The notes under the pieces were generated by a model. That model saw nothing but the letters and a program-made list of their open reading frames with translations. It had not been told where the DNA came from and ran no database searches. A DNA stretch of 51,175 nucleotides from a virus. Lineage: Duplodnaviria; Caudoviricetes. The position numbers were made by a program, and so were the translations under genes. Of this stretch, positions 1 to 51,175 are shown piece after piece. The stretch lies in the IMG/VR virus record IMGVR_UViG_3300020463_000032, positions 1-51,175 of that record; one strand, written 5' to 3'. Every line of letters begins with the position of its first letter. Positions within the stretch are counted from its first letter, which is position 1.

Positions 1-1
1 G

Positions 2-31
2 TAGACATATAATCAACTGTGGGTATATATT
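2..31 (+). promoter_or_regulatory. Putative sigma70-type promoter for the first early transcript
   Basis: TAGACA (2-7) followed by TATATA (24-29, 16-bp spacer) or TATATT (26-31, 18-bp spacer); lies at the window edge. Confidence 0.45.
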
Positions 32-40
32 TGACATAAG

Positions 41-433
41 GCCCCCTTTCGGGGGGCAGGGACTGAGAGAGTTAGTTCCAAGCGGTCGGGCTACCAAGCG
101 GACCCAGTAAAGGCGAGATCAGGACAGACGCTGCACCTCTTAGCAAAGGGCGAGTTTAGCACCTCGGAAATTCGATCTTCAAATCTCAGATACTTACGGC
201 CAGTAATCGCACCGTGAGTCTTGAAACAAGTGGGTCTTAACCCCACCTGAATGCAACCATCTTAGCCAGTCCAATAGGCGTCACTTAGTGAGAGCAGTGG
301 ACTGGGTAGCTTAGCCCCTGACTATCGGTCAGTTTAGGAAGCCTAGATCACGTGCTATCCGAAAGATAATGAACCGCTCCGCGGCTTCTATTCAGGTTCA
401 ATGAATTGGCAACGATTCATAATGGAATGCTAC
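41..433 (+). ncRNA. Candidate large structured non-coding RNA, family unassigned
   Basis: No ORF of 60 aa or more; more GC-rich than other intergenic DNA; helices at 41-57, 63-68/184-189, 192-199/212-219, 220-230, 230-246, 266-273/298-305, 318-332, 334-346, 356-368, 370-375/395-400 and 401-420 (GCAA loop). Confidence 0.65.
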
Positions 434-457
434 TTTTTAACCTTAACTTATTAACCT

Positions 458-517
458 TTCGAAACCGCTTAGGCGGTCTATACGAATTGATCACCGTATA
501 CTGACGAGATAGATCAC
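458..517 (+). ncRNA. Type II hammerhead ribozyme 1, predicted cleavage after C478
   Basis: C-GAAA, stem III CCGC-ttag-GCGG, GUC triplet, stem I TATACG/CGTATA, core CTGACGA-G; loop I TGATC is complementary to 3' tail GATCA (pseudoknot). Confidence 0.93.
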
Positions 518-553
518 TAACTTAACTTAAATCTTTTATTACAAAATAAAATT

Positions 554-898
554 ATGCCATCTACAGACAAACCAACATATTCTAACTTCAGAAAACATTC
601 CAATCTTCGCTGCTTTGTTGACCGTGACAGATTCCAAAGAGCCATATTATCAGGGGACATCGGAGGGGGTGCAATCCTTGTATCACCTCGGACTGCAACA
701 AGTGTGGGTACGTTCGAGGCCATCTACATCGGCTTTAACAGCCACAATGGAATGAACTATGTCGCTTGGAGGAGAGGCAATGAACCTCTTGAGAAATTTC
801 TTAAAAGAGCAGATAAGTTGGATGCCTATTACGACAGAGTCACCGCTTTCAGAAGCGAAGATTCGGAAGAGGCTGAAGGGTGGGCACCAAAGTTATAA
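554..898 (+). CDS. Hypothetical early protein, 114 aa, between hammerheads 1 and 2
   Basis: ORF follows the shared AT-rich leader; its TAA abuts ribozyme 2. Confidence 0.85.
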   Translation: MPSTDKPTYSNFRKHSNLRCFVDRDRFQRAILSGDIGGGAILVSPRTATSVGTFEAIYIGFNSHNGMNYVAWRRGNEPLEKFLKRADKLDAYYDRVTAFRSEDSEEAEGWAPKL

Positions 899-960
899 TT
901 CGAAACCGCTGCAAAGCGGTCCGTATGAATTGATCATCATACGCTGATGAGATAGATCAC
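899..960 (+). ncRNA. Type II hammerhead ribozyme 2, predicted cleavage after C921
   Basis: GAAA, stem III CCGCT-gcaa-AGCGG, GUC, stem I CGTATGA/TCATACG, CTGATGA-G, GATCA tail; compensatory changes relative to copy 1. Confidence 0.95.
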
Positions 961-985
961 CTTAACTTAAATCTTTTATTACAAA

Positions 986-1381
986 ATGAAATTAAATCTT
1001 AGACAAAATGGAATCAAATCTAAATGGATTCGCAGAGGCTTTGTGAAAATTGAAAACGATAAAATCAAATGGCTACATGAGCCAGAGGCAATGGCTTGCC
1101 GCTGGACTATTAATAAAGTATCTAAACATTTGACCTGCAACAAAGGCATAACTGATCAATTAAAAGATCGAGTAAAGATCAAAAATCAAATAGATGCAGT
1201 TAAACAAAAGGGCAGAATTAACACCCTATTTATGGGGACCGACTGCGATAATACGACATGGGAGCATCAGGTAAATATACCTGCTAACGTGATGAGCTTC
1301 ATTAAACTTTGGAATGATGAATGCGATAATTGCGAAGGCCAATTTCATGGAGGCCGTCCAGTACCTAATTGGGTGTCTTAA
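986..1381 (+). CDS. Hypothetical early protein, 131 aa, between hammerheads 2 and 3
   Basis: ORF follows the shared leader; TAA one base before ribozyme 3; DCD and CDNCEG motifs. Confidence 0.85.
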   Translation: MKLNLRQNGIKSKWIRRGFVKIENDKIKWLHEPEAMACRWTINKVSKHLTCNKGITDQLKDRVKIKNQIDAVKQKGRINTLFMGTDCDNTTWEHQVNIPANVMSFIKLWNDECDNCEGQFHGGRPVPNWVS

Positions 1382-1382
1382 A

Positions 1383-1442
1383 TTCGAAACCGCTTAGGCG
1401 GTCCGTATGAATTGATCATCATACGCTGATGAGATAGATCAC
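1383..1442 (+). ncRNA. Type II hammerhead ribozyme 3, predicted cleavage after C1403
   Basis: GAAA-CCGC-ttag-GCGG-TC, stem I CGTATGA/TCATACG, CTGATGA-G, GATCA tail. Confidence 0.95.
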
Positions 1443-1473
1443 TAACTTAACTTACTTAACTTATTATCCAATT

Positions 1474-1656
1474 ATGCCTAAATTATTAGCCCTTATTGAA
1501 AACGGTTTTATCACTGAATCTGAGGTAAAACTTGCAGCTACAAATTACGATTTGGACCCGATTATTAATGCCTTCGATGAGGCGGGCCAGTTCATTGAAA
1601 TTACTACTCTTGAAAGTGAATTGTTAAATCACTTCGAAGGTATCAGATACGACTAA
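1474..1656 (+). CDS. Small acidic hypothetical protein, 60 aa
   Basis: ORF downstream of ribozyme 3 with TAACTTAAC leader. Confidence 0.75.
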   Translation: MPKLLALIENGFITESEVKLAATNYDLDPIINAFDEAGQFIEITTLESELLNHFEGIRYD

Positions 1657-1698
1657 TTTCTTTTTAACAAAACTAAATAAACTTAACTAACTAAAATC

Positions 1699-2916
1699 AT
1701 GATTAATAGATTCGCTAACACAGCAAAAATTACGATAGCCCAATTAAAGTTGGGCTTTAAACTATGGACCGAAAATCTAAATTTCGTTACCATTGCAGGG
1801 CCATCAGGTGATGGAAAAACTGAGATTGCAGCCACCGAACTGCCTGAAGTTTTAGGCATTGAGGATTCTCGCCTACATACTGAAGGCGGAGATGTTTATC
1901 TCCTTAACTACACTGACAAAGGCCCTCAAGAAGCTGCTGGTTATGGCAAGGTGAATGCTGATGGAATCCATATGGATTTCACAGCACCTCGCGATTTACC
2001 TACCGTCCACCGCGTTAAGAATACAGGCAACGGTGATATCAACCGCCCGATCCTTTTAATACTTGATGAGTTCAGTCTATACGATTCAACAGTTCAGGGA
2101 ATGATCAGGCCCTTGCAAGCTCGGAAGGGCAAGCCAATGTTCGGGACCCATGAGCTCGCACCAAACATCAGAATCCTGCTCACTGGAAACCGTATTGAAG
2201 ACGGTTCACAGAATGCAACGGACCCTGATCAGGCCATCTTAACACGTGGAAAGTTTTTCATTATCGATAACAACTTCACTGACTGGTACAAGTGGGCCGT
2301 CACTAAAGATTGGGCAGTTCAAAATGATATACTCAATTTCCTCACATATGTGAAATCTTTAGGCGATACTATCCGCACTGAGGATGGCGAAACACGCCTG
2401 AAGATTGATGAGATTTTCAAGCCCACTATCCCAATGTCAGGCACTGTAAATCCTACAGCATGTCCGAGACAATGGGAGAATGTTTGCCGAGAGTTCAAGT
2501 CTATTCAGGATATGAGCATAACTGATTCTGAAAAAGAGGACCTCTTGAGAATGTCTTTAAATGGTGCGGTGGGAATCAATGTCACTGAAGATATCATGAG
2601 CTTTATCGAGTCCATAAAGGATGCGATTCCTAAATATCAGGATGTCCGCAATGACCTTAAATCAATGGCAGACTTTAGCGGTATTGATGCAATGGCGGTG
2701 CTTTCCATAGCAGCCCAACGCGCTATCAAAGAAGCTAAAAAAATTAGTGGATCTGATAAGCCTGAGCAGATCAAAAAAGATACAGGCCATGAAACGCAGC
2801 GCGGTTCTTTTGACTGGTTCACTGACAAGTTCATCGGACCTGCCACCAATAAAGAGATGGCCCGCTTCGCACTTGAGAATGTTCAGAGGTTCGTCCCTCT
2901 AAAAGATAACTCCTAA
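1699..2916 (+). CDS. AAA+ ATPase, MoxR/dynein-related type
   Basis: Walker A GPSGDGKT, Walker B ILLILDE, sensor-1 LTGNR, CPRQWE motif; vWA gene nearby. Confidence 0.85.
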   Translation: MINRFANTAKITIAQLKLGFKLWTENLNFVTIAGPSGDGKTEIAATELPEVLGIEDSRLHTEGGDVYLLNYTDKGPQEAAGYGKVNADGIHMDFTAPRDLPTVHRVKNTGNGDINRPILLILDEFSLYDSTVQGMIRPLQARKGKPMFGTHELAPNIRILLTGNRIEDGSQNATDPDQAILTRGKFFIIDNNFTDWYKWAVTKDWAVQNDILNFLTYVKSLGDTIRTEDGETRLKIDEIFKPTIPMSGTVNPTACPRQWENVCREFKSIQDMSITDSEKEDLLRMSLNGAVGINVTEDIMSFIESIKDAIPKYQDVRNDLKSMADFSGIDAMAVLSIAAQRAIKEAKKISGSDKPEQIKKDTGHETQRGSFDWFTDKFIGPATNKEMARFALENVQRFVPLKDNS

Positions 2917-2969
2917 TATTAACCTTAACTTATTAACTTTATTAAAAAATAAATTAACTAACTGTAATC

Positions 2970-3914
2970 ATGAAAATGAAATCATTCGACATTGAAAAGA
3001 TAAGCAACGGACTTAGCTCCATTGTAAACGTATATGTGAAGTTCACTTCACCTAATCTCAGCAAGAAAAACAGCAAGCTAATTGCTGAACTTGCTGATAA
3101 ATATAACACTGATGAGTCCAGTCTATTGGCCTCTGAAAAGTTATTCCTGAGACGAGATACGATCTTCGGAAAGCTCTCATCGAGCATCGTAAAATTTAAA
3201 ACTGCGGTGGCTGCTGATGAAAATAACAAGGGCCTTAAACTGCCTACGAATCCAATGACTGGGGCTATCGAAGTTCCTGCTGATCAGCTTATGAGAAAGC
3301 TAGAGATTCGTGACAAGTTCATCGGGCCTGAAGGTGAGTTCACCATCCTGAAGGAACGCCTTCGCGGTATATTCTCAGAGCTGAAAGCTGCCTCTAAACA
3401 GAGGCTCGGTAAGCTCGGTGAAGAGCATGACTGGGACTCATTCACTGAAGCAAAATTCGTGGATAAGTATACCCTGAAGATGCACTGGGTCCAGTCCACC
3501 TACGCGCTAAAAACTAGCCGTGACTTAGCCGTAGCTCAAGAGGTTGCTGACATCGCGACTGCGAATCAGCATGATGCAATGGTGAATCTTGCTAAAGGAT
3601 CTATCAGTAACTTGCTAAGTTCAATGACTGATGAGCTAAAGAAATCCCTATCGCAAGTCCGTGAGGGTGATCGATTCGGGCAGCTTGCATTCGATAGGTT
3701 CGGACGCGCATACAATGCCCTGAACTCTAAGAGTAAATCCTTTTTTAATAAAGGGGATATAACTGAGCTCGATGACTTGCTCGATAAGTTCAATGGCCTT
3801 GGCAAAATCAAGCGCGATAACATTGAAACAAAGACGCAGCGTAGTAAGACCGCTGACCGTATTGAGTCCGTATTGAGTGAGCATGATGACCTCATGGAGC
3901 AGCTCGGACTTTAA
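2970..3914 (+). CDS. Helical hypothetical protein of the AAA-vWA module (possibly DUF3150-like)
   Basis: 314-aa ORF between AAA and vWA genes; family guess rests on size and context only. Confidence 0.6.
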   Translation: MKMKSFDIEKISNGLSSIVNVYVKFTSPNLSKKNSKLIAELADKYNTDESSLLASEKLFLRRDTIFGKLSSSIVKFKTAVAADENNKGLKLPTNPMTGAIEVPADQLMRKLEIRDKFIGPEGEFTILKERLRGIFSELKAASKQRLGKLGEEHDWDSFTEAKFVDKYTLKMHWVQSTYALKTSRDLAVAQEVADIATANQHDAMVNLAKGSISNLLSSMTDELKKSLSQVREGDRFGQLAFDRFGRAYNALNSKSKSFFNKGDITELDDLLDKFNGLGKIKRDNIETKTQRSKTADRIESVLSEHDDLMEQLGL

Positions 3915-3927
3915 CCCTGAACCCTGA

Positions 3928-3955
3928 TCACTGCCCCCTAAACAGGGGGCGGTGA
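3928..3955. other. GC-rich hairpin without a following U tract
   Basis: TCACTGCCCCCT-aaac-AGGGGGCGGTGA followed by AAAAG; could be a stabilising hairpin or a weak terminator. Confidence 0.6.
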
Positions 3956-3962
3956 AAAAGAT

Positions 3963-3990
3963 TTGACATCAATAAACAATTAACTATTAT
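3963..3990 (+). promoter_or_regulatory. sigma70-type promoter of the vWA gene
   Basis: TTGACA-16 bp-TATTAT. Confidence 0.7.
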
Positions 3991-3995
3991 CCTAT

Positions 3996-4028
3996 CCTAA
4001 CTTAACTAACTTAACTAACTTAACTAAC
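3996..4028 (+). promoter_or_regulatory. Tandem CTAACTTAA leader repeat directly before ATG
   Basis: cctaacttaactaacttaactaacttaactaac-ATG; related motifs precede most early genes. Confidence 0.8.
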
Positions 4029-5597
4029 ATGGAAATTTTAGACATAAACCCTAAGAGCACCTGCCCTATGGTGAGGGCTCGTTATCAAGTCCTGAAGATT
4101 GTTTCAGGCGTACTAAAAACTATCGCGGGGACCGTTCAATTTGTACGCGATAATACTGTAGATCTTGCAGCGACTGATGGTAATTTCATATTCGTATCAG
4201 ACCGATGCTTCGTGATGGCTAAGAATGGTAAGTTCACCATCAATGGCAAGCGCGTCAGTGCTATCGCAGCATGGCGGACTGTAATTTTACATGAGTACCT
4301 CCACATTTTATTGGGACACTGCACATACAGAATGAGAGATCTTAATGCGAACCCTGCCACCAAAAACATAGCGATGGACCACGCGGTCAATCTGATGGCT
4401 CAGGAAATCGAGCGCACTGCTGACTGCTCAGTGCTCCGTGAACTAGGAATCATGGGCAACATCTTCCCAATCTTTGACGGCCTCTTTTGTGATGCTAAGT
4501 ACACTGATCAGGATGCTGAGACAATCCTTAATGACCTTATTAAAAAAGGAGATAAGGGTACTGACATCAATGAGCCTGAAGGTATCACGGACGGGGACAC
4601 CAATCCTGATGGTGATCCAACGGACGGTGACGGAGATGGTGATACTGATGCGGACGCTGATGGCGATGACCCAACGGACGGAGGTAGTGATGGTGAGGCA
4701 GATGGAGATGGAGATGGAGACGCAGATGGAGATGGAGATGGAGACGCAGATGGAGACGCAGATGGCGAAGGCGGTTCAGATGGAGACGCAGATGGCGAAG
4801 GCGGTTCAGATGGAGATGCAGATGGCGAAGGTTCAAGTGACTCTGGATCTGGAGCGGGTGGTCAGGTCAGTGACAATGTAAGATATCCTGATCTCGAAGA
4901 GGGCGAGACCCCTGAAGAGGCCGACGCGAAGGCCCGCAAGAAAATCAAAGAGGCCGTGAGGATTCAGGAGATGAGCAAAAAAGCGGGACTCGAAGAGGTT
5001 AAAGACGGACTGACTCGTAAAGTATCTGAAGCATTCACAGCTAAAGCTAAAGTACCGTGGCAAAAAGTTCTTACCAACTGGCTCAAGCGTACTCTCAGCG
5101 GTGGATGGGACAAGCCTCAGAACCTCCCAGTCTTAGGCGCGACTGATTTATTCAGCGCGGGCCGTGGATCTAAGAAGCTACCTGAGATCGCGTACATCAT
5201 CGACACTAGCTACTCAATGTCTGATGATGTAGTGAATGACGGACTCGATCAGCTTGAGAATTTGATGAGGCAGTACAAGCCTAAGAAGACTCACGTTATA
5301 TGCTGCTCAACTGAGGTCGAGCTCAACAAGTCCAGATCTTACTCCTCAAATCAGAGGATCGATAGATCAATCATCACGGGCGGTGGTGGAACTAGATTTG
5401 TCCCCGCCTTCGAATATGTAAAACGCTACCATCCGAATGTCGGTGCGGTGGTGTACATCACGGACGGTGAATGCGATCAGCGTAATCAAATACCTCAGCA
5501 CTTGTTACCTGCCAAGTTGCTATGGGTTGTTTACGGTGGCATGAAACCCGAACGCTTTAAGTTAGGTAAAGTAGTAGAAGCTCCACCAGTGAGCTAG
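4029..5597 (+). CDS. DUF2201-like putative metallopeptidase plus vWA domain protein
   Basis: HEYLH zincin motif, NIAMDHAVN, acidic Asp/Gly linker, MIDAS DTSYS, GGGGT and YITDG motifs. Confidence 0.88.
   Translation: MEILDINPKSTCPMVRARYQVLKIVSGVLKTIAGTVQFVRDNTVDLAATDGNFIFVSDRCFVMAKNGKFTINGKRVSAIAAWRTVILHEYLHILLGHCTYRMRDLNANPATKNIAMDHAVNLMAQEIERTADCSVLRELGIMGNIFPIFDGLFCDAKYTDQDAETILNDLIKKGDKGTDINEPEGITDGDTNPDGDPTDGDGDGDTDADADGDDPTDGGSDGEADGDGDGDADGDGDGDADGDADGEGGSDGDADGEGGSDGDADGEGSSDSGSGAGGQVSDNVRYPDLEEGETPEEADAKARKKIKEAVRIQEMSKKAGLEEVKDGLTRKVSEAFTAKAKVPWQKVLTNWLKRTLSGGWDKPQNLPVLGATDLFSAGRGSKKLPEIAYIIDTSYSMSDDVVNDGLDQLENLMRQYKPKKTHVICCSTEVELNKSRSYSSNQRIDRSIITGGGGTRFVPAFEYVKRYHPNVGAVVYITDGECDQRNQIPQHLLPAKLLWVVYGGMKPERFKLGKVVEAPPVS
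4698..4835 (+). repeat. In-frame tandem repeats encoding the Asp-Gly linker
   Basis: 24-nt GCAGATGGAGATGGAGATGGAGAC x2 and a 30-nt GDADGEGGSD unit about x3. Confidence 0.9.
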
Positions 5598-5603
5598 AAA
5601 TAA

Positions 5604-5642
5604 TAGCCCCCTCTTCATGGAGGGGAGGGGGCTAAATCTTTT
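5604..5642 (+). terminator. Probable intrinsic terminator
   Basis: TAGCCCCCTC/GAGGGGGCTA stem followed by AATCTTTT (imperfect U tract). Confidence 0.55.
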
Positions 5643-5664
5643 AACAAAAAATAAAATTAGATAA

Positions 5665-5982
5665 ATGAAAAATCATTACGTCATAACAACTCAATATCTT
5701 GAGAACTATGGAGCCCACTCTGGTAGTGGAAAGTTTTCTGATGGGCAAGCTCATTGGAAGTTCAAGGGCGGTGAGCAATACCTCATCTCCACAGAGTCAC
5801 AGCAGTATGCGGATGCGGTCGCATTCTTGACAGCTTATTTACATGAGAGTAATAACAGCGTCCACTCAAAAGAGATCGTGGTCTCATGGGATCATGAGCC
5901 ATTGGTAAACCCATCTAACGCAAAGGATGAAGGATATATAGCAATAGATATCGAGGAATATTTTAAACAAACTCAAAAATAA
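5665..5982 (+). CDS. Hypothetical phage protein, 105 aa
   Basis: TQYLENYGAH and WKFKGG motifs recall a conserved small phage protein family. Confidence 0.8.
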   Translation: MKNHYVITTQYLENYGAHSGSGKFSDGQAHWKFKGGEQYLISTESQQYADAVAFLTAYLHESNNSVHSKEIVVSWDHEPLVNPSNAKDEGYIAIDIEEYFKQTQK

Positions 5983-6243
5983 ATGAAGCAAGAAATAGTA
6001 AAAGAAGTTCGCCTCGATTACTTAGACCATGCGTATGATCTAATCAAATGGAGGGTTGATGATCTACATGGAGCGGATCACACAGGAGTAACAGAAGAAA
6101 GAGAGAATTTAGAAAAGACTCTAACTCTTTTGAATGACCTCGCTGTAGGGAACAAGTGGATAATACTGTCTAAAAAAATTACAAAGATCAACGAAATAAA
6201 AAACAAAGAAATCTCGATATGCTTACAATATTCTTCATCTTAA
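5983..6243 (+). CDS. Hypothetical protein
   Basis: Starts immediately after the previous stop. Confidence 0.7.
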   Translation: MKQEIVKEVRLDYLDHAYDLIKWRVDDLHGADHTGVTEERENLEKTLTLLNDLAVGNKWIILSKKITKINEIKNKEISICLQYSSS

Positions 6244-6503
6244 TCTGGATCTTATTAACGATCCTCTTCTTGCGTTTCTTCTACGTATCGAACCCACCTC
6301 AAAAGGTTAACACCATTTACGTGGGGTTAGATCACAACGAATGGAATGTCATACTTAAATGCATTGACCAGTGCATAAAGTCTGGTCCTCGATCTGATGC
6401 AGACTACGAAGGGTATCGTCCTCAAGAAGAGGAGGAACGCATAGCCGTGGGCCGTGAGATCGCGTACCAAGTTTGTAACCATATTGAATCTGAACTTAAA
6501 TAA
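6219..6503 (+). CDS. Hypothetical protein with N-terminal transmembrane helix
   Basis: Hydrophobic N-terminus LTIFFILIWILLTILFL. Confidence 0.7.
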   Translation: MLTIFFILIWILLTILFLRFFYVSNPPQKVNTIYVGLDHNEWNVILKCIDQCIKSGPRSDADYEGYRPQEEEERIAVGREIAYQVCNHIESELK

Positions 6504-6508
6504 TAACT

Positions 6509-6580
6509 ATGATAATTAACAAAGATAATCCCCATGATGACGAACCGATAGACATCTACGGTTCAGGCGATGAAGATTAA
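6509..6580 (+). CDS. Possible 23-aa acidic peptide
   Basis: MIINKDNPHDDEPIDIYGSGDED fills the gap between ORFs; below the ORF-track threshold. Confidence 0.4.
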   Translation: MIINKDNPHDDEPIDIYGSGDED

Positions 6581-6602
6581 ATAACTTAATTAATTTAAAA
6601 AT

Positions 6603-6899
6603 ATGCAGCCGATAACAATACCAACAATTGACTTTAAATATCATCAGGGATCTTATGCGCCTGACTGGTTTGATTCATGCGATCCTTATCATTATGCTAT
6701 TACAAGTGGCACTAGTCCCTTTAATGAGTATTACGGATTTAATAATGATGAAGACGTTCACAAACTGGCTCATTCATTTACAAGTCAAACTTTTATAGAT
6801 GACTTTGTGTTCCTCGAAGACAAAAACGCATGGCACTATTCCGAAGATATGACGTTAGCCGATGAAAGGGCAATGCTAGAAGCTGAATCAAGATTCTAA
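6603..6899 (+). CDS. Hypothetical acidic/aromatic protein
   Basis: ORF with TAACTTAA leader. Confidence 0.75.
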   Translation: MQPITIPTIDFKYHQGSYAPDWFDSCDPYHYAITSGTSPFNEYYGFNNDEDVHKLAHSFTSQTFIDDFVFLEDKNAWHYSEDMTLADERAMLEAESRF

Positions 6900-6935
6900 A
6901 AATATATCCAATCAAAATCTGAACTTAAATAATTT

Positions 6936-7166
6936 ATGAAAAAAATAATTAACGACTTCATTGATAGGACTCTGTTCATATCTCTTTGCTCATTACTTTT
7001 TATCCTTTTCCTGCTGATCGCTGCAATAGCGGGAGGCTACGTAGCGGACGCGAGGATCGCTGTAATGAGGATCAGTGGATTCGAGATGTTCCTTTGTCTC
7101 GTGATCCTTCCCGCAATCACTGCATCTATCTGGATGCTTGTCGATAAACTTAACGAGAAACATTAA
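6936..7166 (+). CDS. Small membrane protein with two TM helices
   Basis: Two long hydrophobic segments. Confidence 0.75.
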   Translation: MKKIINDFIDRTLFISLCSLLFILFLLIAAIAGGYVADARIAVMRISGFEMFLCLVILPAITASIWMLVDKLNEKH

Positions 7167-7183
7167 CTTAACTAAACTTAATC

Positions 7184-8557
7184 ATGAATAAATCATTATC
7201 TAGAAACGGGATGCATTTCAATCCCGACCAACAGCCTTATCCTTTTGACGAAGGATTTAATCCCGTAGGAATAACGGATTCTAAACTGAAAAGAAAATAT
7301 CTCGATGCTATATCTAGGGCATTTGTCCGCGCTGTTTACCGCTCAAACGGGTATGGGAATGCTAATAGCTACTGTAGAGAATTTAAAAAAGTAATTCATT
7401 CGAAGCTTTATAATTCTTTTTTTCCTAAAAGATTTAAGAACGTACCTGCTTTTTGTGACCCTCGTTTGTTTGGGGTGGCTAACTTATTTACTTATCTTGA
7501 GCACGGTACTAATACAACAGCAGCTAAAGAGGACGATGGTAAGGCAACGGCAGCATGGAGGGATCTTCATATAAACCTGTTGGGTTTTAACTACCCTGTT
7601 TATTTTCTTGATGAGACTACAGAACAAATGATTATCGATTCTAAGTTAGATCCTACTTTGACCTTAGCGGACATCGAGTTTGTATTGCCGAGCTTCTTAA
7701 TTTGTTTACCAAAAAAAGATTCATGTTCCTTATCGGCTCTACGAAAAGGAAAAGGCTCTGATTACATAGCTACTATTGGGGTAGCTAGATCTTTCGAGAT
7801 GTACAATTCAATCACTGATACTTACACTTCAAACCTCGATCAAGAATGGGAATACATGGGAGGATGTAACTCTCATAACATGAATAAGATGATAGTTGAA
7901 AGCGGGGATGGACCTTGGAGGGAGATAGGTGATGCAATGCTAGAACACTGGGCTAACATGGATATCAATGATGAGTCTGGAAGAGTAAATACATCTACCT
8001 TTCAAGATCCTGAAGTGACAAATAAAATGTGGCGATCAGGTCAGTATAAAATACAGCCCGTCCTTAACGTGGGTTGCGTTAGTGGAACTACGCTCAAACT
8101 TCCCGCCCGTTTCCGCATGGATGATCCAGTACCCGTTACTGAATTGATAGAATTAAATAGGGCTCTTGCCGATGAACTTCCCGACAAGGCGGAATTGATG
8201 ACATCAAACTGGACGGGCCCTCAGATGGCTGATATGCTTGAGTTTACCCTCAAAATTATGGCTTTCATGGCTGCTAAACCTGAAGAGGTCAGCACTGTAG
8301 CCAAACAAACTCAACCCGCTAAAGTTCGTAGAGGTTACACTCTTCGTGAATCTGAATGGAGTCCTAACATCATCGGCAAAAGGTACGGAGCTACTCTTCG
8401 TAGACAAGGGTACACTTCTGATGACGGGGACAAAGATAAGAACAGACCGCACTGGAGGAGAGCTCACCAAAGAAGACAGAGGTATGGTAAACATTCTGCC
8501 AAAGAGAAATTAATATGGGTCGATGCCGTCTTCGTGAATGACCCTGAAAAAGATTAA
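7184..8557 (+). CDS. Hypothetical protein with C-terminal PHWRRxH motif
   Basis: 457 aa; RPHWRRAHQRRQRYG...IWVDAVFVN tail of a kind seen in many phage proteins. Confidence 0.85.
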   Translation: MNKSLSRNGMHFNPDQQPYPFDEGFNPVGITDSKLKRKYLDAISRAFVRAVYRSNGYGNANSYCREFKKVIHSKLYNSFFPKRFKNVPAFCDPRLFGVANLFTYLEHGTNTTAAKEDDGKATAAWRDLHINLLGFNYPVYFLDETTEQMIIDSKLDPTLTLADIEFVLPSFLICLPKKDSCSLSALRKGKGSDYIATIGVARSFEMYNSITDTYTSNLDQEWEYMGGCNSHNMNKMIVESGDGPWREIGDAMLEHWANMDINDESGRVNTSTFQDPEVTNKMWRSGQYKIQPVLNVGCVSGTTLKLPARFRMDDPVPVTELIELNRALADELPDKAELMTSNWTGPQMADMLEFTLKIMAFMAAKPEEVSTVAKQTQPAKVRRGYTLRESEWSPNIIGKRYGATLRRQGYTSDDGDKDKNRPHWRRAHQRRQRYGKHSAKEKLIWVDAVFVNDPEKD

Positions 8558-8564
8558 TAGAATT

Positions 8565-8635
8565 GGGCATTGCGTCGGAGATTTGGTACTCTGGTTATTT
8601 TCATACGCCCGTCAGGTAAACGCATAAAACCTGAC
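8565..8635 (+). ncRNA. Candidate pseudoknotted RNA element
   Basis: GGGC/GCCC encloses CGGAG/CTCTG; then hairpin GTCAGGT/ACCTGAC whose loop ACGCA is complementary to TGCGT (8571-8575). Confidence 0.5.
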
Positions 8636-8644
8636 ACTAAATTT

Positions 8645-8672
8645 AACCCTGAACCCTGAACCCTGAACCCTG
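8645..8672. repeat. (AACCCTG)4 tandem heptamer
   Basis: Four perfect copies; two more at 3913-3926. Confidence 0.95.
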
Positions 8673-8716
8673 ATTCATTTTACAAAAAATAAATTAACTA
8701 ATAACTAAAACTAAAC

Positions 8717-8980
8717 ATGGAAACTATAGCTATAGATAAAACTAAAACTGAAACTAAAACTGAAACTAATAAGTATCTACTTCAATACACCATCACGGTG
8801 CAAATTCCAGTGGAGGCAGAGGATGAGGAAGCAGCTTACGATGAAGCTCATGATACAGATCCTCTCGACTATATTAACGACGTAAGGAATATTGATATTG
8901 AACTCGAAAGAGCGGTCGAGCTTACCGAAGACGAGTGGGCTTGGTGGGCTAGAAAGAGAAAGAAGAGCAGTGCCAAGTAA
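8717..8980 (+). CDS. Hypothetical protein
   Basis: ITVQIPVEAEDEEAAY motif typical of small phage proteins; TAAC-type leader. Confidence 0.8.
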   Translation: METIAIDKTKTETKTETNKYLLQYTITVQIPVEAEDEEAAYDEAHDTDPLDYINDVRNIDIELERAVELTEDEWAWWARKRKKSSAK

Positions 8981-9242
8981 TCACATATCAAACGAACCTT
9001 ATCACGAATGGCTACGTGATAAGGTGAAACGTGATAACGATAAAACCAAACGCGAAACCTTAGCCAAACAAATAAAAGAACTAAATATGGAATCTCAAGT
9101 AGATGTAGTAGAAGAAGAAGTCTCTCAGTTGAGAGAAGCACGTAACGAGTTAGCAGCAATGTTAGCTCACGTATTGGGGTCCAAAGAAAACTTGAAGAAG
9201 TTTTTGGAGGACTGGAATAAAAAGAAATTGACTAGTCAATAA
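8970..9242 (+). CDS. Coiled-coil hypothetical protein
   Basis: In frame with track ORF 8892..9242; GTG at 8970 gives a short overlap and is the likelier start. Confidence 0.7.
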   Translation: MPSNHISNEPYHEWLRDKVKRDNDKTKRETLAKQIKELNMESQVDVVEEEVSQLREARNELAAMLAHVLGSKENLKKFLEDWNKKKLTSQ

Positions 9243-9297
9243 TACATTATATATTAATTATAACTTAACCCTAAATTCATTTATTAAAAAAGTAATT

Positions 9298-9759
9298 ATG
9301 ACACCCTTAACTAAAGCAGTACATCGGGTGGTAGTGATCGAAGATCAGGAGTATATAGCTTCTCTCGTCCCTGCCACGGAAAAGCAGCCCGCAGCCTTCA
9401 CACTTCGTAAGAAGAAACATCGATCCTTGTCATCTTGGATTGCTATGGATGATTCACTTGTGGATCATGCTGATGATGAAGAAGCTGAAGCTGAGTACGA
9501 ACCCATAACACAAGCGGAGAAATCCGCGCAACACGTAGCTAAACGATTAGCCGTTCAGTTGGCTCTTAATAATGCTAGAGAGAATGATCTAATCCATCCG
9601 AAGGACTTGGAGATGTGGTCCAAATATTCGTACCCAAAATTCTTGGAAGCGTGGGCTCGCTATAAAACAGCGTTAGCTTTTCACAAAGATCCTGCGCTTA
9701 TCAAGATTGTTTGGGGAAAGAATAACGAGATCGTAGTCTATTGTCCTGAGTTTGTATAA
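9298..9759 (+). CDS. Hypothetical protein
   Basis: 153-aa ORF with TAACTTAACC leader at 9261. Confidence 0.8.
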   Translation: MTPLTKAVHRVVVIEDQEYIASLVPATEKQPAAFTLRKKKHRSLSSWIAMDDSLVDHADDEEAEAEYEPITQAEKSAQHVAKRLAVQLALNNARENDLIHPKDLEMWSKYSYPKFLEAWARYKTALAFHKDPALIKIVWGKNNEIVVYCPEFV

Positions 9760-9961
9760 GATGAGGATTATTAGACAAGTGTTTCCGCAAGGACATCCGA
9801 TCATTGTGGATGCACAACTGGATGATGACAACGGGGTCGTACAAGACTCCGTTGTTATTTATCCAATACTCCCTGACGGAATAATAGGGGAACCTATCTT
9901 CAGTAAGGAGGACCCTGAAACAAAAATATTAGACGAAATTATTAACGACCTGTTAGAATAA
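9752..9961 (+). CDS. Hypothetical protein
   Basis: Coupled ORF; ATG at 9761 is an alternative start. Confidence 0.7.
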   Translation: MYKMRIIRQVFPQGHPIIVDAQLDDDNGVVQDSVVIYPILPDGIIGEPIFSKEDPETKILDEIINDLLE

Positions 9962-9967
9962 AAATAA

Positions 9968-10294
9968 ATGCAGTTAACTTACAAAATATCACCGCAAGCT
10001 ATCGCGAAAGCGATCAGTAAAGTCTCTGGATTTTCAGTTTATGAACTGAGGAACGAAGGACATTCACATACACTCGCCCAGTGGAGACACTTGGGAATGT
10101 ACTTGGCCCGTGAATCGGGAATGACGTACGTTGAAGCGGGTGAAGTATTCAATCGCCACTTCTCAACAGCACTGACATCACATAGGAAAGTCAAGAAATC
10201 CTTGGATGATCCTCAGATAGCAGATGCTTTAGGACAAATTAAAAACTTTTTGGATAAAGAAAATAAAGACGATGGAAATCAAGAGATTCTATAA
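9968..10294 (+). CDS. Stand-alone DnaA domain IV-like HTH protein
   Basis: RHLGMYLARE-SGMTYVEAGEVF-NRHFSTALTSHRKV parallels the DnaA C-terminal signature RQIAMYLxRE...IGxxFGGRDHTTV. Confidence 0.8.
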   Translation: MQLTYKISPQAIAKAISKVSGFSVYELRNEGHSHTLAQWRHLGMYLARESGMTYVEAGEVFNRHFSTALTSHRKVKKSLDDPQIADALGQIKNFLDKENKDDGNQEIL

Positions 10295-10478
10295 GACAGA
10301 CAGAGGCCCGTACAGCAGCATCTTTTTAATGCACACTGTAGACGCAATGCCTCAGTACAAAGTATATGCAGTGTCTCCTGAAGACCCTACCGAAGTTATC
10401 TACGAAGGTAAGGACAGGAAAGAAGCAAACAATAGTTTTGAGAAACTAGTTTCGAAGTACACTTTACAAGCTCACTAA
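10272..10478 (+). CDS. Hypothetical protein
   Basis: Last + strand ORF of the early block. Confidence 0.7.
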   Translation: MEIKRFYKTDRGPYSSIFLMHTVDAMPQYKVYAVSPEDPTEVIYEGKDRKEANNSFEKLVSKYTLQAH

Positions 10479-10480
10479 AC

Positions 10481-10508
10481 TTGACGAATATATTTTGCTT
10501 GGTATACT
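10481..10508 (+). promoter_or_regulatory. Strong sigma70-type promoter with no downstream ORF
   Basis: TTGACG-16 bp-TATACT with extended -10 TG at 10500-10501. Confidence 0.75.
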
Positions 10509-10513
10509 TAACT

Positions 10514-10602
10514 TACTTGGCGTAGTCAATGTTCCATTGGTTAAGTTAGGTTAAGTTAAGGTCCCCCTCCTTCTACATCACGTAGAGGGAGGGGGTTTTT
10601 TT
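10514..10602 (+). ncRNA. Candidate ~90-nt small RNA antisense to early-gene leaders
   Basis: Between promoter and terminator; contains TTCCATTGGTTAAGTTAGGTTAAGTTAAGG, the reverse complement of the TAACTTAAC leader motif plus ATGGAA. Confidence 0.7.
10563..10602 (+). terminator. Intrinsic terminator
   Basis: 14-bp stem CCCCCTCCTTCTAC/GTAGAGGGAGGGGG followed by T7. Confidence 0.9.
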
Positions 10603-10606
10603 GTGT

Positions 10607-13600
10607 TTACGGATCTACCGATAGGAACCTTGGGTACTTATTCAACTCAGCTTGGAAGTCTCGGAGTCTTTGGATATGGGTCTCTCCTTTTCTAGCCATA
10701 CTTTCGATCAATGGCATAGGCAATGACGGTCTATCCATGACTCCTTTGGCGAGTAGCAACTGGACTCGTCTCTTACTCATCCCCCTTCGGAGACTGATGT
10801 TATAGATCTCCTCTCTAGGTAAGCCTTGCCTTTCAAAAGATCTGTACAACTGAATGAGGTGAGCGTTGACTCTTCGTCTTCCCTCTATTTCTTTTTTTGC
10901 TAAAGAAGTTATATCCGCTTTGGTCATTACCCTGTCAGTTAACATTTTATATTTGTTTGAGTTGATCCTGTCGAACTCACCTTTCCTCTTCTCTACAAAT
11001 TGAGATAACCTGACATCAAACTCAATCGGATAAGTCGTTGCGGGTTTAAACTGTCCGATGATATTTGATATAATTTCAGGAGCCTTAGTGATGTCAAACC
11101 CATCTTTGAATATCGCTCTGTCCTCTAACAGTTTGGTAAGAGTTGGAGGAGTGTAAGCTTCATTCAATACATACTTAATAGACTTCGTAAATTTATCATG
11201 GAGCAGATCATTCTCTTCGTAGATAGGCTCTTGTTTCTTTGGGTCGAAGTTTGTTGTGCTGTTTAAGAAAGCCCTCATGAATATTTGCTGATCAAGAAAT
11301 TCACCTAGCGTACCTTTCACTAAACTCTCTACCGTTTTGGAAGTATTGCCGTGAACGAGATGCTCCATCGCCCTTAGTGAAGGGTCAGTTAACATCGAGT
11401 ATGGGTTAATGAAAGTTAAAGAGAAGTTCCTTCTCTCCTTAGTAAGAGGATTTGTATAGTACACGAGTGATTGATTCTGCATATACGGTGGCAACGTATC
11501 ACGAAGAGCTTCGTCATCATCGTAGAATACACCTTGTAGAAGTCTCGTAGTGATGGGAAGTATGACTGAAGATACTCCAGTAACAAACCCAATACCTGCT
11601 AGTCTTCTTCGTCCACGTTTTCTAATAACAGGGTTACTGTCTTTAGATTCCTTCATGGCTAAGTTCCACGTATTGAAATATGTTCTGATAACCTCACCTT
11701 TGAATCGAAGGAAAGGCGCGAACATAACTCCGAAGGTATGCCCCTGAAGTCCAGTGATAATAGGAGGAGCTTGAGAATATGTTTGAGAAGTCATGACAAC
11801 TTTCTCGGCTGCTAATCTCTTTAGTTCATAATCAGTTTTGGCAGCATAAAAATCTTGCTTGCCGTTCTTGCGAGAAGACTCTCTTGCATCGATGAGATAA
11901 CTAAGTTCGTGCTCGAACAAAGCTATCTTGTAGAAAGCATCAACGATAGCCGAAAGTTCTTTAGCCTTACCCCATGTTTTCTCATTAGCTTTCTCAGCTA
12001 ACTCTTTGCCTTTACGAGAAATGCTCTTGCCCTCTTCGTTCTCTAGCCTTGAAAGATTTTTTTCAAAATCATTTAAGACTGTTTCTGGAGAGGCCTGTCC
12101 ACTGAGGAGCTCTTCAATTAGCTTGGGCCTAATCTCGTTTCCGATAACATCAAGAGCTATCAGTTCTGTATAGTATGCATTAGACTTTTCTTGACGTATT
12201 CCTCTTCGATTTAATTCGGTCATCAAACTGTCTGTCATCTTCCCGAATCCAACGAAACCATTCGCGGGACCGAAGTAGAAAGCGTTTGATATTACGTTTC
12301 TTACATAGAAACCAATGTTACCTAAAGTCTTAGCTCCCAGAGATAAGCCTGTTATTCTAGCCATCAACTTAAAGGAACCACTCGCTATTTTTTCTGCGTC
12401 GTTCGCAGTCTCTTGAGTAGGCGGACTGAGTACACTCATCAAGCCATCAACCATTTCAGCGGGAGCAAAGAGTTGAACGTTCTTTGGTTCACCATCGACC
12501 TCGACCTCAAAGTTTCTGAATGGGTCATAAGCTTCTGTTCCTCCTGCTCTGATTTGTTTGTACCTACTTCCACCATACTCATCTATATTTTCTAGTCTCT
12601 TTTTCTTGAGTTCATCCTTTGTAAGTATCCACTCGTTTCCTTTTCTGCGTCCAACCTCTAATAAGTTTTTCATGAACGCTTGGTTCGATGCCATCATACC
12701 AACGCTGAGATAAGTACGTAGAAGATTCTTGAACCCTGCACCCTCGTCAGTTTCCTCTCCAAGCAGAGCCCTGATTGATTCATCAATATCTCTTTTCTTT
12801 TTCAACTGATTTATCAGAGGACTAGCAAAGGATTCAACAGCTTCGGGTCCTACTATCAAGTTATTTGCGTCCTTATCTTTATAACTATGAAGGAAAGAAA
12901 GCATCATTGACCTACCTAAGTCTTTGTTGTCGCTAAGTTCTTTCTTAGCTAGTGCGGTAGCTTCGGATTCTTCTTTACCATCTTTTATGAAGGCTTTAAT
13001 ACGCGCTTGTTTGTAGGTTTCTTCAAAATACTTAGCAGCATTATTCCTCACGGTTTCGAAGTTAGGATCTTTGGTAACTTTATCCAACCACCCTGCTTCA
13101 TTGAACATCTTATATGATCGGGTTATGTATATCCCTAAGTTGCTATCTATGGTAGCACTTAGATCTACGTCCACATTGTAGAGTTCTTTAAGTTTAATTG
13201 ATAGAGTGTCAACGATATCACGTATAGCTTTGAGCTCATTAACAAAGTCAGGAGATACCTTTTCCAGTTGAGTTAAGGCAGCGTCCTTTTTCTTTCTAAT
13301 GATTTCTTTTTGAACGTCTTCTTGTTTGCGGATGTCGTTCTTGTATTTGTTTGTAACATCCTCAAGAAGTGTTTTCTTTTCTTCTTCGGTGATCTCTTTA
13401 CGTTTAGCTCTTGCAATTATGTCCGCTTTTCTGGACTTGTGTTGCAGCTTCATTGAATCTTTGATATCATCAGGTATCGAGACGACTTCCGAAGACCCCG
13501 TAGCTTCAGATATCAATTCGTATGGTATACTAAATCCTTTATCAATAAAGTCTTTATCAAGTACCTTCCTTAACTCAATCGATCTTAGGTTAACATCATT

Positions 13601-16600
13601 CTGAACAGCACGGTTGAACGCTTCCCGTTGTTCGAACATACGCCTGACTCGGATATCAAGAGACCCAGTCATGGCGACTTTAAATTTACGCCACCAAGAA
13701 TCCTTACGTTTATCTGAATCATACACACCGTCCTCGTAAACAGGAGCTTCTAACATTTTCTCCAAGCTATCAACAGTGATACCTCCCGCAGAGTAAGTGT
13801 ACCCTGATATTGTTTTATCAGTAGCACCGAGCTCAGAGTACAAGAACGAATCCATTGTCGGATCAAACCTATCAGTCAAAGGAATTATATTCCCATCCTC
13901 ATCGTAAGTTACAGGATCGGATAACTTTATTTGTTCGGGTGTGAGTACAACTGTTATGGTAGCATCTTCCCCACTGTTTGTTACAAAATCAGCAGTCAAA
14001 GCATCTATACCAGTAACTTCTTTGAGAGCTTGGTGATAATATTTAGCGTATATACCACTACCGTTCATCTCTCCAAGCTGTTCGGCTATTGTTTCATTTT
14101 GAACAGGATCAGAAATCATTTCAACAGCGGCCTCTATGCTCCCAAAGTTGGCTACAAAAGTATCATTGATACTTGCTTCAGGATCTTCTTTTAGCATATC
14201 TTGAAACTCCAACTCGTTTACTCTTTCAAGTACGGGTCTCAGTTCCTCTGCCGAAAGAGGGGCGGAGTCATGAGGGCGTGGGTTGTTTACTTTCAGATAC
14301 GCAGAAAGAATTCTTCCTCTAAACTTACCTACGCGAGTATATCCCTCCGCAACTGTTTGTGATTTTGTGAAATAAAAACCTGTTCCATATTGAAAACCTG
14401 TACCGAATCCTATCTTACTGTAAGAGAATGCATCGAAATCAGCGGGGGTTCCGTGGAACAGAGGACCAACAGTGTACCCTGTAGCTTCCGCTGCTCGCTT
14501 CACTAACTGCTGAAGTACTTCTTTATTTCCTTCAGGATCTTGAGCCAACTCCATGTACCTATCGTTGGTAGCACCGAGTTCAGAGTATAAGATAGAATCT
14601 TTAGTTGTATCGAAGCGTTGTGATAAAGGTATCACTTCACCCGTGCTATCATAAGTTACAGGGTCTGCTGACTTTATGTTCTCTGGTTTATTGAGTATAA
14701 CATACTGCTCACCTGTAATATCCTTTTCACCGCTTACCCATTCGTCTTTACCAACAACAATACTATCACGCCCTTTAGCCTGTAGTCCTTCAAAGAACTC
14801 AGATTGATTATTCGGTTTAAATCTTTCCTCTGCAAAGGTCTTCCAAAAGTCAGGGTAGACTTCAGGGTTTTTCATTTTTAGATAAGCCTTAACTACTTTA
14901 GGCTCCTTCTTTTTGTACTCTTCAAACAAACCATCCTCATTCTCTTCGCCCATGAATGGGTAATCATCAATGAGATCTGCCTTCTGCTCTTCACTCCAGT
15001 TGTGATAACCAACGGCTGCTCTTTCGTTGTCCGCGAAAAAGAAAGCTCCCATCTCCCCTAAAGTTTTATCGGCTTGGAATATATCTATCTCCTCTGGACC
15101 CGCGTGATATCTAGGCTTGGTAATAAATCCTGCTTCTTTTGCAGCTTTGTCTACCATAGCCTGTAGTTCTTTTTGATTTCTTTGAGGGTTCTCAGCTAAC
15201 TTTAAGTACTCTCTATCAGTAGCACCGAGTTCAGAGTACAGTAGCTCCTCAACCTGTTCTTCTGTTAATGTCTCAGACTCTAAAGATTCACCCGCTGCTA
15301 CCCTTAACTCAGGCTGTCTGTCTGTGAGGTTACCACTAAGAATATCTTTTTTGTCGAAGGCAATTTTTTGAACAACATTAACATCGTTACCTGCATAATA
15401 TTTCAACACATAATCTTTTCGATTAGAGATAAAGAAACCATTAGTCATCTTTATAGGGCCTTCGAGGGGAGTGGACTGTCTAGAATCTGCACCAGAAACA
15501 GCTCTGCCATCTACAAGCCGAGATACTCTATATCCAACAAGCCTACCATCTTCTAACGTCTCGAACTGATTACCACCGAGTTCACTCCGTAAGGTTGTCA
15601 TATCTATAAGATCCTCACGAGTTGTTTCTGCTATCCTAATTTGAGAAGGATCAAATACGACCCAAGTACCAGAGCCCTCGTAATGAATCGCATCGTACCC
15701 ACTTAATTGTGAAACTAATTTAGTAACTCCTTCTTCTCCTACAGCCTCTATGTCTTCTTTAATTTTTTGAAACTTAGGGTTTACGTTAGCTAACTGGTTT
15801 ACCACCATACCAAACATTTGTGCTTGTGCTAAATACATTACAGGAGTCTCGTTAACCCTAAGTAAGTTAGCTTCTTCGTTTGTTAACTTATATTTAGCCC
15901 TTAAACCTTTAACTAACTCGTTGAAGAAAACTTCATTGTTACCTATGCCTTCCATAGCCCTTCTCGGAGTTGTAAAAACTTTATTAGCCTTCAGAAAGAC
16001 ATCATACATTTGTCCTTCTTTACCTTTGTCAATCTCAGCTAACTTAGAATCTTCAGTTTTAAAATAAAAACCAAAGCCTCCTCCGATATTCTTCCTATTG
16101 TAATCTCCAACAGACTTAACACCTTCGCTTTCAGCACCGTTAAATACTCTGACAAGATCACCTTCAACTAAATGATTGTTTCGAATTGCCTCGGCCTCGA
16201 TCAGCTTTTTAGTTTGTGGGACACTATAGTCAGCATCTTTCAATGACCTATTGAAATGTTCTTTAGATCCTACGACAACTGAGTTAGATGGATTAGGGTA
16301 CGCAACTGAATCTCTTGGGTTGCCCGTTAAGTTACCTAAAGTGATGTGGTATATCCTTTGCTTATCAGGAGAAGGTTCTCCTAGTATATACTTTTCTACA
16401 AAATTATTTAAGACTTCTTGTTCGACAACTCTTCGTACTAATGACTGCCTAAGCGTACCGTCTGGTTGTATTTGTGATACAATTTCGGGAGCGTGGAACG
16501 TGAGGTTAGGAAGTACTGCTGTAGTACTCTCCCCTAAACGACGGAAAGCTTCGCCTAATATATCAGTTTTGCCTTGCGCTTCTCTGCCTTGAACAAAAGC

Positions 16601-19600
16601 TTGATTCAGCAATGTGATGTGTATGTCTCCTTCTGCTAAAGGAACGAAGTTATTAGATCCAAAATTAAAGTTCTCTTGTTCTTGTTTAGCTAATTCAGTA
16701 AGTGTGTCCGACTTAAACATATAAATGCCTGTCTTAAAAACCTTACCTTTTGTAACTCCTTTGTTAAGGTTAAGAGCATCAATATCAAAAGGACCTATGT
16801 CAGCTAGTCTTAGTTCCTGCCCTCCTCTATCAATCTTGCGATTGTTGCCCTTCATATCAGAGAACGTCTGAGCGAGAGGGATTAACTCGGCTATAGTAAG
16901 ATCAACTACATTCGCAGTAACAGAAGCATCTGGTCTGGTTAGCATGATCTGACCGTATCTATGATTGCCATCAAGAATAAATCCATCAGAACTCATTATT
17001 GAAAACGGTTCTTGGAGAACTTTATCGGTAGCTTCCTGCATATTGAAGTGCTTTTGCATAGCGTACCAAACTGTTTTAGGAAAAAACAATTCAGTCTGAT
17101 ATGGTTTCATATCTGCTACAGGAACTTCCTTTTGCTCAACGCTTACTGGTCTTTCTAAACTTTCACTCAAGAATGTACCGAACTCCTCTACTTGTTGAGG
17201 CTGAACGATAGGCATTTCTTCTCTCGAAGTATCACCTATTTGATCTCTAGTATCTGAGAGGATAGCTTTAAGAGCGTCATAATTAGCTTCGAACTCTGGA
17301 ACCTCATCAAGGAATGATCTAGATAAACCCATATCGTCGAGTTTACCCTGAGCCCTGATCGATGCATCCTTAGCTGATGTATCAAGAACCCTGTCTGTCT
17401 CTGGTCCTGCCTCTATCGGAGCTCCAGTTATTCCCAAACTTGTGAACATTAACTCTGTTCTTCCTTCGTCAAAACGAAGGTCAAGCGGAACGACTTGTGT
17501 TTCATAACGAAGACTTCCATCTTCCCTATCCTCTTTAGGGTTTAGGGACTGTTTAAAAGTAATTGATTCGGCAGACTTTATATCGTTCGCTTCGAATACA
17601 GCGATACTTCTACTGTATTGTGGAGCGACTTCCTGATCAGGTAAAGTTTCTCTTTCATAATAACCTCCGTAACCAAACTTTCTAAGGTACTCAGCTAGGT
17701 TAAGGATATTGTACTCAGAGATGTACTCCATGTTAGTTACATCATAATGAGTGAACACACTATAAACGCCCTGCTTGATCTTACTCCTTAGCATGGACTC
17801 ATTAAACTCGCCTCTTTTAATAGCGGCTTTAACTTCGTCCTCTTGTTTTAGTTTATTTATAACTTCATCTACTTCGGAATTATTTTCATGATCAAAAAGT
17901 TTTAAGTCTCTTTTAAGATACCAACGATGTACAATTATATCTTCTGCGGATTCTTGTTGAGCTATAGCAGCTATTTGTTGGGCATCGACTCTGTCTTCGC
18001 TAACAAAAGCCGCTATAGAATTGTGCCTAGATTGTGGCGTATCTATATTATACACGGGGCTTCCGTGATAATATACTATGTCCGTATCATATCCTTTAGC
18101 CTCTGCTGCCTTTTTTACTAAAGAGTTTAATTCTGCTATGGTTTGACCATTCTCAGTGATCCAATCATCTACAATAAGTGATTTAACTTTGCGGTTGGTC
18201 TCTTCGTCTACTATAACCTCATCATAAAAGTTGCCTCGTGCAATACGCTCTTCCAGTGAATCGTTAAGTAAATCCTCAAGATTGTTGTTACCTGAGTCAC
18301 CTGTTAAGATGAGCTTACGGTACTGCTTGTTATCAGCTCCTAATTCTGATCTAAGGACTCCAGTGTCCTCAAATTCAGGAGAACCGTAATCGCTTAGTCT
18401 TGAAGTAGCTCTCCGCCCAGCAAAGAATAAACCTCTTCTAGCAATAGATCTCTTTTGTGCTCCCGTTCCAACTTGGGCCTCGCCTCTTTCAACGAGTCCA
18501 CTGTCTGGGGTTCCAAGCCATAAAGGTCTGGGAATTCCTTGTCCAAGGATTTTATTTCTTGCTTGCTCAGGTTCATTTTGTTTCCATATATTCTCACGAG
18601 ATTCTACATAATTCAAGTCGGATCTTACATTCTTAGGGTACATCGCTCTAATAGCTTCCCATGTTATAGACTGTAGCTGATAAGGGCTAATTCCTAGCTC
18701 TTTAGCTGCTTTCCTGTAAGCATCAACATAAATATGGTATGTCCCTTGCATACCATAGACACTATTCTGACTGGAGCCCTCCCCGAAGTTATGTTTAACA
18801 GCAATAGCTTTCGTAGAATAAGGCATCAGGAACGCAGCAGCAACAGCGTGTGTGTCTATGGTTACATCTCCCTTTAAACTATTCGGGCTAACTATATTAT
18901 TATAAAAGTTTCTAACTTTATGGTAGTTCCCTAATGACTCACTAATGTTTTCAAGTGATCCATCATCAAGCATTGATAAAGCTTTAGCCGTTTCGTCAGA
19001 ACTACCCCACGCATTTGTTTTTATATCACCATCAACATTCATGTAAGGAGAATTAGGATCTCCTTCAGGATCTACATTAGAAACTCCTTTACCAAATAAA
19101 GTTTCAGCTATCAATCGAGCTGCCCAACCTCTTTGTTCGGGGTCTGTTAGATCTTTAAACCGTTTACCTTTAAGTTTATTAAGATCTTTAGCTCTCTCAG
19201 CTCTTGCTCTGGCATTTAACTGATCTTTTACCTTCTTAGGTTTACCTTGTAACTGGCGTTTAGGAGCTGTTGCTTTCGCTATGGTCTCTTCAAGGGTTCC
19301 TAGAAAAGACGCTGAGTCCATTCTATAGTTTTGGTAATTACTCCACACCTCTATAACCTGCTCTGCTTGAGCTAAGTTAAGGAACCAATCTTTTTGAGGA
19401 CTTAGTGCAGCCATTACACCCGCAACTTGTTGAGGTGTAATATTATATTTTTTACTTAATGAATTAGCGACTCTGTTAGCTCCCTGATACCACCGCTTAG
19501 AGCGTTCTCTAACTTCAGGAGGAACTACATTGTATAAAGCTTTTAAATTATCCGAAGACCAATCCCTAAGTATTTCAGCTCTTCTTATTGGATCGGATTC

Positions 19601-22600
19601 TTCCATGAACTCTTTAGGGAGAACGTATCTACTCGTAGGAGTATCCGCTTCATTCGCCTGAGCGATCTTATTAATCTGATTCCCTATCGTTTTACGAAGG
19701 GACGCGACTGCTTTTTCAGGTTCAGGATCGTTAACTCCTAAGTCTCCTCCTATATTACTCTCCGCGCTTGTAGTTCTGGGCTTAACTTTAGTGCCTAATC
19801 TGGCTGTTCCTATACGTAGGTCATCATTAAAACCTAATTCATATAGAGGGCTGTCCGTAGCGTTAGACTCTTCGGGGAATATCTCACCTAAAGTTGTGCT
19901 TTGTATCCCTGCTATATAATCGTCAGGGGCGTTCGGGTTAAATGCAAAGTTACCCGCACCAAATCGCTCCATTCCAATCAAAACATTTATTTCCTCGACC
20001 AAATTAGAAACCGCCATGTCCATTTCAGGAGTAGTGTTTCCTTTCTTTTTAAGGTTAAGTAGTCGCGAGACCATTCTTCTCAAGTACTCAAGAGCTATCT
20101 GAAGTTTAGAAGGATCTCCTGTCCAGAACAGATAGTTTGCCTCCGAAGTAGTCCCCGTCATTCTCTCCTGAGCGTACATACGAAGCTTCTCTTCAATAAG
20201 AATTTCTTTAGTTTGCTGAACAGTAGCTTCGTTCTCAGAATTTAAAGCTGCTTTAAGTTGTTCGTTTCGTACAGGGTTATCTGGAGTGTACTCATCAACA
20301 ATAGATTCGAACTCTGCGTCTGTAGTTTGATCGATTAGATTGTTTAATTGTTTTTGAGATATAGATCTGTAAGAAGCAACGTGAGCTATCTCTTCACCTA
20401 TAATAGAATTAAGTATCCGACGAATTACAGATTCTGATTTGCCTTGTTTAATTAGGTTTGCTACTGCATTTTGGTTAACAAAAATATCATTAGTTCTAGC
20501 ACGAGCCGCAGCAAGACCTCCCGCCTCGTTTGTAACAGTCAATGTAAGTCCGTTACGTCTGACAAGAGCCCCTAAACGGTTTATTAGTCTCGTTAAAATA
20601 TTTGATTCATCTAGCGTAAGTGTATTGTCGGACTCTACCTCTAGCGGTTTGTCTGCATCGCCCTTATCTACTTCTTGGTTATCAAGTCTTTTCTGGTTTG
20701 CAGGAGTAAGTTCTGTTCTAAGAATATCAGGATCACTTGTAGACCTTGGAGGCCATACCTCTTCGACACCTTGTTCAACTGAACCAACGCTTTTTCCTAC
20801 ATTCTGCAACTTGCGGAGGTCATCGATTGTCCGACTTGTTATATCCGAAACACTTTCTGTTGCGGTAGGTACATCAGGAGTTGCTTGTTCTCCGAAAGCA
20901 TAGTGAGTTGTAGTATGCGCTTCGGCAGAACTTTTTCTTATCGCATTAATAACAGCGATTGTTTTTGGAGTACTGAATGACTGCCCTAAAGTTGCTTCAA
21001 CTCTTGCTCGCACATCTTCAACTAAAGCTAAGTCTTTAGTTATATCCCCTTCCTTACTGACCGAATCGGTAGTACCACTAATAAGTCTAAGTAGAGTATG
21101 TAAAGGACGACTATCTTTGCCCCTTAAAGATTTTTTATATAAAGCTAAGAAGGCTTTACCATGTTCACTGCTTGGGTCTAATGACCTAAGCGTAGCTCCC
21201 TGATCAATTAGTAAACCTAAGACTTCATTACCTGACATTACACCAGTCCGCCAGTCAGGTCTTCCGTCTACGTCATCTAAGGCAGTAGTTAAATCGAGAT
21301 AAGCATTGACTGAATCCCTTAAAGACTGATCTTCTTCAAGAACAGAAGCAGCATCAAGAACCAAATCGTTCATGAAGTTGACCGCAGAAGGATCGAAAGT
21401 TGCTGCTACTGAAGGGTCTACCAATCGTACGTGCCTACGTGTTTGTGTATCTTTAGGATAGAACTTTCCTTCAGCGTCCTTGTAGTTTGTTTGGAAAGAA
21501 TTAAATCTATTGAATACTCGGAGACCTACTTCACGGAAACTAATAGAATCTTTTTGAAGTAAAGGATCATTAAGTACATAGTCTGAAAGGAATTCTAATA
21601 TTACTTTGTCTGACTTAGTTTCTGAAGTAGCTAAGTTTATTTTTAAAACAGAAGCTGCTTGCTCAACAGCATCAGGATCAGATGAAGCTAACCTACTCTT
21701 GAAAACCTCAATACCCTTTTTAGTTGGCGTAGATACACCAGTGTCTTCATTAATTTCAACCGCCCCCTCTGTTTCACGTAAGGTTGTGTTCAATTCGTGG
21801 AGAACTGTAACCATATTAAACTCTTGCTCAAGAGCTATAATAGCTTGCTCTGAAAAGTCAGACTCAAGTACATCTTGAGCTTTAGGTGATTTAAGTAAGT
21901 TTAAAGCTTCAACTTTACCTTCAGGATTTTCACGAACAGCTTTGAAAAAATCTGTAATCTGTTGGCGTACTTCACTTATAGGCTGTTCTTTGGATTGAGC
22001 TGTTCCTTTTTTCCTGAAGTTAGATCTTAGTTCGGTTCCCTCTCCTAATGGTCTAGTACCTACAACAACTCCTCTTTCATTATTTGAAAAAATATTTAGT
22101 ACTTCAGTATTGCTAGATAAGTTATCTGCAACTGAAGGAAATACTTCGTTGATTGAGTTTTTGTTTACTCGTTTGTTACCTGAAAAACCTCCATCAATTA
22201 CGACTCCCTCAATCAAATCACTGCCTTCTTTATAAATGAAAGCAGGGTTTAATCCCGCTTTTGATATGGGGGCTTTAATAGAATAACCCATCAATAAAAG
22301 CTTTGCTGCCTTCACAGGATCATTCTCAAACAGTGCGTTTCCATCACTATCTAAGTATCCAATAACTTTGCCATTATCCTTTACAGGGTTCTTAACATCT
22401 TGAGGCAAAAAGCTAGAGCGTTTAGGATAACGAAGTTGTATTAACTCATTTAAAAGTTGAGATTTATTTTCATAATATCCTTTAGGGAACATTGACCTGT
22501 CAGGCATACCATGAATAGCGCGGTCTTGAGTAAGATCAACAGGGACTCCTTTACGTATTAAGTCTTCAAAAGCTTTTACCTCAGTAGCCGTAAGGTGGTC

Positions 22601-25600
22601 ATCAATAAATTCTTCTTTAGCAATAGGTATATCAGCAGTAGGGAACACATACTCCTGCCCTTTAATAATGCTAGTGCTTTCATTTAGACGAGAGATAAGT
22701 TGCTGTAATTTTCTTTCTTCAGGGTTTATCTTTTTGGTTTTAACTTTTTGTTTTGTTGCTTCGTTAGCAACTCCTGAACTTGGTTTGTCTAAAGTATCAG
22801 CCCGATCTTCAAGCTGTTCGGTCAAAGCTTCGGAAACAGTTTCAGGGGAAATGTTTTCATCTAGTAAATTAACAAAATCTTCTGTAGAAAATTCTGTTTG
22901 TACGGGATCGCCTTCTTGTAAAATTTCTGTTTCCCCAAGAAGATTTGTTGTAGTGACAGGTCGAGAGGTTAAATCTAAATCTATCTCCAACTGTTCTTCT
23001 TCTACTCTCCTGTTAGGATCTGTTCCTTCAACAGAAGCATCAAACTGAAACTGAAATTGTTCTGGACTTAAACCAGTAGTGAAATCAAACTCAGTCTGAT
23101 CTTTTGGTGATGCTCCTTCTTCTTCGTCTTCTGTGGTCTCAACTACTTCATCTTCTATTTCTTGAATTTCTTTAGCTTCAAAAACCCTTCTCGGATCGCC
23201 ACTGATTTCTTCGGCTTTGATAACAAGTCTTTTTGCTTCTTGCGCGTTTGCAGCCCTTACCCTTACTGGTTCCCTTCCTGCTACTGCAACTTCAAATAAT
23301 TTGTCAGTTTCAACTACTTCATCCTCTTGCTCTAATTCTGGAGTTTCTTCTGGCCTTCTTCTCCTTCTTTCTCCTACCTCCCTTTGTGGAGCTGTTAATA
23401 ACCGTCGAGTCTCTTGTATTTCAAGTTCGTCTGCTGTAGCGGGAGCTCCTTCCTCTTTAAGTCTTTCTATAATTTCATCTGCAACCTGAGCCCTGTATCT
23501 TGCTTCATCGCCAGTGGGTCCTCCAAGTTTATTATATAACCCTCTTGCTCCTGTAGCACCTCCACCAAATATTCCACCTAATAGCATAGAGTGTCCTACG
23601 CCAGCAGCTATTTCTTTTAACGGAGTGTCTTCATTAAGAGCAGCATCCCTTATGAAAGTTTGTGCGAGTTCATCAATACCTTCTTCAATAGCCTCACTTA
23701 AAGTACCTTCAATGATAGGAGAGTTCCCTAAAGCTCTTCTCATTTTCTTTTTTAAGAATTCCTCAGCAACTTCGTTGGATATATTATCCCCTAACTTTAC
23801 ACCAAGTTGTCTATCCATAACCCCTTTCATCTGCCTGAAAGTCATTCCATCAAGGAAAGCTTCTTCCAAACCACCACGACCTAACTTCATAAAAGCAGTC
23901 GTAATCAAACCTGTGACAGTTCCTGCTAACAAAGCAGATCCAATCGCTGCGTCATACTTCTCATCATGAGACATATCTTCAGGCATTGAATTGTATATGG
24001 TGGTAAACATTCCACCTGCACTTCTGTTAGCTGATGTTACAAACAGAGACCCAAAAGTTTTTGAACTCATGAGAAGTTTGTTATCAAGCATCTGGTTGTA
24101 GACGTTTATTGCTTCGATAGCATTTTTCTCGCTCGTGCTTCTGATGAGCTTTTCTTTTAAATTCTTCTCGGCTAGTTCCCTTACTGCAACTTCTCTAGGG
24201 TCCAATACCCTTGAATATCCAAGACCTGCATCAACAGTCTTTTCTAAAAAATCTTTTTTGCTAGCTGTTCTTAACACTCCTCCAAGCATGCCTTTAGCAA
24301 ACCCTTTAGTTGTAAGAGTAGTACCTGTCTTTAGTCCAATGTAAGCTGCACCACCTGCACCCATTGTAGTCATACTTAGAGCAGCAGTCGCTCCTATATC
24401 TACCAGTACTGGAGCAACCATAGTCATAACATCCATACCTAAGCCGTATTCCTGATTGAATAACTTAGCGACTTCTCTACGCCTTGATTCAGCTTGAGCG
24501 GCTTCTCCTAATCTTCTAGCAGCATCTTCGCTCTTAAATAAAAGAGCAGCGGGTATATTGTATAAAGAAGTAAACGAATCTCCTATAGAGGCCAGTATTG
24601 AAGTAGACTGATTTTTTAAAGCATCGTAATTATCTTGATTAGATAAAAATTTATCAAGAGTCTCTACAGGGTCTTCTCCTGCTTGAGCTCCCTGAGCAGA
24701 CGCAGATATCCATCTTTCAGAAGTAGCTTTAGTTTCTTTTAATATGTTATTAACAGACTCATACCTTTGTCTCTTATAAAAATCTCTTTGGTTTCGTAAT
24801 GAATCTTTTTGCTTATCAGTTAGCCTTGTATCTTTTTCCAGAGCCTCTTCAAAACGAGTAGGCTGTAACATAAGTTGTGGATGCGCTACTGCTGTCGAAC
24901 CGTACACACGGATATTTCTAGTTAGGTCTGCTTCTTCAGAAAAGTATTCAAACTCTCCAGAAAGGTTAGCCCTAAGAGCAGCTTGTTCTTCTATAACAGA
25001 CTTAATCTCTTCATCAGAAAATCTTTTAGAAGCAAGATTTAAATTAACATCTTTGTCTTTAGAGTATTGCTCTGCTAACTGTTGACGTAGTACTTTGTTT
25101 AAGAAGTTCCTGTCCCTTTTGACATACATTCCACCATGTAATTCTTCTTTAGCGGACATACCCTGATCTTCTCTAATAAGTAGATTAGATAAAGCATCGA
25201 AGTTTTCTCTAGCTTGGTCATTACCCAACTCATCCGAAAGTAAGTTCTGTACTTCATTTAATAATCGGCTTCTCCTCTGATCTTTAAATCTGTTAGCTCC
25301 GATATCACTTCCTTGCTGTATTCCTGACTGAACGAGAATAGCATCTTCATAAGAAACAGCTCCATCGCGAACAGCATTTTCAAAAGCTGAAACAGGATTC
25401 ATTACTGAAGTCCCTCCAATAATTTGTCTGCTTCCATCAAGATTACTTAAAGAAGCAAAAGGAAGTTCTCCTACATCAACAAGAAATGACTTAGCATCAT
25501 TTAAAGTTTTGTTAAGGACCTCTTCACTCTCACCGTTTTCTTTGCCCTGCTTCCAAACACTCGCGACGTTTTCTCCAAAAGCTCTAGTAACAAGATTAGT

Positions 25601-25930
25601 ATGCTTGTCTAAAGATACAGGATTAGGTTTAAATATCTCAGAGTTCGGGGTCTCTTCATCAATAAATCCTTCTTCTAGTAAGTGTCTTTTTAAAGAGGCA
25701 TTGATATTACCTTCAACAGCTTCACTTAAAGTACCTTGATCGAACCAATGCATACGATGGTAGTTCGCATAGCTCCTCCACTTTTGTTCACGATCTGGTA
25801 TTCCTGATCCAATTTGAGCGTCCCATGTATCAAAGTCTAAAGGAGGCGTAACATTATCGGCCTCCTGTGGGTTTTGTAATAGCGTTGCAAGGGATCCTAA
25901 ACCCTTAGAAGAAGGCGGTATTTCTGACAT
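10607..25930 (-). CDS. Giant polyvalent protein, probably a virion-delivered protein, 5107 aa
   Basis: Gly/Ala-rich hydrophobic N-terminal region, degenerate zincin EEIAH, IDTHA...QSITW domain, several YHG/FHG ART-like modules, ParB-like ILDGNHR, 2H HITL x2, repeated SELG junctions. Confidence 0.9.
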   Translation of the reverse strand: MSEIPPSSKGLGSLATLLQNPQEADNVTPPLDFDTWDAQIGSGIPDREQKWRSYANYHRMHWFDQGTLSEAVEGNINASLKRHLLEEGFIDEETPNSEIFKPNPVSLDKHTNLVTRAFGENVASVWKQGKENGESEEVLNKTLNDAKSFLVDVGELPFASLSNLDGSRQIIGGTSVMNPVSAFENAVRDGAVSYEDAILVQSGIQQGSDIGANRFKDQRRSRLLNEVQNLLSDELGNDQARENFDALSNLLIREDQGMSAKEELHGGMYVKRDRNFLNKVLRQQLAEQYSKDKDVNLNLASKRFSDEEIKSVIEEQAALRANLSGEFEYFSEEADLTRNIRVYGSTAVAHPQLMLQPTRFEEALEKDTRLTDKQKDSLRNQRDFYKRQRYESVNNILKETKATSERWISASAQGAQAGEDPVETLDKFLSNQDNYDALKNQSTSILASIGDSFTSLYNIPAALLFKSEDAARRLGEAAQAESRRREVAKLFNQEYGLGMDVMTMVAPVLVDIGATAALSMTTMGAGGAAYIGLKTGTTLTTKGFAKGMLGGVLRTASKKDFLEKTVDAGLGYSRVLDPREVAVRELAEKNLKEKLIRSTSEKNAIEAINVYNQMLDNKLLMSSKTFGSLFVTSANRSAGGMFTTIYNSMPEDMSHDEKYDAAIGSALLAGTVTGLITTAFMKLGRGGLEEAFLDGMTFRQMKGVMDRQLGVKLGDNISNEVAEEFLKKKMRRALGNSPIIEGTLSEAIEEGIDELAQTFIRDAALNEDTPLKEIAAGVGHSMLLGGIFGGGATGARGLYNKLGGPTGDEARYRAQVADEIIERLKEEGAPATADELEIQETRRLLTAPQREVGERRRRRPEETPELEQEDEVVETDKLFEVAVAGREPVRVRAANAQEAKRLVIKAEEISGDPRRVFEAKEIQEIEDEVVETTEDEEEGASPKDQTEFDFTTGLSPEQFQFQFDASVEGTDPNRRVEEEQLEIDLDLTSRPVTTTNLLGETEILQEGDPVQTEFSTEDFVNLLDENISPETVSEALTEQLEDRADTLDKPSSGVANEATKQKVKTKKINPEERKLQQLISRLNESTSIIKGQEYVFPTADIPIAKEEFIDDHLTATEVKAFEDLIRKGVPVDLTQDRAIHGMPDRSMFPKGYYENKSQLLNELIQLRYPKRSSFLPQDVKNPVKDNGKVIGYLDSDGNALFENDPVKAAKLLLMGYSIKAPISKAGLNPAFIYKEGSDLIEGVVIDGGFSGNKRVNKNSINEVFPSVADNLSSNTEVLNIFSNNERGVVVGTRPLGEGTELRSNFRKKGTAQSKEQPISEVRQQITDFFKAVRENPEGKVEALNLLKSPKAQDVLESDFSEQAIIALEQEFNMVTVLHELNTTLRETEGAVEINEDTGVSTPTKKGIEVFKSRLASSDPDAVEQAASVLKINLATSETKSDKVILEFLSDYVLNDPLLQKDSISFREVGLRVFNRFNSFQTNYKDAEGKFYPKDTQTRRHVRLVDPSVAATFDPSAVNFMNDLVLDAASVLEEDQSLRDSVNAYLDLTTALDDVDGRPDWRTGVMSGNEVLGLLIDQGATLRSLDPSSEHGKAFLALYKKSLRGKDSRPLHTLLRLISGTTDSVSKEGDITKDLALVEDVRARVEATLGQSFSTPKTIAVINAIRKSSAEAHTTTHYAFGEQATPDVPTATESVSDITSRTIDDLRKLQNVGKSVGSVEQGVEEVWPPRSTSDPDILRTELTPANQKRLDNQEVDKGDADKPLEVESDNTLTLDESNILTRLINRLGALVRRNGLTLTVTNEAGGLAAARARTNDIFVNQNAVANLIKQGKSESVIRRILNSIIGEEIAHVASYRSISQKQLNNLIDQTTDAEFESIVDEYTPDNPVRNEQLKAALNSENEATVQQTKEILIEEKLRMYAQERMTGTTSEANYLFWTGDPSKLQIALEYLRRMVSRLLNLKKKGNTTPEMDMAVSNLVEEINVLIGMERFGAGNFAFNPNAPDDYIAGIQSTTLGEIFPEESNATDSPLYELGFNDDLRIGTARLGTKVKPRTTSAESNIGGDLGVNDPEPEKAVASLRKTIGNQINKIAQANEADTPTSRYVLPKEFMEESDPIRRAEILRDWSSDNLKALYNVVPPEVRERSKRWYQGANRVANSLSKKYNITPQQVAGVMAALSPQKDWFLNLAQAEQVIEVWSNYQNYRMDSASFLGTLEETIAKATAPKRQLQGKPKKVKDQLNARARAERAKDLNKLKGKRFKDLTDPEQRGWAARLIAETLFGKGVSNVDPEGDPNSPYMNVDGDIKTNAWGSSDETAKALSMLDDGSLENISESLGNYHKVRNFYNNIVSPNSLKGDVTIDTHAVAAAFLMPYSTKAIAVKHNFGEGSSQNSVYGMQGTYHIYVDAYRKAAKELGISPYQLQSITWEAIRAMYPKNVRSDLNYVESRENIWKQNEPEQARNKILGQGIPRPLWLGTPDSGLVERGEAQVGTGAQKRSIARRGLFFAGRRATSRLSDYGSPEFEDTGVLRSELGADNKQYRKLILTGDSGNNNLEDLLNDSLEERIARGNFYDEVIVDEETNRKVKSLIVDDWITENGQTIAELNSLVKKAAEAKGYDTDIVYYHGSPVYNIDTPQSRHNSIAAFVSEDRVDAQQIAAIAQQESAEDIIVHRWYLKRDLKLFDHENNSEVDEVINKLKQEDEVKAAIKRGEFNESMLRSKIKQGVYSVFTHYDVTNMEYISEYNILNLAEYLRKFGYGGYYERETLPDQEVAPQYSRSIAVFEANDIKSAESITFKQSLNPKEDREDGSLRYETQVVPLDLRFDEGRTELMFTSLGITGAPIEAGPETDRVLDTSAKDASIRAQGKLDDMGLSRSFLDEVPEFEANYDALKAILSDTRDQIGDTSREEMPIVQPQQVEEFGTFLSESLERPVSVEQKEVPVADMKPYQTELFFPKTVWYAMQKHFNMQEATDKVLQEPFSIMSSDGFILDGNHRYGQIMLTRPDASVTANVVDLTIAELIPLAQTFSDMKGNNRKIDRGGQELRLADIGPFDIDALNLNKGVTKGKVFKTGIYMFKSDTLTELAKQEQENFNFGSNNFVPLAEGDIHITLLNQAFVQGREAQGKTDILGEAFRRLGESTTAVLPNLTFHAPEIVSQIQPDGTLRQSLVRRVVEQEVLNNFVEKYILGEPSPDKQRIYHITLGNLTGNPRDSVAYPNPSNSVVVGSKEHFNRSLKDADYSVPQTKKLIEAEAIRNNHLVEGDLVRVFNGAESEGVKSVGDYNRKNIGGGFGFYFKTEDSKLAEIDKGKEGQMYDVFLKANKVFTTPRRAMEGIGNNEVFFNELVKGLRAKYKLTNEEANLLRVNETPVMYLAQAQMFGMVVNQLANVNPKFQKIKEDIEAVGEEGVTKLVSQLSGYDAIHYEGSGTWVVFDPSQIRIAETTREDLIDMTTLRSELGGNQFETLEDGRLVGYRVSRLVDGRAVSGADSRQSTPLEGPIKMTNGFFISNRKDYVLKYYAGNDVNVVQKIAFDKKDILSGNLTDRQPELRVAAGESLESETLTEEQVEELLYSELGATDREYLKLAENPQRNQKELQAMVDKAAKEAGFITKPRYHAGPEEIDIFQADKTLGEMGAFFFADNERAAVGYHNWSEEQKADLIDDYPFMGEENEDGLFEEYKKKEPKVVKAYLKMKNPEVYPDFWKTFAEERFKPNNQSEFFEGLQAKGRDSIVVGKDEWVSGEKDITGEQYVILNKPENIKSADPVTYDSTGEVIPLSQRFDTTKDSILYSELGATNDRYMELAQDPEGNKEVLQQLVKRAAEATGYTVGPLFHGTPADFDAFSYSKIGFGTGFQYGTGFYFTKSQTVAEGYTRVGKFRGRILSAYLKVNNPRPHDSAPLSAEELRPVLERVNELEFQDMLKEDPEASINDTFVANFGSIEAAVEMISDPVQNETIAEQLGEMNGSGIYAKYYHQALKEVTGIDALTADFVTNSGEDATITVVLTPEQIKLSDPVTYDEDGNIIPLTDRFDPTMDSFLYSELGATDKTISGYTYSAGGITVDSLEKMLEAPVYEDGVYDSDKRKDSWWRKFKVAMTGSLDIRVRRMFEQREAFNRAVQNDVNLRSIELRKVLDKDFIDKGFSIPYELISEATGSSEVVSIPDDIKDSMKLQHKSRKADIIARAKRKEITEEEKKTLLEDVTNKYKNDIRKQEDVQKEIIRKKKDAALTQLEKVSPDFVNELKAIRDIVDTLSIKLKELYNVDVDLSATIDSNLGIYITRSYKMFNEAGWLDKVTKDPNFETVRNNAAKYFEETYKQARIKAFIKDGKEESEATALAKKELSDNKDLGRSMMLSFLHSYKDKDANNLIVGPEAVESFASPLINQLKKKRDIDESIRALLGEETDEGAGFKNLLRTYLSVGMMASNQAFMKNLLEVGRRKGNEWILTKDELKKKRLENIDEYGGSRYKQIRAGGTEAYDPFRNFEVEVDGEPKNVQLFAPAEMVDGLMSVLSPPTQETANDAEKIASGSFKLMARITGLSLGAKTLGNIGFYVRNVISNAFYFGPANGFVGFGKMTDSLMTELNRRGIRQEKSNAYYTELIALDVIGNEIRPKLIEELLSGQASPETVLNDFEKNLSRLENEEGKSISRKGKELAEKANEKTWGKAKELSAIVDAFYKIALFEHELSYLIDARESSRKNGKQDFYAAKTDYELKRLAAEKVVMTSQTYSQAPPIITGLQGHTFGVMFAPFLRFKGEVIRTYFNTWNLAMKESKDSNPVIRKRGRRRLAGIGFVTGVSSVILPITTRLLQGVFYDDDEALRDTLPPYMQNQSLVYYTNPLTKERRNFSLTFINPYSMLTDPSLRAMEHLVHGNTSKTVESLVKGTLGEFLDQQIFMRAFLNSTTNFDPKKQEPIYEENDLLHDKFTKSIKYVLNEAYTPPTLTKLLEDRAIFKDGFDITKAPEIISNIIGQFKPATTYPIEFDVRLSQFVEKRKGEFDRINSNKYKMLTDRVMTKADITSLAKKEIEGRRRVNAHLIQLYRSFERQGLPREEIYNISLRRGMSKRRVQLLLAKGVMDRPSLPMPLIESMARKGETHIQRLRDFQAELNKYPRFLSVDP

Positions 25931-25964
25931 AGCAGTAAATAAGGTTATGTTGTGTTATTAGATT

Positions 25965-27122
25965 TTAAAAAATAGATCTTTGTTCTGTTTTAGCTTGTGC
26001 GGTCCCTAAAGGAGAAGCTCCTTGATTGGATAAAAATTGTCGTGTTTGCATAACCACCATATCGTTTAGTTCTTGAGCTAATGTGTCAAGATCTCCAGTT
26101 TCAAGTATTCTTCGTAACTCTACGGTTCCTTTATCTTTGGAGGTTAGTTGTGATGTACTAGAAAGACCAAGACTGTTAAGTATAATATTTCTGATGTATT
26201 TCTTTTTAAACTCATCAGTATTTCCCTTTGCGCCTTTTGCTTGCTCTGGGTCTATACCCAATGCGCCTAATAAAATTAAATCTTCCGTCGTCAGTTCGTC
26301 CTGTCCTGTTACCCATTTTGTAGCAGTGTTAGCGTGTTTTTCTAAAAAGCCTAACATGGCTTCCTGAGACTTTTGACCTCTAACTGTCTGCCTTTGTTTA
26401 GATAAACCTCTAGCAAGTGCGCTATAGCTATCTATTTCATTTTGTGATAAAGCTGATATGCCTTGTATCCCTGCTTCGTCTCCTATCTCGGCAAGCTTTA
26501 ATGCTATAGATCGCGGAGCTGTTCGACTTGTTCCTGTAGCAGAGGTGGTCTTATCAAATAAACCAATCAAGTTAGCAGTTGCAGGATTGTTAAGAGCTGT
26601 AGGATTATCAGTAAGTATATCTAACATCCCTTTAGTTCTTTGTTCCTGAGACACTCCAGTTTCAAGTAAAGGCTTTAAGCGTTGAGCAACAATAGGAGCA
26701 AGGTTAGCGGCTTTACGTTCTTCACGCATCTTACGTTGAGCGTCTACCACACCTAAGAAAGCTGCTTGCCCTTTGTCAAACGCTTCAAACTGCGGTTCAA
26801 ATCTTCTTCTAAACCCTTCTTGTTCTGAAGGAGTCATACCTGAATTAGCAAGATCACTAAAGAACTGCCCACGCATAGGTGCTATATCTCTTTGATAATC
26901 AAAGTCGGGTTGAGCTGCAAGCTTTTGAGATTCAGCGATCAAGTTAGACGCTTCATTCTCCATGATGCGGTGCTCTGGTCTGTATATAGTAGGCTCATTA
27001 AGACGAGCCTGTTCAGCAGCCATAGCCATTTGACCAGCCTGACTTGTATATCCTTTCCTCCTTAAACGACGAGACGCACGTTTAAGTTTATTGGAAACAC
27101 GATCACGGGAAAATCGAACCAT
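25965..27122 (-). CDS. Probable internal virion protein
   Basis: 385 aa, helical Gln/Ala-rich; directly upstream of the giant gene; function inferred from position. Confidence 0.6.
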   Translation of the reverse strand: MVRFSRDRVSNKLKRASRRLRRKGYTSQAGQMAMAAEQARLNEPTIYRPEHRIMENEASNLIAESQKLAAQPDFDYQRDIAPMRGQFFSDLANSGMTPSEQEGFRRRFEPQFEAFDKGQAAFLGVVDAQRKMREERKAANLAPIVAQRLKPLLETGVSQEQRTKGMLDILTDNPTALNNPATANLIGLFDKTTSATGTSRTAPRSIALKLAEIGDEAGIQGISALSQNEIDSYSALARGLSKQRQTVRGQKSQEAMLGFLEKHANTATKWVTGQDELTTEDLILLGALGIDPEQAKGAKGNTDEFKKKYIRNIILNSLGLSSTSQLTSKDKGTVELRRILETGDLDTLAQELNDMVVMQTRQFLSNQGASPLGTAQAKTEQRSIF

Positions 27123-28216
27123 TACCTATTTCTTCTTCTTCTTTTTTCTAATTCATTTACCTCATCAGGAGAAAATGATCTATAGCTAACATTAGTCCTT
27201 CCTTCATATTTTTCAGAAGGAGTTTCTGTTCTTACAACATTAGGGTTTCTTGGAGATTCATAAGTTCTCCGTCTCTCAGGCATACGCTCACCAGATAAAG
27301 CACGAGCTTGTCTTGGGGACACACCCGTATCGGCAAAAAATTGTTTAGCCCCTTCCTGTGAGGTAGCTAGATCCCTCATTCTGGACTTAGCTTTATCTAA
27401 AGCAGTGGCTTTAGGGTTGTATGTTTTTCCTTGTTCTCTAGCCATTCTATCACGAACGACTAAATTCCTAGCAGCTACTTGTTCTTCAGTTCTTAGTTTA
27501 AAAGGAGTTGGTTTCCTCATTTCTAAAGCAGCACTAAGAATACTACTATCTCCTAACTGATAAGTATCTCTTTTCAAAATGTCACGGGCTCTATCTAAAG
27601 CAGACTTTCTAGAATCGGATCTAGAATCGGATCTTGAAGTTGCAGGACGCGCCTCCATCGATCCTACCATTAAAGGTTTTGTAGAAACCAGTTGACCTTT
27701 ATCATTAAACGCAAGTTTAGGAAAAGTGCTAACCAAATTACCCGATGAGTCTAAAGCGGTATAAGTTCCAGCGGGAGGTGAGCTTCTTCCCCGTGAGCCA
27801 GAACCTGCTCCTGCTGTTCCTTGTGGGCCTGTTGATCCTGTAGGTTCTGCGGGTTGATTAGAAGATCTTGAGACATTAGGAATATTATCTGTTTGTTCTT
27901 CGGTTACAGGCTTTTTTTCTTTCATAGCAGCCCGAAAAACGTCTTGAGCTTTAAGTAAATCCTGAGTGTTCCTAACGGTGTAGCCAGCTTCCCTAAAAAC
28001 TTGAACGGGACTTTTTCCTTTAAGACTAGTCCTATTAAAAACAGCTTGCTCTTCAGAAGTTAATTCATTTCCTCTAAGATACTTAGAAATAACAGGAGCT
28101 AATTGTCGCCTAAGATCTTCTGCTTTCTTTCCCTTTCCTCCGCGAGCGGGGTTGGGGGGAATACGTACTAATGTTTTTGTATAGTTTAAGGCTAAATTAT
28201 CGAGTGCGTCGGCCAT
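27122..28216 (-). CDS. Basic low-complexity protein, probable internal virion protein
   Basis: 364 aa, Arg/Lys-rich with Gly/Ser linker; TAATG coupling to the next gene. Confidence 0.6.
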   Translation of the reverse strand: MADALDNLALNYTKTLVRIPPNPARGGKGKKAEDLRRQLAPVISKYLRGNELTSEEQAVFNRTSLKGKSPVQVFREAGYTVRNTQDLLKAQDVFRAAMKEKKPVTEEQTDNIPNVSRSSNQPAEPTGSTGPQGTAGAGSGSRGRSSPPAGTYTALDSSGNLVSTFPKLAFNDKGQLVSTKPLMVGSMEARPATSRSDSRSDSRKSALDRARDILKRDTYQLGDSSILSAALEMRKPTPFKLRTEEQVAARNLVVRDRMAREQGKTYNPKATALDKAKSRMRDLATSQEGAKQFFADTGVSPRQARALSGERMPERRRTYESPRNPNVVRTETPSEKYEGRTNVSYRSFSPDEVNELEKRRRRNR

Positions 28217-28222
28217 AAACTA

Positions 28223-28250
28223 AATTTAAACTCTTTTTTCATAAAGGCAA
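28223..28250 (-). promoter_or_regulatory. Putative promoter giving a leaderless mRNA
   Basis: TTGCCT-16 bp-TAAATT, with 6 nt between the -10 box and the ATG at 28216. Confidence 0.55.
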
Positions 28251-28287
28251 CACGCTAAACCCTACATATATTATTCTTCTATATACC

Positions 28288-28327
28288 TAATTAAGTTTAT
28301 TCTATTAATTTAGAATAAACTTAATTA
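28288..28327. repeat. Perfect 17-bp AT-rich inverted repeat
   Basis: TAATTAAGTTTATTCTA-ttaatt-TAGAATAAACTTAATTA. Confidence 0.95.
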
Positions 28328-28355
28328 CAGTTCTGAGAAACTTTTCAGTTTACTT

Positions 28356-30122
28356 TTACAAAGGATTATTAGAAAGGATGCCCGTAAGTCTCTTCATCGA
28401 TTTGTGAGGTCTGGACTTTCCTGATGGAGAAGCCGAAGGAGGTTCGACCGCTACTAAACCGTGTCTTTGGCGAGCGACATCTAGACATAAGAAAGCTGCG
28501 TCAGCTAAGTCAGGGCTTTTGCCGAACCTAGATTTAAATTCTACTTTAGATTCCATCTTCATCCTAAGACTCGATCCTTTGATCATGTCATATTTTCTCC
28601 CTGTTATTTCTTGAGCTAGGTCTGTTGATACACCGAACAGTTGTTTAGTCCTTATTAATTCCTTTCCAACAAACCAAAGTTCGGTTACCCTATTAGTATA
28701 TAATTCATGTGCTGCTTTTTTACTATTAGCACTGACTTTTTTATCCGTAGCCTTCCCTCCAAATGACACCCGAAGAATATCATCACTCCACTCTCCTGCC
28801 AGCAAGTCACATAGAGGAGCTCCAGCACCTGTCGCGTCTACTCCAAGATCAAGAGGAAGAACTCCCCGCTTCTCACATTCCCGACGAACCTGCTGAACAA
28901 CCTGATAACTCCTTGGGGTACTCTTGTTGGTGGCATCGTCATTGATTTGGACGGATTCTCCTAATTCACATACATATTGGCCTGACGTATCATAGCCAAC
29001 CTTGCCAAATACTAGCATACAGCGGTCACCTGAATTAGTAAACGCGGGGTCAAATCCACATATATTTACAGGGCTGCCTTTCCATTGTACCTGCCTCATG
29101 GACCCTGAGCTTGCTAGTTCTGCTTCAGTATATACACCTTCTGCTTCATCGCTATCGAAGAAAACAGCACGTACCATCCGCATATAACCTCTACTAGTAG
29201 GGCCTAATAAGGCTTTATCTTCGTTTAGTTTTTCCGTTGTTGGTAACCAAGGGTATAGTACTTCGTCAGCTAAAACATTAGGAGATCTCTCTGCATCGAA
29301 TCTAATATAAGTACCACCCCACTTTGTTTCCCATGTGTCAGCAGAGTTTGTATCTACTGAATCCCATCCACCTTTAGGTTCTGAGAAAACTCCGAAGGCA
29401 TCGAATCGAGATGATGGGTTACTAAGAGCGACTAGAGAAAAAGAAGGGTTCTTAGATAAGTTTGATAGCGAAGCTTGCAAGATACTTTCACTTAATTCAG
29501 ATAGCTCATCTCCAATCAGTATGACTTTCTTTTGTTTAATACCAATAAGTTTACCTATAGCATCTTTAGTTCTGCTTCTTTCTGACGCTATCAAAGATAA
29601 TCCCGCTTTCTCTACAAGATTACCTGATGGCGTAACGTAACAAGCGTTACCTATACTGTCTCTAATTCTTATAGGTGCTAAACCCTCAAGAGGTAATAAC
29701 AAACTGATCACTGATCCCCAAATCCTTTTCCTTGCTTCACGAAGCGTGGTTGATGTTAAAAGAATCAGAGTATCTTGGGGTTGAGCTAACCAACTTATAA
29801 CTCCCCACGCAGCAAGTGTATGTGATTTACCTGAAGAGGCTGCTCCTCCTATAGCAACATACTTGTTTTCAATAACAGCCCTGATCATTTCTTCTGCCCA
29901 CGGATGTCTAACCATCAAGGGTTCAGCTACTAAATCAGGGTTATTAAACAACTCATCACACAATCTCCAAAAATAATATTCCCTAGCGTCATGATCTGTG
30001 TGGTGGTGAAACCCATACAATAAAGCTGTTAAAGTGTTTGTAGGAGGTAAAATAAAACCACCAACATCCATTTTTTGTTTGCTATTTATCCGTGGTTCGA
30101 ATTTAAAGTTCTTTTTAGTCAC
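28356..30122 (-). CDS. terL: Terminase large subunit
   Basis: Walker A GAASSGKS, Walker B ILIGDE, LSNP, nuclease GFDPA, GVDATG and SPDLADA motifs. Confidence 0.9.
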   Translation of the reverse strand: MTKKNFKFEPRINSKQKMDVGGFILPPTNTLTALLYGFHHHTDHDAREYYFWRLCDELFNNPDLVAEPLMVRHPWAEEMIRAVIENKYVAIGGAASSGKSHTLAAWGVISWLAQPQDTLILLTSTTLREARKRIWGSVISLLLPLEGLAPIRIRDSIGNACYVTPSGNLVEKAGLSLIASERSRTKDAIGKLIGIKQKKVILIGDELSELSESILQASLSNLSKNPSFSLVALSNPSSRFDAFGVFSEPKGGWDSVDTNSADTWETKWGGTYIRFDAERSPNVLADEVLYPWLPTTEKLNEDKALLGPTSRGYMRMVRAVFFDSDEAEGVYTEAELASSGSMRQVQWKGSPVNICGFDPAFTNSGDRCMLVFGKVGYDTSGQYVCELGESVQINDDATNKSTPRSYQVVQQVRRECEKRGVLPLDLGVDATGAGAPLCDLLAGEWSDDILRVSFGGKATDKKVSANSKKAAHELYTNRVTELWFVGKELIRTKQLFGVSTDLAQEITGRKYDMIKGSSLRMKMESKVEFKSRFGKSPDLADAAFLCLDVARQRHGLVAVEPPSASPSGKSRPHKSMKRLTGILSNNPL

Positions 30123-30149
30123 ACTTGAAATTTAGTAGTTATAAAGGTA

Positions 30150-30740
30150 ATGTTAATTACTTTGTCAAAAAAGTCTAAAAAAGATATTTTACTAGAACGA
30201 GCTCTCGAAATGATAAGTGCTGGATATAAGCACGTAAATATATGTAAAGAGTTGGATATACATCCGTCTACGCTTAGGCGGTGGTTACGTAAAAAGGGGA
30301 TCAAAGCTAAAGAAGAACCTAAAGAACCAAAGAAACTCGATGTTGTTCAAGCCGTTTTAGATAAAGAGCTAGAAAAAAAAACCGATGATGCAATAAAGAT
30401 TGCTAAACATGACGCAAGGAAAGCTGAAGACGAAGCTATGATGGAAATCGCTGAATCTCAAAGTAGCCCTGCTGAAAAATATCAATCTTATATAGCTGCT
30501 GCGGGTATTAAACTGTTAAGAGATTCTGTAAAAAATCTAAGAGGACCTAAGACAGTTCGCGAACTATCAGAACTAGATCAGTTGATAAGAAGGAACTTAG
30601 GTTTAAATGCAAAGAATGCAGGAGGAGCAGGTAAAGTACAAATAGACATTAGCATTTTACATAACACCAAAGCCGATAGGGGCAATGGGTCAATAAAAAT
30701 AAAAGACGAAGATATAATAGATGCCGAAGAAGCCGAATGA
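30150..30740 (+). CDS. HTH protein, possible terminase small subunit
   Basis: N-terminal HTH ICKELDIHPSTLRRW, helical middle, IIDAE tail; divergent from terL. Confidence 0.6.
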   Translation: MLITLSKKSKKDILLERALEMISAGYKHVNICKELDIHPSTLRRWLRKKGIKAKEEPKEPKKLDVVQAVLDKELEKKTDDAIKIAKHDARKAEDEAMMEIAESQSSPAEKYQSYIAAAGIKLLRDSVKNLRGPKTVRELSELDQLIRRNLGLNAKNAGGAGKVQIDISILHNTKADRGNGSIKIKDEDIIDAEEAE

Positions 30741-30984
30741 GTTTGAGATCGAAGAAGATGCTGAATCTGTTTTGTTATTGTATGCAGGACTGGAGGACGC
30801 TTTCATTGGTACTGTAGAGCAGTATGGCAGACCTCCTATAGCATGTTATAGTAAAACTATAACACTTGAGCTTTTGCAAAAGAACTATGAGTTAACGGAG
30901 AAACAAGCCATTGAAAAGTTTGAGTTTGAATATTTACAAAACAATTTTGAAGAAGCAACCCCATGTTGGCTGGACGACATATAA
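30721..30984 (+). CDS. Small acidic hypothetical protein, paralogue of 39175..39456
   Basis: LEDAFIG...PPIACYS...AIEKF pattern. Confidence 0.8.
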   Translation: MPKKPNEFEIEEDAESVLLLYAGLEDAFIGTVEQYGRPPIACYSKTITLELLQKNYELTEKQAIEKFEFEYLQNNFEEATPCWLDDI

Positions 30985-31229
30985 AACCAATACCTCTTTT
31001 TCATAATAAAAAAGTTGTTTCAAATCCTTGGATTGTTAAAAGAGAGGACCTACCTCCCTCTGACTTTACTTTTTGTTGTGACTTAATAGCAGGAGAATAT
31101 TATTTAGTTATACCTGCAACAGCAAGAGAAGTCGGTTTTCTTCAACTACTACAAAAAAACATAGATTGTTTTTTACCTATGGAAGGGGACGGTCTTCTAA
31201 TTACTAAAAGATGTTTAGATGGATATTGA
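30963..31229 (+). CDS. Hypothetical protein
   Basis: Overlaps both neighbours in the operon. Confidence 0.65.
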   Translation: MLAGRHIKPIPLFHNKKVVSNPWIVKREDLPPSDFTFCCDLIAGEYYLVIPATAREVGFLQLLQKNIDCFLPMEGDGLLITKRCLDGY

Positions 31230-31743
31230 TGAAGAAGACGTAATCGTTGGAGTTGATAACGGACTTAATGGCGGGCTAGTAGCTATCTCTCGTTATACAG
31301 GTGGAGTGATTGCAAAAACTGTTATGCCTACTTTAGTTAGAGGTAAAAAGAAAGAAGTAGATATTTACAAAGTATATCAATGGGTACTCAGTTTAGACTC
31401 TCGATTTATATTTGCAGTCGAAGAACCTTTGCACCACGCTAAATCTTCTCAAGCTGTTAGGTCTATGGGTATTTCTTTTGGTAAACTATTAGGGTTAGCC
31501 GAAACTAAACAGTGGAATCTTAGACGAGTAAAAGTACACAACTGGCAACATTCAATGTTAGGCCATTTAAGAGCCCCCTATAATACAAAGAAAGCTGCAT
31601 TAGGTGTAGCTAATCTACTAGCTCCTGATGAGTGTTGGTTAAAAAATAAACGGTGTTCTATAGCACATGACGGTATGGTGGATGCTTTTTTAATAGCTCA
31701 ATTCATACGAAAAGGGTATAAATTATTAGACGGTCGTATTTAA
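31219..31743 (+). CDS. RuvC-like Holliday junction resolvase
   Basis: VGVDNGLNGG, AVEE and HDGMVDAFLIA acidic RNase H-fold motifs. Confidence 0.85.
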   Translation: MDIDEEDVIVGVDNGLNGGLVAISRYTGGVIAKTVMPTLVRGKKKEVDIYKVYQWVLSLDSRFIFAVEEPLHHAKSSQAVRSMGISFGKLLGLAETKQWNLRRVKVHNWQHSMLGHLRAPYNTKKAALGVANLLAPDECWLKNKRCSIAHDGMVDAFLIAQFIRKGYKLLDGRI

Positions 31744-31797
31744 GTTTAATTTTTTCTAGACATAATTACCTAAAAGGATTATTAAGAGATCCTCTCT

Positions 31798-33093
31798 ATG
31801 AAAACTTTGTTCCCCAAACAAGAAGAGGCTTGTTCTTTTTTTGTAGATAAACAGTCCCAACAAATTAATACGATTGATACCAGTGAAGTAGGTACAGGTA
31901 AAACTGTTGTATCTGCTCACTTAGCTAAAAGACTTAGTGTACCTATTGCTGTTATTTGCCCTAAGTCAGTTATACCTTCGTGGGAAAGAGAGCTAAAAGA
32001 AGTGGGGATAACTCCACTATTCGTTTATAACTATGAAGCTATTCGTAGAGGTAAACCTCCTTACTTACATAAAAAAGGTAAGAAGATAATGACATGGAAC
32101 ATGCCTCCTAACACATTAGTTCTTATTGACGAGATACATAAATGCAAAGGGGCGTTCACACAAAATGCACAACTTGTTATTAGCTTAGTTCAACAAGGTT
32201 TTTCAGTTCATGGAATGTCTGCTACATCCTGTGAAGACCCAACTGAAATGAGATCTTTAGGTTATATGTTGGGGTTACATAACTTAAACAAAACAGAGGG
32301 AGTAAAGTTTAGTTGGTATAGTTGGATGAAGAAGAATGGTTGTGTGCAAGACCAGTGGAAACAATGGAGGTTATCTAAGAAAGCTTCTCTGCAAAGTATT
32401 AAAGAAAAGATCTATGGAGTTGTAGGTAGCAAACTAACAGTACAAGATTTTCCTGACAGTTTTAAAAACAACAGAGTGTTTATTGAATATACAGAGTTTG
32501 CGGAAAAAGAATCTATTCAAGCTATCTACGATGAGTTTGAGCTAACACCTGATGTAGTAGAGAACTACATAGATGGTACAATCAACAGCGATGACAGTGA
32601 AATAATCCTTGTAAAAATACTACGAGCCCGTCAGTTAACTGAACTATGTAAAATACCCGACCTCGTAAACATGGCTAAAGATTTGAAGGATCAGGGAAAC
32701 TCCGTAGTTATATTTGTTAACTTCAAAGACACGGTAGACCTACTAGCTAAAAAACTTTCGTGCAAAACAATACAAGGAGGTCAGTCTGTGCAAGAAAGAC
32801 AATCCAATGTTGATGAATTCCAAGAAGACAAAAACCACATTCTTGTAGTTAACATAGCAGCAGGAGGTACGGGTCTTTCTTTACACGACACTTTAGGTAA
32901 AAGACCACGAGTTAGTTTGATATGTCCATCATACTCTGCTAAAGAATATGCCCAGACATTAGGACGTATTCATAGAAACGGGGCGAAGTCAGATGCCGTA
33001 CAAAAAGTTTTAATATCCGAAGGATCTATTGAGGAGCATGTGATAAAAGCAGTAAACAGAAAATTAGATAACTTAAAAGAACTACATGGATAA
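31798..33093 (+). CDS. SF2 (SNF2-like) helicase
   Basis: VGTGKT, DEIH, SAT, GGTGLSL, QTLGRIHR. Confidence 0.92.
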   Translation: MKTLFPKQEEACSFFVDKQSQQINTIDTSEVGTGKTVVSAHLAKRLSVPIAVICPKSVIPSWERELKEVGITPLFVYNYEAIRRGKPPYLHKKGKKIMTWNMPPNTLVLIDEIHKCKGAFTQNAQLVISLVQQGFSVHGMSATSCEDPTEMRSLGYMLGLHNLNKTEGVKFSWYSWMKKNGCVQDQWKQWRLSKKASLQSIKEKIYGVVGSKLTVQDFPDSFKNNRVFIEYTEFAEKESIQAIYDEFELTPDVVENYIDGTINSDDSEIILVKILRARQLTELCKIPDLVNMAKDLKDQGNSVVIFVNFKDTVDLLAKKLSCKTIQGGQSVQERQSNVDEFQEDKNHILVVNIAAGGTGLSLHDTLGKRPRVSLICPSYSAKEYAQTLGRIHRNGAKSDAVQKVLISEGSIEEHVIKAVNRKLDNLKELHG

Positions 33094-34204
33094 TACACCC
33101 GACCACGGAAGTAGGGGACATGCGGAGTTCTCCCCCTCAAGTTTAAAATACGTAGCAGGATGTGCAGGATACGAAGGTAGGTCAGGTACAAATGCCGCAG
33201 CGGAAAAAGGAACTCGAATACACGAAGCTTTAGAAGTTAGAGATCCCTCTGCATTGCATGATGAAGAAGAGGTTGAGATATATGATATGATTGTAGCCGA
33301 TGAGAAAGCTTTCAACGAAAGTTTTTTTGGTAACAATCCTTATGATGAACTCAACGAGATCCAAGTTCAAGTTGATCTACAAGGAACCGAAACGTGGGGG
33401 ACCTGTGATAGGTTTTTAGTTGCAGGAGATAAAGCCGTGATGGCTGACTACAAGACAGGGATTTCTAAGATAGACTCGCCCAAAGATAATTGGCAAGCCA
33501 AAGCTTATACTTTGGGAGCTTTTCAAGCTTTTCCTAAAGTCAACGAGATAGACTTTGTGTTTTATATACCTGTACGCTCTGAAGTTTTACATGACAAATT
33601 CACAAGAGCTGATATTCCTTTATTAACAAAAGAACTTAGTGAAGTAATTCAAAGGGGTGAGATGGTTAGACCGAAATGGAAAGGCGGAGTACCTGATCAT
33701 GATGAGCTAACTCCAACAGTTAACTGTAGGTTTTGTAAACACGAAGATCATTGTCCTGCTTTAGGAGGGCTCGCTTTAGAAGTCGCCTCGAAAGTTGCAG
33801 GGGAGCCATTACCAAACAAAGAAGATTTTGATTCTGATGATCCTGAAGTTTTAGAAAAGTTATGGGGCGTTGCTAAGGTTGTATCAAATTGGGCTGCAAG
33901 AATAAAAGCTAAAGCAGTAGAGCAAGCTAAAGAAGGTAAAGAGTTCCCAACTTTAAAACTTAAAAACATGGGAGCTACTAAAAAGTGTACTGACAATATA
34001 AGTATGTTAGAGATCGCAGAAACTTATGGCGTTACTGCTGAAGATTTATTAAGTGTATCTTCTTTACCAATAAAAAAGATAGCAGATCTAGTAGGTAAAA
34101 AATCGGACAGAGGAACTAAAAAAGAAAATTCAGATAATTTCCTTGCAGATCTTGAAGAAGCGGATATTATCAAAACTTCCGAGACGCGATTCACGCTCTC
34201 ATAA
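33086..34204 (+). CDS. Cas4-like PD-(D/E)XK exonuclease (DUF2800-type)
   Basis: SPSS...C, GTRIHE, GTCD, DYKTG, QAKAY, CRFC...CP. Confidence 0.88.
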   Translation: MDNTPDHGSRGHAEFSPSSLKYVAGCAGYEGRSGTNAAAEKGTRIHEALEVRDPSALHDEEEVEIYDMIVADEKAFNESFFGNNPYDELNEIQVQVDLQGTETWGTCDRFLVAGDKAVMADYKTGISKIDSPKDNWQAKAYTLGAFQAFPKVNEIDFVFYIPVRSEVLHDKFTRADIPLLTKELSEVIQRGEMVRPKWKGGVPDHDELTPTVNCRFCKHEDHCPALGGLALEVASKVAGEPLPNKEDFDSDDPEVLEKLWGVAKVVSNWAARIKAKAVEQAKEGKEFPTLKLKNMGATKKCTDNISMLEIAETYGVTAEDLLSVSSLPIKKIADLVGKKSDRGTKKENSDNFLADLEEADIIKTSETRFTLS

Positions 34205-34232
34205 GAAAATAAGAAAATAAGAAAATAAGAAA
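34201..34232 (+). repeat. (ATAAGAAA)4 tandem repeat forming a gene leader
   Basis: Four copies fill the gap before the ATG at 34235. Confidence 0.9.
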
Positions 34233-34234
34233 AA

Positions 34235-34873
34235 ATGAGTAAAGCTAAATTAGCAACCGTTAAAGAAGAGTTAGCAGAGGTATCAGATCCACCAAAGTTA
34301 GCTATCACCGCGAGCGATATTGAAATTCCTCGCCTTAATATAATTCAATCATCTAGTGAAATTGCAGGAGATGCAGGTTCAGTAGTGCTTGATAGAACAA
34401 CAACTATCCTTGAGCCTGATAAGGAATGCCAAGTCATACCTGTTAATGCTCTTAAAGGGTGGAGAGAAAACGTACCTTTTGGTTCTCCTGAAATGCCTCG
34501 CATAGCGTGGAATGAAGAAGAAAAGAAAGAGATTGAATCTGACAGTGAGTTCGGCACGATTGAATTTGCAGAAATCATTTTGCTTTTTCCAATGCCTAAA
34601 GGTGCAGATGAGGAATTGTACCCGTATCCTATCGGAGAAGACCAGTACGCATTAGGTAAACTAAATGTAGCTAAAGATGCTTTTAGATGTACCTATAAAA
34701 GACTGGCAACTTTTTCTGCTTTTAATGATGATCCGTTATGCTCAAGAGCTTGGAACTTCAAAGCAGAATTATTAACAAGAGGAAGGCACTCATGGTTTGT
34801 TCCTTCATTAACGGTGTCCAAGGATAAATCTCCTGAAGACGTAAGTAGTTTTGTAACCCGCATCACAAGTTAA
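34235..34873 (+). CDS. Putative ssDNA-binding/annealing protein
   Basis: DIEIPRLNIIQ start and SWFVP end, between exonuclease and polymerase; function inferred from context. Confidence 0.55.
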   Translation: MSKAKLATVKEELAEVSDPPKLAITASDIEIPRLNIIQSSSEIAGDAGSVVLDRTTTILEPDKECQVIPVNALKGWRENVPFGSPEMPRIAWNEEEKKEIESDSEFGTIEFAEIILLFPMPKGADEELYPYPIGEDQYALGKLNVAKDAFRCTYKRLATFSAFNDDPLCSRAWNFKAELLTRGRHSWFVPSLTVSKDKSPEDVSSFVTRITS

Positions 34874-34875
34874 TT

Positions 34876-35112
34876 ATGTCAGAAGAAAACACAGAGAGAA
34901 TTATTGAAGACGAACAGCTTGTTATACACGGTGAGTTAACTCAACTCAGCGGAATAATAGACGAAGTAAACGTAAAAATTGAAGAGCTTAAAGCTACGCG
35001 GAAAAAAATGATGACGCTTAAAGGAGTGTTTGAAGAGGTCGCAGAAAGCCGAAAGCTAGATCTTAAACAAGTAGAGCTTGATCTGGAAGAATCCCTACCA
35101 AATCCTGATTAA
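34876..35112 (+). CDS. Small coiled-coil protein
   Basis: 78-aa ORF with heptad pattern. Confidence 0.75.
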   Translation: MSEENTERIIEDEQLVIHGELTQLSGIIDEVNVKIEELKATRKKMMTLKGVFEEVAESRKLDLKQVELDLEESLPNPD

Positions 35113-35123
35113 GTCTTAAACAC

Positions 35124-35229
35124 TTTACGTAGTCATACGTAAAAAACAGGAGCTCCGTTTCAGTGAGTTCCTTCATAGTATGAGAGGGATCGCCTACTCC
35201 TGTTCGTGGGGGGCAGGGGTAGGCAACTC
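35124..35229 (+). promoter_or_regulatory. Structured leader of the DNA polymerase gene
   Basis: Hairpin 35124-35143; GAGTT/AACTC closes two hairpins, including the 14-bp stem 35192-35224. Confidence 0.55.
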
Positions 35230-35231
35230 TC

Positions 35232-37010
35232 ATGAAATTTCCTCTTATGAAAACATTTGCTTTAGACTTTGAAACTTACTACGACAAGGATTGTAGTATT
35301 AAAAAATTAGGTTTTAACTGTTACTTTTCTCATCCTGATTTCGACGCATATAAACTTAGTGTCGTAGGAGACGACGGCACTTCTTTTGTTGGCTGTCCTA
35401 AAGAAGGATTTGACTGGTCGATTCTTGAAGGACATAGGGTCCTAGCGCACAACGCATCTTTCGATGAATCTTTATATTTGTTTGGGGTAAATAAAGGTTG
35501 GTGGCCGAGTGTTAAATATGCAGAGTGGCATTGCACCGCAGACCTAGCAGCTTACTGTGGGTTACCTAGATCTCTTAAAGGAGCTACCTCTGTGCTATAC
35601 GATTTAGAAATGGATAAGTCTACCCGTGATAATATGGCGGGTAAGAGATGGGAAGACATGGATGAGGACTTTAAAAAAGAAGTCGATGAGTATGCTCTTA
35701 AAGATTCTGAATATTGTTTAGACTTATGGAGAGATTTACAAGATAAGTGGCCTGAAGCTGAAAGAGATATCAGTAGAATAAATAGACTGTGTATGCAGAG
35801 AGGAGTTCCGATTGATGCTGAAGAGCTTAAAAAACAAAAAGAGAACATAAACATAAAATTATTTGAAGCTGAGAATAACATCCCGTGGCTAGACACTGCT
35901 ACTCCATTATCTAGAAAAGCATTTAACGAAGAATGTAGGAAGATGGGGCTTGAGCCACCTGTTAGTTTATCCATGACCGACGACGACGCTAACGCATGGA
36001 TTAAAAAACACGGGCATGAGTACAAGTGGATTGGAGCTGTTCGAGACTATAGAAGAATTAACTCCCTTAAAAGAAAGTTAGAGTCTTTTGATAATGCCAC
36101 GATGGATGATGGCAGATACTACGGAGGGCTTATGTATTTTGGAGCTCATACAGGAAGGTTTAGTGGGTCAGGAGGTAACCTTAATTTACAAAACTTACCG
36201 CGAGGGGAACTCTTAGGTACAAATCTAAGAAAACTTATTTCGCCTAGCAAAGATAAAAAGCTTATCGTAGCTGACCTATCTCAAATTGAAGTTAGAACTT
36301 TATGTTGGTTATCTGAAGATACAGAAACTTTAGGAGTAATTAGAAACTCTGATGACATATACGAAGGCTTTGCATGCCAATTTAACTTATGGGATGAAAG
36401 CAAAGGATCATTAAAAGATGAAGACCCTAAGCTCCGCCATCGAGTAAAAACTATGGTACTTGGTTGTGGTTATGGTGTTAGTGCTAATAAATTTTCTATG
36501 ATCTCTGGTATGTCCATAGATGAGGCAATGCACTCTGTTAGGTTATATAGAACTTCTATGAAAAAAGTTGTGGGTTTGTGGAACACAATTCAACGTAAAT
36601 TGCACATAGCTTACTCTAGGAAAGAAGATTTTATTCTAGAGCTCCCCTCTGGAAGACAATTAAATTACGGGAAAATAAAGACAACTATTCAAAACAACAG
36701 ACGCAACTATGTTGCAATGCTGACTAAAGGATCTAAGAAGATTCCTATTAAGTTGTGGGGAGGTTTGCTTGCAGAAAATATATCTCAAGCCTTAGCAAGA
36801 GACATATTCGCAGACATGTTGGTCAGGTTAGAGCAAGCAGGACTTAAAGTAATCTTCCATGTTCATGACGAATTTGTAATTGAAATTGAAAAGGGAGGCT
36901 TTCAAAAAGGATTGGACAAAGTACTCAATATAATGAAAACTCCTCCACCGTGGATTTCCGATATCCCTCTTGATGCGGAAGGAAAAATAGTAACTGAATA
37001 TGAGAAGTAA
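35232..37010 (+). CDS. polA: Family A DNA polymerase with 3'-5' exonuclease
   Basis: LDFET, HNASFD, HTGR, NLQN, DLSQIE, RHRVKTMVLGCGYG, HVHDE; second Met at 35247 is an alternative start. Confidence 0.95.
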   Translation: MKFPLMKTFALDFETYYDKDCSIKKLGFNCYFSHPDFDAYKLSVVGDDGTSFVGCPKEGFDWSILEGHRVLAHNASFDESLYLFGVNKGWWPSVKYAEWHCTADLAAYCGLPRSLKGATSVLYDLEMDKSTRDNMAGKRWEDMDEDFKKEVDEYALKDSEYCLDLWRDLQDKWPEAERDISRINRLCMQRGVPIDAEELKKQKENINIKLFEAENNIPWLDTATPLSRKAFNEECRKMGLEPPVSLSMTDDDANAWIKKHGHEYKWIGAVRDYRRINSLKRKLESFDNATMDDGRYYGGLMYFGAHTGRFSGSGGNLNLQNLPRGELLGTNLRKLISPSKDKKLIVADLSQIEVRTLCWLSEDTETLGVIRNSDDIYEGFACQFNLWDESKGSLKDEDPKLRHRVKTMVLGCGYGVSANKFSMISGMSIDEAMHSVRLYRTSMKKVVGLWNTIQRKLHIAYSRKEDFILELPSGRQLNYGKIKTTIQNNRRNYVAMLTKGSKKIPIKLWGGLLAENISQALARDIFADMLVRLEQAGLKVIFHVHDEFVIEIEKGGFQKGLDKVLNIMKTPPPWISDIPLDAEGKIVTEYEK

Positions 37011-39178
37011 TGGAATATAGATACATTAAAAACCTGTGCGACAACAAAGCGATTAAGTCAAAAGACTTATCCACTTTACAAAAAAAGAAACCAACATTTA
37101 AAGACAAAGCTAAATTTAGAGCTTGGTGTGCTAACAAGAATACAGATCATTGTTTCTACAGTACTGTTATAGGAGACACTCCCTCACTTCGAGTTTCCTC
37201 AAGTAACCCACCTCATACAGTATGGGGAGTCGTAGCTGACTATGACGCTCCTATAGATTTCTCAATCATCGATAAAATACTAGCAACTCAATGTAAATCC
37301 GCAATGCCTACGTGGAGATCAAAAACTCAGTCAGGGTATTTGAGATTGGTTTGGGAGTTTGAATCAGGAATTACAGTAGCCCCTGATTTGTTTGCAGAGT
37401 TCATGAAGAGGATGGCTAATTACTTAGCCCTAGATAGAATCTGTGCGGGGTTTGATAAGTCCTCTCTCAAAGCTAGTCAGTACTTTGAGTTAGGAGTTGA
37501 TTGGACAAAAGTAGGAGACCCTTTAGATGAATCTATTTATCAATCTGCATATAGGAAAGCAGCGATGGATAAGCCTCCACAAGTGTCTGAAGTTTCTATT
37601 CCTATTGATGTTATTGCTGAAGAGGTAAATAAAAGATTTCCTAACCGATGGGAGGGTGAGTTTAATGTAGGTGGCAGAGGCCCTTTGTTCTGGATCGATG
37701 ATGGGATAGAAAGAGAAGGTTCTCAGGTTTCAGACAACGGTATGGTTACATACAGTGATAGAGCGGGAAAAGGTTTTGTTACTTGGACAGAAATCTTCGG
37801 TAAAAAGTTTGTGTCTGATTATGAGACTACAAAAACTTCAGGTATTCTTGATACGTATTGGTACAACGGTAAAACGTATTTCAAACTGATTTATGGATCT
37901 GCTCAACAAATTCAGGAAAAACAACTTATACTGGAGTTAAGGCAAGCAGGGTTCTCTCCTAAGATAAGAGCAGGTAAAGCTTGTTCAGAAGTAGAGAACG
38001 CACTTGTTTCTATATGCAACGAAAATCGTATCGACGAGATAGCTCCTGTTATATTTTCAAAAGACAGAGTTGTTACCTACAATAGTAGAAGGATACTTAA
38101 TAACGCTAATATAAATCCTGTTAAAGCCGCAGACTCAGGAGACAAAAAGGATTGGCCTTTCATACACAAATGGTTATCTAGTTTATTTGTAAATAATTCA
38201 AAGACTCCTACGATAGATTATTTTTATGCGTGGCTTCAAAGGTTTTATATATCTGTAATAGATAAGAATGCAGCTCAAGGTCAGGCTTTGCTTTTAGTAG
38301 GACCCACTAACAAAGGAAAATCACTGTTAAGTAACTGTGTTATCTCTGCATTAGTAGGTGGTTTTGCGGATGCTTCTGAATACATATCAGGAGGTACAAG
38401 CTTTAATAAAGACTTAGGAGGTAAAGCTGCGTGGGTTATTGATGATACAGTTAGTGCGGCTTCTTTTCAGGATCAGCGGAAAGCGACAGAATTAATTAAG
38501 AAAGCAGTAGCTAATCCTAGAATGGAATACCATGCAAAACATGTAGACGCGATTAGTGTTCCGTGGACAGGTAGAGTTATAATGTCTCTCAACATGGACC
38601 CTAACAGTCTTAGCGTGATACCTGCATTAGACTCAAGTAACCGTGACAAGATTATGGCACTGCTTATTAGTGAGACTTCTAGAAGTAAGTTTCCTCCTAA
38701 CCACATTCTAGAGCAAACAATAAAAGACGAACTGCCGTATTTTGCTAAATTCCTAATAGACTTTAAACCTCCGAAAGCCGTGTTAGGTACTTCTAGATTT
38801 GGAGTTGATTCATACATTGATCCTGTTATAGCGAGTGCTGCTTACGATAATTCAAGTAGATCAAGCATTGCAGAGCTTGTTGAGTTTTTTGTTAAAAGAG
38901 CTAGGGAGTATGGACATAGTGTTTCATGGAGGGGAACCCTTACAGATTTTCAAGTTACGGTTCAAGACTTTAATGGAGGGAGGAATGTTGGTATGTCTGG
39001 TTCTATGGAGTTTTTACGTAGGGGGATTGGTATAATGGAAGACGCTGCCCGCAACAATTCGCACTTACGCCCTATAAAATCCAGAGGCCAAGGAGGAGGT
39101 AAGATTTGGGAAATTGATCTGGACGAGAAATATGATATAGATAATATTCAAAATGACAAAATAATAGCCGTTTTATGA
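37010..39178 (+). CDS. Primase-helicase (PrimPol-like N-terminus, SF3/D5-like helicase)
   Basis: ADYD and KTQSGYLRLVW primase-like motifs; Walker A GPTNKGKS, VIDD, MSLN. Confidence 0.8.
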   Translation: MEYRYIKNLCDNKAIKSKDLSTLQKKKPTFKDKAKFRAWCANKNTDHCFYSTVIGDTPSLRVSSSNPPHTVWGVVADYDAPIDFSIIDKILATQCKSAMPTWRSKTQSGYLRLVWEFESGITVAPDLFAEFMKRMANYLALDRICAGFDKSSLKASQYFELGVDWTKVGDPLDESIYQSAYRKAAMDKPPQVSEVSIPIDVIAEEVNKRFPNRWEGEFNVGGRGPLFWIDDGIEREGSQVSDNGMVTYSDRAGKGFVTWTEIFGKKFVSDYETTKTSGILDTYWYNGKTYFKLIYGSAQQIQEKQLILELRQAGFSPKIRAGKACSEVENALVSICNENRIDEIAPVIFSKDRVVTYNSRRILNNANINPVKAADSGDKKDWPFIHKWLSSLFVNNSKTPTIDYFYAWLQRFYISVIDKNAAQGQALLLVGPTNKGKSLLSNCVISALVGGFADASEYISGGTSFNKDLGGKAAWVIDDTVSAASFQDQRKATELIKKAVANPRMEYHAKHVDAISVPWTGRVIMSLNMDPNSLSVIPALDSSNRDKIMALLISETSRSKFPPNHILEQTIKDELPYFAKFLIDFKPPKAVLGTSRFGVDSYIDPVIASAAYDNSSRSSIAELVEFFVKRAREYGHSVSWRGTLTDFQVTVQDFNGGRNVGMSGSMEFLRRGIGIMEDAARNNSHLRPIKSRGQGGGKIWEIDLDEKYDIDNIQNDKIIAVL

Positions 39179-39456
39179 CCCGACAAGAAATAGAAAATTT
39201 TATTGAAAAGACTATATCAACAGCATCTGTAATATTAGCAGATGATTTAGATGAAGCTTTTGTAGGTATTGATGTAGAACATGGGCCACCTAGAGCTGTT
39301 TATTCTATAGAAAAATGTATAAACTTGTTAGCCCAAGATATGTCTACAGTTGAAGCCGATGAATACTTTTGGCACAACGTAGCAGGAGCATTAGGAGATG
39401 GACTACCTATTTACATATCGACTCCTGAAGAAGAAGAGGAGAGTCCTTACGACTAA
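39175..39456 (+). CDS. Small acidic hypothetical protein, paralogue of 30721..30984
   Basis: LDEAFVG...PPRAVYS...ADEYF pattern. Confidence 0.8.
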   Translation: MTRQEIENFIEKTISTASVILADDLDEAFVGIDVEHGPPRAVYSIEKCINLLAQDMSTVEADEYFWHNVAGALGDGLPIYISTPEEEEESPYD

Positions 39457-39457
39457 A

Positions 39458-39988
39458 TCATTTATAACTAAATGGATTATTAAGCTTATCCATTTCTGTG
39501 TGATAGCCCGCTGCCTTGTAGGTAAACCCGTGGTCATCTTGTTCACCTCTTTTTTTAAACTGAGCTACTTTGAAGAACTTAGTAGTAGGCAACCACCCTA
39601 CAATCCAGACAAACATTAAGTCTTTCCTAACTCTGGTAAAAAAATAAACATCGTTGTCAGGGATTTTCTTAGAGGACCCGTTAACAGAAACAGAGTATTC
39701 AGGTTTCGGGATGGATCCACAAGTTTTAGACTTAACCTCTATTCGTTTATGTCGATGTTCTAAGTCATGAGTAAAAACATAGTCGCCTACATAAACACTT
39801 TTTTTAATAAATTTATTAACGACTACCTCTCCTAAACAACCAGTCATACGGCCCATGCCTTGAGTAAATGAATTAGGAAGAACTCCCATTTCAGTAGCCC
39901 TCGTATGTGCGAGAGAGATATCATCGCTAGAGGGGGTGTAGACTGCGAAGGGACCGCTTTCTTTAAAACCTTGTTTTCTTACGCTCAA
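39458..39988 (-). CDS. PD-(D/E)XK nuclease-like protein
   Basis: LGEVVV...HDL...IEVKSK and WIVGW motifs. Confidence 0.65.
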   Translation of the reverse strand: MSVRKQGFKESGPFAVYTPSSDDISLAHTRATEMGVLPNSFTQGMGRMTGCLGEVVVNKFIKKSVYVGDYVFTHDLEHRHKRIEVKSKTCGSIPKPEYSVSVNGSSKKIPDNDVYFFTRVRKDLMFVWIVGWLPTTKFFKVAQFKKRGEQDDHGFTYKAAGYHTEMDKLNNPFSYK

Positions 39989-39992
39989 ATTT

Positions 39993-40289
39993 TCAAGTTG
40001 CTCGTTTCAAAAATAACTCCCAAGCAGGAAAAAATATTTCTTCCATACAGCGTACAACAGCTTCTTGGTCGTAGTTCTCAAGCCACCCTACTCCACTTAT
40101 GAGTAGACTAGCTTCCATCATTTCGTGACGAATAGTATTTAAGAGGACTTTGCCTTTTAAATTTTTATTTATTTCGATAGTTTTTTTATCGTGTAAATAC
40201 AATCCGAAGTCAGGACTGTCCCCATTAAAAGGAACCAGCTCAAGTTTTACCCTCTGCCCTGCAATCGATATTGTTTTAGGTAGTTGCAC
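39993..40289 (-). CDS. Small zincin-like protein with HEMME variant motif
   Basis: FGLY...IEIN...TIRHEMMEA...EAVV; second His replaced by Glu. Confidence 0.65.
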   Translation of the reverse strand: MQLPKTISIAGQRVKLELVPFNGDSPDFGLYLHDKKTIEINKNLKGKVLLNTIRHEMMEASLLISGVGWLENYDQEAVVRCMEEIFFPAWELFLKRAT

Positions 40290-40290
40290 A

Positions 40291-40845
40291 TTACCACCTT
40301 TCTGAGAGTTCTTTGTAGAGTTCTATCCCCGCAGCCATTGCTGTAGCCACTCCTTCCATATTCTTTAGAGCAAGCTCCCAATCCTCCTCATTACTACCAA
40401 AAAACGGTTCAGCGATAGTCGCTGGGCAGTGCGTTAATCTTAAAAATCCTGCTCCTCTGCTACCTTTCTTGCGTGGTTTAATTCCTCTGCTCCTTAACTG
40501 AGGGAAACAATCCTCAAAAGAATCTCTTAAAGATCTAGAAAACAACCTACCTTTTTCAGAAGTATTCCAGTATAACCACTCATGTCCTGTCGCTGATGGA
40601 GTAGCAGCGTTAAAATGAAGTTCAATCGCTGCTTCAACAGCATCATGTTTTAAAGTTCTAGCAAGCCACTTCATAGAGCTCCAATAACTATTACCTTTGT
40701 AGGTAGAGTAAATTTTATGGGGAGTCTTTAACCTGTCCCCAATCATATCAGCTAATTGGGAATTGTAATCCCATTCAGTGACTCCAGTTACAGAAGCTGC
40801 GCCTGAATCATTTGGTCGAGAGTGTCCTACGCAGATTGCTATCAT
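40291..40845 (-). CDS. N-acetylmuramoyl-L-alanine amidase (Amidase_3) endolysin
   Basis: VGH, TE, ELHFNA and IAEPFF zinc-binding/catalytic motifs. Confidence 0.92.
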   Translation of the reverse strand: MIAICVGHSRPNDSGAASVTGVTEWDYNSQLADMIGDRLKTPHKIYSTYKGNSYWSSMKWLARTLKHDAVEAAIELHFNAATPSATGHEWLYWNTSEKGRLFSRSLRDSFEDCFPQLRSRGIKPRKKGSRGAGFLRLTHCPATIAEPFFGSNEEDWELALKNMEGVATAMAAGIELYKELSERW

Positions 40846-41065
40846 CTCCTATTATTATAGCACGTCTGTACGAAAAATCACTATGGAACTTCTGACCCCT
40901 GCCTATGAGATTACCCTCTACAAAAGGATAATCGTACCCTTGAATTAGGGTGATTGTAGGTGGATCATATATTGCGCTTTCGTTCAACGATGAGTCGCCC
41001 ACTAAGTCGTTCAAGGCGCAGCTTGGCAGCAGGACTACCGTCAGCAGCAAGGCGATCAACTTCAT
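40808..41065 (-). CDS. Lipoprotein, putative o-spanin
   Basis: MKLIALLLTVVLLPS-C signal peptide with lipobox-like Cys; overlaps the upstream gene in another frame. Confidence 0.6.
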   Translation of the reverse strand: MKLIALLLTVVLLPSCALNDLVGDSSLNESAIYDPPTITLIQGYDYPFVEGNLIGRGQKFHSDFSYRRAIIIGDDSNLRRTLSTK

Positions 41066-41156
41066 CCTCAAGATCATAAATATATTTCCTATGTTTAAAG
41101 TTAGTATAGATAGAGTATGAACTCAAAGCTGCTTTTAATAGTCTAAAAAAGGTCAC
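40965..41156 (-). CDS. Small protein, putative i-spanin-like partner
   Basis: 63 aa, weakly hydrophobic N-terminus then charged helix; GTGA-coupled start. Confidence 0.45.
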   Translation of the reverse strand: MTFFRLLKAALSSYSIYTNFKHRKYIYDLEDEVDRLAADGSPAAKLRLERLSGRLIVERKRNI

Positions 41157-41260
41157 TTTTTAGTTTTCTTATAAGTAGCCATCAAAAGCTTTTTCTTTTT
41201 ACTTTGCTTTTTTGAAGGGTTTTTTTCCTTTTTACCTGATTTTCCGTAACTATAGTTCAT
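41153..41260 (-). CDS. 35-aa lysine-rich peptide
   Basis: MNYSYGKSGKKEKNPSKKQSKKKKLLMATYKKTKK; start and stop overlap both neighbours. Confidence 0.7.
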   Translation of the reverse strand: MNYSYGKSGKKEKNPSKKQSKKKKLLMATYKKTKK

Positions 41261-41424
41261 TATTTCTTTTTAGATAAAATTGACCAAATAACACCGATAA
41301 GTGTAACAGCAGCCGATACGCCAGTAGTGACCTCACTATCAGTGGCAATGCCACTTTGAGTCATGAAACCTCCACCGAAAGTAAGGATATGACGTATGAT
41401 TCCTAAGATTGATTCTTTATTCAT
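41260..41424 (-). CDS. Putative holin, 54 aa
   Basis: MNKESILGIIRHILTFGGGF...AAVTLIGVIWSILSKKK; two hydrophobic segments, basic tail; resembles Pam3-gp28-type holins. Confidence 0.75.
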   Translation of the reverse strand: MNKESILGIIRHILTFGGGFMTQSGIATDSEVTTGVSAAVTLIGVIWSILSKKK

Positions 41425-41594
41425 TTTTTCTTTTTTATTAAATTATATAGTGTAATAATCGCAACAGTAATACCTAAAAGACCTCCAACCACCTGAATTC
41501 CCCATTGGATCACCTCTGCGTAAGGTATGGTAACAGCTATTAGTGAACCAGTTACACCAGTTACACCTTTACTTATTATCTCGCTGTTACTCAT
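41421..41594 (-). CDS. Second small membrane protein, holin/antiholin-like, 57 aa
   Basis: MSNSEIISKGVTGVTGSLIAVTIPY...GGLLGITVAIITLYNLIKKKK; ATGA-coupled. Confidence 0.7.
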   Translation of the reverse strand: MSNSEIISKGVTGVTGSLIAVTIPYAEVIQWGIQVVGGLLGITVAIITLYNLIKKKK

Positions 41595-41603
41595 AATATT
41601 AAA

Positions 41604-41631
41604 AATATAGCACTTTTATGCCGTTTTTCTA
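41604..41631 (-). promoter_or_regulatory. Putative lysis-operon promoter
   Basis: TAGAAA-16 bp-TATATT with extended -10 TG; 9 nt from the ATG. Confidence 0.5.
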
Positions 41632-41681
41632 GTTGTATTCCATGCTGCTATGATAGGCTATTATAGCCTTTTATTACAGGT

Positions 41682-41813
41682 TTAATTAGGCATCCAAGGA
41701 TCGGGTTTAGTTTGATAGAGCCATTCCAAAGTTTCTAAATAAAGCCTTTGATCTTCCCATTCTTTTAAGATCGAGTGATTGAGTAGTATATAAAAGACAA
41801 TTATTTGGAACAT
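41682..41813 (-). CDS. Possible 43-aa peptide
   Basis: MFQIIVFYILLNHSILKEWEDQRLYLETLEWLYQTKPDPWMPN; fits the gap. Confidence 0.4.
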   Translation of the reverse strand: MFQIIVFYILLNHSILKEWEDQRLYLETLEWLYQTKPDPWMPN

Positions 41814-41826
41814 GCATTATAAGTAG

Positions 41827-42021
41827 TTAAATATTGAGTTCGTGATAAGGACAGTCATAAAGATCAACTGAACCATAACAGCAAAGATTGCTACCAGAGG
41901 AGGAAAAAATTTTTTCATTTGTCCTAAGTAATCTAAACAATAATAAAGTCGCTGTTAAAAAATAGATTGTTGGCGATACGAAAACCAAAGCGATGATAAA
42001 CAGTTTTGTCTCGAACGCCAT
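41827..42021 (-). CDS. Small membrane protein
   Basis: N-terminal TM segment, Cys-containing tail; TAATG-coupled. Confidence 0.6.
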   Translation of the reverse strand: MAFETKLFIIALVFVSPTIYFLTATLLLFRLLRTNEKIFSSSGSNLCCYGSVDLYDCPYHELNI

Positions 42022-42536
42022 TATTCATCTAGGTCAGCAAACTCAAAATCAATCAGATAGTATTCACCTCCCTCATTTTGGACAATGTTTTTAGGAGTAT
42101 TGATCGTTCTTGGCTCTTTCACTTTAGTCTCATACGTCATAGTATAAGTGCCGTCTTCATTCTTAACTTGATTAATCGGATGTATTCTTCTTACCAGATC
42201 AGGACTGAACTGATCTGGATTTAACTTTCGATCATTATGGGAGACACCGAACGCCTCGACTCTGTTATGCAATACCCTGTGATCGACCTCATTTATTTCA
42301 AACACTTTCTCACCAACGTAAGTCGTTATTGTTGTTAAAGTTTCGGAATCTGAGTCCAGTAATTTAGGCACACACTCGCACCCCTTGGATTCGAGGTATT
42401 GTAAGATAGCTACCTCATTCTCAAATCTTTTCTTTTTATCACGACCACGAAAATTTTTCACGATTGTGTTGTTGGTTTTGTCGTGTTTCACAAGGCATCT
42501 GTCAATGTCCTTCAAGACTATAATGTTATCGCTCAT
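42021..42536 (-). CDS. Minimal protein-kinase-like protein
   Basis: VK, FENE, VPKLL, GVSHND, PKNIV and LIDFEFA motifs. Confidence 0.75.
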   Translation of the reverse strand: MSDNIIVLKDIDRCLVKHDKTNNTIVKNFRGRDKKKRFENEVAILQYLESKGCECVPKLLDSDSETLTTITTYVGEKVFEINEVDHRVLHNRVEAFGVSHNDRKLNPDQFSPDLVRRIHPINQVKNEDGTYTMTYETKVKEPRTINTPKNIVQNEGGEYYLIDFEFADLDE

Positions 42537-42786
42537 CTTTTGTTATTTCTTCTAATGTTACTAATGAATCTTTTTCTTCGTCTGTGAGCAAACCTTCATG
42601 AATATTCATTTTGCCATCGTCTAGGTTGTGGACAGGTTTTTCATCTACAAAGAAATATGTTGTAGTGACTCCAAACAGGCAACGATCCAATCCTATTGGA
42701 TGAGCAGTCTTTTTGAAGAGTTTAGTTAATATCCATTCTTGCATGGCTTCGAAGTTTTCAAATTTTAAATACATTTTATTATCCAA
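42526..42786 (-). CDS. Hypothetical protein
   Basis: Overlap-coupled 86-aa ORF. Confidence 0.7.
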   Translation of the reverse strand: MDNKMYLKFENFEAMQEWILTKLFKKTAHPIGLDRCLFGVTTTYFFVDEKPVHNLDDGKMNIHEGLLTDEEKDSLVTLEEITKDER

Positions 42787-44587
42787 TTAAAAGTTTTGGC
42801 ATACGACCTATAGGCTTTCTTTGGTCTGATGGTATTGCGCTCAAATGTGATCCTCCTGAGAAACTGTTAGTCGCAAGGTTAACATATCTAGAATCAAAAT
42901 TATTAGAAGTTCTAAAATTACCTGCAACCATTGTGAAACTGAGTCCGTCAACTTTATTGTAATTTGTTCCTGATACAGAACCAGTGTGGAAAGAAGGCAG
43001 ATAGAACAGCAAGGCTATGGCGTTACCGCTTGACCACCCACTTTGGTTTACAATTTCCTGTAAAATGTTTTTTAGATCAGGTGTCTCGAAACGTGGCTGA
43101 TCTTTTGTCACCTTCATGTACTTTTGTGCATATTCATTGGCTGCATATCCCGACGTATAGACTGACGTTTCTGTGTAATAAGCATCTAAAGCCAGATCGA
43201 CAAACGCATCGGTCACTGTGCTGACTCCTGTTTCAGTTATGCCACTGGGGTGATTAAAGCTTGATCCTGTCAATCCTGATAAGTTTGCAGGAATATCAGT
43301 AAGTTTAGCTGCTCTTATTCTAATGCCAACAGCATCGTTTGTTCCGTCACCATTGGTGGCGTGGTGTCCAGTTTCGTAAGTATGAGCGTTCCATTTAGTG
43401 CCCATAGTATTTGTTGTTGATACAAGTGAATATTGTCGATCAAATCCTGCCTCACCGCCTCGATGATTTGGTATTACAAAACTTAACTTGGTTGTTGGAA
43501 CAGTAGCTCCTTGAGCTAGTGGTACATTTGGGAATCGAACAATAAAGGCTTTAAAATTGGCATCTGCACTAGAATTGTAATACCCTGTAAAATACAAATT
43601 TCTTAAAACACCATTACTCACTGAAAGACCATAATTGTAAATGTTATTACTTGAATACGACCCAGTATTGTTATGCGTGTTATTAGTTCCAAAGCTACTT
43701 CCAACGTTGCTAAGATTAGAAGTAATGTCAGTTTTTTCTAGCCCCTCAACTATAGTTCCTGCGTAATCTGAACCACCTGAATGTGTTACCTCAAGCTGCG
43801 GAACTCCGTCAGAGTTAGTTGAGTTGTCACTGCTATATCCTGATCTGACTCGAATTGAAGCGGATTGATTTTGACTTGATGACGCAGCAAAGAAAAGAGC
43901 TATCTGAAAACTGTTGCCACTTTTCCAAGTTGGGATATTAACAATTTCCTGAATGACTGAAGATATATCAGGCGACTCAACAGTCGTGTTATCGGTCGCT
44001 GCAAATAGCCCTGTCCAATCGACCGTTGTTCCTGTGTCAATCGGTAAGTTCCACCACACGGAATCGTCAGTGAGAGGTGCGTGAATTTTAAAAAGATCAC
44101 TTTGACCAGACGCTAATGATCCCGTTGTATGGCTTTTTTTGAACGATAGCTTTGCATTTGATATTGTTGCGCCTTGTTTGATGTTTACATTGGCAAAATT
44201 GAAGACTACGACGCTATCTCTATTGTCTGCGCTTGGGTTATAATACCAGTCAGCAGCACTATGACCCCTTCCAACAGTAAAAAAACTTGATACCATTCCA
44301 CCTCTATTCAACGATGAAGAGGAATACTGCGCTGAGAACCTTGAACCAGAGTTTCTATTTGGTGTGTTTGTTGCAAAACCAATTTCTCCATTAAAACCTT
44401 TATTAAGGGATCTGTCGCCAGTAGTAAATCTGATAAGCTGCCTCGCAGCGACAGTGTAAGTCTCAGTCGTTGGCGTACCACCACCACCACCGCCTCCACC
44501 TCCACCACTATCTTCCTGTGCAGAAATTATAGGTGAGCTGCTAGCTGCTATGGAAGGAATGCTTATACCTAAATTGTTTAGCTTCAT
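42779..44587 (-). CDS. Putative receptor-binding/appendage protein with a duplicated beta-sandwich domain
   Basis: Short N-terminus, poly-Gly linker, two copies of FxNVxxxQGAT...PDxxxxxQEIVN...WxSGN. Confidence 0.7.
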   Translation of the reverse strand: MKLNNLGISIPSIAASSSPIISAQEDSGGGGGGGGGGTPTTETYTVAARQLIRFTTGDRSLNKGFNGEIGFATNTPNRNSGSRFSAQYSSSSLNRGGMVSSFFTVGRGHSAADWYYNPSADNRDSVVVFNFANVNIKQGATISNAKLSFKKSHTTGSLASGQSDLFKIHAPLTDDSVWWNLPIDTGTTVDWTGLFAATDNTTVESPDISSVIQEIVNIPTWKSGNSFQIALFFAASSSQNQSASIRVRSGYSSDNSTNSDGVPQLEVTHSGGSDYAGTIVEGLEKTDITSNLSNVGSSFGTNNTHNNTGSYSSNNIYNYGLSVSNGVLRNLYFTGYYNSSADANFKAFIVRFPNVPLAQGATVPTTKLSFVIPNHRGGEAGFDRQYSLVSTTNTMGTKWNAHTYETGHHATNGDGTNDAVGIRIRAAKLTDIPANLSGLTGSSFNHPSGITETGVSTVTDAFVDLALDAYYTETSVYTSGYAANEYAQKYMKVTKDQPRFETPDLKNILQEIVNQSGWSSGNAIALLFYLPSFHTGSVSGTNYNKVDGLSFTMVAGNFRTSNNFDSRYVNLATNSFSGGSHLSAIPSDQRKPIGRMPKLLIG

Positions 44588-45216
44588 TATACAGCTAAGT
44601 AAGCAAGTATTTTACCAGAATTTAAAGAAATAGATTTAAACTCTCCTACTATTGTTAAACCTTTAGGAAAAGTAATTCCTGTTGCTATTGCAGTTGTCCC
44701 CCCTAATGGGGCATCTGCACTTGGTGTGTTAGCTGTTCCTCCCATACCAGAATGGTTGGAACAATAGTAATAAAGAGTAGGAGCAGAACTAGCAACAACT
44801 ATTGTTGTTTTATAGTTTGAACTATCAAAATCCACTCCTGTTGTGTACTCACTGCCACTACCATGAGTTCCATCTGCTGTTGTCGAAAATTTAAAAGGAT
44901 GACCAGTGGCAGATGACCAGTCAAACACGTAAGTATTTCCTTCTCTTAGATACAGAGTAGGTTGTTGAACGCCATTAATGAAATACTTGTTGCTTCCCCC
45001 TACATCTTGAACAGTAACTGTGTAATTTACTGTTTCAGGAGAACTACTTTTATTAAAGTTTAGTTCGGGCCATCCCAAGCCATTACTATCGAACGTAGAA
45101 TCTTCTAAAAATGTGATAGCACAAAATTCTTGATCAAAAGGTAATATGTCTGTTTCAGTGATTAAAAGTGCTCCACCTTTTCCAGCAGATTGTTTTTCTA
45201 TGTTGTTTGTTGCCAT
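44587..45216 (-). CDS. Virion-associated protein with cupredoxin-like domain
   Basis: GHPF and YYYCSNHSGMG type 1 copper ligand pattern. Confidence 0.75.
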   Translation of the reverse strand: MATNNIEKQSAGKGGALLITETDILPFDQEFCAITFLEDSTFDSNGLGWPELNFNKSSSPETVNYTVTVQDVGGSNKYFINGVQQPTLYLREGNTYVFDWSSATGHPFKFSTTADGTHGSGSEYTTGVDFDSSNYKTTIVVASSAPTLYYYCSNHSGMGGTANTPSADAPLGGTTAIATGITFPKGLTIVGEFKSISLNSGKILAYLAV

Positions 45217-45239
45217 AATTTAGTTTATTATAAAATTGT

Positions 45240-45926
45240 TTAATACATCCCCCGCATTCCTGAACCTGTTCCTTCGGGTGCTATGTTTACTTTAGGTCTT
45301 GAACCCCCTCTGTAAGAATCAAGATCAGAATCTATCTGCCTTTTACATACGCCCCAATGATACTCAGCACGTTGAATATCAGCGTTATCTTCAGCTAATT
45401 TACCTAATAACCCATGCTTTATTATAGAAGAATCATTCGGGATGAATACTAAATGAGCGTCTATTGCTACATCAACGAACTTTCTTTTCATCAAAAGAGT
45501 AGCTTTTGTATCTGAATCTACTGGAGATATTCTATATCTTCTCGTGCCTCCTGCTCCAGAATACCCATCGTCGAACACTCCAGACATCAAAGAGGTTACA
45601 TCAGAAGATGCTGTCTGCGAGGGCTCTCCAAATAATCTGTAGTCATGCCAAACAGCATATAAAACAGCAGGGCTATCATCTAAAATAGCAGCTAATACAG
45701 CATCATATCCAACGCCTGTAGAAGCATCATCAGCAGGTAATGTGAAATAACCACTACTAACATCTTGTTCTTCTAAAGTAGTCATCATATCACGCCAAAA
45801 ACCCATTTGATAAATACGAGGCATAATCTCATTTAAAGCCTTATACCAATCAGCATCTGTTGCAGCTCCTGCATCGAGATATTGACCATATTTTGACTTT
45901 AAATTTCCTACTTGTGCGGTTGGCAT
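45240..45926 (-). CDS. Putative tail adaptor/tubular protein
   Basis: 228 aa in the structural block; size and position only. Confidence 0.5.
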   Translation of the reverse strand: MPTAQVGNLKSKYGQYLDAGAATDADWYKALNEIMPRIYQMGFWRDMMTTLEEQDVSSGYFTLPADDASTGVGYDAVLAAILDDSPAVLYAVWHDYRLFGEPSQTASSDVTSLMSGVFDDGYSGAGGTRRYRISPVDSDTKATLLMKRKFVDVAIDAHLVFIPNDSSIIKHGLLGKLAEDNADIQRAEYHWGVCKRQIDSDLDSYRGGSRPKVNIAPEGTGSGMRGMY

Positions 45927-45932
45927 TGTTTA

Positions 45933-45960
45933 AATATAAGGTGAATTTCAAGTAATTCAA
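45933..45960 (-). promoter_or_regulatory. Putative promoter giving a leaderless mRNA
   Basis: TTGAAT-16 bp-TATATT, with 6 nt between the -10 box and the ATG at 45926. Confidence 0.55.
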
Positions 45961-45962
45961 GG

Positions 45963-48140
45963 CTACGATACTTCAGGTAAAACTGTCATGCTCCAGTTAA
46001 TATTGCTGAATTGTACTTGATCTACATTGTTCCCACTCACGGAACCTATCTTTTGGTGGAAAGTTCCTACTAACTTACTTGGATCATTGCTTGGAGGGTC
46101 ACTAAATGTAGGATTAGTCCTAGATAACTTTTTAAACGTAGGCCTAGAGTCATCATCATCTTGGTTTAAAGCACCAAAAGAAATATCTGCGGGTGCTCCT
46201 GCTCCTGCCGCAACACGCTCTATGCTTCCTACAATAGTCTGTACGACTGCTGCGGGATTAATAGTTATTACCCATTTTACATAAAAATCTCCACTAGAAT
46301 GAGGGCTCTCATGAAAACGAAATATTGAATCTGTCCCATCCTCAAACTGAATGGCCTTATTAAATGTGTCTGTGAAATTTGTATCCACACCTAACGGGGC
46401 TTGATCTTGTCCTGTTACAGCTACAAACTTATGTGTTTGTGAGTTTGTGTTCTCTAAAGCAGGGACTTTATGTTTATGATTTAAGCCTGATGAAGATGAA
46501 GATGAACCTCCTGAAACTGAAATAGTAAAAGGAGGAAGAGCTGCTGAAGACCCGACTCTTACATCTCCTGTTGTACCTGTACATTTTTTCTCAGCATTGT
46601 TATTGTCATTGTTATTGTAGTCTTTAACACTTCCTGTTTCACCTGTTATATGTTTTTCTTTTAAACCAGTATCAGAATCAACAGTATCATAATCTGTAAC
46701 CTCTGTCGTGTCTCCTGTAACAAGACTAAAAGGAGATGCGCCAACTATTCCTCCAGTATTACCCTGAACTATTTCAGGATTTCCTGTTTCCTCAAAACCA
46801 ACAATACTTCCTGTTTCACCTGTTATATGTTTTTCTTTTAAACCAGTATCAGAATCAACAGTATCATAATCTGTAACTTCTTTAGTGTCTCCTACTGTTA
46901 TATCATTTCCTGTTTTCTCAGCAGCCGTTAGGCTAATTGGGTGCGTGTGAGAAGATTCAAGTGGTAAAGTACCACTAATTTGTTGATCTGGAAATGAAGT
47001 ACCTATCCCTCCTGTATTTCCTGTTATGTCTTCAGGAGCTAAATTACCTGAATCATCGACTCCAAAATCATCTACGTCACCTGTGCTTCCTCCTCCACCT
47101 GAACCCGTGTTTCCTCCTAAGTCATGGGTATGACTGGAATCTGATCCTCCATAAGATCCTCCGCTTGAACTCCCACTTCCACTTGTTGGGCCTCCTGTTG
47201 TGATGTTAGTAAGCGGGTGCGTGTGGGCGGTTAACGAGTGCGTATGGTGTCGTAACTTTAGTTGTTGACCCGCAGCGGCAGTACCAGTACCACTTTCTTC
47301 TCCACTTTTATGGTAGTGATCCTCCATAGGAACAGACAAAGTAGAGAGTGAATGTGTATGTGGAGAACCACTTGCTGTATGACCTGCAACGACATGCGAA
47401 TGATCATCTTTGTTGTACTGATGCTTATGGTTAGGCATAACCAAACCGTCTTCAGATGAATCTCTAGGAAGGTGCTTATGTTGCTTTATTGTTAGCTTTT
47501 GATCAGTTCCTGAAACAGTGCCTTGGCTGGAATGAATATGCTCTGCAACTGTAGCTTTTAAATTAGAACCCGCAGCGTGTTTATGGTTTGGCATAACCAA
47601 ACCGTCTTCAGATGAATCTCTAGGAAGGTGCTTATGTTGTGGTATAAAAACTGCCCCACCATCTACATCGTGTTGATGCTGTGGCATTTGGGCTGTTACA
47701 TCTGAGAAAGTTATGCTGTGATTACCAAGAGGGGCGGTCGAGGTCTCAGGCCCTGCTGGGGGGTCAGCAGTACTATAAGATTGATCACGAGTAGTTATAC
47801 TTATAAGAGCTAACTTAAATGTATCTATCCGTGCATACACATCACCCTCATATATCCTAACCCTTGTAGAGTTATCATCAGGATTAATAAATTTTTGTAT
47901 TTTAAATGGATGTATAAACGGAGCCCCCGTACCACCACTACCACCATCTGAACTTGTCCTACCTGATGTAGAAACATTTCCTGTAGCCCCTACACCATAA
48001 TCAACATCAGGTTGTGGGGGTTCATAATCACCCCTTGGATTTTTAGAAGTAAAATCTATAGATGGGTCTTGAGGAGAAGTGTATTCCTGAGAACCTCTCG
48101 CTCCTGTATCTGGATAATCACTGAACTCATCAACTGCCAT
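45963..48140 (-). CDS. Tail fibre/needle-like protein with many HxH motifs
   Basis: More than ten HxH motifs followed by TGxTG repeats, as in metal-stapled trimeric fibres such as T4 gp37/gp12. Confidence 0.75.
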   Translation of the reverse strand: MAVDEFSDYPDTGARGSQEYTSPQDPSIDFTSKNPRGDYEPPQPDVDYGVGATGNVSTSGRTSSDGGSGGTGAPFIHPFKIQKFINPDDNSTRVRIYEGDVYARIDTFKLALISITTRDQSYSTADPPAGPETSTAPLGNHSITFSDVTAQMPQHQHDVDGGAVFIPQHKHLPRDSSEDGLVMPNHKHAAGSNLKATVAEHIHSSQGTVSGTDQKLTIKQHKHLPRDSSEDGLVMPNHKHQYNKDDHSHVVAGHTASGSPHTHSLSTLSVPMEDHYHKSGEESGTGTAAAGQQLKLRHHTHSLTAHTHPLTNITTGGPTSGSGSSSGGSYGGSDSSHTHDLGGNTGSGGGGSTGDVDDFGVDDSGNLAPEDITGNTGGIGTSFPDQQISGTLPLESSHTHPISLTAAEKTGNDITVGDTKEVTDYDTVDSDTGLKEKHITGETGSIVGFEETGNPEIVQGNTGGIVGASPFSLVTGDTTEVTDYDTVDSDTGLKEKHITGETGSVKDYNNNDNNNAEKKCTGTTGDVRVGSSAALPPFTISVSGGSSSSSSGLNHKHKVPALENTNSQTHKFVAVTGQDQAPLGVDTNFTDTFNKAIQFEDGTDSIFRFHESPHSSGDFYVKWVITINPAAVVQTIVGSIERVAAGAGAPADISFGALNQDDDDSRPTFKKLSRTNPTFSDPPSNDPSKLVGTFHQKIGSVSGNNVDQVQFSNINWSMTVLPEVS
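46629..46877. repeat. 72-nt exact direct repeat (46629-46700, 46806-46877)
   Basis: Encodes VTDYDTVDSDTGLKEKHITGETGS twice. Confidence 0.95.
47434..47639. repeat. 50-nt exact direct repeat (47434-47483, 47590-47639)
   Basis: Encodes QHKHLPRDSSEDGLVMP twice. Confidence 0.95.
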
Positions 48141-49498
48141 TAATCACCTACTTCTGGAATAAATGCTTTTATCTTTTCTCTGAGATATCCTCCTCTAAAA
48201 GGTCTTTGAGAATCCTGTATAACTAAATCAGGAGGCCAGTCCGTGTAATTAGTAGCTTCATAAGTCCAAGTCGTACCCTTATAAGTATAAATAGGATGGT
48301 TTGATCCTGTGCTAGCTACAATACGAAATCTTTTGTGGAGGGTAGGAGGTACACTAACACTAGCAATAGGAGACTGGAATAAAATTGGTTCAGGGTGCAG
48401 TGGCTTTACTAAAGCTAGTTCCGTGTTTGATCCAGTAGCCGATGATCCTATAGTCCAAGGAGTATCTTTCCAATAAATTGTTACTTCAACCCTAGTTGGC
48501 CCAGAATATGCACCCCGCTTGTATATAGGATATTCAACAGGATCAGCACCTCCATCACGCCTAGTCCAGCGATCAACGACAATGCCAGAAAGGACAGGGG
48601 GCCAAGAAAAGTTTTGGTATGTAATGTAGGTATCAACGATGTTGTTTGCATCTGTTTTAATTAATTCACGTTCAGCTACAGCATACCAATTGTCTGATAT
48701 CTGTCTGCCTTCACAAAGGATTCCAAACTTATCTAAATCACTCCCAATTTGTATTATCTTAGTGCCAAAAAAAGGAATAGACCCAGTAACAGTAGCTGCT
48801 TTACCCAAAGCAAATGTCTCAGCCGTATTTTTAGAAGGGCTCATCGCTATTGCATTATCAGTAGCTCCAAAAATTGTTGTTTTAGTCGGGATCTCCCCTT
48901 TATAAAAAATTGTTTCTTTAGAACGTAAAGGCTCGTCAAAAGTTTCATCAATATCAACTCTACGAATAGGTACTTTTTTAACGTAAGTCCTTTGCTCTAC
49001 AACATATAAAGAGTCTAACGTTTCATCGCCTGACCGAACCTGCTTCTTTTCAAATAGAACATACGCAGTATCAAAACCAACGGCATTAGTTGTAAAAGGA
49101 TCTGACTCCCTTGAAGGCATTTGACTACTTATGGCAGGGCTTTCCTCATTATAAGAGCTCCGCAGAATTACATAAGTTTTTACAACACTATCATAACGAG
49201 AAGAACCTACTCCAGCAGCTTGGAACTCCCAGTTATACTCATCTTGGTCTACTCTATCTTTTACATAATACCATAATTGAAATTGACCTTGATCAGTATC
49301 TTCATTTTTAATTAGACCTAATTTAAAATTTGGAAAGTTAGCTGTGTCAGGATGTGCTGTTCCATAAGCAGTATCATCCGCAGAGGCAGCAGATCGTAAA
49401 TTTTTACTAGCGTCTTTCCTCTCGACAACTACAAGATCTGCAACCTTTGGGGTTGAGAAATCAATTATACGTTGCCTTCTTGTAGAAGAAATAGCCAT
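48140..49498 (-). CDS. Putative virion structural protein
   Basis: 452 aa, beta-rich, coupled to the fibre gene. Confidence 0.65.
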   Translation of the reverse strand: MAISSTRRQRIIDFSTPKVADLVVVERKDASKNLRSAASADDTAYGTAHPDTANFPNFKLGLIKNEDTDQGQFQLWYYVKDRVDQDEYNWEFQAAGVGSSRYDSVVKTYVILRSSYNEESPAISSQMPSRESDPFTTNAVGFDTAYVLFEKKQVRSGDETLDSLYVVEQRTYVKKVPIRRVDIDETFDEPLRSKETIFYKGEIPTKTTIFGATDNAIAMSPSKNTAETFALGKAATVTGSIPFFGTKIIQIGSDLDKFGILCEGRQISDNWYAVAERELIKTDANNIVDTYITYQNFSWPPVLSGIVVDRWTRRDGGADPVEYPIYKRGAYSGPTRVEVTIYWKDTPWTIGSSATGSNTELALVKPLHPEPILFQSPIASVSVPPTLHKRFRIVASTGSNHPIYTYKGTTWTYEATNYTDWPPDLVIQDSQRPFRGGYLREKIKAFIPEVGD

Positions 49499-49501
49499 TT
49501 A

Positions 49502-50044
49502 TTATGTCTTACCTAAGAAAATTACTTTTACTTTGTCTCCTACTACAGAAAAATCGAAGGTAATCGTACCAGTAGCGGATTCCCATCGAGGTATAAATAA
49601 AGCTGAACGAGGTACTCTTACCCCAGAAGTAGTTCCTACAGAAGAATTTAAAGTTATAGAACCAAATTGAGCGGGCCCTGCTATAGTTACGATCCCTGTG
49701 TTAGCAGCTTCAGTTTCATAATATATAGCTACAACTCTATCATCCCCCTGAGCGTTGGGAACATGAACTGCATCTCCGTTAGCATCCCTTATAGTAGCAC
49801 CCATTGGCTGACTTACATAAGCATCTGTGCCTGAACCTGTATCCGATAATTGATTAGTTCCTAAGTTCCAACTTATTTGATTATCAGCATGCCCTGCCCT
49901 AATAACAAACTCATACAAATAATCAGCATCTTCAGCCGTAATATCTAAGTTGTTAGTACCTCCTACAGGTATATTACCTTTTATACCTGTTGAGGTTAAG
50001 TTAGCAGATAACTGCTGAAGTATTGTTAAGTTGGTTAGGGCCAT
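49502..50044 (-). CDS. Putative structural protein
   Basis: 180 aa, Gly/Thr/Val beta-rich. Confidence 0.65.
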   Translation of the reverse strand: MALTNLTILQQLSANLTSTGIKGNIPVGGTNNLDITAEDADYLYEFVIRAGHADNQISWNLGTNQLSDTGSGTDAYVSQPMGATIRDANGDAVHVPNAQGDDRVVAIYYETEAANTGIVTIAGPAQFGSITLNSSVGTTSGVRVPRSALFIPRWESATGTITFDFSVVGDKVKVIFLGKT

Positions 50045-50424
50045 TATGCAATCGCGGCTGGATTATTAGGGTCGTCTCTGTAGACGCGAATAGCAAACTC
50101 AGTCATCGACATCTCTCCTGACTTTAACTGCTCAACAGCATCAGGGTCATTCGAAAGAATCTCTTCTATCTGAGCTAACCTTTGTTGGTCCATAGGAGAA
50201 GCAGGATCATAAGATCCACCATAAACGATTTCGTATAATTGCATCATCATACCTTCGTCTGGACCCATCATAGGTGTAGCCTCCTCGGTCTGCATTTCTA
50301 AAGCTTCGTCCACATTAGAAGCGGTTTCAGGAGCGTCTTCTTGAGGAAGAGCCTCCATCAATTTGTCAATCATGTTGGAAGGATTTTGCTCTGCCATTGC
50401 TTCGGGTTGTTTTTGTTTAGCCAT
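50044..50424 (-). CDS. Acidic Met-rich hypothetical protein
   Basis: 126 aa, TAATG-coupled. Confidence 0.75.
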   Translation of the reverse strand: MAKQKQPEAMAEQNPSNMIDKLMEALPQEDAPETASNVDEALEMQTEEATPMMGPDEGMMMQLYEIVYGGSYDPASPMDQQRLAQIEEILSNDPDAVEQLKSGEMSMTEFAIRVYRDDPNNPAAIA

Positions 50425-50454
50425 AATTTATTTAGTGTAAAAGATTATAAATAA

Positions 50455-50497
50455 ATAACCCCGATCCCCTCCTTTTGCAAGAGGATCGGGGATTATT
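50455..50497 (-). terminator. Probable intrinsic terminator
   Basis: CCCCGATCCTCT...GGATCGGGG stem followed on the - strand by TTATTTATTT. Confidence 0.7.
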
Positions 50498-50517
50498 GTG
50501 ATTTGCTATGTTACTGA

Positions 50518-51117
50518 TTAAAGCAAGTGCAACGGAGTTACGCAGTCCTTGTAGTCCGCAAGATCGTAGATATCTGCGAGGACCACAAGCTGACCTGCGG
50601 TCATGTCGTCGACGGTTACTCCCGTACCCGAAACAGTAAGTAAAACTGTGATTGACTCATTAGCAGGGTCGTCGATAGCAGGATTAGCAATGTCACCAGC
50701 CAAACCAGCACCTGTATTATCTTCCTGATTGTAGAGAGTGGTTCGCATATCAATCGCATCAATCAGGTTGTCAGTGCCAGAATCGCCACTCTCCCCAATA
50801 TCTATGTGGAAACCAGTAGCGGTTTCTCCTGCCGCTGGGAGCCACAACTCTGTTACAACAGCCCTTATTTTTGTTAACCTCTCAGTAGAAGTGAAAGTAT
50901 GAATGTTAAAAGAAGCCGTTGTTCCAGAACCACTCGTGAAGTTTGAGTTGTCGTGGTTAATAACCCACGCATGGGTGAACCCTTGAGCGATAAGCCCAAG
51001 AGGAAACTGCTCGACTCGACTTGAACCAGAGGAGCTTTTATCAACAACCGCAACAGGGTCGTTGATAGCTACTTTGGCGTTTGTCTGGAGTGTTGTTATA
51101 TCATCTAAAGTTGGCAT
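50518..51117 (-). CDS. Putative capsid decoration/structural protein
   Basis: 199 aa, acidic beta-rich, flanked by hairpins; function is inferred. Confidence 0.55.
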   Translation of the reverse strand: MPTLDDITTLQTNAKVAINDPVAVVDKSSSGSSRVEQFPLGLIAQGFTHAWVINHDNSNFTSGSGTTASFNIHTFTSTERLTKIRAVVTELWLPAAGETATGFHIDIGESGDSGTDNLIDAIDMRTTLYNQEDNTGAGLAGDIANPAIDDPANESITVLLTVSGTGVTVDDMTAGQLVVLADIYDLADYKDCVTPLHLL

Positions 51118-51145
51118 AATTTTTAAAAGTTAAAATTAATATTTT

Positions 51146-51173
51146 GTGGGGTTCCCTTTTACAGGAACCCCAC
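51146..51173. other. Intergenic hairpin
   Basis: GTGGGGTTCC/GGAACCCCAC 10-bp stem at the window end. Confidence 0.7.
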
Positions 51174-51175
51174 TT

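Follow-up and report, generated by a model that had tools for sequence, protein, structure and literature searches.

The window, i.e., the whole stretch of 51,175 nucleotides that was analyzed, is one linear virus record estimated to be 85% complete, and its gene products include the terminase large subunit, a DNA polymerase, a helicase, a primase and an endolysin. Contigs from marine metagenome runs align to its first 1.8 kb. In four of the 20 runs that contain this stretch, the RNA described below was covered by contigs of X1, X2 and X4 and not of X3; no RNA dataset is listed among these runs. Cultured phage records returned only five matches to the window, each of 20-27 bases. The closest relatives of the ATPase and the polymerase are distant (24-30% identity), and for this reason no named phage family or host can be given.

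The first 10.5 kb form a plus-strand block of mostly small genes, which appears to be the early region. It begins with a non-coding stretch and three hammerheads of type II, which start near 459, 899 and 1383:

2..31, plus strand: sigma70-type promoter-like site (TAGACA-18-TATATT), score 10/12, -35 hexamer invariant in 7/7 homologues
459..516, plus strand: type II hammerhead 1 with a loop-I/3'-tail pseudoknot, an intact core and a weak Rfam match
899..960, plus strand: hammerhead 2, heading a 131-aa ORF
1383..1443, plus strand: hammerhead 3, heading a 60-aa ORF

After the hammerhead cassettes comes a gene trio (window 1699-5597, plus strand) encoding an ATPase, a 314-aa protein and a metallopeptidase-vWA protein (DUF2201).

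The region was compared in seven aligned copies (alignment A3), namely the window and six homologues, one of which (L145) is a near-copy of the window. Using the neighboring ATPase as bait, two loci were obtained from six candidate stretches, and a metagenome pattern scan returned 21 loci, four of them real, including L145. Two other pattern scans gave no loci, a further one gave eight of which six were unrelated, another gave three with none real, and protein-led scans added nothing new. Pairwise identity among the distinct copies is 84-94% for the RNA and 87-96% for the ATPase gene. In each of the seven copies the RNA is preceded by the promoter-like site and followed immediately by a hammerhead; the genes behind hammerhead 1 vary by strain, while the RNA stays in place.

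The sequence-only reading of this DNA had described about 430 nt without an ORF, a description that is borne out. Positions 41-478 hold no credible ORF: among frames of at least 50 aa they are overlapped by just one, of 51 aa, on the minus strand at 91-246. When the window is compared with five diverged homologues, 25 indels are seen, and 21 of these have lengths not divisible by three and would shift a frame. The plausible promoter noted upstream also stands, through conservation of its hexamers and not through its scan score. A scan of the window found 16 promoter-like sites against 23.8 expected by chance, so that a match alone is no evidence; the -35 hexamer and four of the six bases of the -10 hexamer are invariant in 7/7 homologues, compared with 8 of the 18 spacer bases. 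Transcription would start near base 38, judging from the position of this site.

The RNA is not truncated by the window edge, as had been suspected it might be. L145, which is 99.9% identical to the window over 1-2697, runs 2.3 kb further upstream, and in L145, L153 and L157 about 1 kb of non-coding DNA is followed by a divergent 151-aa ORF and then by a conserved 738-aa gene, a putative portal. Because these three loci continue upstream past the promoter-like site, the RNA is whole.

Hammerhead 1 matches the Rfam family Hammerhead_II (RF02276) at 457-518 with 26.5 bits (E 0.012), below the cut-off of 37 bits. Its type II features are all present, i.e., the GAAA and CUGANGA core, the NUH site GUC at 476-478, stems I-III and the pseudoknot between loop I and the 3' tail, which covaries in L001, L002 and L141. 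Cleavage is predicted after C478 and would leave the stem III hairpin (465-476) at the 3' end of the RNA. Clustered type II phage hammerheads are described as cleaving in vitro and in vivo (PMC3088659), and by analogy the intact core suggests that hammerhead 1 cleaves itself. Hammerhead-headed cassettes occur at window 459-1656 and in L001, L002, L141, L153 and L157. Each phage with a complete region has two to three of these hammerheads, and the small ORFs between them differ in each strain, as if the ribozymes doubled as recombination sites for the swapping of early genes.

Secondary structure and covariation

Sixteen helices were drawn by hand from alignment A3 and then counted on the seven sequences; L228 in the following list is a more distant homologue.

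41..57, plus strand: 5' hairpin P0; fold kept despite sequence change in L002 and L141, no counterpart seen in L228
59..79, plus strand: hairpin P1 of 8 bp with an invariant GAGAG loop; one two-sided and two one-sided changes, pairing in 100% of cells, not seen in L228
81..86, plus strand: 5' strand of long-range helix X, partner 373-378; invariant in 7/7, three possible registers in L228
87..101, plus strand: hairpin P3; 90:99 switches from G-C to C-G, retained in L228
116..178, plus strand: variable branched domain with UAGCA-loop hairpins 136-150 and 151-166; two haplotypes, reduced in L228
186..224, plus strand: extended hairpin P6 (186-190:219-224, 193-199:212-218); loop starts with CCAGU and ends with GCA
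230..246, plus strand: hairpin P7, with 245-246 common to helix Y; two pairs with two-sided change
245..253, plus strand: 5' strand of long-range helix Y, partner 389-397; kept in 7/7, crosses X
266..305, plus strand: hairpin domain P8 with an internal loop; two-sided change in 3/8 outer pairs
309..342, plus strand: hairpin domain P9, inner stem 318-332 with a 3-nt loop; L228 retains this stem and the AUC loop
356..368, plus strand: hairpin P10 with a CGAAA loop; 358:366 is U-A, C-G or G-C, absent in L228
373..397, plus strand: 3' strands of X (373-378) and Y (389-397), with a 6-nt palindrome (379-384) in between
401..420, plus strand: GCAA-capped hairpin P11; in the covariation count, GCAA hairpin also in L228
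421..458, plus strand: A/U-rich single-stranded tail whose length varies; 437-458 nearly duplicates the leader that precedes the gene at 2970

The expectation of at least ten helices, one of them GCAA-capped, was thereby exceeded, with the GCAA hairpin placed at 401-420. Across the seven close copies, 97.1% of 647 cells are paired. Two-sided change affects 16 of the 93 pairs (which include the doubtful GAGA/UCUC pairs 67-70:184-187) as against 8.5 ± 1.9 in shuffles, none of 500 shuffles reaches this count and slid controls give 0-3, although the score may be inflated, since the structure comes from the same alignment and the copies share ancestry and are mosaic. For further pair types the value was below that of the shuffles (28 versus 33.2). 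In addition, the contig of run X2 carries 23 substitutions, of which 11 affect paired bases without breaking any pair, a check that is only partly independent given that the list was seen while the structure was drawn. Gathering homologues for a covariation test, as had been advised, yielded six close ones that keep the helices by compensatory change.

The 116-178 domain is poorly aligned, with 88-89% of cells paired, and its hairpin 136-150 is absent in L002 and L141. P6 accommodates a 20-nt insert in L141, and P0 likely protects the 5' end of the RNA. The loop pseudoknot between GAGA and UCUC (67-70:184-187) is doubtful because 186-187 are shared with P6 and P1 is unseen in L228. The idea of an anticodon-like loop at 235-241 was given up, as 235:240 covaries. 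The palindrome at 379-384, which reads CCGCGG in 4/7 copies and UCGCGA in 3/7 and is not kept in L228, is a possible dimer contact.

Adding helix X to the local fold changes its energy from -85.1 to -96.8 kcal/mol, and adding helix Y to -93.6 kcal/mol. Since the two helices cross, they would together create a pseudoknotted core. Being invariant in 7/7, X offers no covariation in the close copies, and as it is also ambiguous in L228, the pseudoknot is less sure than helix Y itself. The conserved unpaired bases may shape a compact fold.

Folding energy separates the RNA from shuffled sequence by a narrow margin. The plus strand of 41-420 folds slightly better (z -1.72), and 5 of 100 shuffles fold equally well, which comes close to the outcome, no better folding than shuffles, that the earlier reading had named as refuting; the minus strand is similar (z -1.56). 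It is thus covariation and not energy that supports the structure. Of 66 pairs, nine include a G-U and one an A-C, an excess that favors an RNA made from the plus strand, albeit in a count biased by the selection of the pairs on that strand. Comparative analysis of the copies establishes that the stretch is non-coding, that its helices are kept, and that it has a core of some 290-340 nt and a fixed place behind the promoter-like site, and we consider it highly probable that the stretch encodes a real structured RNA.

A distant homologue and the slot it occupies

The 738-aa gene, used as bait, gave 48 loci of the wider family (57-77% identity). A covariance model of the 3' half (R1), built from six close copies without L228, produced a single match over these 48 loci (655,813 bases), namely L228 (25.8 bits, E 1.5e-4). 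The L228 RNA lies 1.6 kb upstream of the 738-aa gene on the divergent strand, i.e., in the same slot and on the same strand as the window RNA, with a promoter-like site (read by eye) ahead and the first ORF behind. A model of the 5' half (R2) matches the adjoining L228 stretch at window-like spacing, weakly (8.7 bits, E 0.35, fifth of 14). Furthermore, a 5-bp GCAA hairpin follows helix Y of L228 outside R1, with a spacing that differs by at most 1 nt from that in the window, against a background of 679 in 189,680 positions (0.36%).

When this one distant sequence was anchored by hand, 22 of 56 pairs were the same, two showed one-sided and 28 two-sided change, and four were broken. All nine pairs of helix Y are kept, four by two-sided change, and its end G-U is retained; the 12 pairs of P6 include seven two-sided changes and one broken pair. 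Unpaired linkers common to the window and L228 are AAAUC before P6, the P6 loop ends and the AUC loop. All three possible registers of X in L228 cross Y. The L228 core folds with a z of -0.17.

No type II hammerhead was found in the L228 record. The idea of a ribozyme-made 3' end therefore fits the seven close copies, in which an intact hammerhead lies downstream, but not L228, and on this comparison the hammerhead is not part of the RNA class. In its place, the 3' side of L228 has two stems of 15-16 bp. RNase III sites occur in the T7 early leader, and by analogy these stems might be such sites. A motif pattern picked up just two type II hammerhead-like sites across the 48 family loci, both on the minus strand of L263 (at 2235 and 1384).

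Further copies are scarce. A model with L228 added found none in 40 slot regions, the next best score being 11.3 bits, so that this RNA is present in 1/40 slot regions of the wider family; the whole-record search with R1 is insensitive, since it missed L228 itself. Among 124 loci with similar type II hammerheads, no RNA copy was detected beyond the two contigs already known, with R1 applied to all 124 loci and R2 to 80 of them. A model match in L033 was dropped, as it falls inside an apparent ORF.

L227 and L233, the nearest relatives of L228, have flanking DNA in common with it, yet another long non-coding stretch occupies their slot, which fits an accessory gene. The slots of L247, L249, L256 and L271 hold still other stretches that fold well or are hairpin-rich. 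ORF-poor stretches were located, on the minus strand, in L227 (5440-4870), L233 (5240-4510), L247 (5390-4865) and L249 (5510-4720), and also in the slot regions of L256, L265 and L271. Several are hairpin-rich with UUCG loops, and z is -2.6 to -5.3 for L247, L256, L265 and L271. These long stretches are candidates for further new RNAs; an Rfam scan of nine family loci and 20 of the 40 slot regions gave nothing meaningful. In a rule-based leader census 5 of the 40 slot regions passed, four of them with z at or below -2.6, but the census missed L228 and is therefore too strict to measure frequency. In L227, L228 and L233, a 15-nt inverted repeat recurs many times, including in the P8 loop and the downstream stem of the L228 RNA.

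Relation to known RNAs and possible role

No Rfam family was matched by bases 41-420, and the whole window gave no match at the gathering score. Even at E up to 10, the window, L141 and L278 showed no match to GOLLD, ROOL, OLE, MISL or RAGATH, so the RNA, which the first reading could not assign by eye, is not GOLLD, ROOL, MISL or a RAGATH motif. A tmRNA would be recognized by a tRNA-like acceptor and T arm and by a tag frame; it was ruled out by the missing Rfam match and by ARAGORN, which found no tRNA or tmRNA genes in the window (an 85%-complete contig).

GOLLD and ROOL are large, ornate phage and prophage RNAs described as having no known function (PMC5737381; PMC12286853). Going by these descriptions, the present RNA is likewise large, multi-junction, pseudoknotted, phage-encoded and non-coding, possibly with a palindromic bridge. 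ROOL is given as about 580 nt and GOLLD as often above 800 nt, whereas the core here is about 290-340 nt, and both often adjoin tRNA genes, which are not neighbors here. Unlike them, the RNA of the window comes right after the earliest promoter-like site and has a hammerhead at its end.

Several short motifs appeared by eye in the order of RNase P RNA when set against the Rfam consensus, and the resemblance was therefore tested with 52 fetched RNase P RNAs. RF00010 and RF00011 found nothing at the RNA stretch, the profile of the 52 RNAs gave 0/6 nhmmer matches and z of -2.1 to 0 versus shuffles, and R1 matched the RNase P RNA in none of 15 RNase P loci. The type A RNA (RF00010) is similar in size and also has a long-range helix followed by a hairpin, but the look-alike segments pair here with other partners. 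RNase P RNA was accordingly rejected, the profile being no better than shuffles and the catalytic P4 motifs (conserved regions I/V) and the P1 closing helix being absent in A3.

In group I introns, the order P3/P7/P9 corresponds to two crossing helices followed by a GNRA hairpin, and the guanosine site needs a bulge in P7. The same order of two crossing helices and a GNRA hairpin is seen here. A group I intron was nevertheless discarded, with no Rfam match, an unbulged 9-bp helix Y in both the window and L228, no fitting P4-P6 and no exons. A T-loop module of the tRNA-elbow type was also rejected: 186-190 pairs with 219-224 in 7/7 copies (with one A-C in L141), and three of these five pairs are changed on both sides in L228, whereas tRNA-elbow binders such as RNase P and T-boxes are described as having two unpaired pentanucleotide T-loops flanking a stem (PMC4919913).

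Candidate structured RNAs have been reported from the same IMG/VR collection on the same type of evidence, with lengths of 29-151 nt (PMC10690425). Six supplementary files of that paper gave no match to three motifs and two sample numbers, and a fragment of the RNA could still be among its candidates. No description of this RNA was met in the literature, four motif strings leading to one unrelated paper. By comparison with Rfam and the literature, it is a new RNA class within a known kind. Large phage RNAs without known function and early transcripts split by hammerheads are each already known; a large RNA as the first hammerhead-released piece was not met in either source. The resemblance to the clustered type II hammerheads (RF02276; PMC3088659) lies in the three pseudoknotted ribozymes that flank single early genes varying between strains. 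The pieces released in that account are mRNAs, whereas here the first piece would be a large conserved non-coding RNA.

As regards function, we favor a folded RNA gene that heads the early operon, is transcribed first, is freed at 478 and acts in trans as a scaffold or decoy for a host protein or RNA, with a probability of roughly 0.45. Host RNA polymerase would start near base 38 and make this RNA first; the hammerhead would cut after 478 and release some 440 nt of RNA that starts and finishes in a hairpin; and the released RNA would act early in infection as a stable scaffold or decoy, its target presumably being a host defense or gene-expression factor. Release from the mRNA, the varying gene that follows, the patchy distribution and the replacement in the slot all favor action in trans over an essential cis signal. 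Phage RNAs that counter host defense have been described (10.64898/2026.06.01.729453). More tentatively, and with doubt outweighing belief, one may picture a new pseudoknotted, ribozyme-sized RNA that is the very first product of the phage, frees itself and disarms or reprograms the host without a protein, expressed from an exchangeable RNA-cargo slot in which family members swap large folded RNAs as others swap anti-defense genes.

The RNA might instead act in cis and co-transcriptionally, as an antiterminator or RNA polymerase modifier that aids early read-through and perhaps genome entry. HK022 put RNA is a cis-acting antiterminator and polymerase-modifying RNA of this kind. The position directly behind the first promoter-like site in 8/8 copies suits such an element, as do the long folded leaders of other family members in the slot. 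Nevertheless, the hammerhead would sever the RNA from the nascent transcript, the nearest plus-strand terminator-like sites lie at 5128 and beyond, additional promoter-like sites are available at 3963, 9228 and 10481, and put RNAs are far smaller, all of which makes a cis role unlikely.

Catalysis by an RNA of a new class seems less probable still. In its favor are the ribozyme-like size, the order of the pseudoknot and the unpaired bases conserved between the window and L228, but no intron or ribozyme family of Rfam except the hammerhead was matched, helix Y lacks the bulge of the group I guanosine site, and flanking exons are missing because the RNA begins at the promoter.

Slightly lower again we place an RNA-only oligomer or cage like GOLLD, ROOL and OLE, joined via the palindromic loop 379-384. 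The alternation of this loop between two palindromes recalls the palindrome switching described as a mark of intermolecular bridges in OLE and GOLLD (PMC12286853). Against this, the switch is one evolutionary event that a single closing pair explains too, L228 lacks the palindrome and the window has no tRNA genes. Such a cage is compatible with action in trans.

Ranked just behind, and hardly less credible, is a structured leader that is a by-product of processing and steadies or times the first mRNA. Its weak folding energy is in line with this, and so is the view that phage hammerheads split long transcripts into single-gene mRNAs (PMC3088659). Yet the hammerhead itself would form the 5' end of the mRNA, so that the upstream piece could not shield it, and phages with only 76% identity in their marker protein still have the 9-bp long-range helix and the unpaired linkers in common. 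Finally, a signal acting as DNA close to the end of the genome, such as an injection stop, an origin or a packaging signal, with no RNA involved is very improbable: the stretch adjoins some 1 kb of non-coding DNA in which motifs are repeated, and its minus strand folds about equally, but the one-strand G-U wobbles, the GCAA and UUCG loops, the promoter-like site upstream and the ribozyme downstream all speak against it.

Large structured RNA classes of bacteria and phages are few and mostly without known function. For the RNA described here, the promoter-like site and the ribozyme define the two ends, and a structure derived by comparison and a distant homologue are available; its size suits cryo-EM and simple expression tests, and its place suggests action ahead of all phage protein synthesis. 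Should the slot be general for RNA cargo, then L227/L233, L247, L249, L256 and L271 constitute a short list of new RNAs.

Other elements of the record

A 5107-aa polyvalent protein (window 10607-25930, minus strand) contains three ART-PolyVal (ADP-ribosyltransferase) and two DUF7178 stretches and probably enters the cell with the genome. An A/T-rich palindromic stretch of about 90 nt lies behind the terminase gene (window 28263-28351) and on the reverse strand of L145 (1359-1446), the two being 79% identical. The L145 copy sits upstream of the divergent 151-aa ORF, and the element is possibly a late promoter or operator. Tandem ACCCTGA repeats, which are possible protein-binding sites, were observed between genes at window 3915-3950 and 8645-8673 and in the upstream non-coding region of L153 (1859-1884).

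Finally, a candidate small RNA of about 85 nt is flanked at window 10481-10602 (plus strand) by a promoter-like site that is strong (TTGACG-16-TATACT, with TG) and by a terminator with a U tail. Its central part could pair with the early-gene leaders that carry TTAACT repeats, and also with the large RNA's 3' tail, being complementary to both; the best four duplex sites within 1-10500 are 3986, 7151, 436 and 1431, the seed having been picked for complementarity. Two relatives conserve the candidate at 96%, a hairpin loop there being longer by an insert of 5 nt, and could be a repressor of early translation.

What the first reader, a model, noticed from the sequence alone, without database searches (positions are those of the whole stretch)
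479..1403. Ribozyme-bounded single-ORF RNAs (443 and 482 nt) could circularise; ribozyme halves look shuffled
Seen: cleavage would release 479-921 and 922-1403, each holding one leader and one complete ORF. Joining the ends of either fragment rebuilds a whole hammerhead. Copy 3 has stem III of copy 1 and stem I of copy 2, so the apparent crossover falls around the cleavage site, and 521-547 equals 961-987 exactly. Known: hammerheads leave 5'-OH and 2',3'-cyclic phosphate ends, which RtcB or the ribozyme itself can ligate, as in retrozymes. Inference: protein-coding circular RNAs, and/or a cassette array in which ribozyme repeats are the gene-exchange points. No RT or integrase is present in the window.
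Basis: inference. Interest (0 to 1): 0.82.

Follow-up and report, generated by a model that had tools for sequence, protein, structure and literature searches.

The report
Swappable phage genes between self-cutting RNAs
An uncultured phage has three hammerhead ribozyme motifs between small genes, and close relatives carry different genes between the same motifs, so the motifs likely cut one message into linear pieces and likely serve as DNA swap points, an arrangement described for phages in 2011; the proposed protein-coding RNA circles are untested and unlikely to be the main product.

Summary
Every sequence claim is confirmed. Three type II hammerheads (predicted cuts after 478, 921, 1403) flank two single ORFs, and their helices, including the loop-I/3'-tail pseudoknot, covary across relatives.

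The cassette reading holds: eight genomes show seven gene layouts between the same leader and ATPase gene. Ribozyme halves occur in all four combinations, but exchange is not tied to the cut. One clean gain/loss breakpoint lies 39-48 nt downstream of it, which favours DNA recombination between repeats.

Circles are unsupported, not refuted: no RNA run was available. Against them:
- Only 2 base pairs join the halves.
- Two relatives have a single ribozyme.
- 16 of 38 inter-ribozyme pieces in other phages hold several ORFs.
- No RtcB gene is in the 85%-complete genome.
- Perreault 2011 described such clusters and detected no circles.

The 1403>922 back-junction copies genomic copy 3 for 39 nt, so that test is confounded.

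Extra: the first ribozyme would free a conserved, covarying, ORF-free ~440-nt RNA with no Rfam match.

This scan noted similar arrays in 59 other genomes. New member of a known kind.

The parts
2..31 (+). sigma-70-type promoter-like site (TAGACA, 18 nt, TATATT); predicted start of the transcript near 38
   Evidence: 10 of 12 matches; such sites are not enriched over shuffles, 7 vs 10.9; the -35 hexamer TAGACA recurs at the same place in 5 of 6 relatives printed (L103 lacks it in the stretch printed)
38..457 (+). conserved, ORF-free structured leader; with the 5' half of ribozyme 1 it would be released as a ~440-nt RNA
   Evidence: 7-sequence alignment, 31 of 95 RNAalifold pairs with two-sided change; longest + strand ORF in the window's copy 17 aa; no Rfam match; 5' end inferred
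459..516 (+). type II hammerhead copy 1, predicted cut after 478; stem II 2 bp; pseudoknot loop I with 512-516
479..921 (+). predicted released piece 1 (443 nt): 3' half of copy 1, leader, orf114, 5' half of copy 2
   Evidence: release inferred
521..547 (+). AT-rich translation leader, exact 27-nt repeat of 961-987; candidate recombination block
   Evidence: replacement in run X2 begins after 547
554..898 (+). orf114, unknown function, cassette gene
   Evidence: no Pfam, PHROGs or PADLOC family; 7 homologues besides itself; absent from L007, L008, L095, L101, L103, L105; present in runs X11 and X3
900..959 (+). type II hammerhead copy 2, predicted cut after 921
922..1403 (+). predicted released piece 2 (482 nt): 3' half of copy 2, leader, orf131, 5' half of copy 3
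   Evidence: release inferred
986..1381 (+). orf131, unknown function, cassette gene
   Evidence: no family; distant relatives share a D-C-D motif; model pLDDT 72.5 matches only uncharacterised phage proteins; best PDB Z 5.5
1384..1441 (+). type II hammerhead copy 3, predicted cut after 1403; its 3' product has no ribozyme at its far end
1474..1656 (+). orf60, cassette gene; first gene behind the leader ribozyme in L007, L008, L094 and L095
1699..2916 (+). ATPase (phrog_1297, E 7.5e-22), fixed right-hand anchor of the array

Best explanation
Three type II hammerhead motifs sit at gene junctions of a variable gene array in an uncultured phage; they are predicted to cut a likely early transcript into linear RNAs and likely double as DNA recombination sites through which the small genes are swapped. 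Steps: (1) Shown: intact, covarying hammerhead structure, each core starting 3-4 nt after the upstream stop and cutting 64-75 nt before the next ATG. (2) Inferred from the family's published activity: co-transcriptional cleavage gives a ~440-nt structured leader RNA, two single-gene mRNAs and a polycistronic remainder that starts at orf60. (3) Inferred: each downstream piece starts with a 5'-OH hairpin/pseudoknot plus a standard AT-rich leader, so a gene dropped into any slot gets the same 5' end, as with the engineered RiboJ insulator. (4) Shown: gene content and ribozyme halves differ between near-identical phages. (5) Inferred: homologous recombination in the ~90-nt ribozyme-plus-leader repeat does the swapping, as for PeSL cassettes of T4-type phages. 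Crossovers survive where they do not break a helix, which includes the stem III/stem I border at the cut. Circles, if formed, would be a by-product of a host ligase.
For: Covariation in 11 clade copies. Seven layouts in eight genomes between the same leader and ATPase: window/L096 H-114-H-131-H-60; L007/L099 and L008 H-60-69-H; L095 H-60; L103 H-108; L101 H-101-H-73-H; L105 H-73-H; L094 H-60 then a further ORF to the contig end. L105 equals L101 minus one cassette, with the breakpoint in a 10-nt block 39-48 nt after the cut. The same gene lies behind different stem I types: orf60, orf73, ATPase and orf114 (run X11). DNA contigs show rearranged joints at the repeats in 6 of 8 runs laid (X2, X3, X4, X5, X11, X13; X1 showed none and X17 laid nothing). 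Wider family: cut-to-ATG 45-80 nt in 62 of 82 (median 63); stop within 20 nt of the core in 65 of 82; 55 of 81 contigs show one ribozyme in the flank fetched; 38 pieces span 276-2,054 nt, with 21 single-ORF, 16 multi-ORF and 1 empty. Three prophage clusters cleaved in vitro and one in E. coli, with no circular or spliced product detected (PMC3088659). RiboJ raises transcript about twofold and protein 2-10-fold (PMC6206723 abstract). Repeat-mediated shuffling and DNA mini-circles are shown for PeSLs without an integrase (PMC2839356). The phage has a predicted exonuclease and Holliday junction resolvase.
Against: No RNA data: cleavage, transcription start, early timing and end chemistry are not shown for this phage. 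Stabilisation is uncertain: hammerhead-cut viroid RNA did not accumulate in E. coli as a linear monomer either when no ligase was supplied (PMC5789856), and glmS cleavage leads to decay (PMC6765202). A ribozyme is not needed before every gene: the window's ATPase, orf69 in L007/L008 and the gene after orf60 in L094 have none. The four-way assortment across only 6 identical bases ending at the cut is a short tract for DNA recombination and is what RNA-level re-ligation would also predict. The single-ribozyme count is an upper bound (flanks at most 4 kb, often cut by contig ends, 5 loci with about 300 nt), and the family sample came from a pattern built on this window's copies. Several joints have sides under 30 nt at 85% likeness. 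Rfam scores are below the cut-off.
Confidence: 0.68

Rival explanations
1. The 443- and 482-nt pieces are sealed into circles by a host RtcB-type ligase, or by the ribozyme, and the circles are the working, translated mRNAs.
For: Hammerhead ends suit RtcB, which circularised retrozyme monomers 30-80% in vitro (PMC7229834 passages). RtcB-family genes ring in 10 of 14 control genomes, so the unknown host may have one. Predicted folds bring the two ends of each piece near each other, in non-hammerhead pairings. The sizes overlap or lie close to those of animal retrozyme circles (170-400 nt).
Against: The halves are joined by 2 contiguous stem II pairs in 14 of 15 clade copies (3 in one), and the pseudoknot lies wholly in the 3' half. 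Self-ligation was 1-3% even for type I retrozymes. Hammerhead-cut viroid RNA gave very minor circles in E. coli without an added ligase. Perreault 2011 detected none (data not shown there). L095 and L103 have one ribozyme between leader and ATPase, so they cannot make such a circle. Pieces vary from 276 to 2,054 nt and hold 0-5 ORFs. No RtcB in this record or in two relatives (all incomplete). The ORFs have stops and there is no endless frame.
Confidence: 0.07
2. Cleavage mainly uncouples or shortens the life of each message, so that host-takeover or anti-defence genes are expressed as a brief pulse or at separate levels; stabilisation is not the point.
For: glmS precedent, and the suggestion that processed pieces differ in stability or translation (PMC6765202 passages). 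Cut viroid RNA was degraded in E. coli.
Against: The conserved cut-to-ATG spacing and the folded 5' end left on each downstream gene fit a defined 5' end better than decay. RiboJ raises expression. No ligand-binding module was seen.
Confidence: 0.13
3. The selected job is to free the ~440-nt structured leader RNA; the internal copies are duplicates carried along by cassette recombination.
For: The ribozyme right behind the leader is the only position kept in all 8 genomes. The leader is ORF-free and covaries.
Against: Internal copies keep every core base and compensate their helices. In other phages the same family sits between ordinary genes, and the leader profile found no full-length match outside this clade among the loci held. 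Per-sequence folding z-scores of the leader are modest (-0.9 to -3.0).
Confidence: 0.08
4. Cassettes move through an RNA intermediate (cut piece or circle, copied by a host RT and re-inserted), as retrozymes do.
For: Four-way assortment of the halves across a 6-nt block that ends at the cut.
Against: The released piece is not the unit of exchange: genes change their flanking halves, and breakpoints lie downstream of the cut. No RT in the record. Cassettes were seen only at this one locus of the genome.
Confidence: 0.03

Closest known systems
Clustered type II hammerheads flanking genes in prophages (Perreault et al. 2011, PMC3088659; Rfam RF02276)
   Same: Type II topology, 2-bp stem II, loop-I/3'-tail pseudoknot, several copies flanking single genes or short blocks whose identity is not constant; processing and circle ideas both raised there.
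   Different: Here no integrase was found; swaps and breakpoints are resolved between phages with 88-98% ATPase identity; a conserved structured leader precedes the array; the copies score below the Rfam cut-off.
PeSL regulatory cassettes of T4-type phages (PMC2839356)
   Same: ~100-nt intergenic repeats flanking ORFans in a variable region; gain, loss and replacement by recombination between repeats, giving chimeric repeats; no dedicated integrase.
   Different: PeSLs are promoter plus terminator; here the repeat is a ribozyme plus translation leader under one upstream promoter-like site. DNA mini-circles are shown for PeSLs and untested here.
Retrozymes (PMC7229834, PMC6155905)
   Same: Direct-repeat hammerheads release a few-hundred-nt RNA with ligatable ends.
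   Different: Retrozymes use type I or III hammerheads, are non-coding, highly self-paired, multi-copy in eukaryotic genomes, and abundant as circles. These are type II, coding, at one locus, with unrelated sequence between the repeats.
RiboJ insulator (PMC6206723)
   Same: A self-cleaving ribozyme set just ahead of a translation start removes upstream context.
   Different: Engineered. The effect on expression is shown for RiboJ and only inferred here.
RNase III processing of T7 early mRNA (recalled, no call)
   Same: One early transcript cut between genes at structured intergenic sites.
   Different: Host enzyme and 5'-phosphate ends rather than RNA catalysis and 5'-OH ends.

Membership tests
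Type II hammerhead ribozyme | Core CUGANGA, GAAA and NUH triplet | tested here: met
   all three copies; 15 clade copies
Type II hammerhead ribozyme | Stems I and III closed by loops, stem II open | tested here: met
Type II hammerhead ribozyme | Pseudoknot of loop I with the 3' tail | tested here: met
   5 pairs in each window copy; one pair switches U-A/G-C in 6 vs 5 copies
Type II hammerhead ribozyme | Rfam RF02276 at gathering score | tested here: not met
   26.5 bits (copy 1) and 34.5 bits (L101) against 37; copies 2 and 3 not listed; stem II strands and tail differ from the model consensus
Type II hammerhead ribozyme | Site-specific self-cleavage | not testable with these tools
   no RNA run; shown for other clusters
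Clustered phage hammerheads (Perreault 2011) | Several copies flank single genes or short blocks in a phage genome | tested here: met
Clustered phage hammerheads (Perreault 2011) | Flanked genes are not constant | tested here: met
   seven layouts in eight genomes
Retrozyme | Type I or III hammerheads | tested here: not met
   type II
Retrozyme | Non-coding unit repeated in tandem or dispersed | tested here: not met
   the units hold unrelated ORFs; three copies at one locus only
Retrozyme | Abundant circular RNA in vivo | not testable with these tools
   no RNA holder listed
PeSL-type shuffling cassette | Gain, loss or replacement of ORFans with breakpoints inside the repeats | tested here: met
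   L101/L105; runs X2, X11
PeSL-type shuffling cassette | Repeat is a promoter plus terminator | tested here: not met
   no + strand promoter- or terminator-like site within the three repeats
PeSL-type shuffling cassette | DNA mini-circles | tested here: inconclusive
   only contigs could be laid; the one backward joint (X11, 1442 to 521) is explained by a different gene order within a long contig
Integron | Tyrosine integrase beside the array | tested here: not met
   no PF00589 match in the 85%-complete record; the ~1 kb upstream of the window in L096 held no long ORF

The most novel reading that the evidence does not exclude
During infection a host RtcB-type ligase seals the ribozyme-cut single-gene pieces into nuclease-resistant circles that are translated, making these natural protein-coding circular mRNAs of a DNA phage, while the first ribozyme frees a ~440-nt structured RNA of a class not in Rfam.
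Probability: 0.07. Interest if true: 0.8.

Novelty: new member of a known kind. Interest (0 to 1): 0.33.

Why it matters
Why phages put self-cleaving ribozymes between small genes is still open (PMC6155905, PMC6765202 passages). This clade shows directly that the repeats are where small genes are gained, lost and replaced, and that ribozyme halves mix, which supports a plug-and-play expression cassette model. Natural one-, two- and three-ribozyme variants give ready contrasts for a cell-free or E. coli reporter test. The structured leader is a separate lead for an undescribed phage RNA. The phage is uncultured and its host unknown, which limits in vivo tests.

Tried and rejected
RNA evidence: no RNA holder listed, so back-junctions could not be sought; this blank is no evidence either way. 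Only DNA-type contigs were laid (8 of 24 listed runs; X17 laid nothing).

Partition-function test of stem II re-forming in the cut pieces (4e-5 and 5e-3): rejected as uninformative, because intact ribozymes score as low (5e-5 to 9e-4).

Four-gamete tests for upstream gene vs stem III and stem I vs downstream gene found no complete set among the 15 assembled copies. The argument there rests on genes seen with two stem types and on the L101/L105 breakpoint.

Assembly artefact: rejected (L096).

Host: not found. No ATPase relative in genome contigs. Cultured-phage matches are distant, 24-30% identity. The 19 genome hits to a leader motif gave no full-length profile match. My first guess of a Bacteroidota host, from the AT-rich leaders, is not supported by any search.

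Function of the cassette proteins: no family. Atlas hits were under 0.9 or absent. The orf114 model was too poor to search (pLDDT 48). The orf131 PDB matches are generic (Z at most 5.5).

The MALAT1 Rfam hit (E 3.6) is chance. Five of 12 metagenome loci (L097, L098, L100, L102, L104) had no hammerhead or similarity and were dropped; 4 of 81 viral contigs had no descriptor hit. L096 and L101 were not held for the RtcB search.

No earlier scan note on this sequence or on a back-junction test.

Full report
Setting. The window is an 85%-complete virus record with a terminase, family A DNA polymerase, helicase, exonuclease, Holliday junction resolvase, primase and endolysin. The best-matching run is labelled marine metagenome, and its contigs match with no differences over several pieces. 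No cultured relative or host was found. The finding lies at the start of a + strand block of small genes, which follows about 1 kb without a long ORF and a divergent - strand block in the independent assembly L096. That position suggests early genes; this is inference.

Observation. All coordinates check out. The three motifs have the full hammerhead core, GUC triplets ending at 478, 921 and 1403, hairpin stems I and III, a 2-bp open stem II, and a 5-bp pseudoknot between loop I and the 3' tail. I counted pairs on 11 of the 15 clade copies listed, leaving out four that were identical or near-identical to rows already included. 97.7% of 220 cells pair, 8 of 20 pairs change on both sides, including one pseudoknot pair, and slid controls fall to 16-42%. 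Related copies are not independent, so the shuffle counts are not probabilities. Rfam finds the family only below its cut-off.

Relatives. Pattern scans gave two virus records and 7 clade loci among 12 metagenome loci. With duplicates merged (window = L096; L007 = L099), eight genomes show seven layouts between the same leader and, where reached, the same ATPase (71-98% identity). Writing H for a ribozyme, they are: H-114-H-131-H-60; H-60-69-H (two genomes); H-60; H-108; H-101-H-73-H; H-73-H; and H-60 followed by a further ORF up to the contig end. Contigs from other runs add more. In X2, 548-1377 is replaced by 288 other bases. In X11, orf114 stands behind a copy-2-type ribozyme. In five runs the ATPase directly follows a ribozyme leader, although some of these joints have short sides. 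Gene content is therefore not fixed.

Where exchange happens. Two stem III types and two stem I types occur in all four combinations, and only 6 identical bases ending at the cut separate them. It does not single out the cut. L105 equals L101 minus the orf101 cassette, with the switch in a 10-nt block 39-48 nt after the cut. orf60, orf73 and the ATPase each occur behind two stem I types, and orf114 does too. The released RNA piece is thus not the unit that moves. A copy-3-like ribozyme also exists in L101, so copy 3 need not have arisen from this genome's copies 1 and 2. My reading (inference) is DNA recombination across the repeat, filtered by the need to keep helices paired. Stem III and stem I plus pseudoknot are independent modules, so the cut is one of the few harmless crossover points. 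PeSL repeats of T4-type phages show the same gain, loss and chimeric repeats, and DNA mini-circles, without an integrase (PMC2839356, passages).

Circles. The test could not be run: no RNA holder was listed, which is no evidence either way.

For circles: the end chemistry; RtcB sealed retrozyme monomers 30-80% in vitro (PMC7229834, passages); RtcB-family genes are common in the control genomes (10 of 14); predicted folds put the ends near each other.

Against circles: two contiguous pairs link the halves and the pseudoknot stays in the 3' half; self-ligation was 1-3% for type I retrozymes; hammerhead-cut viroid RNA gave very minor circles in E. coli without an added ligase, though the linear monomer did not accumulate either (PMC5789856, passages). 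Perreault et al. describe such clusters with variable genes, showed cleavage, raised circles and could not detect them (PMC3088659, section 6 read whole; passages). Two relatives have a single ribozyme. In 81 virus contigs found with a looser pattern, 55 show one motif in the flank fetched (an upper bound), 22 show two to eight and 4 none; 38 pieces run 276-2,054 nt, with 16 holding several ORFs. No RtcB, RT or integrase gene is in the record, and the circles would have no endless frame. The 1403>922 junction reads as genomic copy 3 for 39 nt, so short back-junction reads would mislead.

Mechanism. What is conserved across the family is position: the cut lies 45-80 nt before an ATG in 62 of 82 cases, and the core starts within 20 nt of a stop in 65 of 82. 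In the window these distances are 64-75 and 3-4 nt. That points to setting the 5' end of the downstream message. RiboJ gives an engineered precedent for higher expression (PMC6206723, abstract only). That 5'-OH and folded ends slow RNase E and exonucleases is recalled, not tested, and and the glmS case (PMC6765202, passages) show that cleavage can equally lead to decay. A 2026 paper links ribozyme cleavage to translation initiation in fungal RNA viruses (PMC13725137, passages); it concerns eukaryotic translation and is only an analogy.

The leader. Between a promoter-like site at 2-31 and ribozyme 1 lie about 420 ORF-free bases conserved in 7 aligned sequences; 31 of 95 consensus pairs show two-sided change. 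Single-sequence folding z-scores are modest, -0.9 to -3.0. Rfam has no match, and a profile found it only in this clade among the loci held. The ribozyme behind it is the one position kept in all eight genomes. It would be released as a ~440-nt RNA; its job is not known, and a cis role (5' leader, protein-binding site) is as possible as a trans role.

What is known. The arrangement is a member of the clustered phage hammerheads of 2011. Reviews call their role open (PMC6155905, passages; PMC6765202, passages). It works like a PeSL array in evolution but is not one, and it fails the retrozyme tests that could be run. In nine literature searches (listings only, open-licence library) I saw no report of circles from phage hammerhead clusters and none mapping swaps to them; subscription journals are not covered. 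I opened no supplements; Perreault's Dataset S1 may already list members of this family. The scan's own notes hold 59 similar findings in other genomes, which are unchecked leads and were not used as support.

Verdict. Observation confirmed; cassette exchange supported; circular mRNA unsupported and unlikely. New member of a known kind, interest 0.33, lifted a little by the resolved swaps and the unexplained leader RNA.

Noticed in passing
window 38-457: Conserved ORF-free structured leader with compensatory changes and swappable sub-hairpins (L008 and L094 carry a shorter variant; L094 has a 20-nt insert); no Rfam family; would be freed by ribozyme 1.
   Followed up: partly
window 10607-25930 (-): 5,107-aa protein with three ART-PolyVal (PF18760) stretches and DUF7178 and no DxDxD motif; looks like a phage polyvalent protein (label recalled).
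   Followed up: partly
window 1699-5597: ATPase, 314-aa unknown protein, and a DUF2201 metallopeptidase/VWA protein with an acidic G-D repeat of variable length among relatives; a fixed block after the variable array.
   Followed up: no
window 5665-10294: Second variable stretch without ribozymes: ORFs at 5665, 5983 and 6603 have no match in L007/L008; its AT-rich leaders resemble those of the ribozyme cassettes.
   Followed up: no
L096, about 1 kb upstream of the window's first base: Conserved stretch without a long ORF between divergent gene blocks, with a ~50-nt imperfect palindrome; candidate genome end, packaging or origin region.
   Followed up: no
L011:2269-5295, L014, L009/L010, L064: Other phages with 4-8 hammerheads of this family; L011 has eight in 3 kb, mostly one per gene.
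   Followed up: partly
window 9968-10294: Small protein with a DnaA C-terminal helix-turn-helix (PF08299, E 3e-10), conserved in L008.
   Followed up: no
run X11 contigs at window 479 and 1403: Loose ends show a further stem I type not present in any assembled locus.
   Followed up: no
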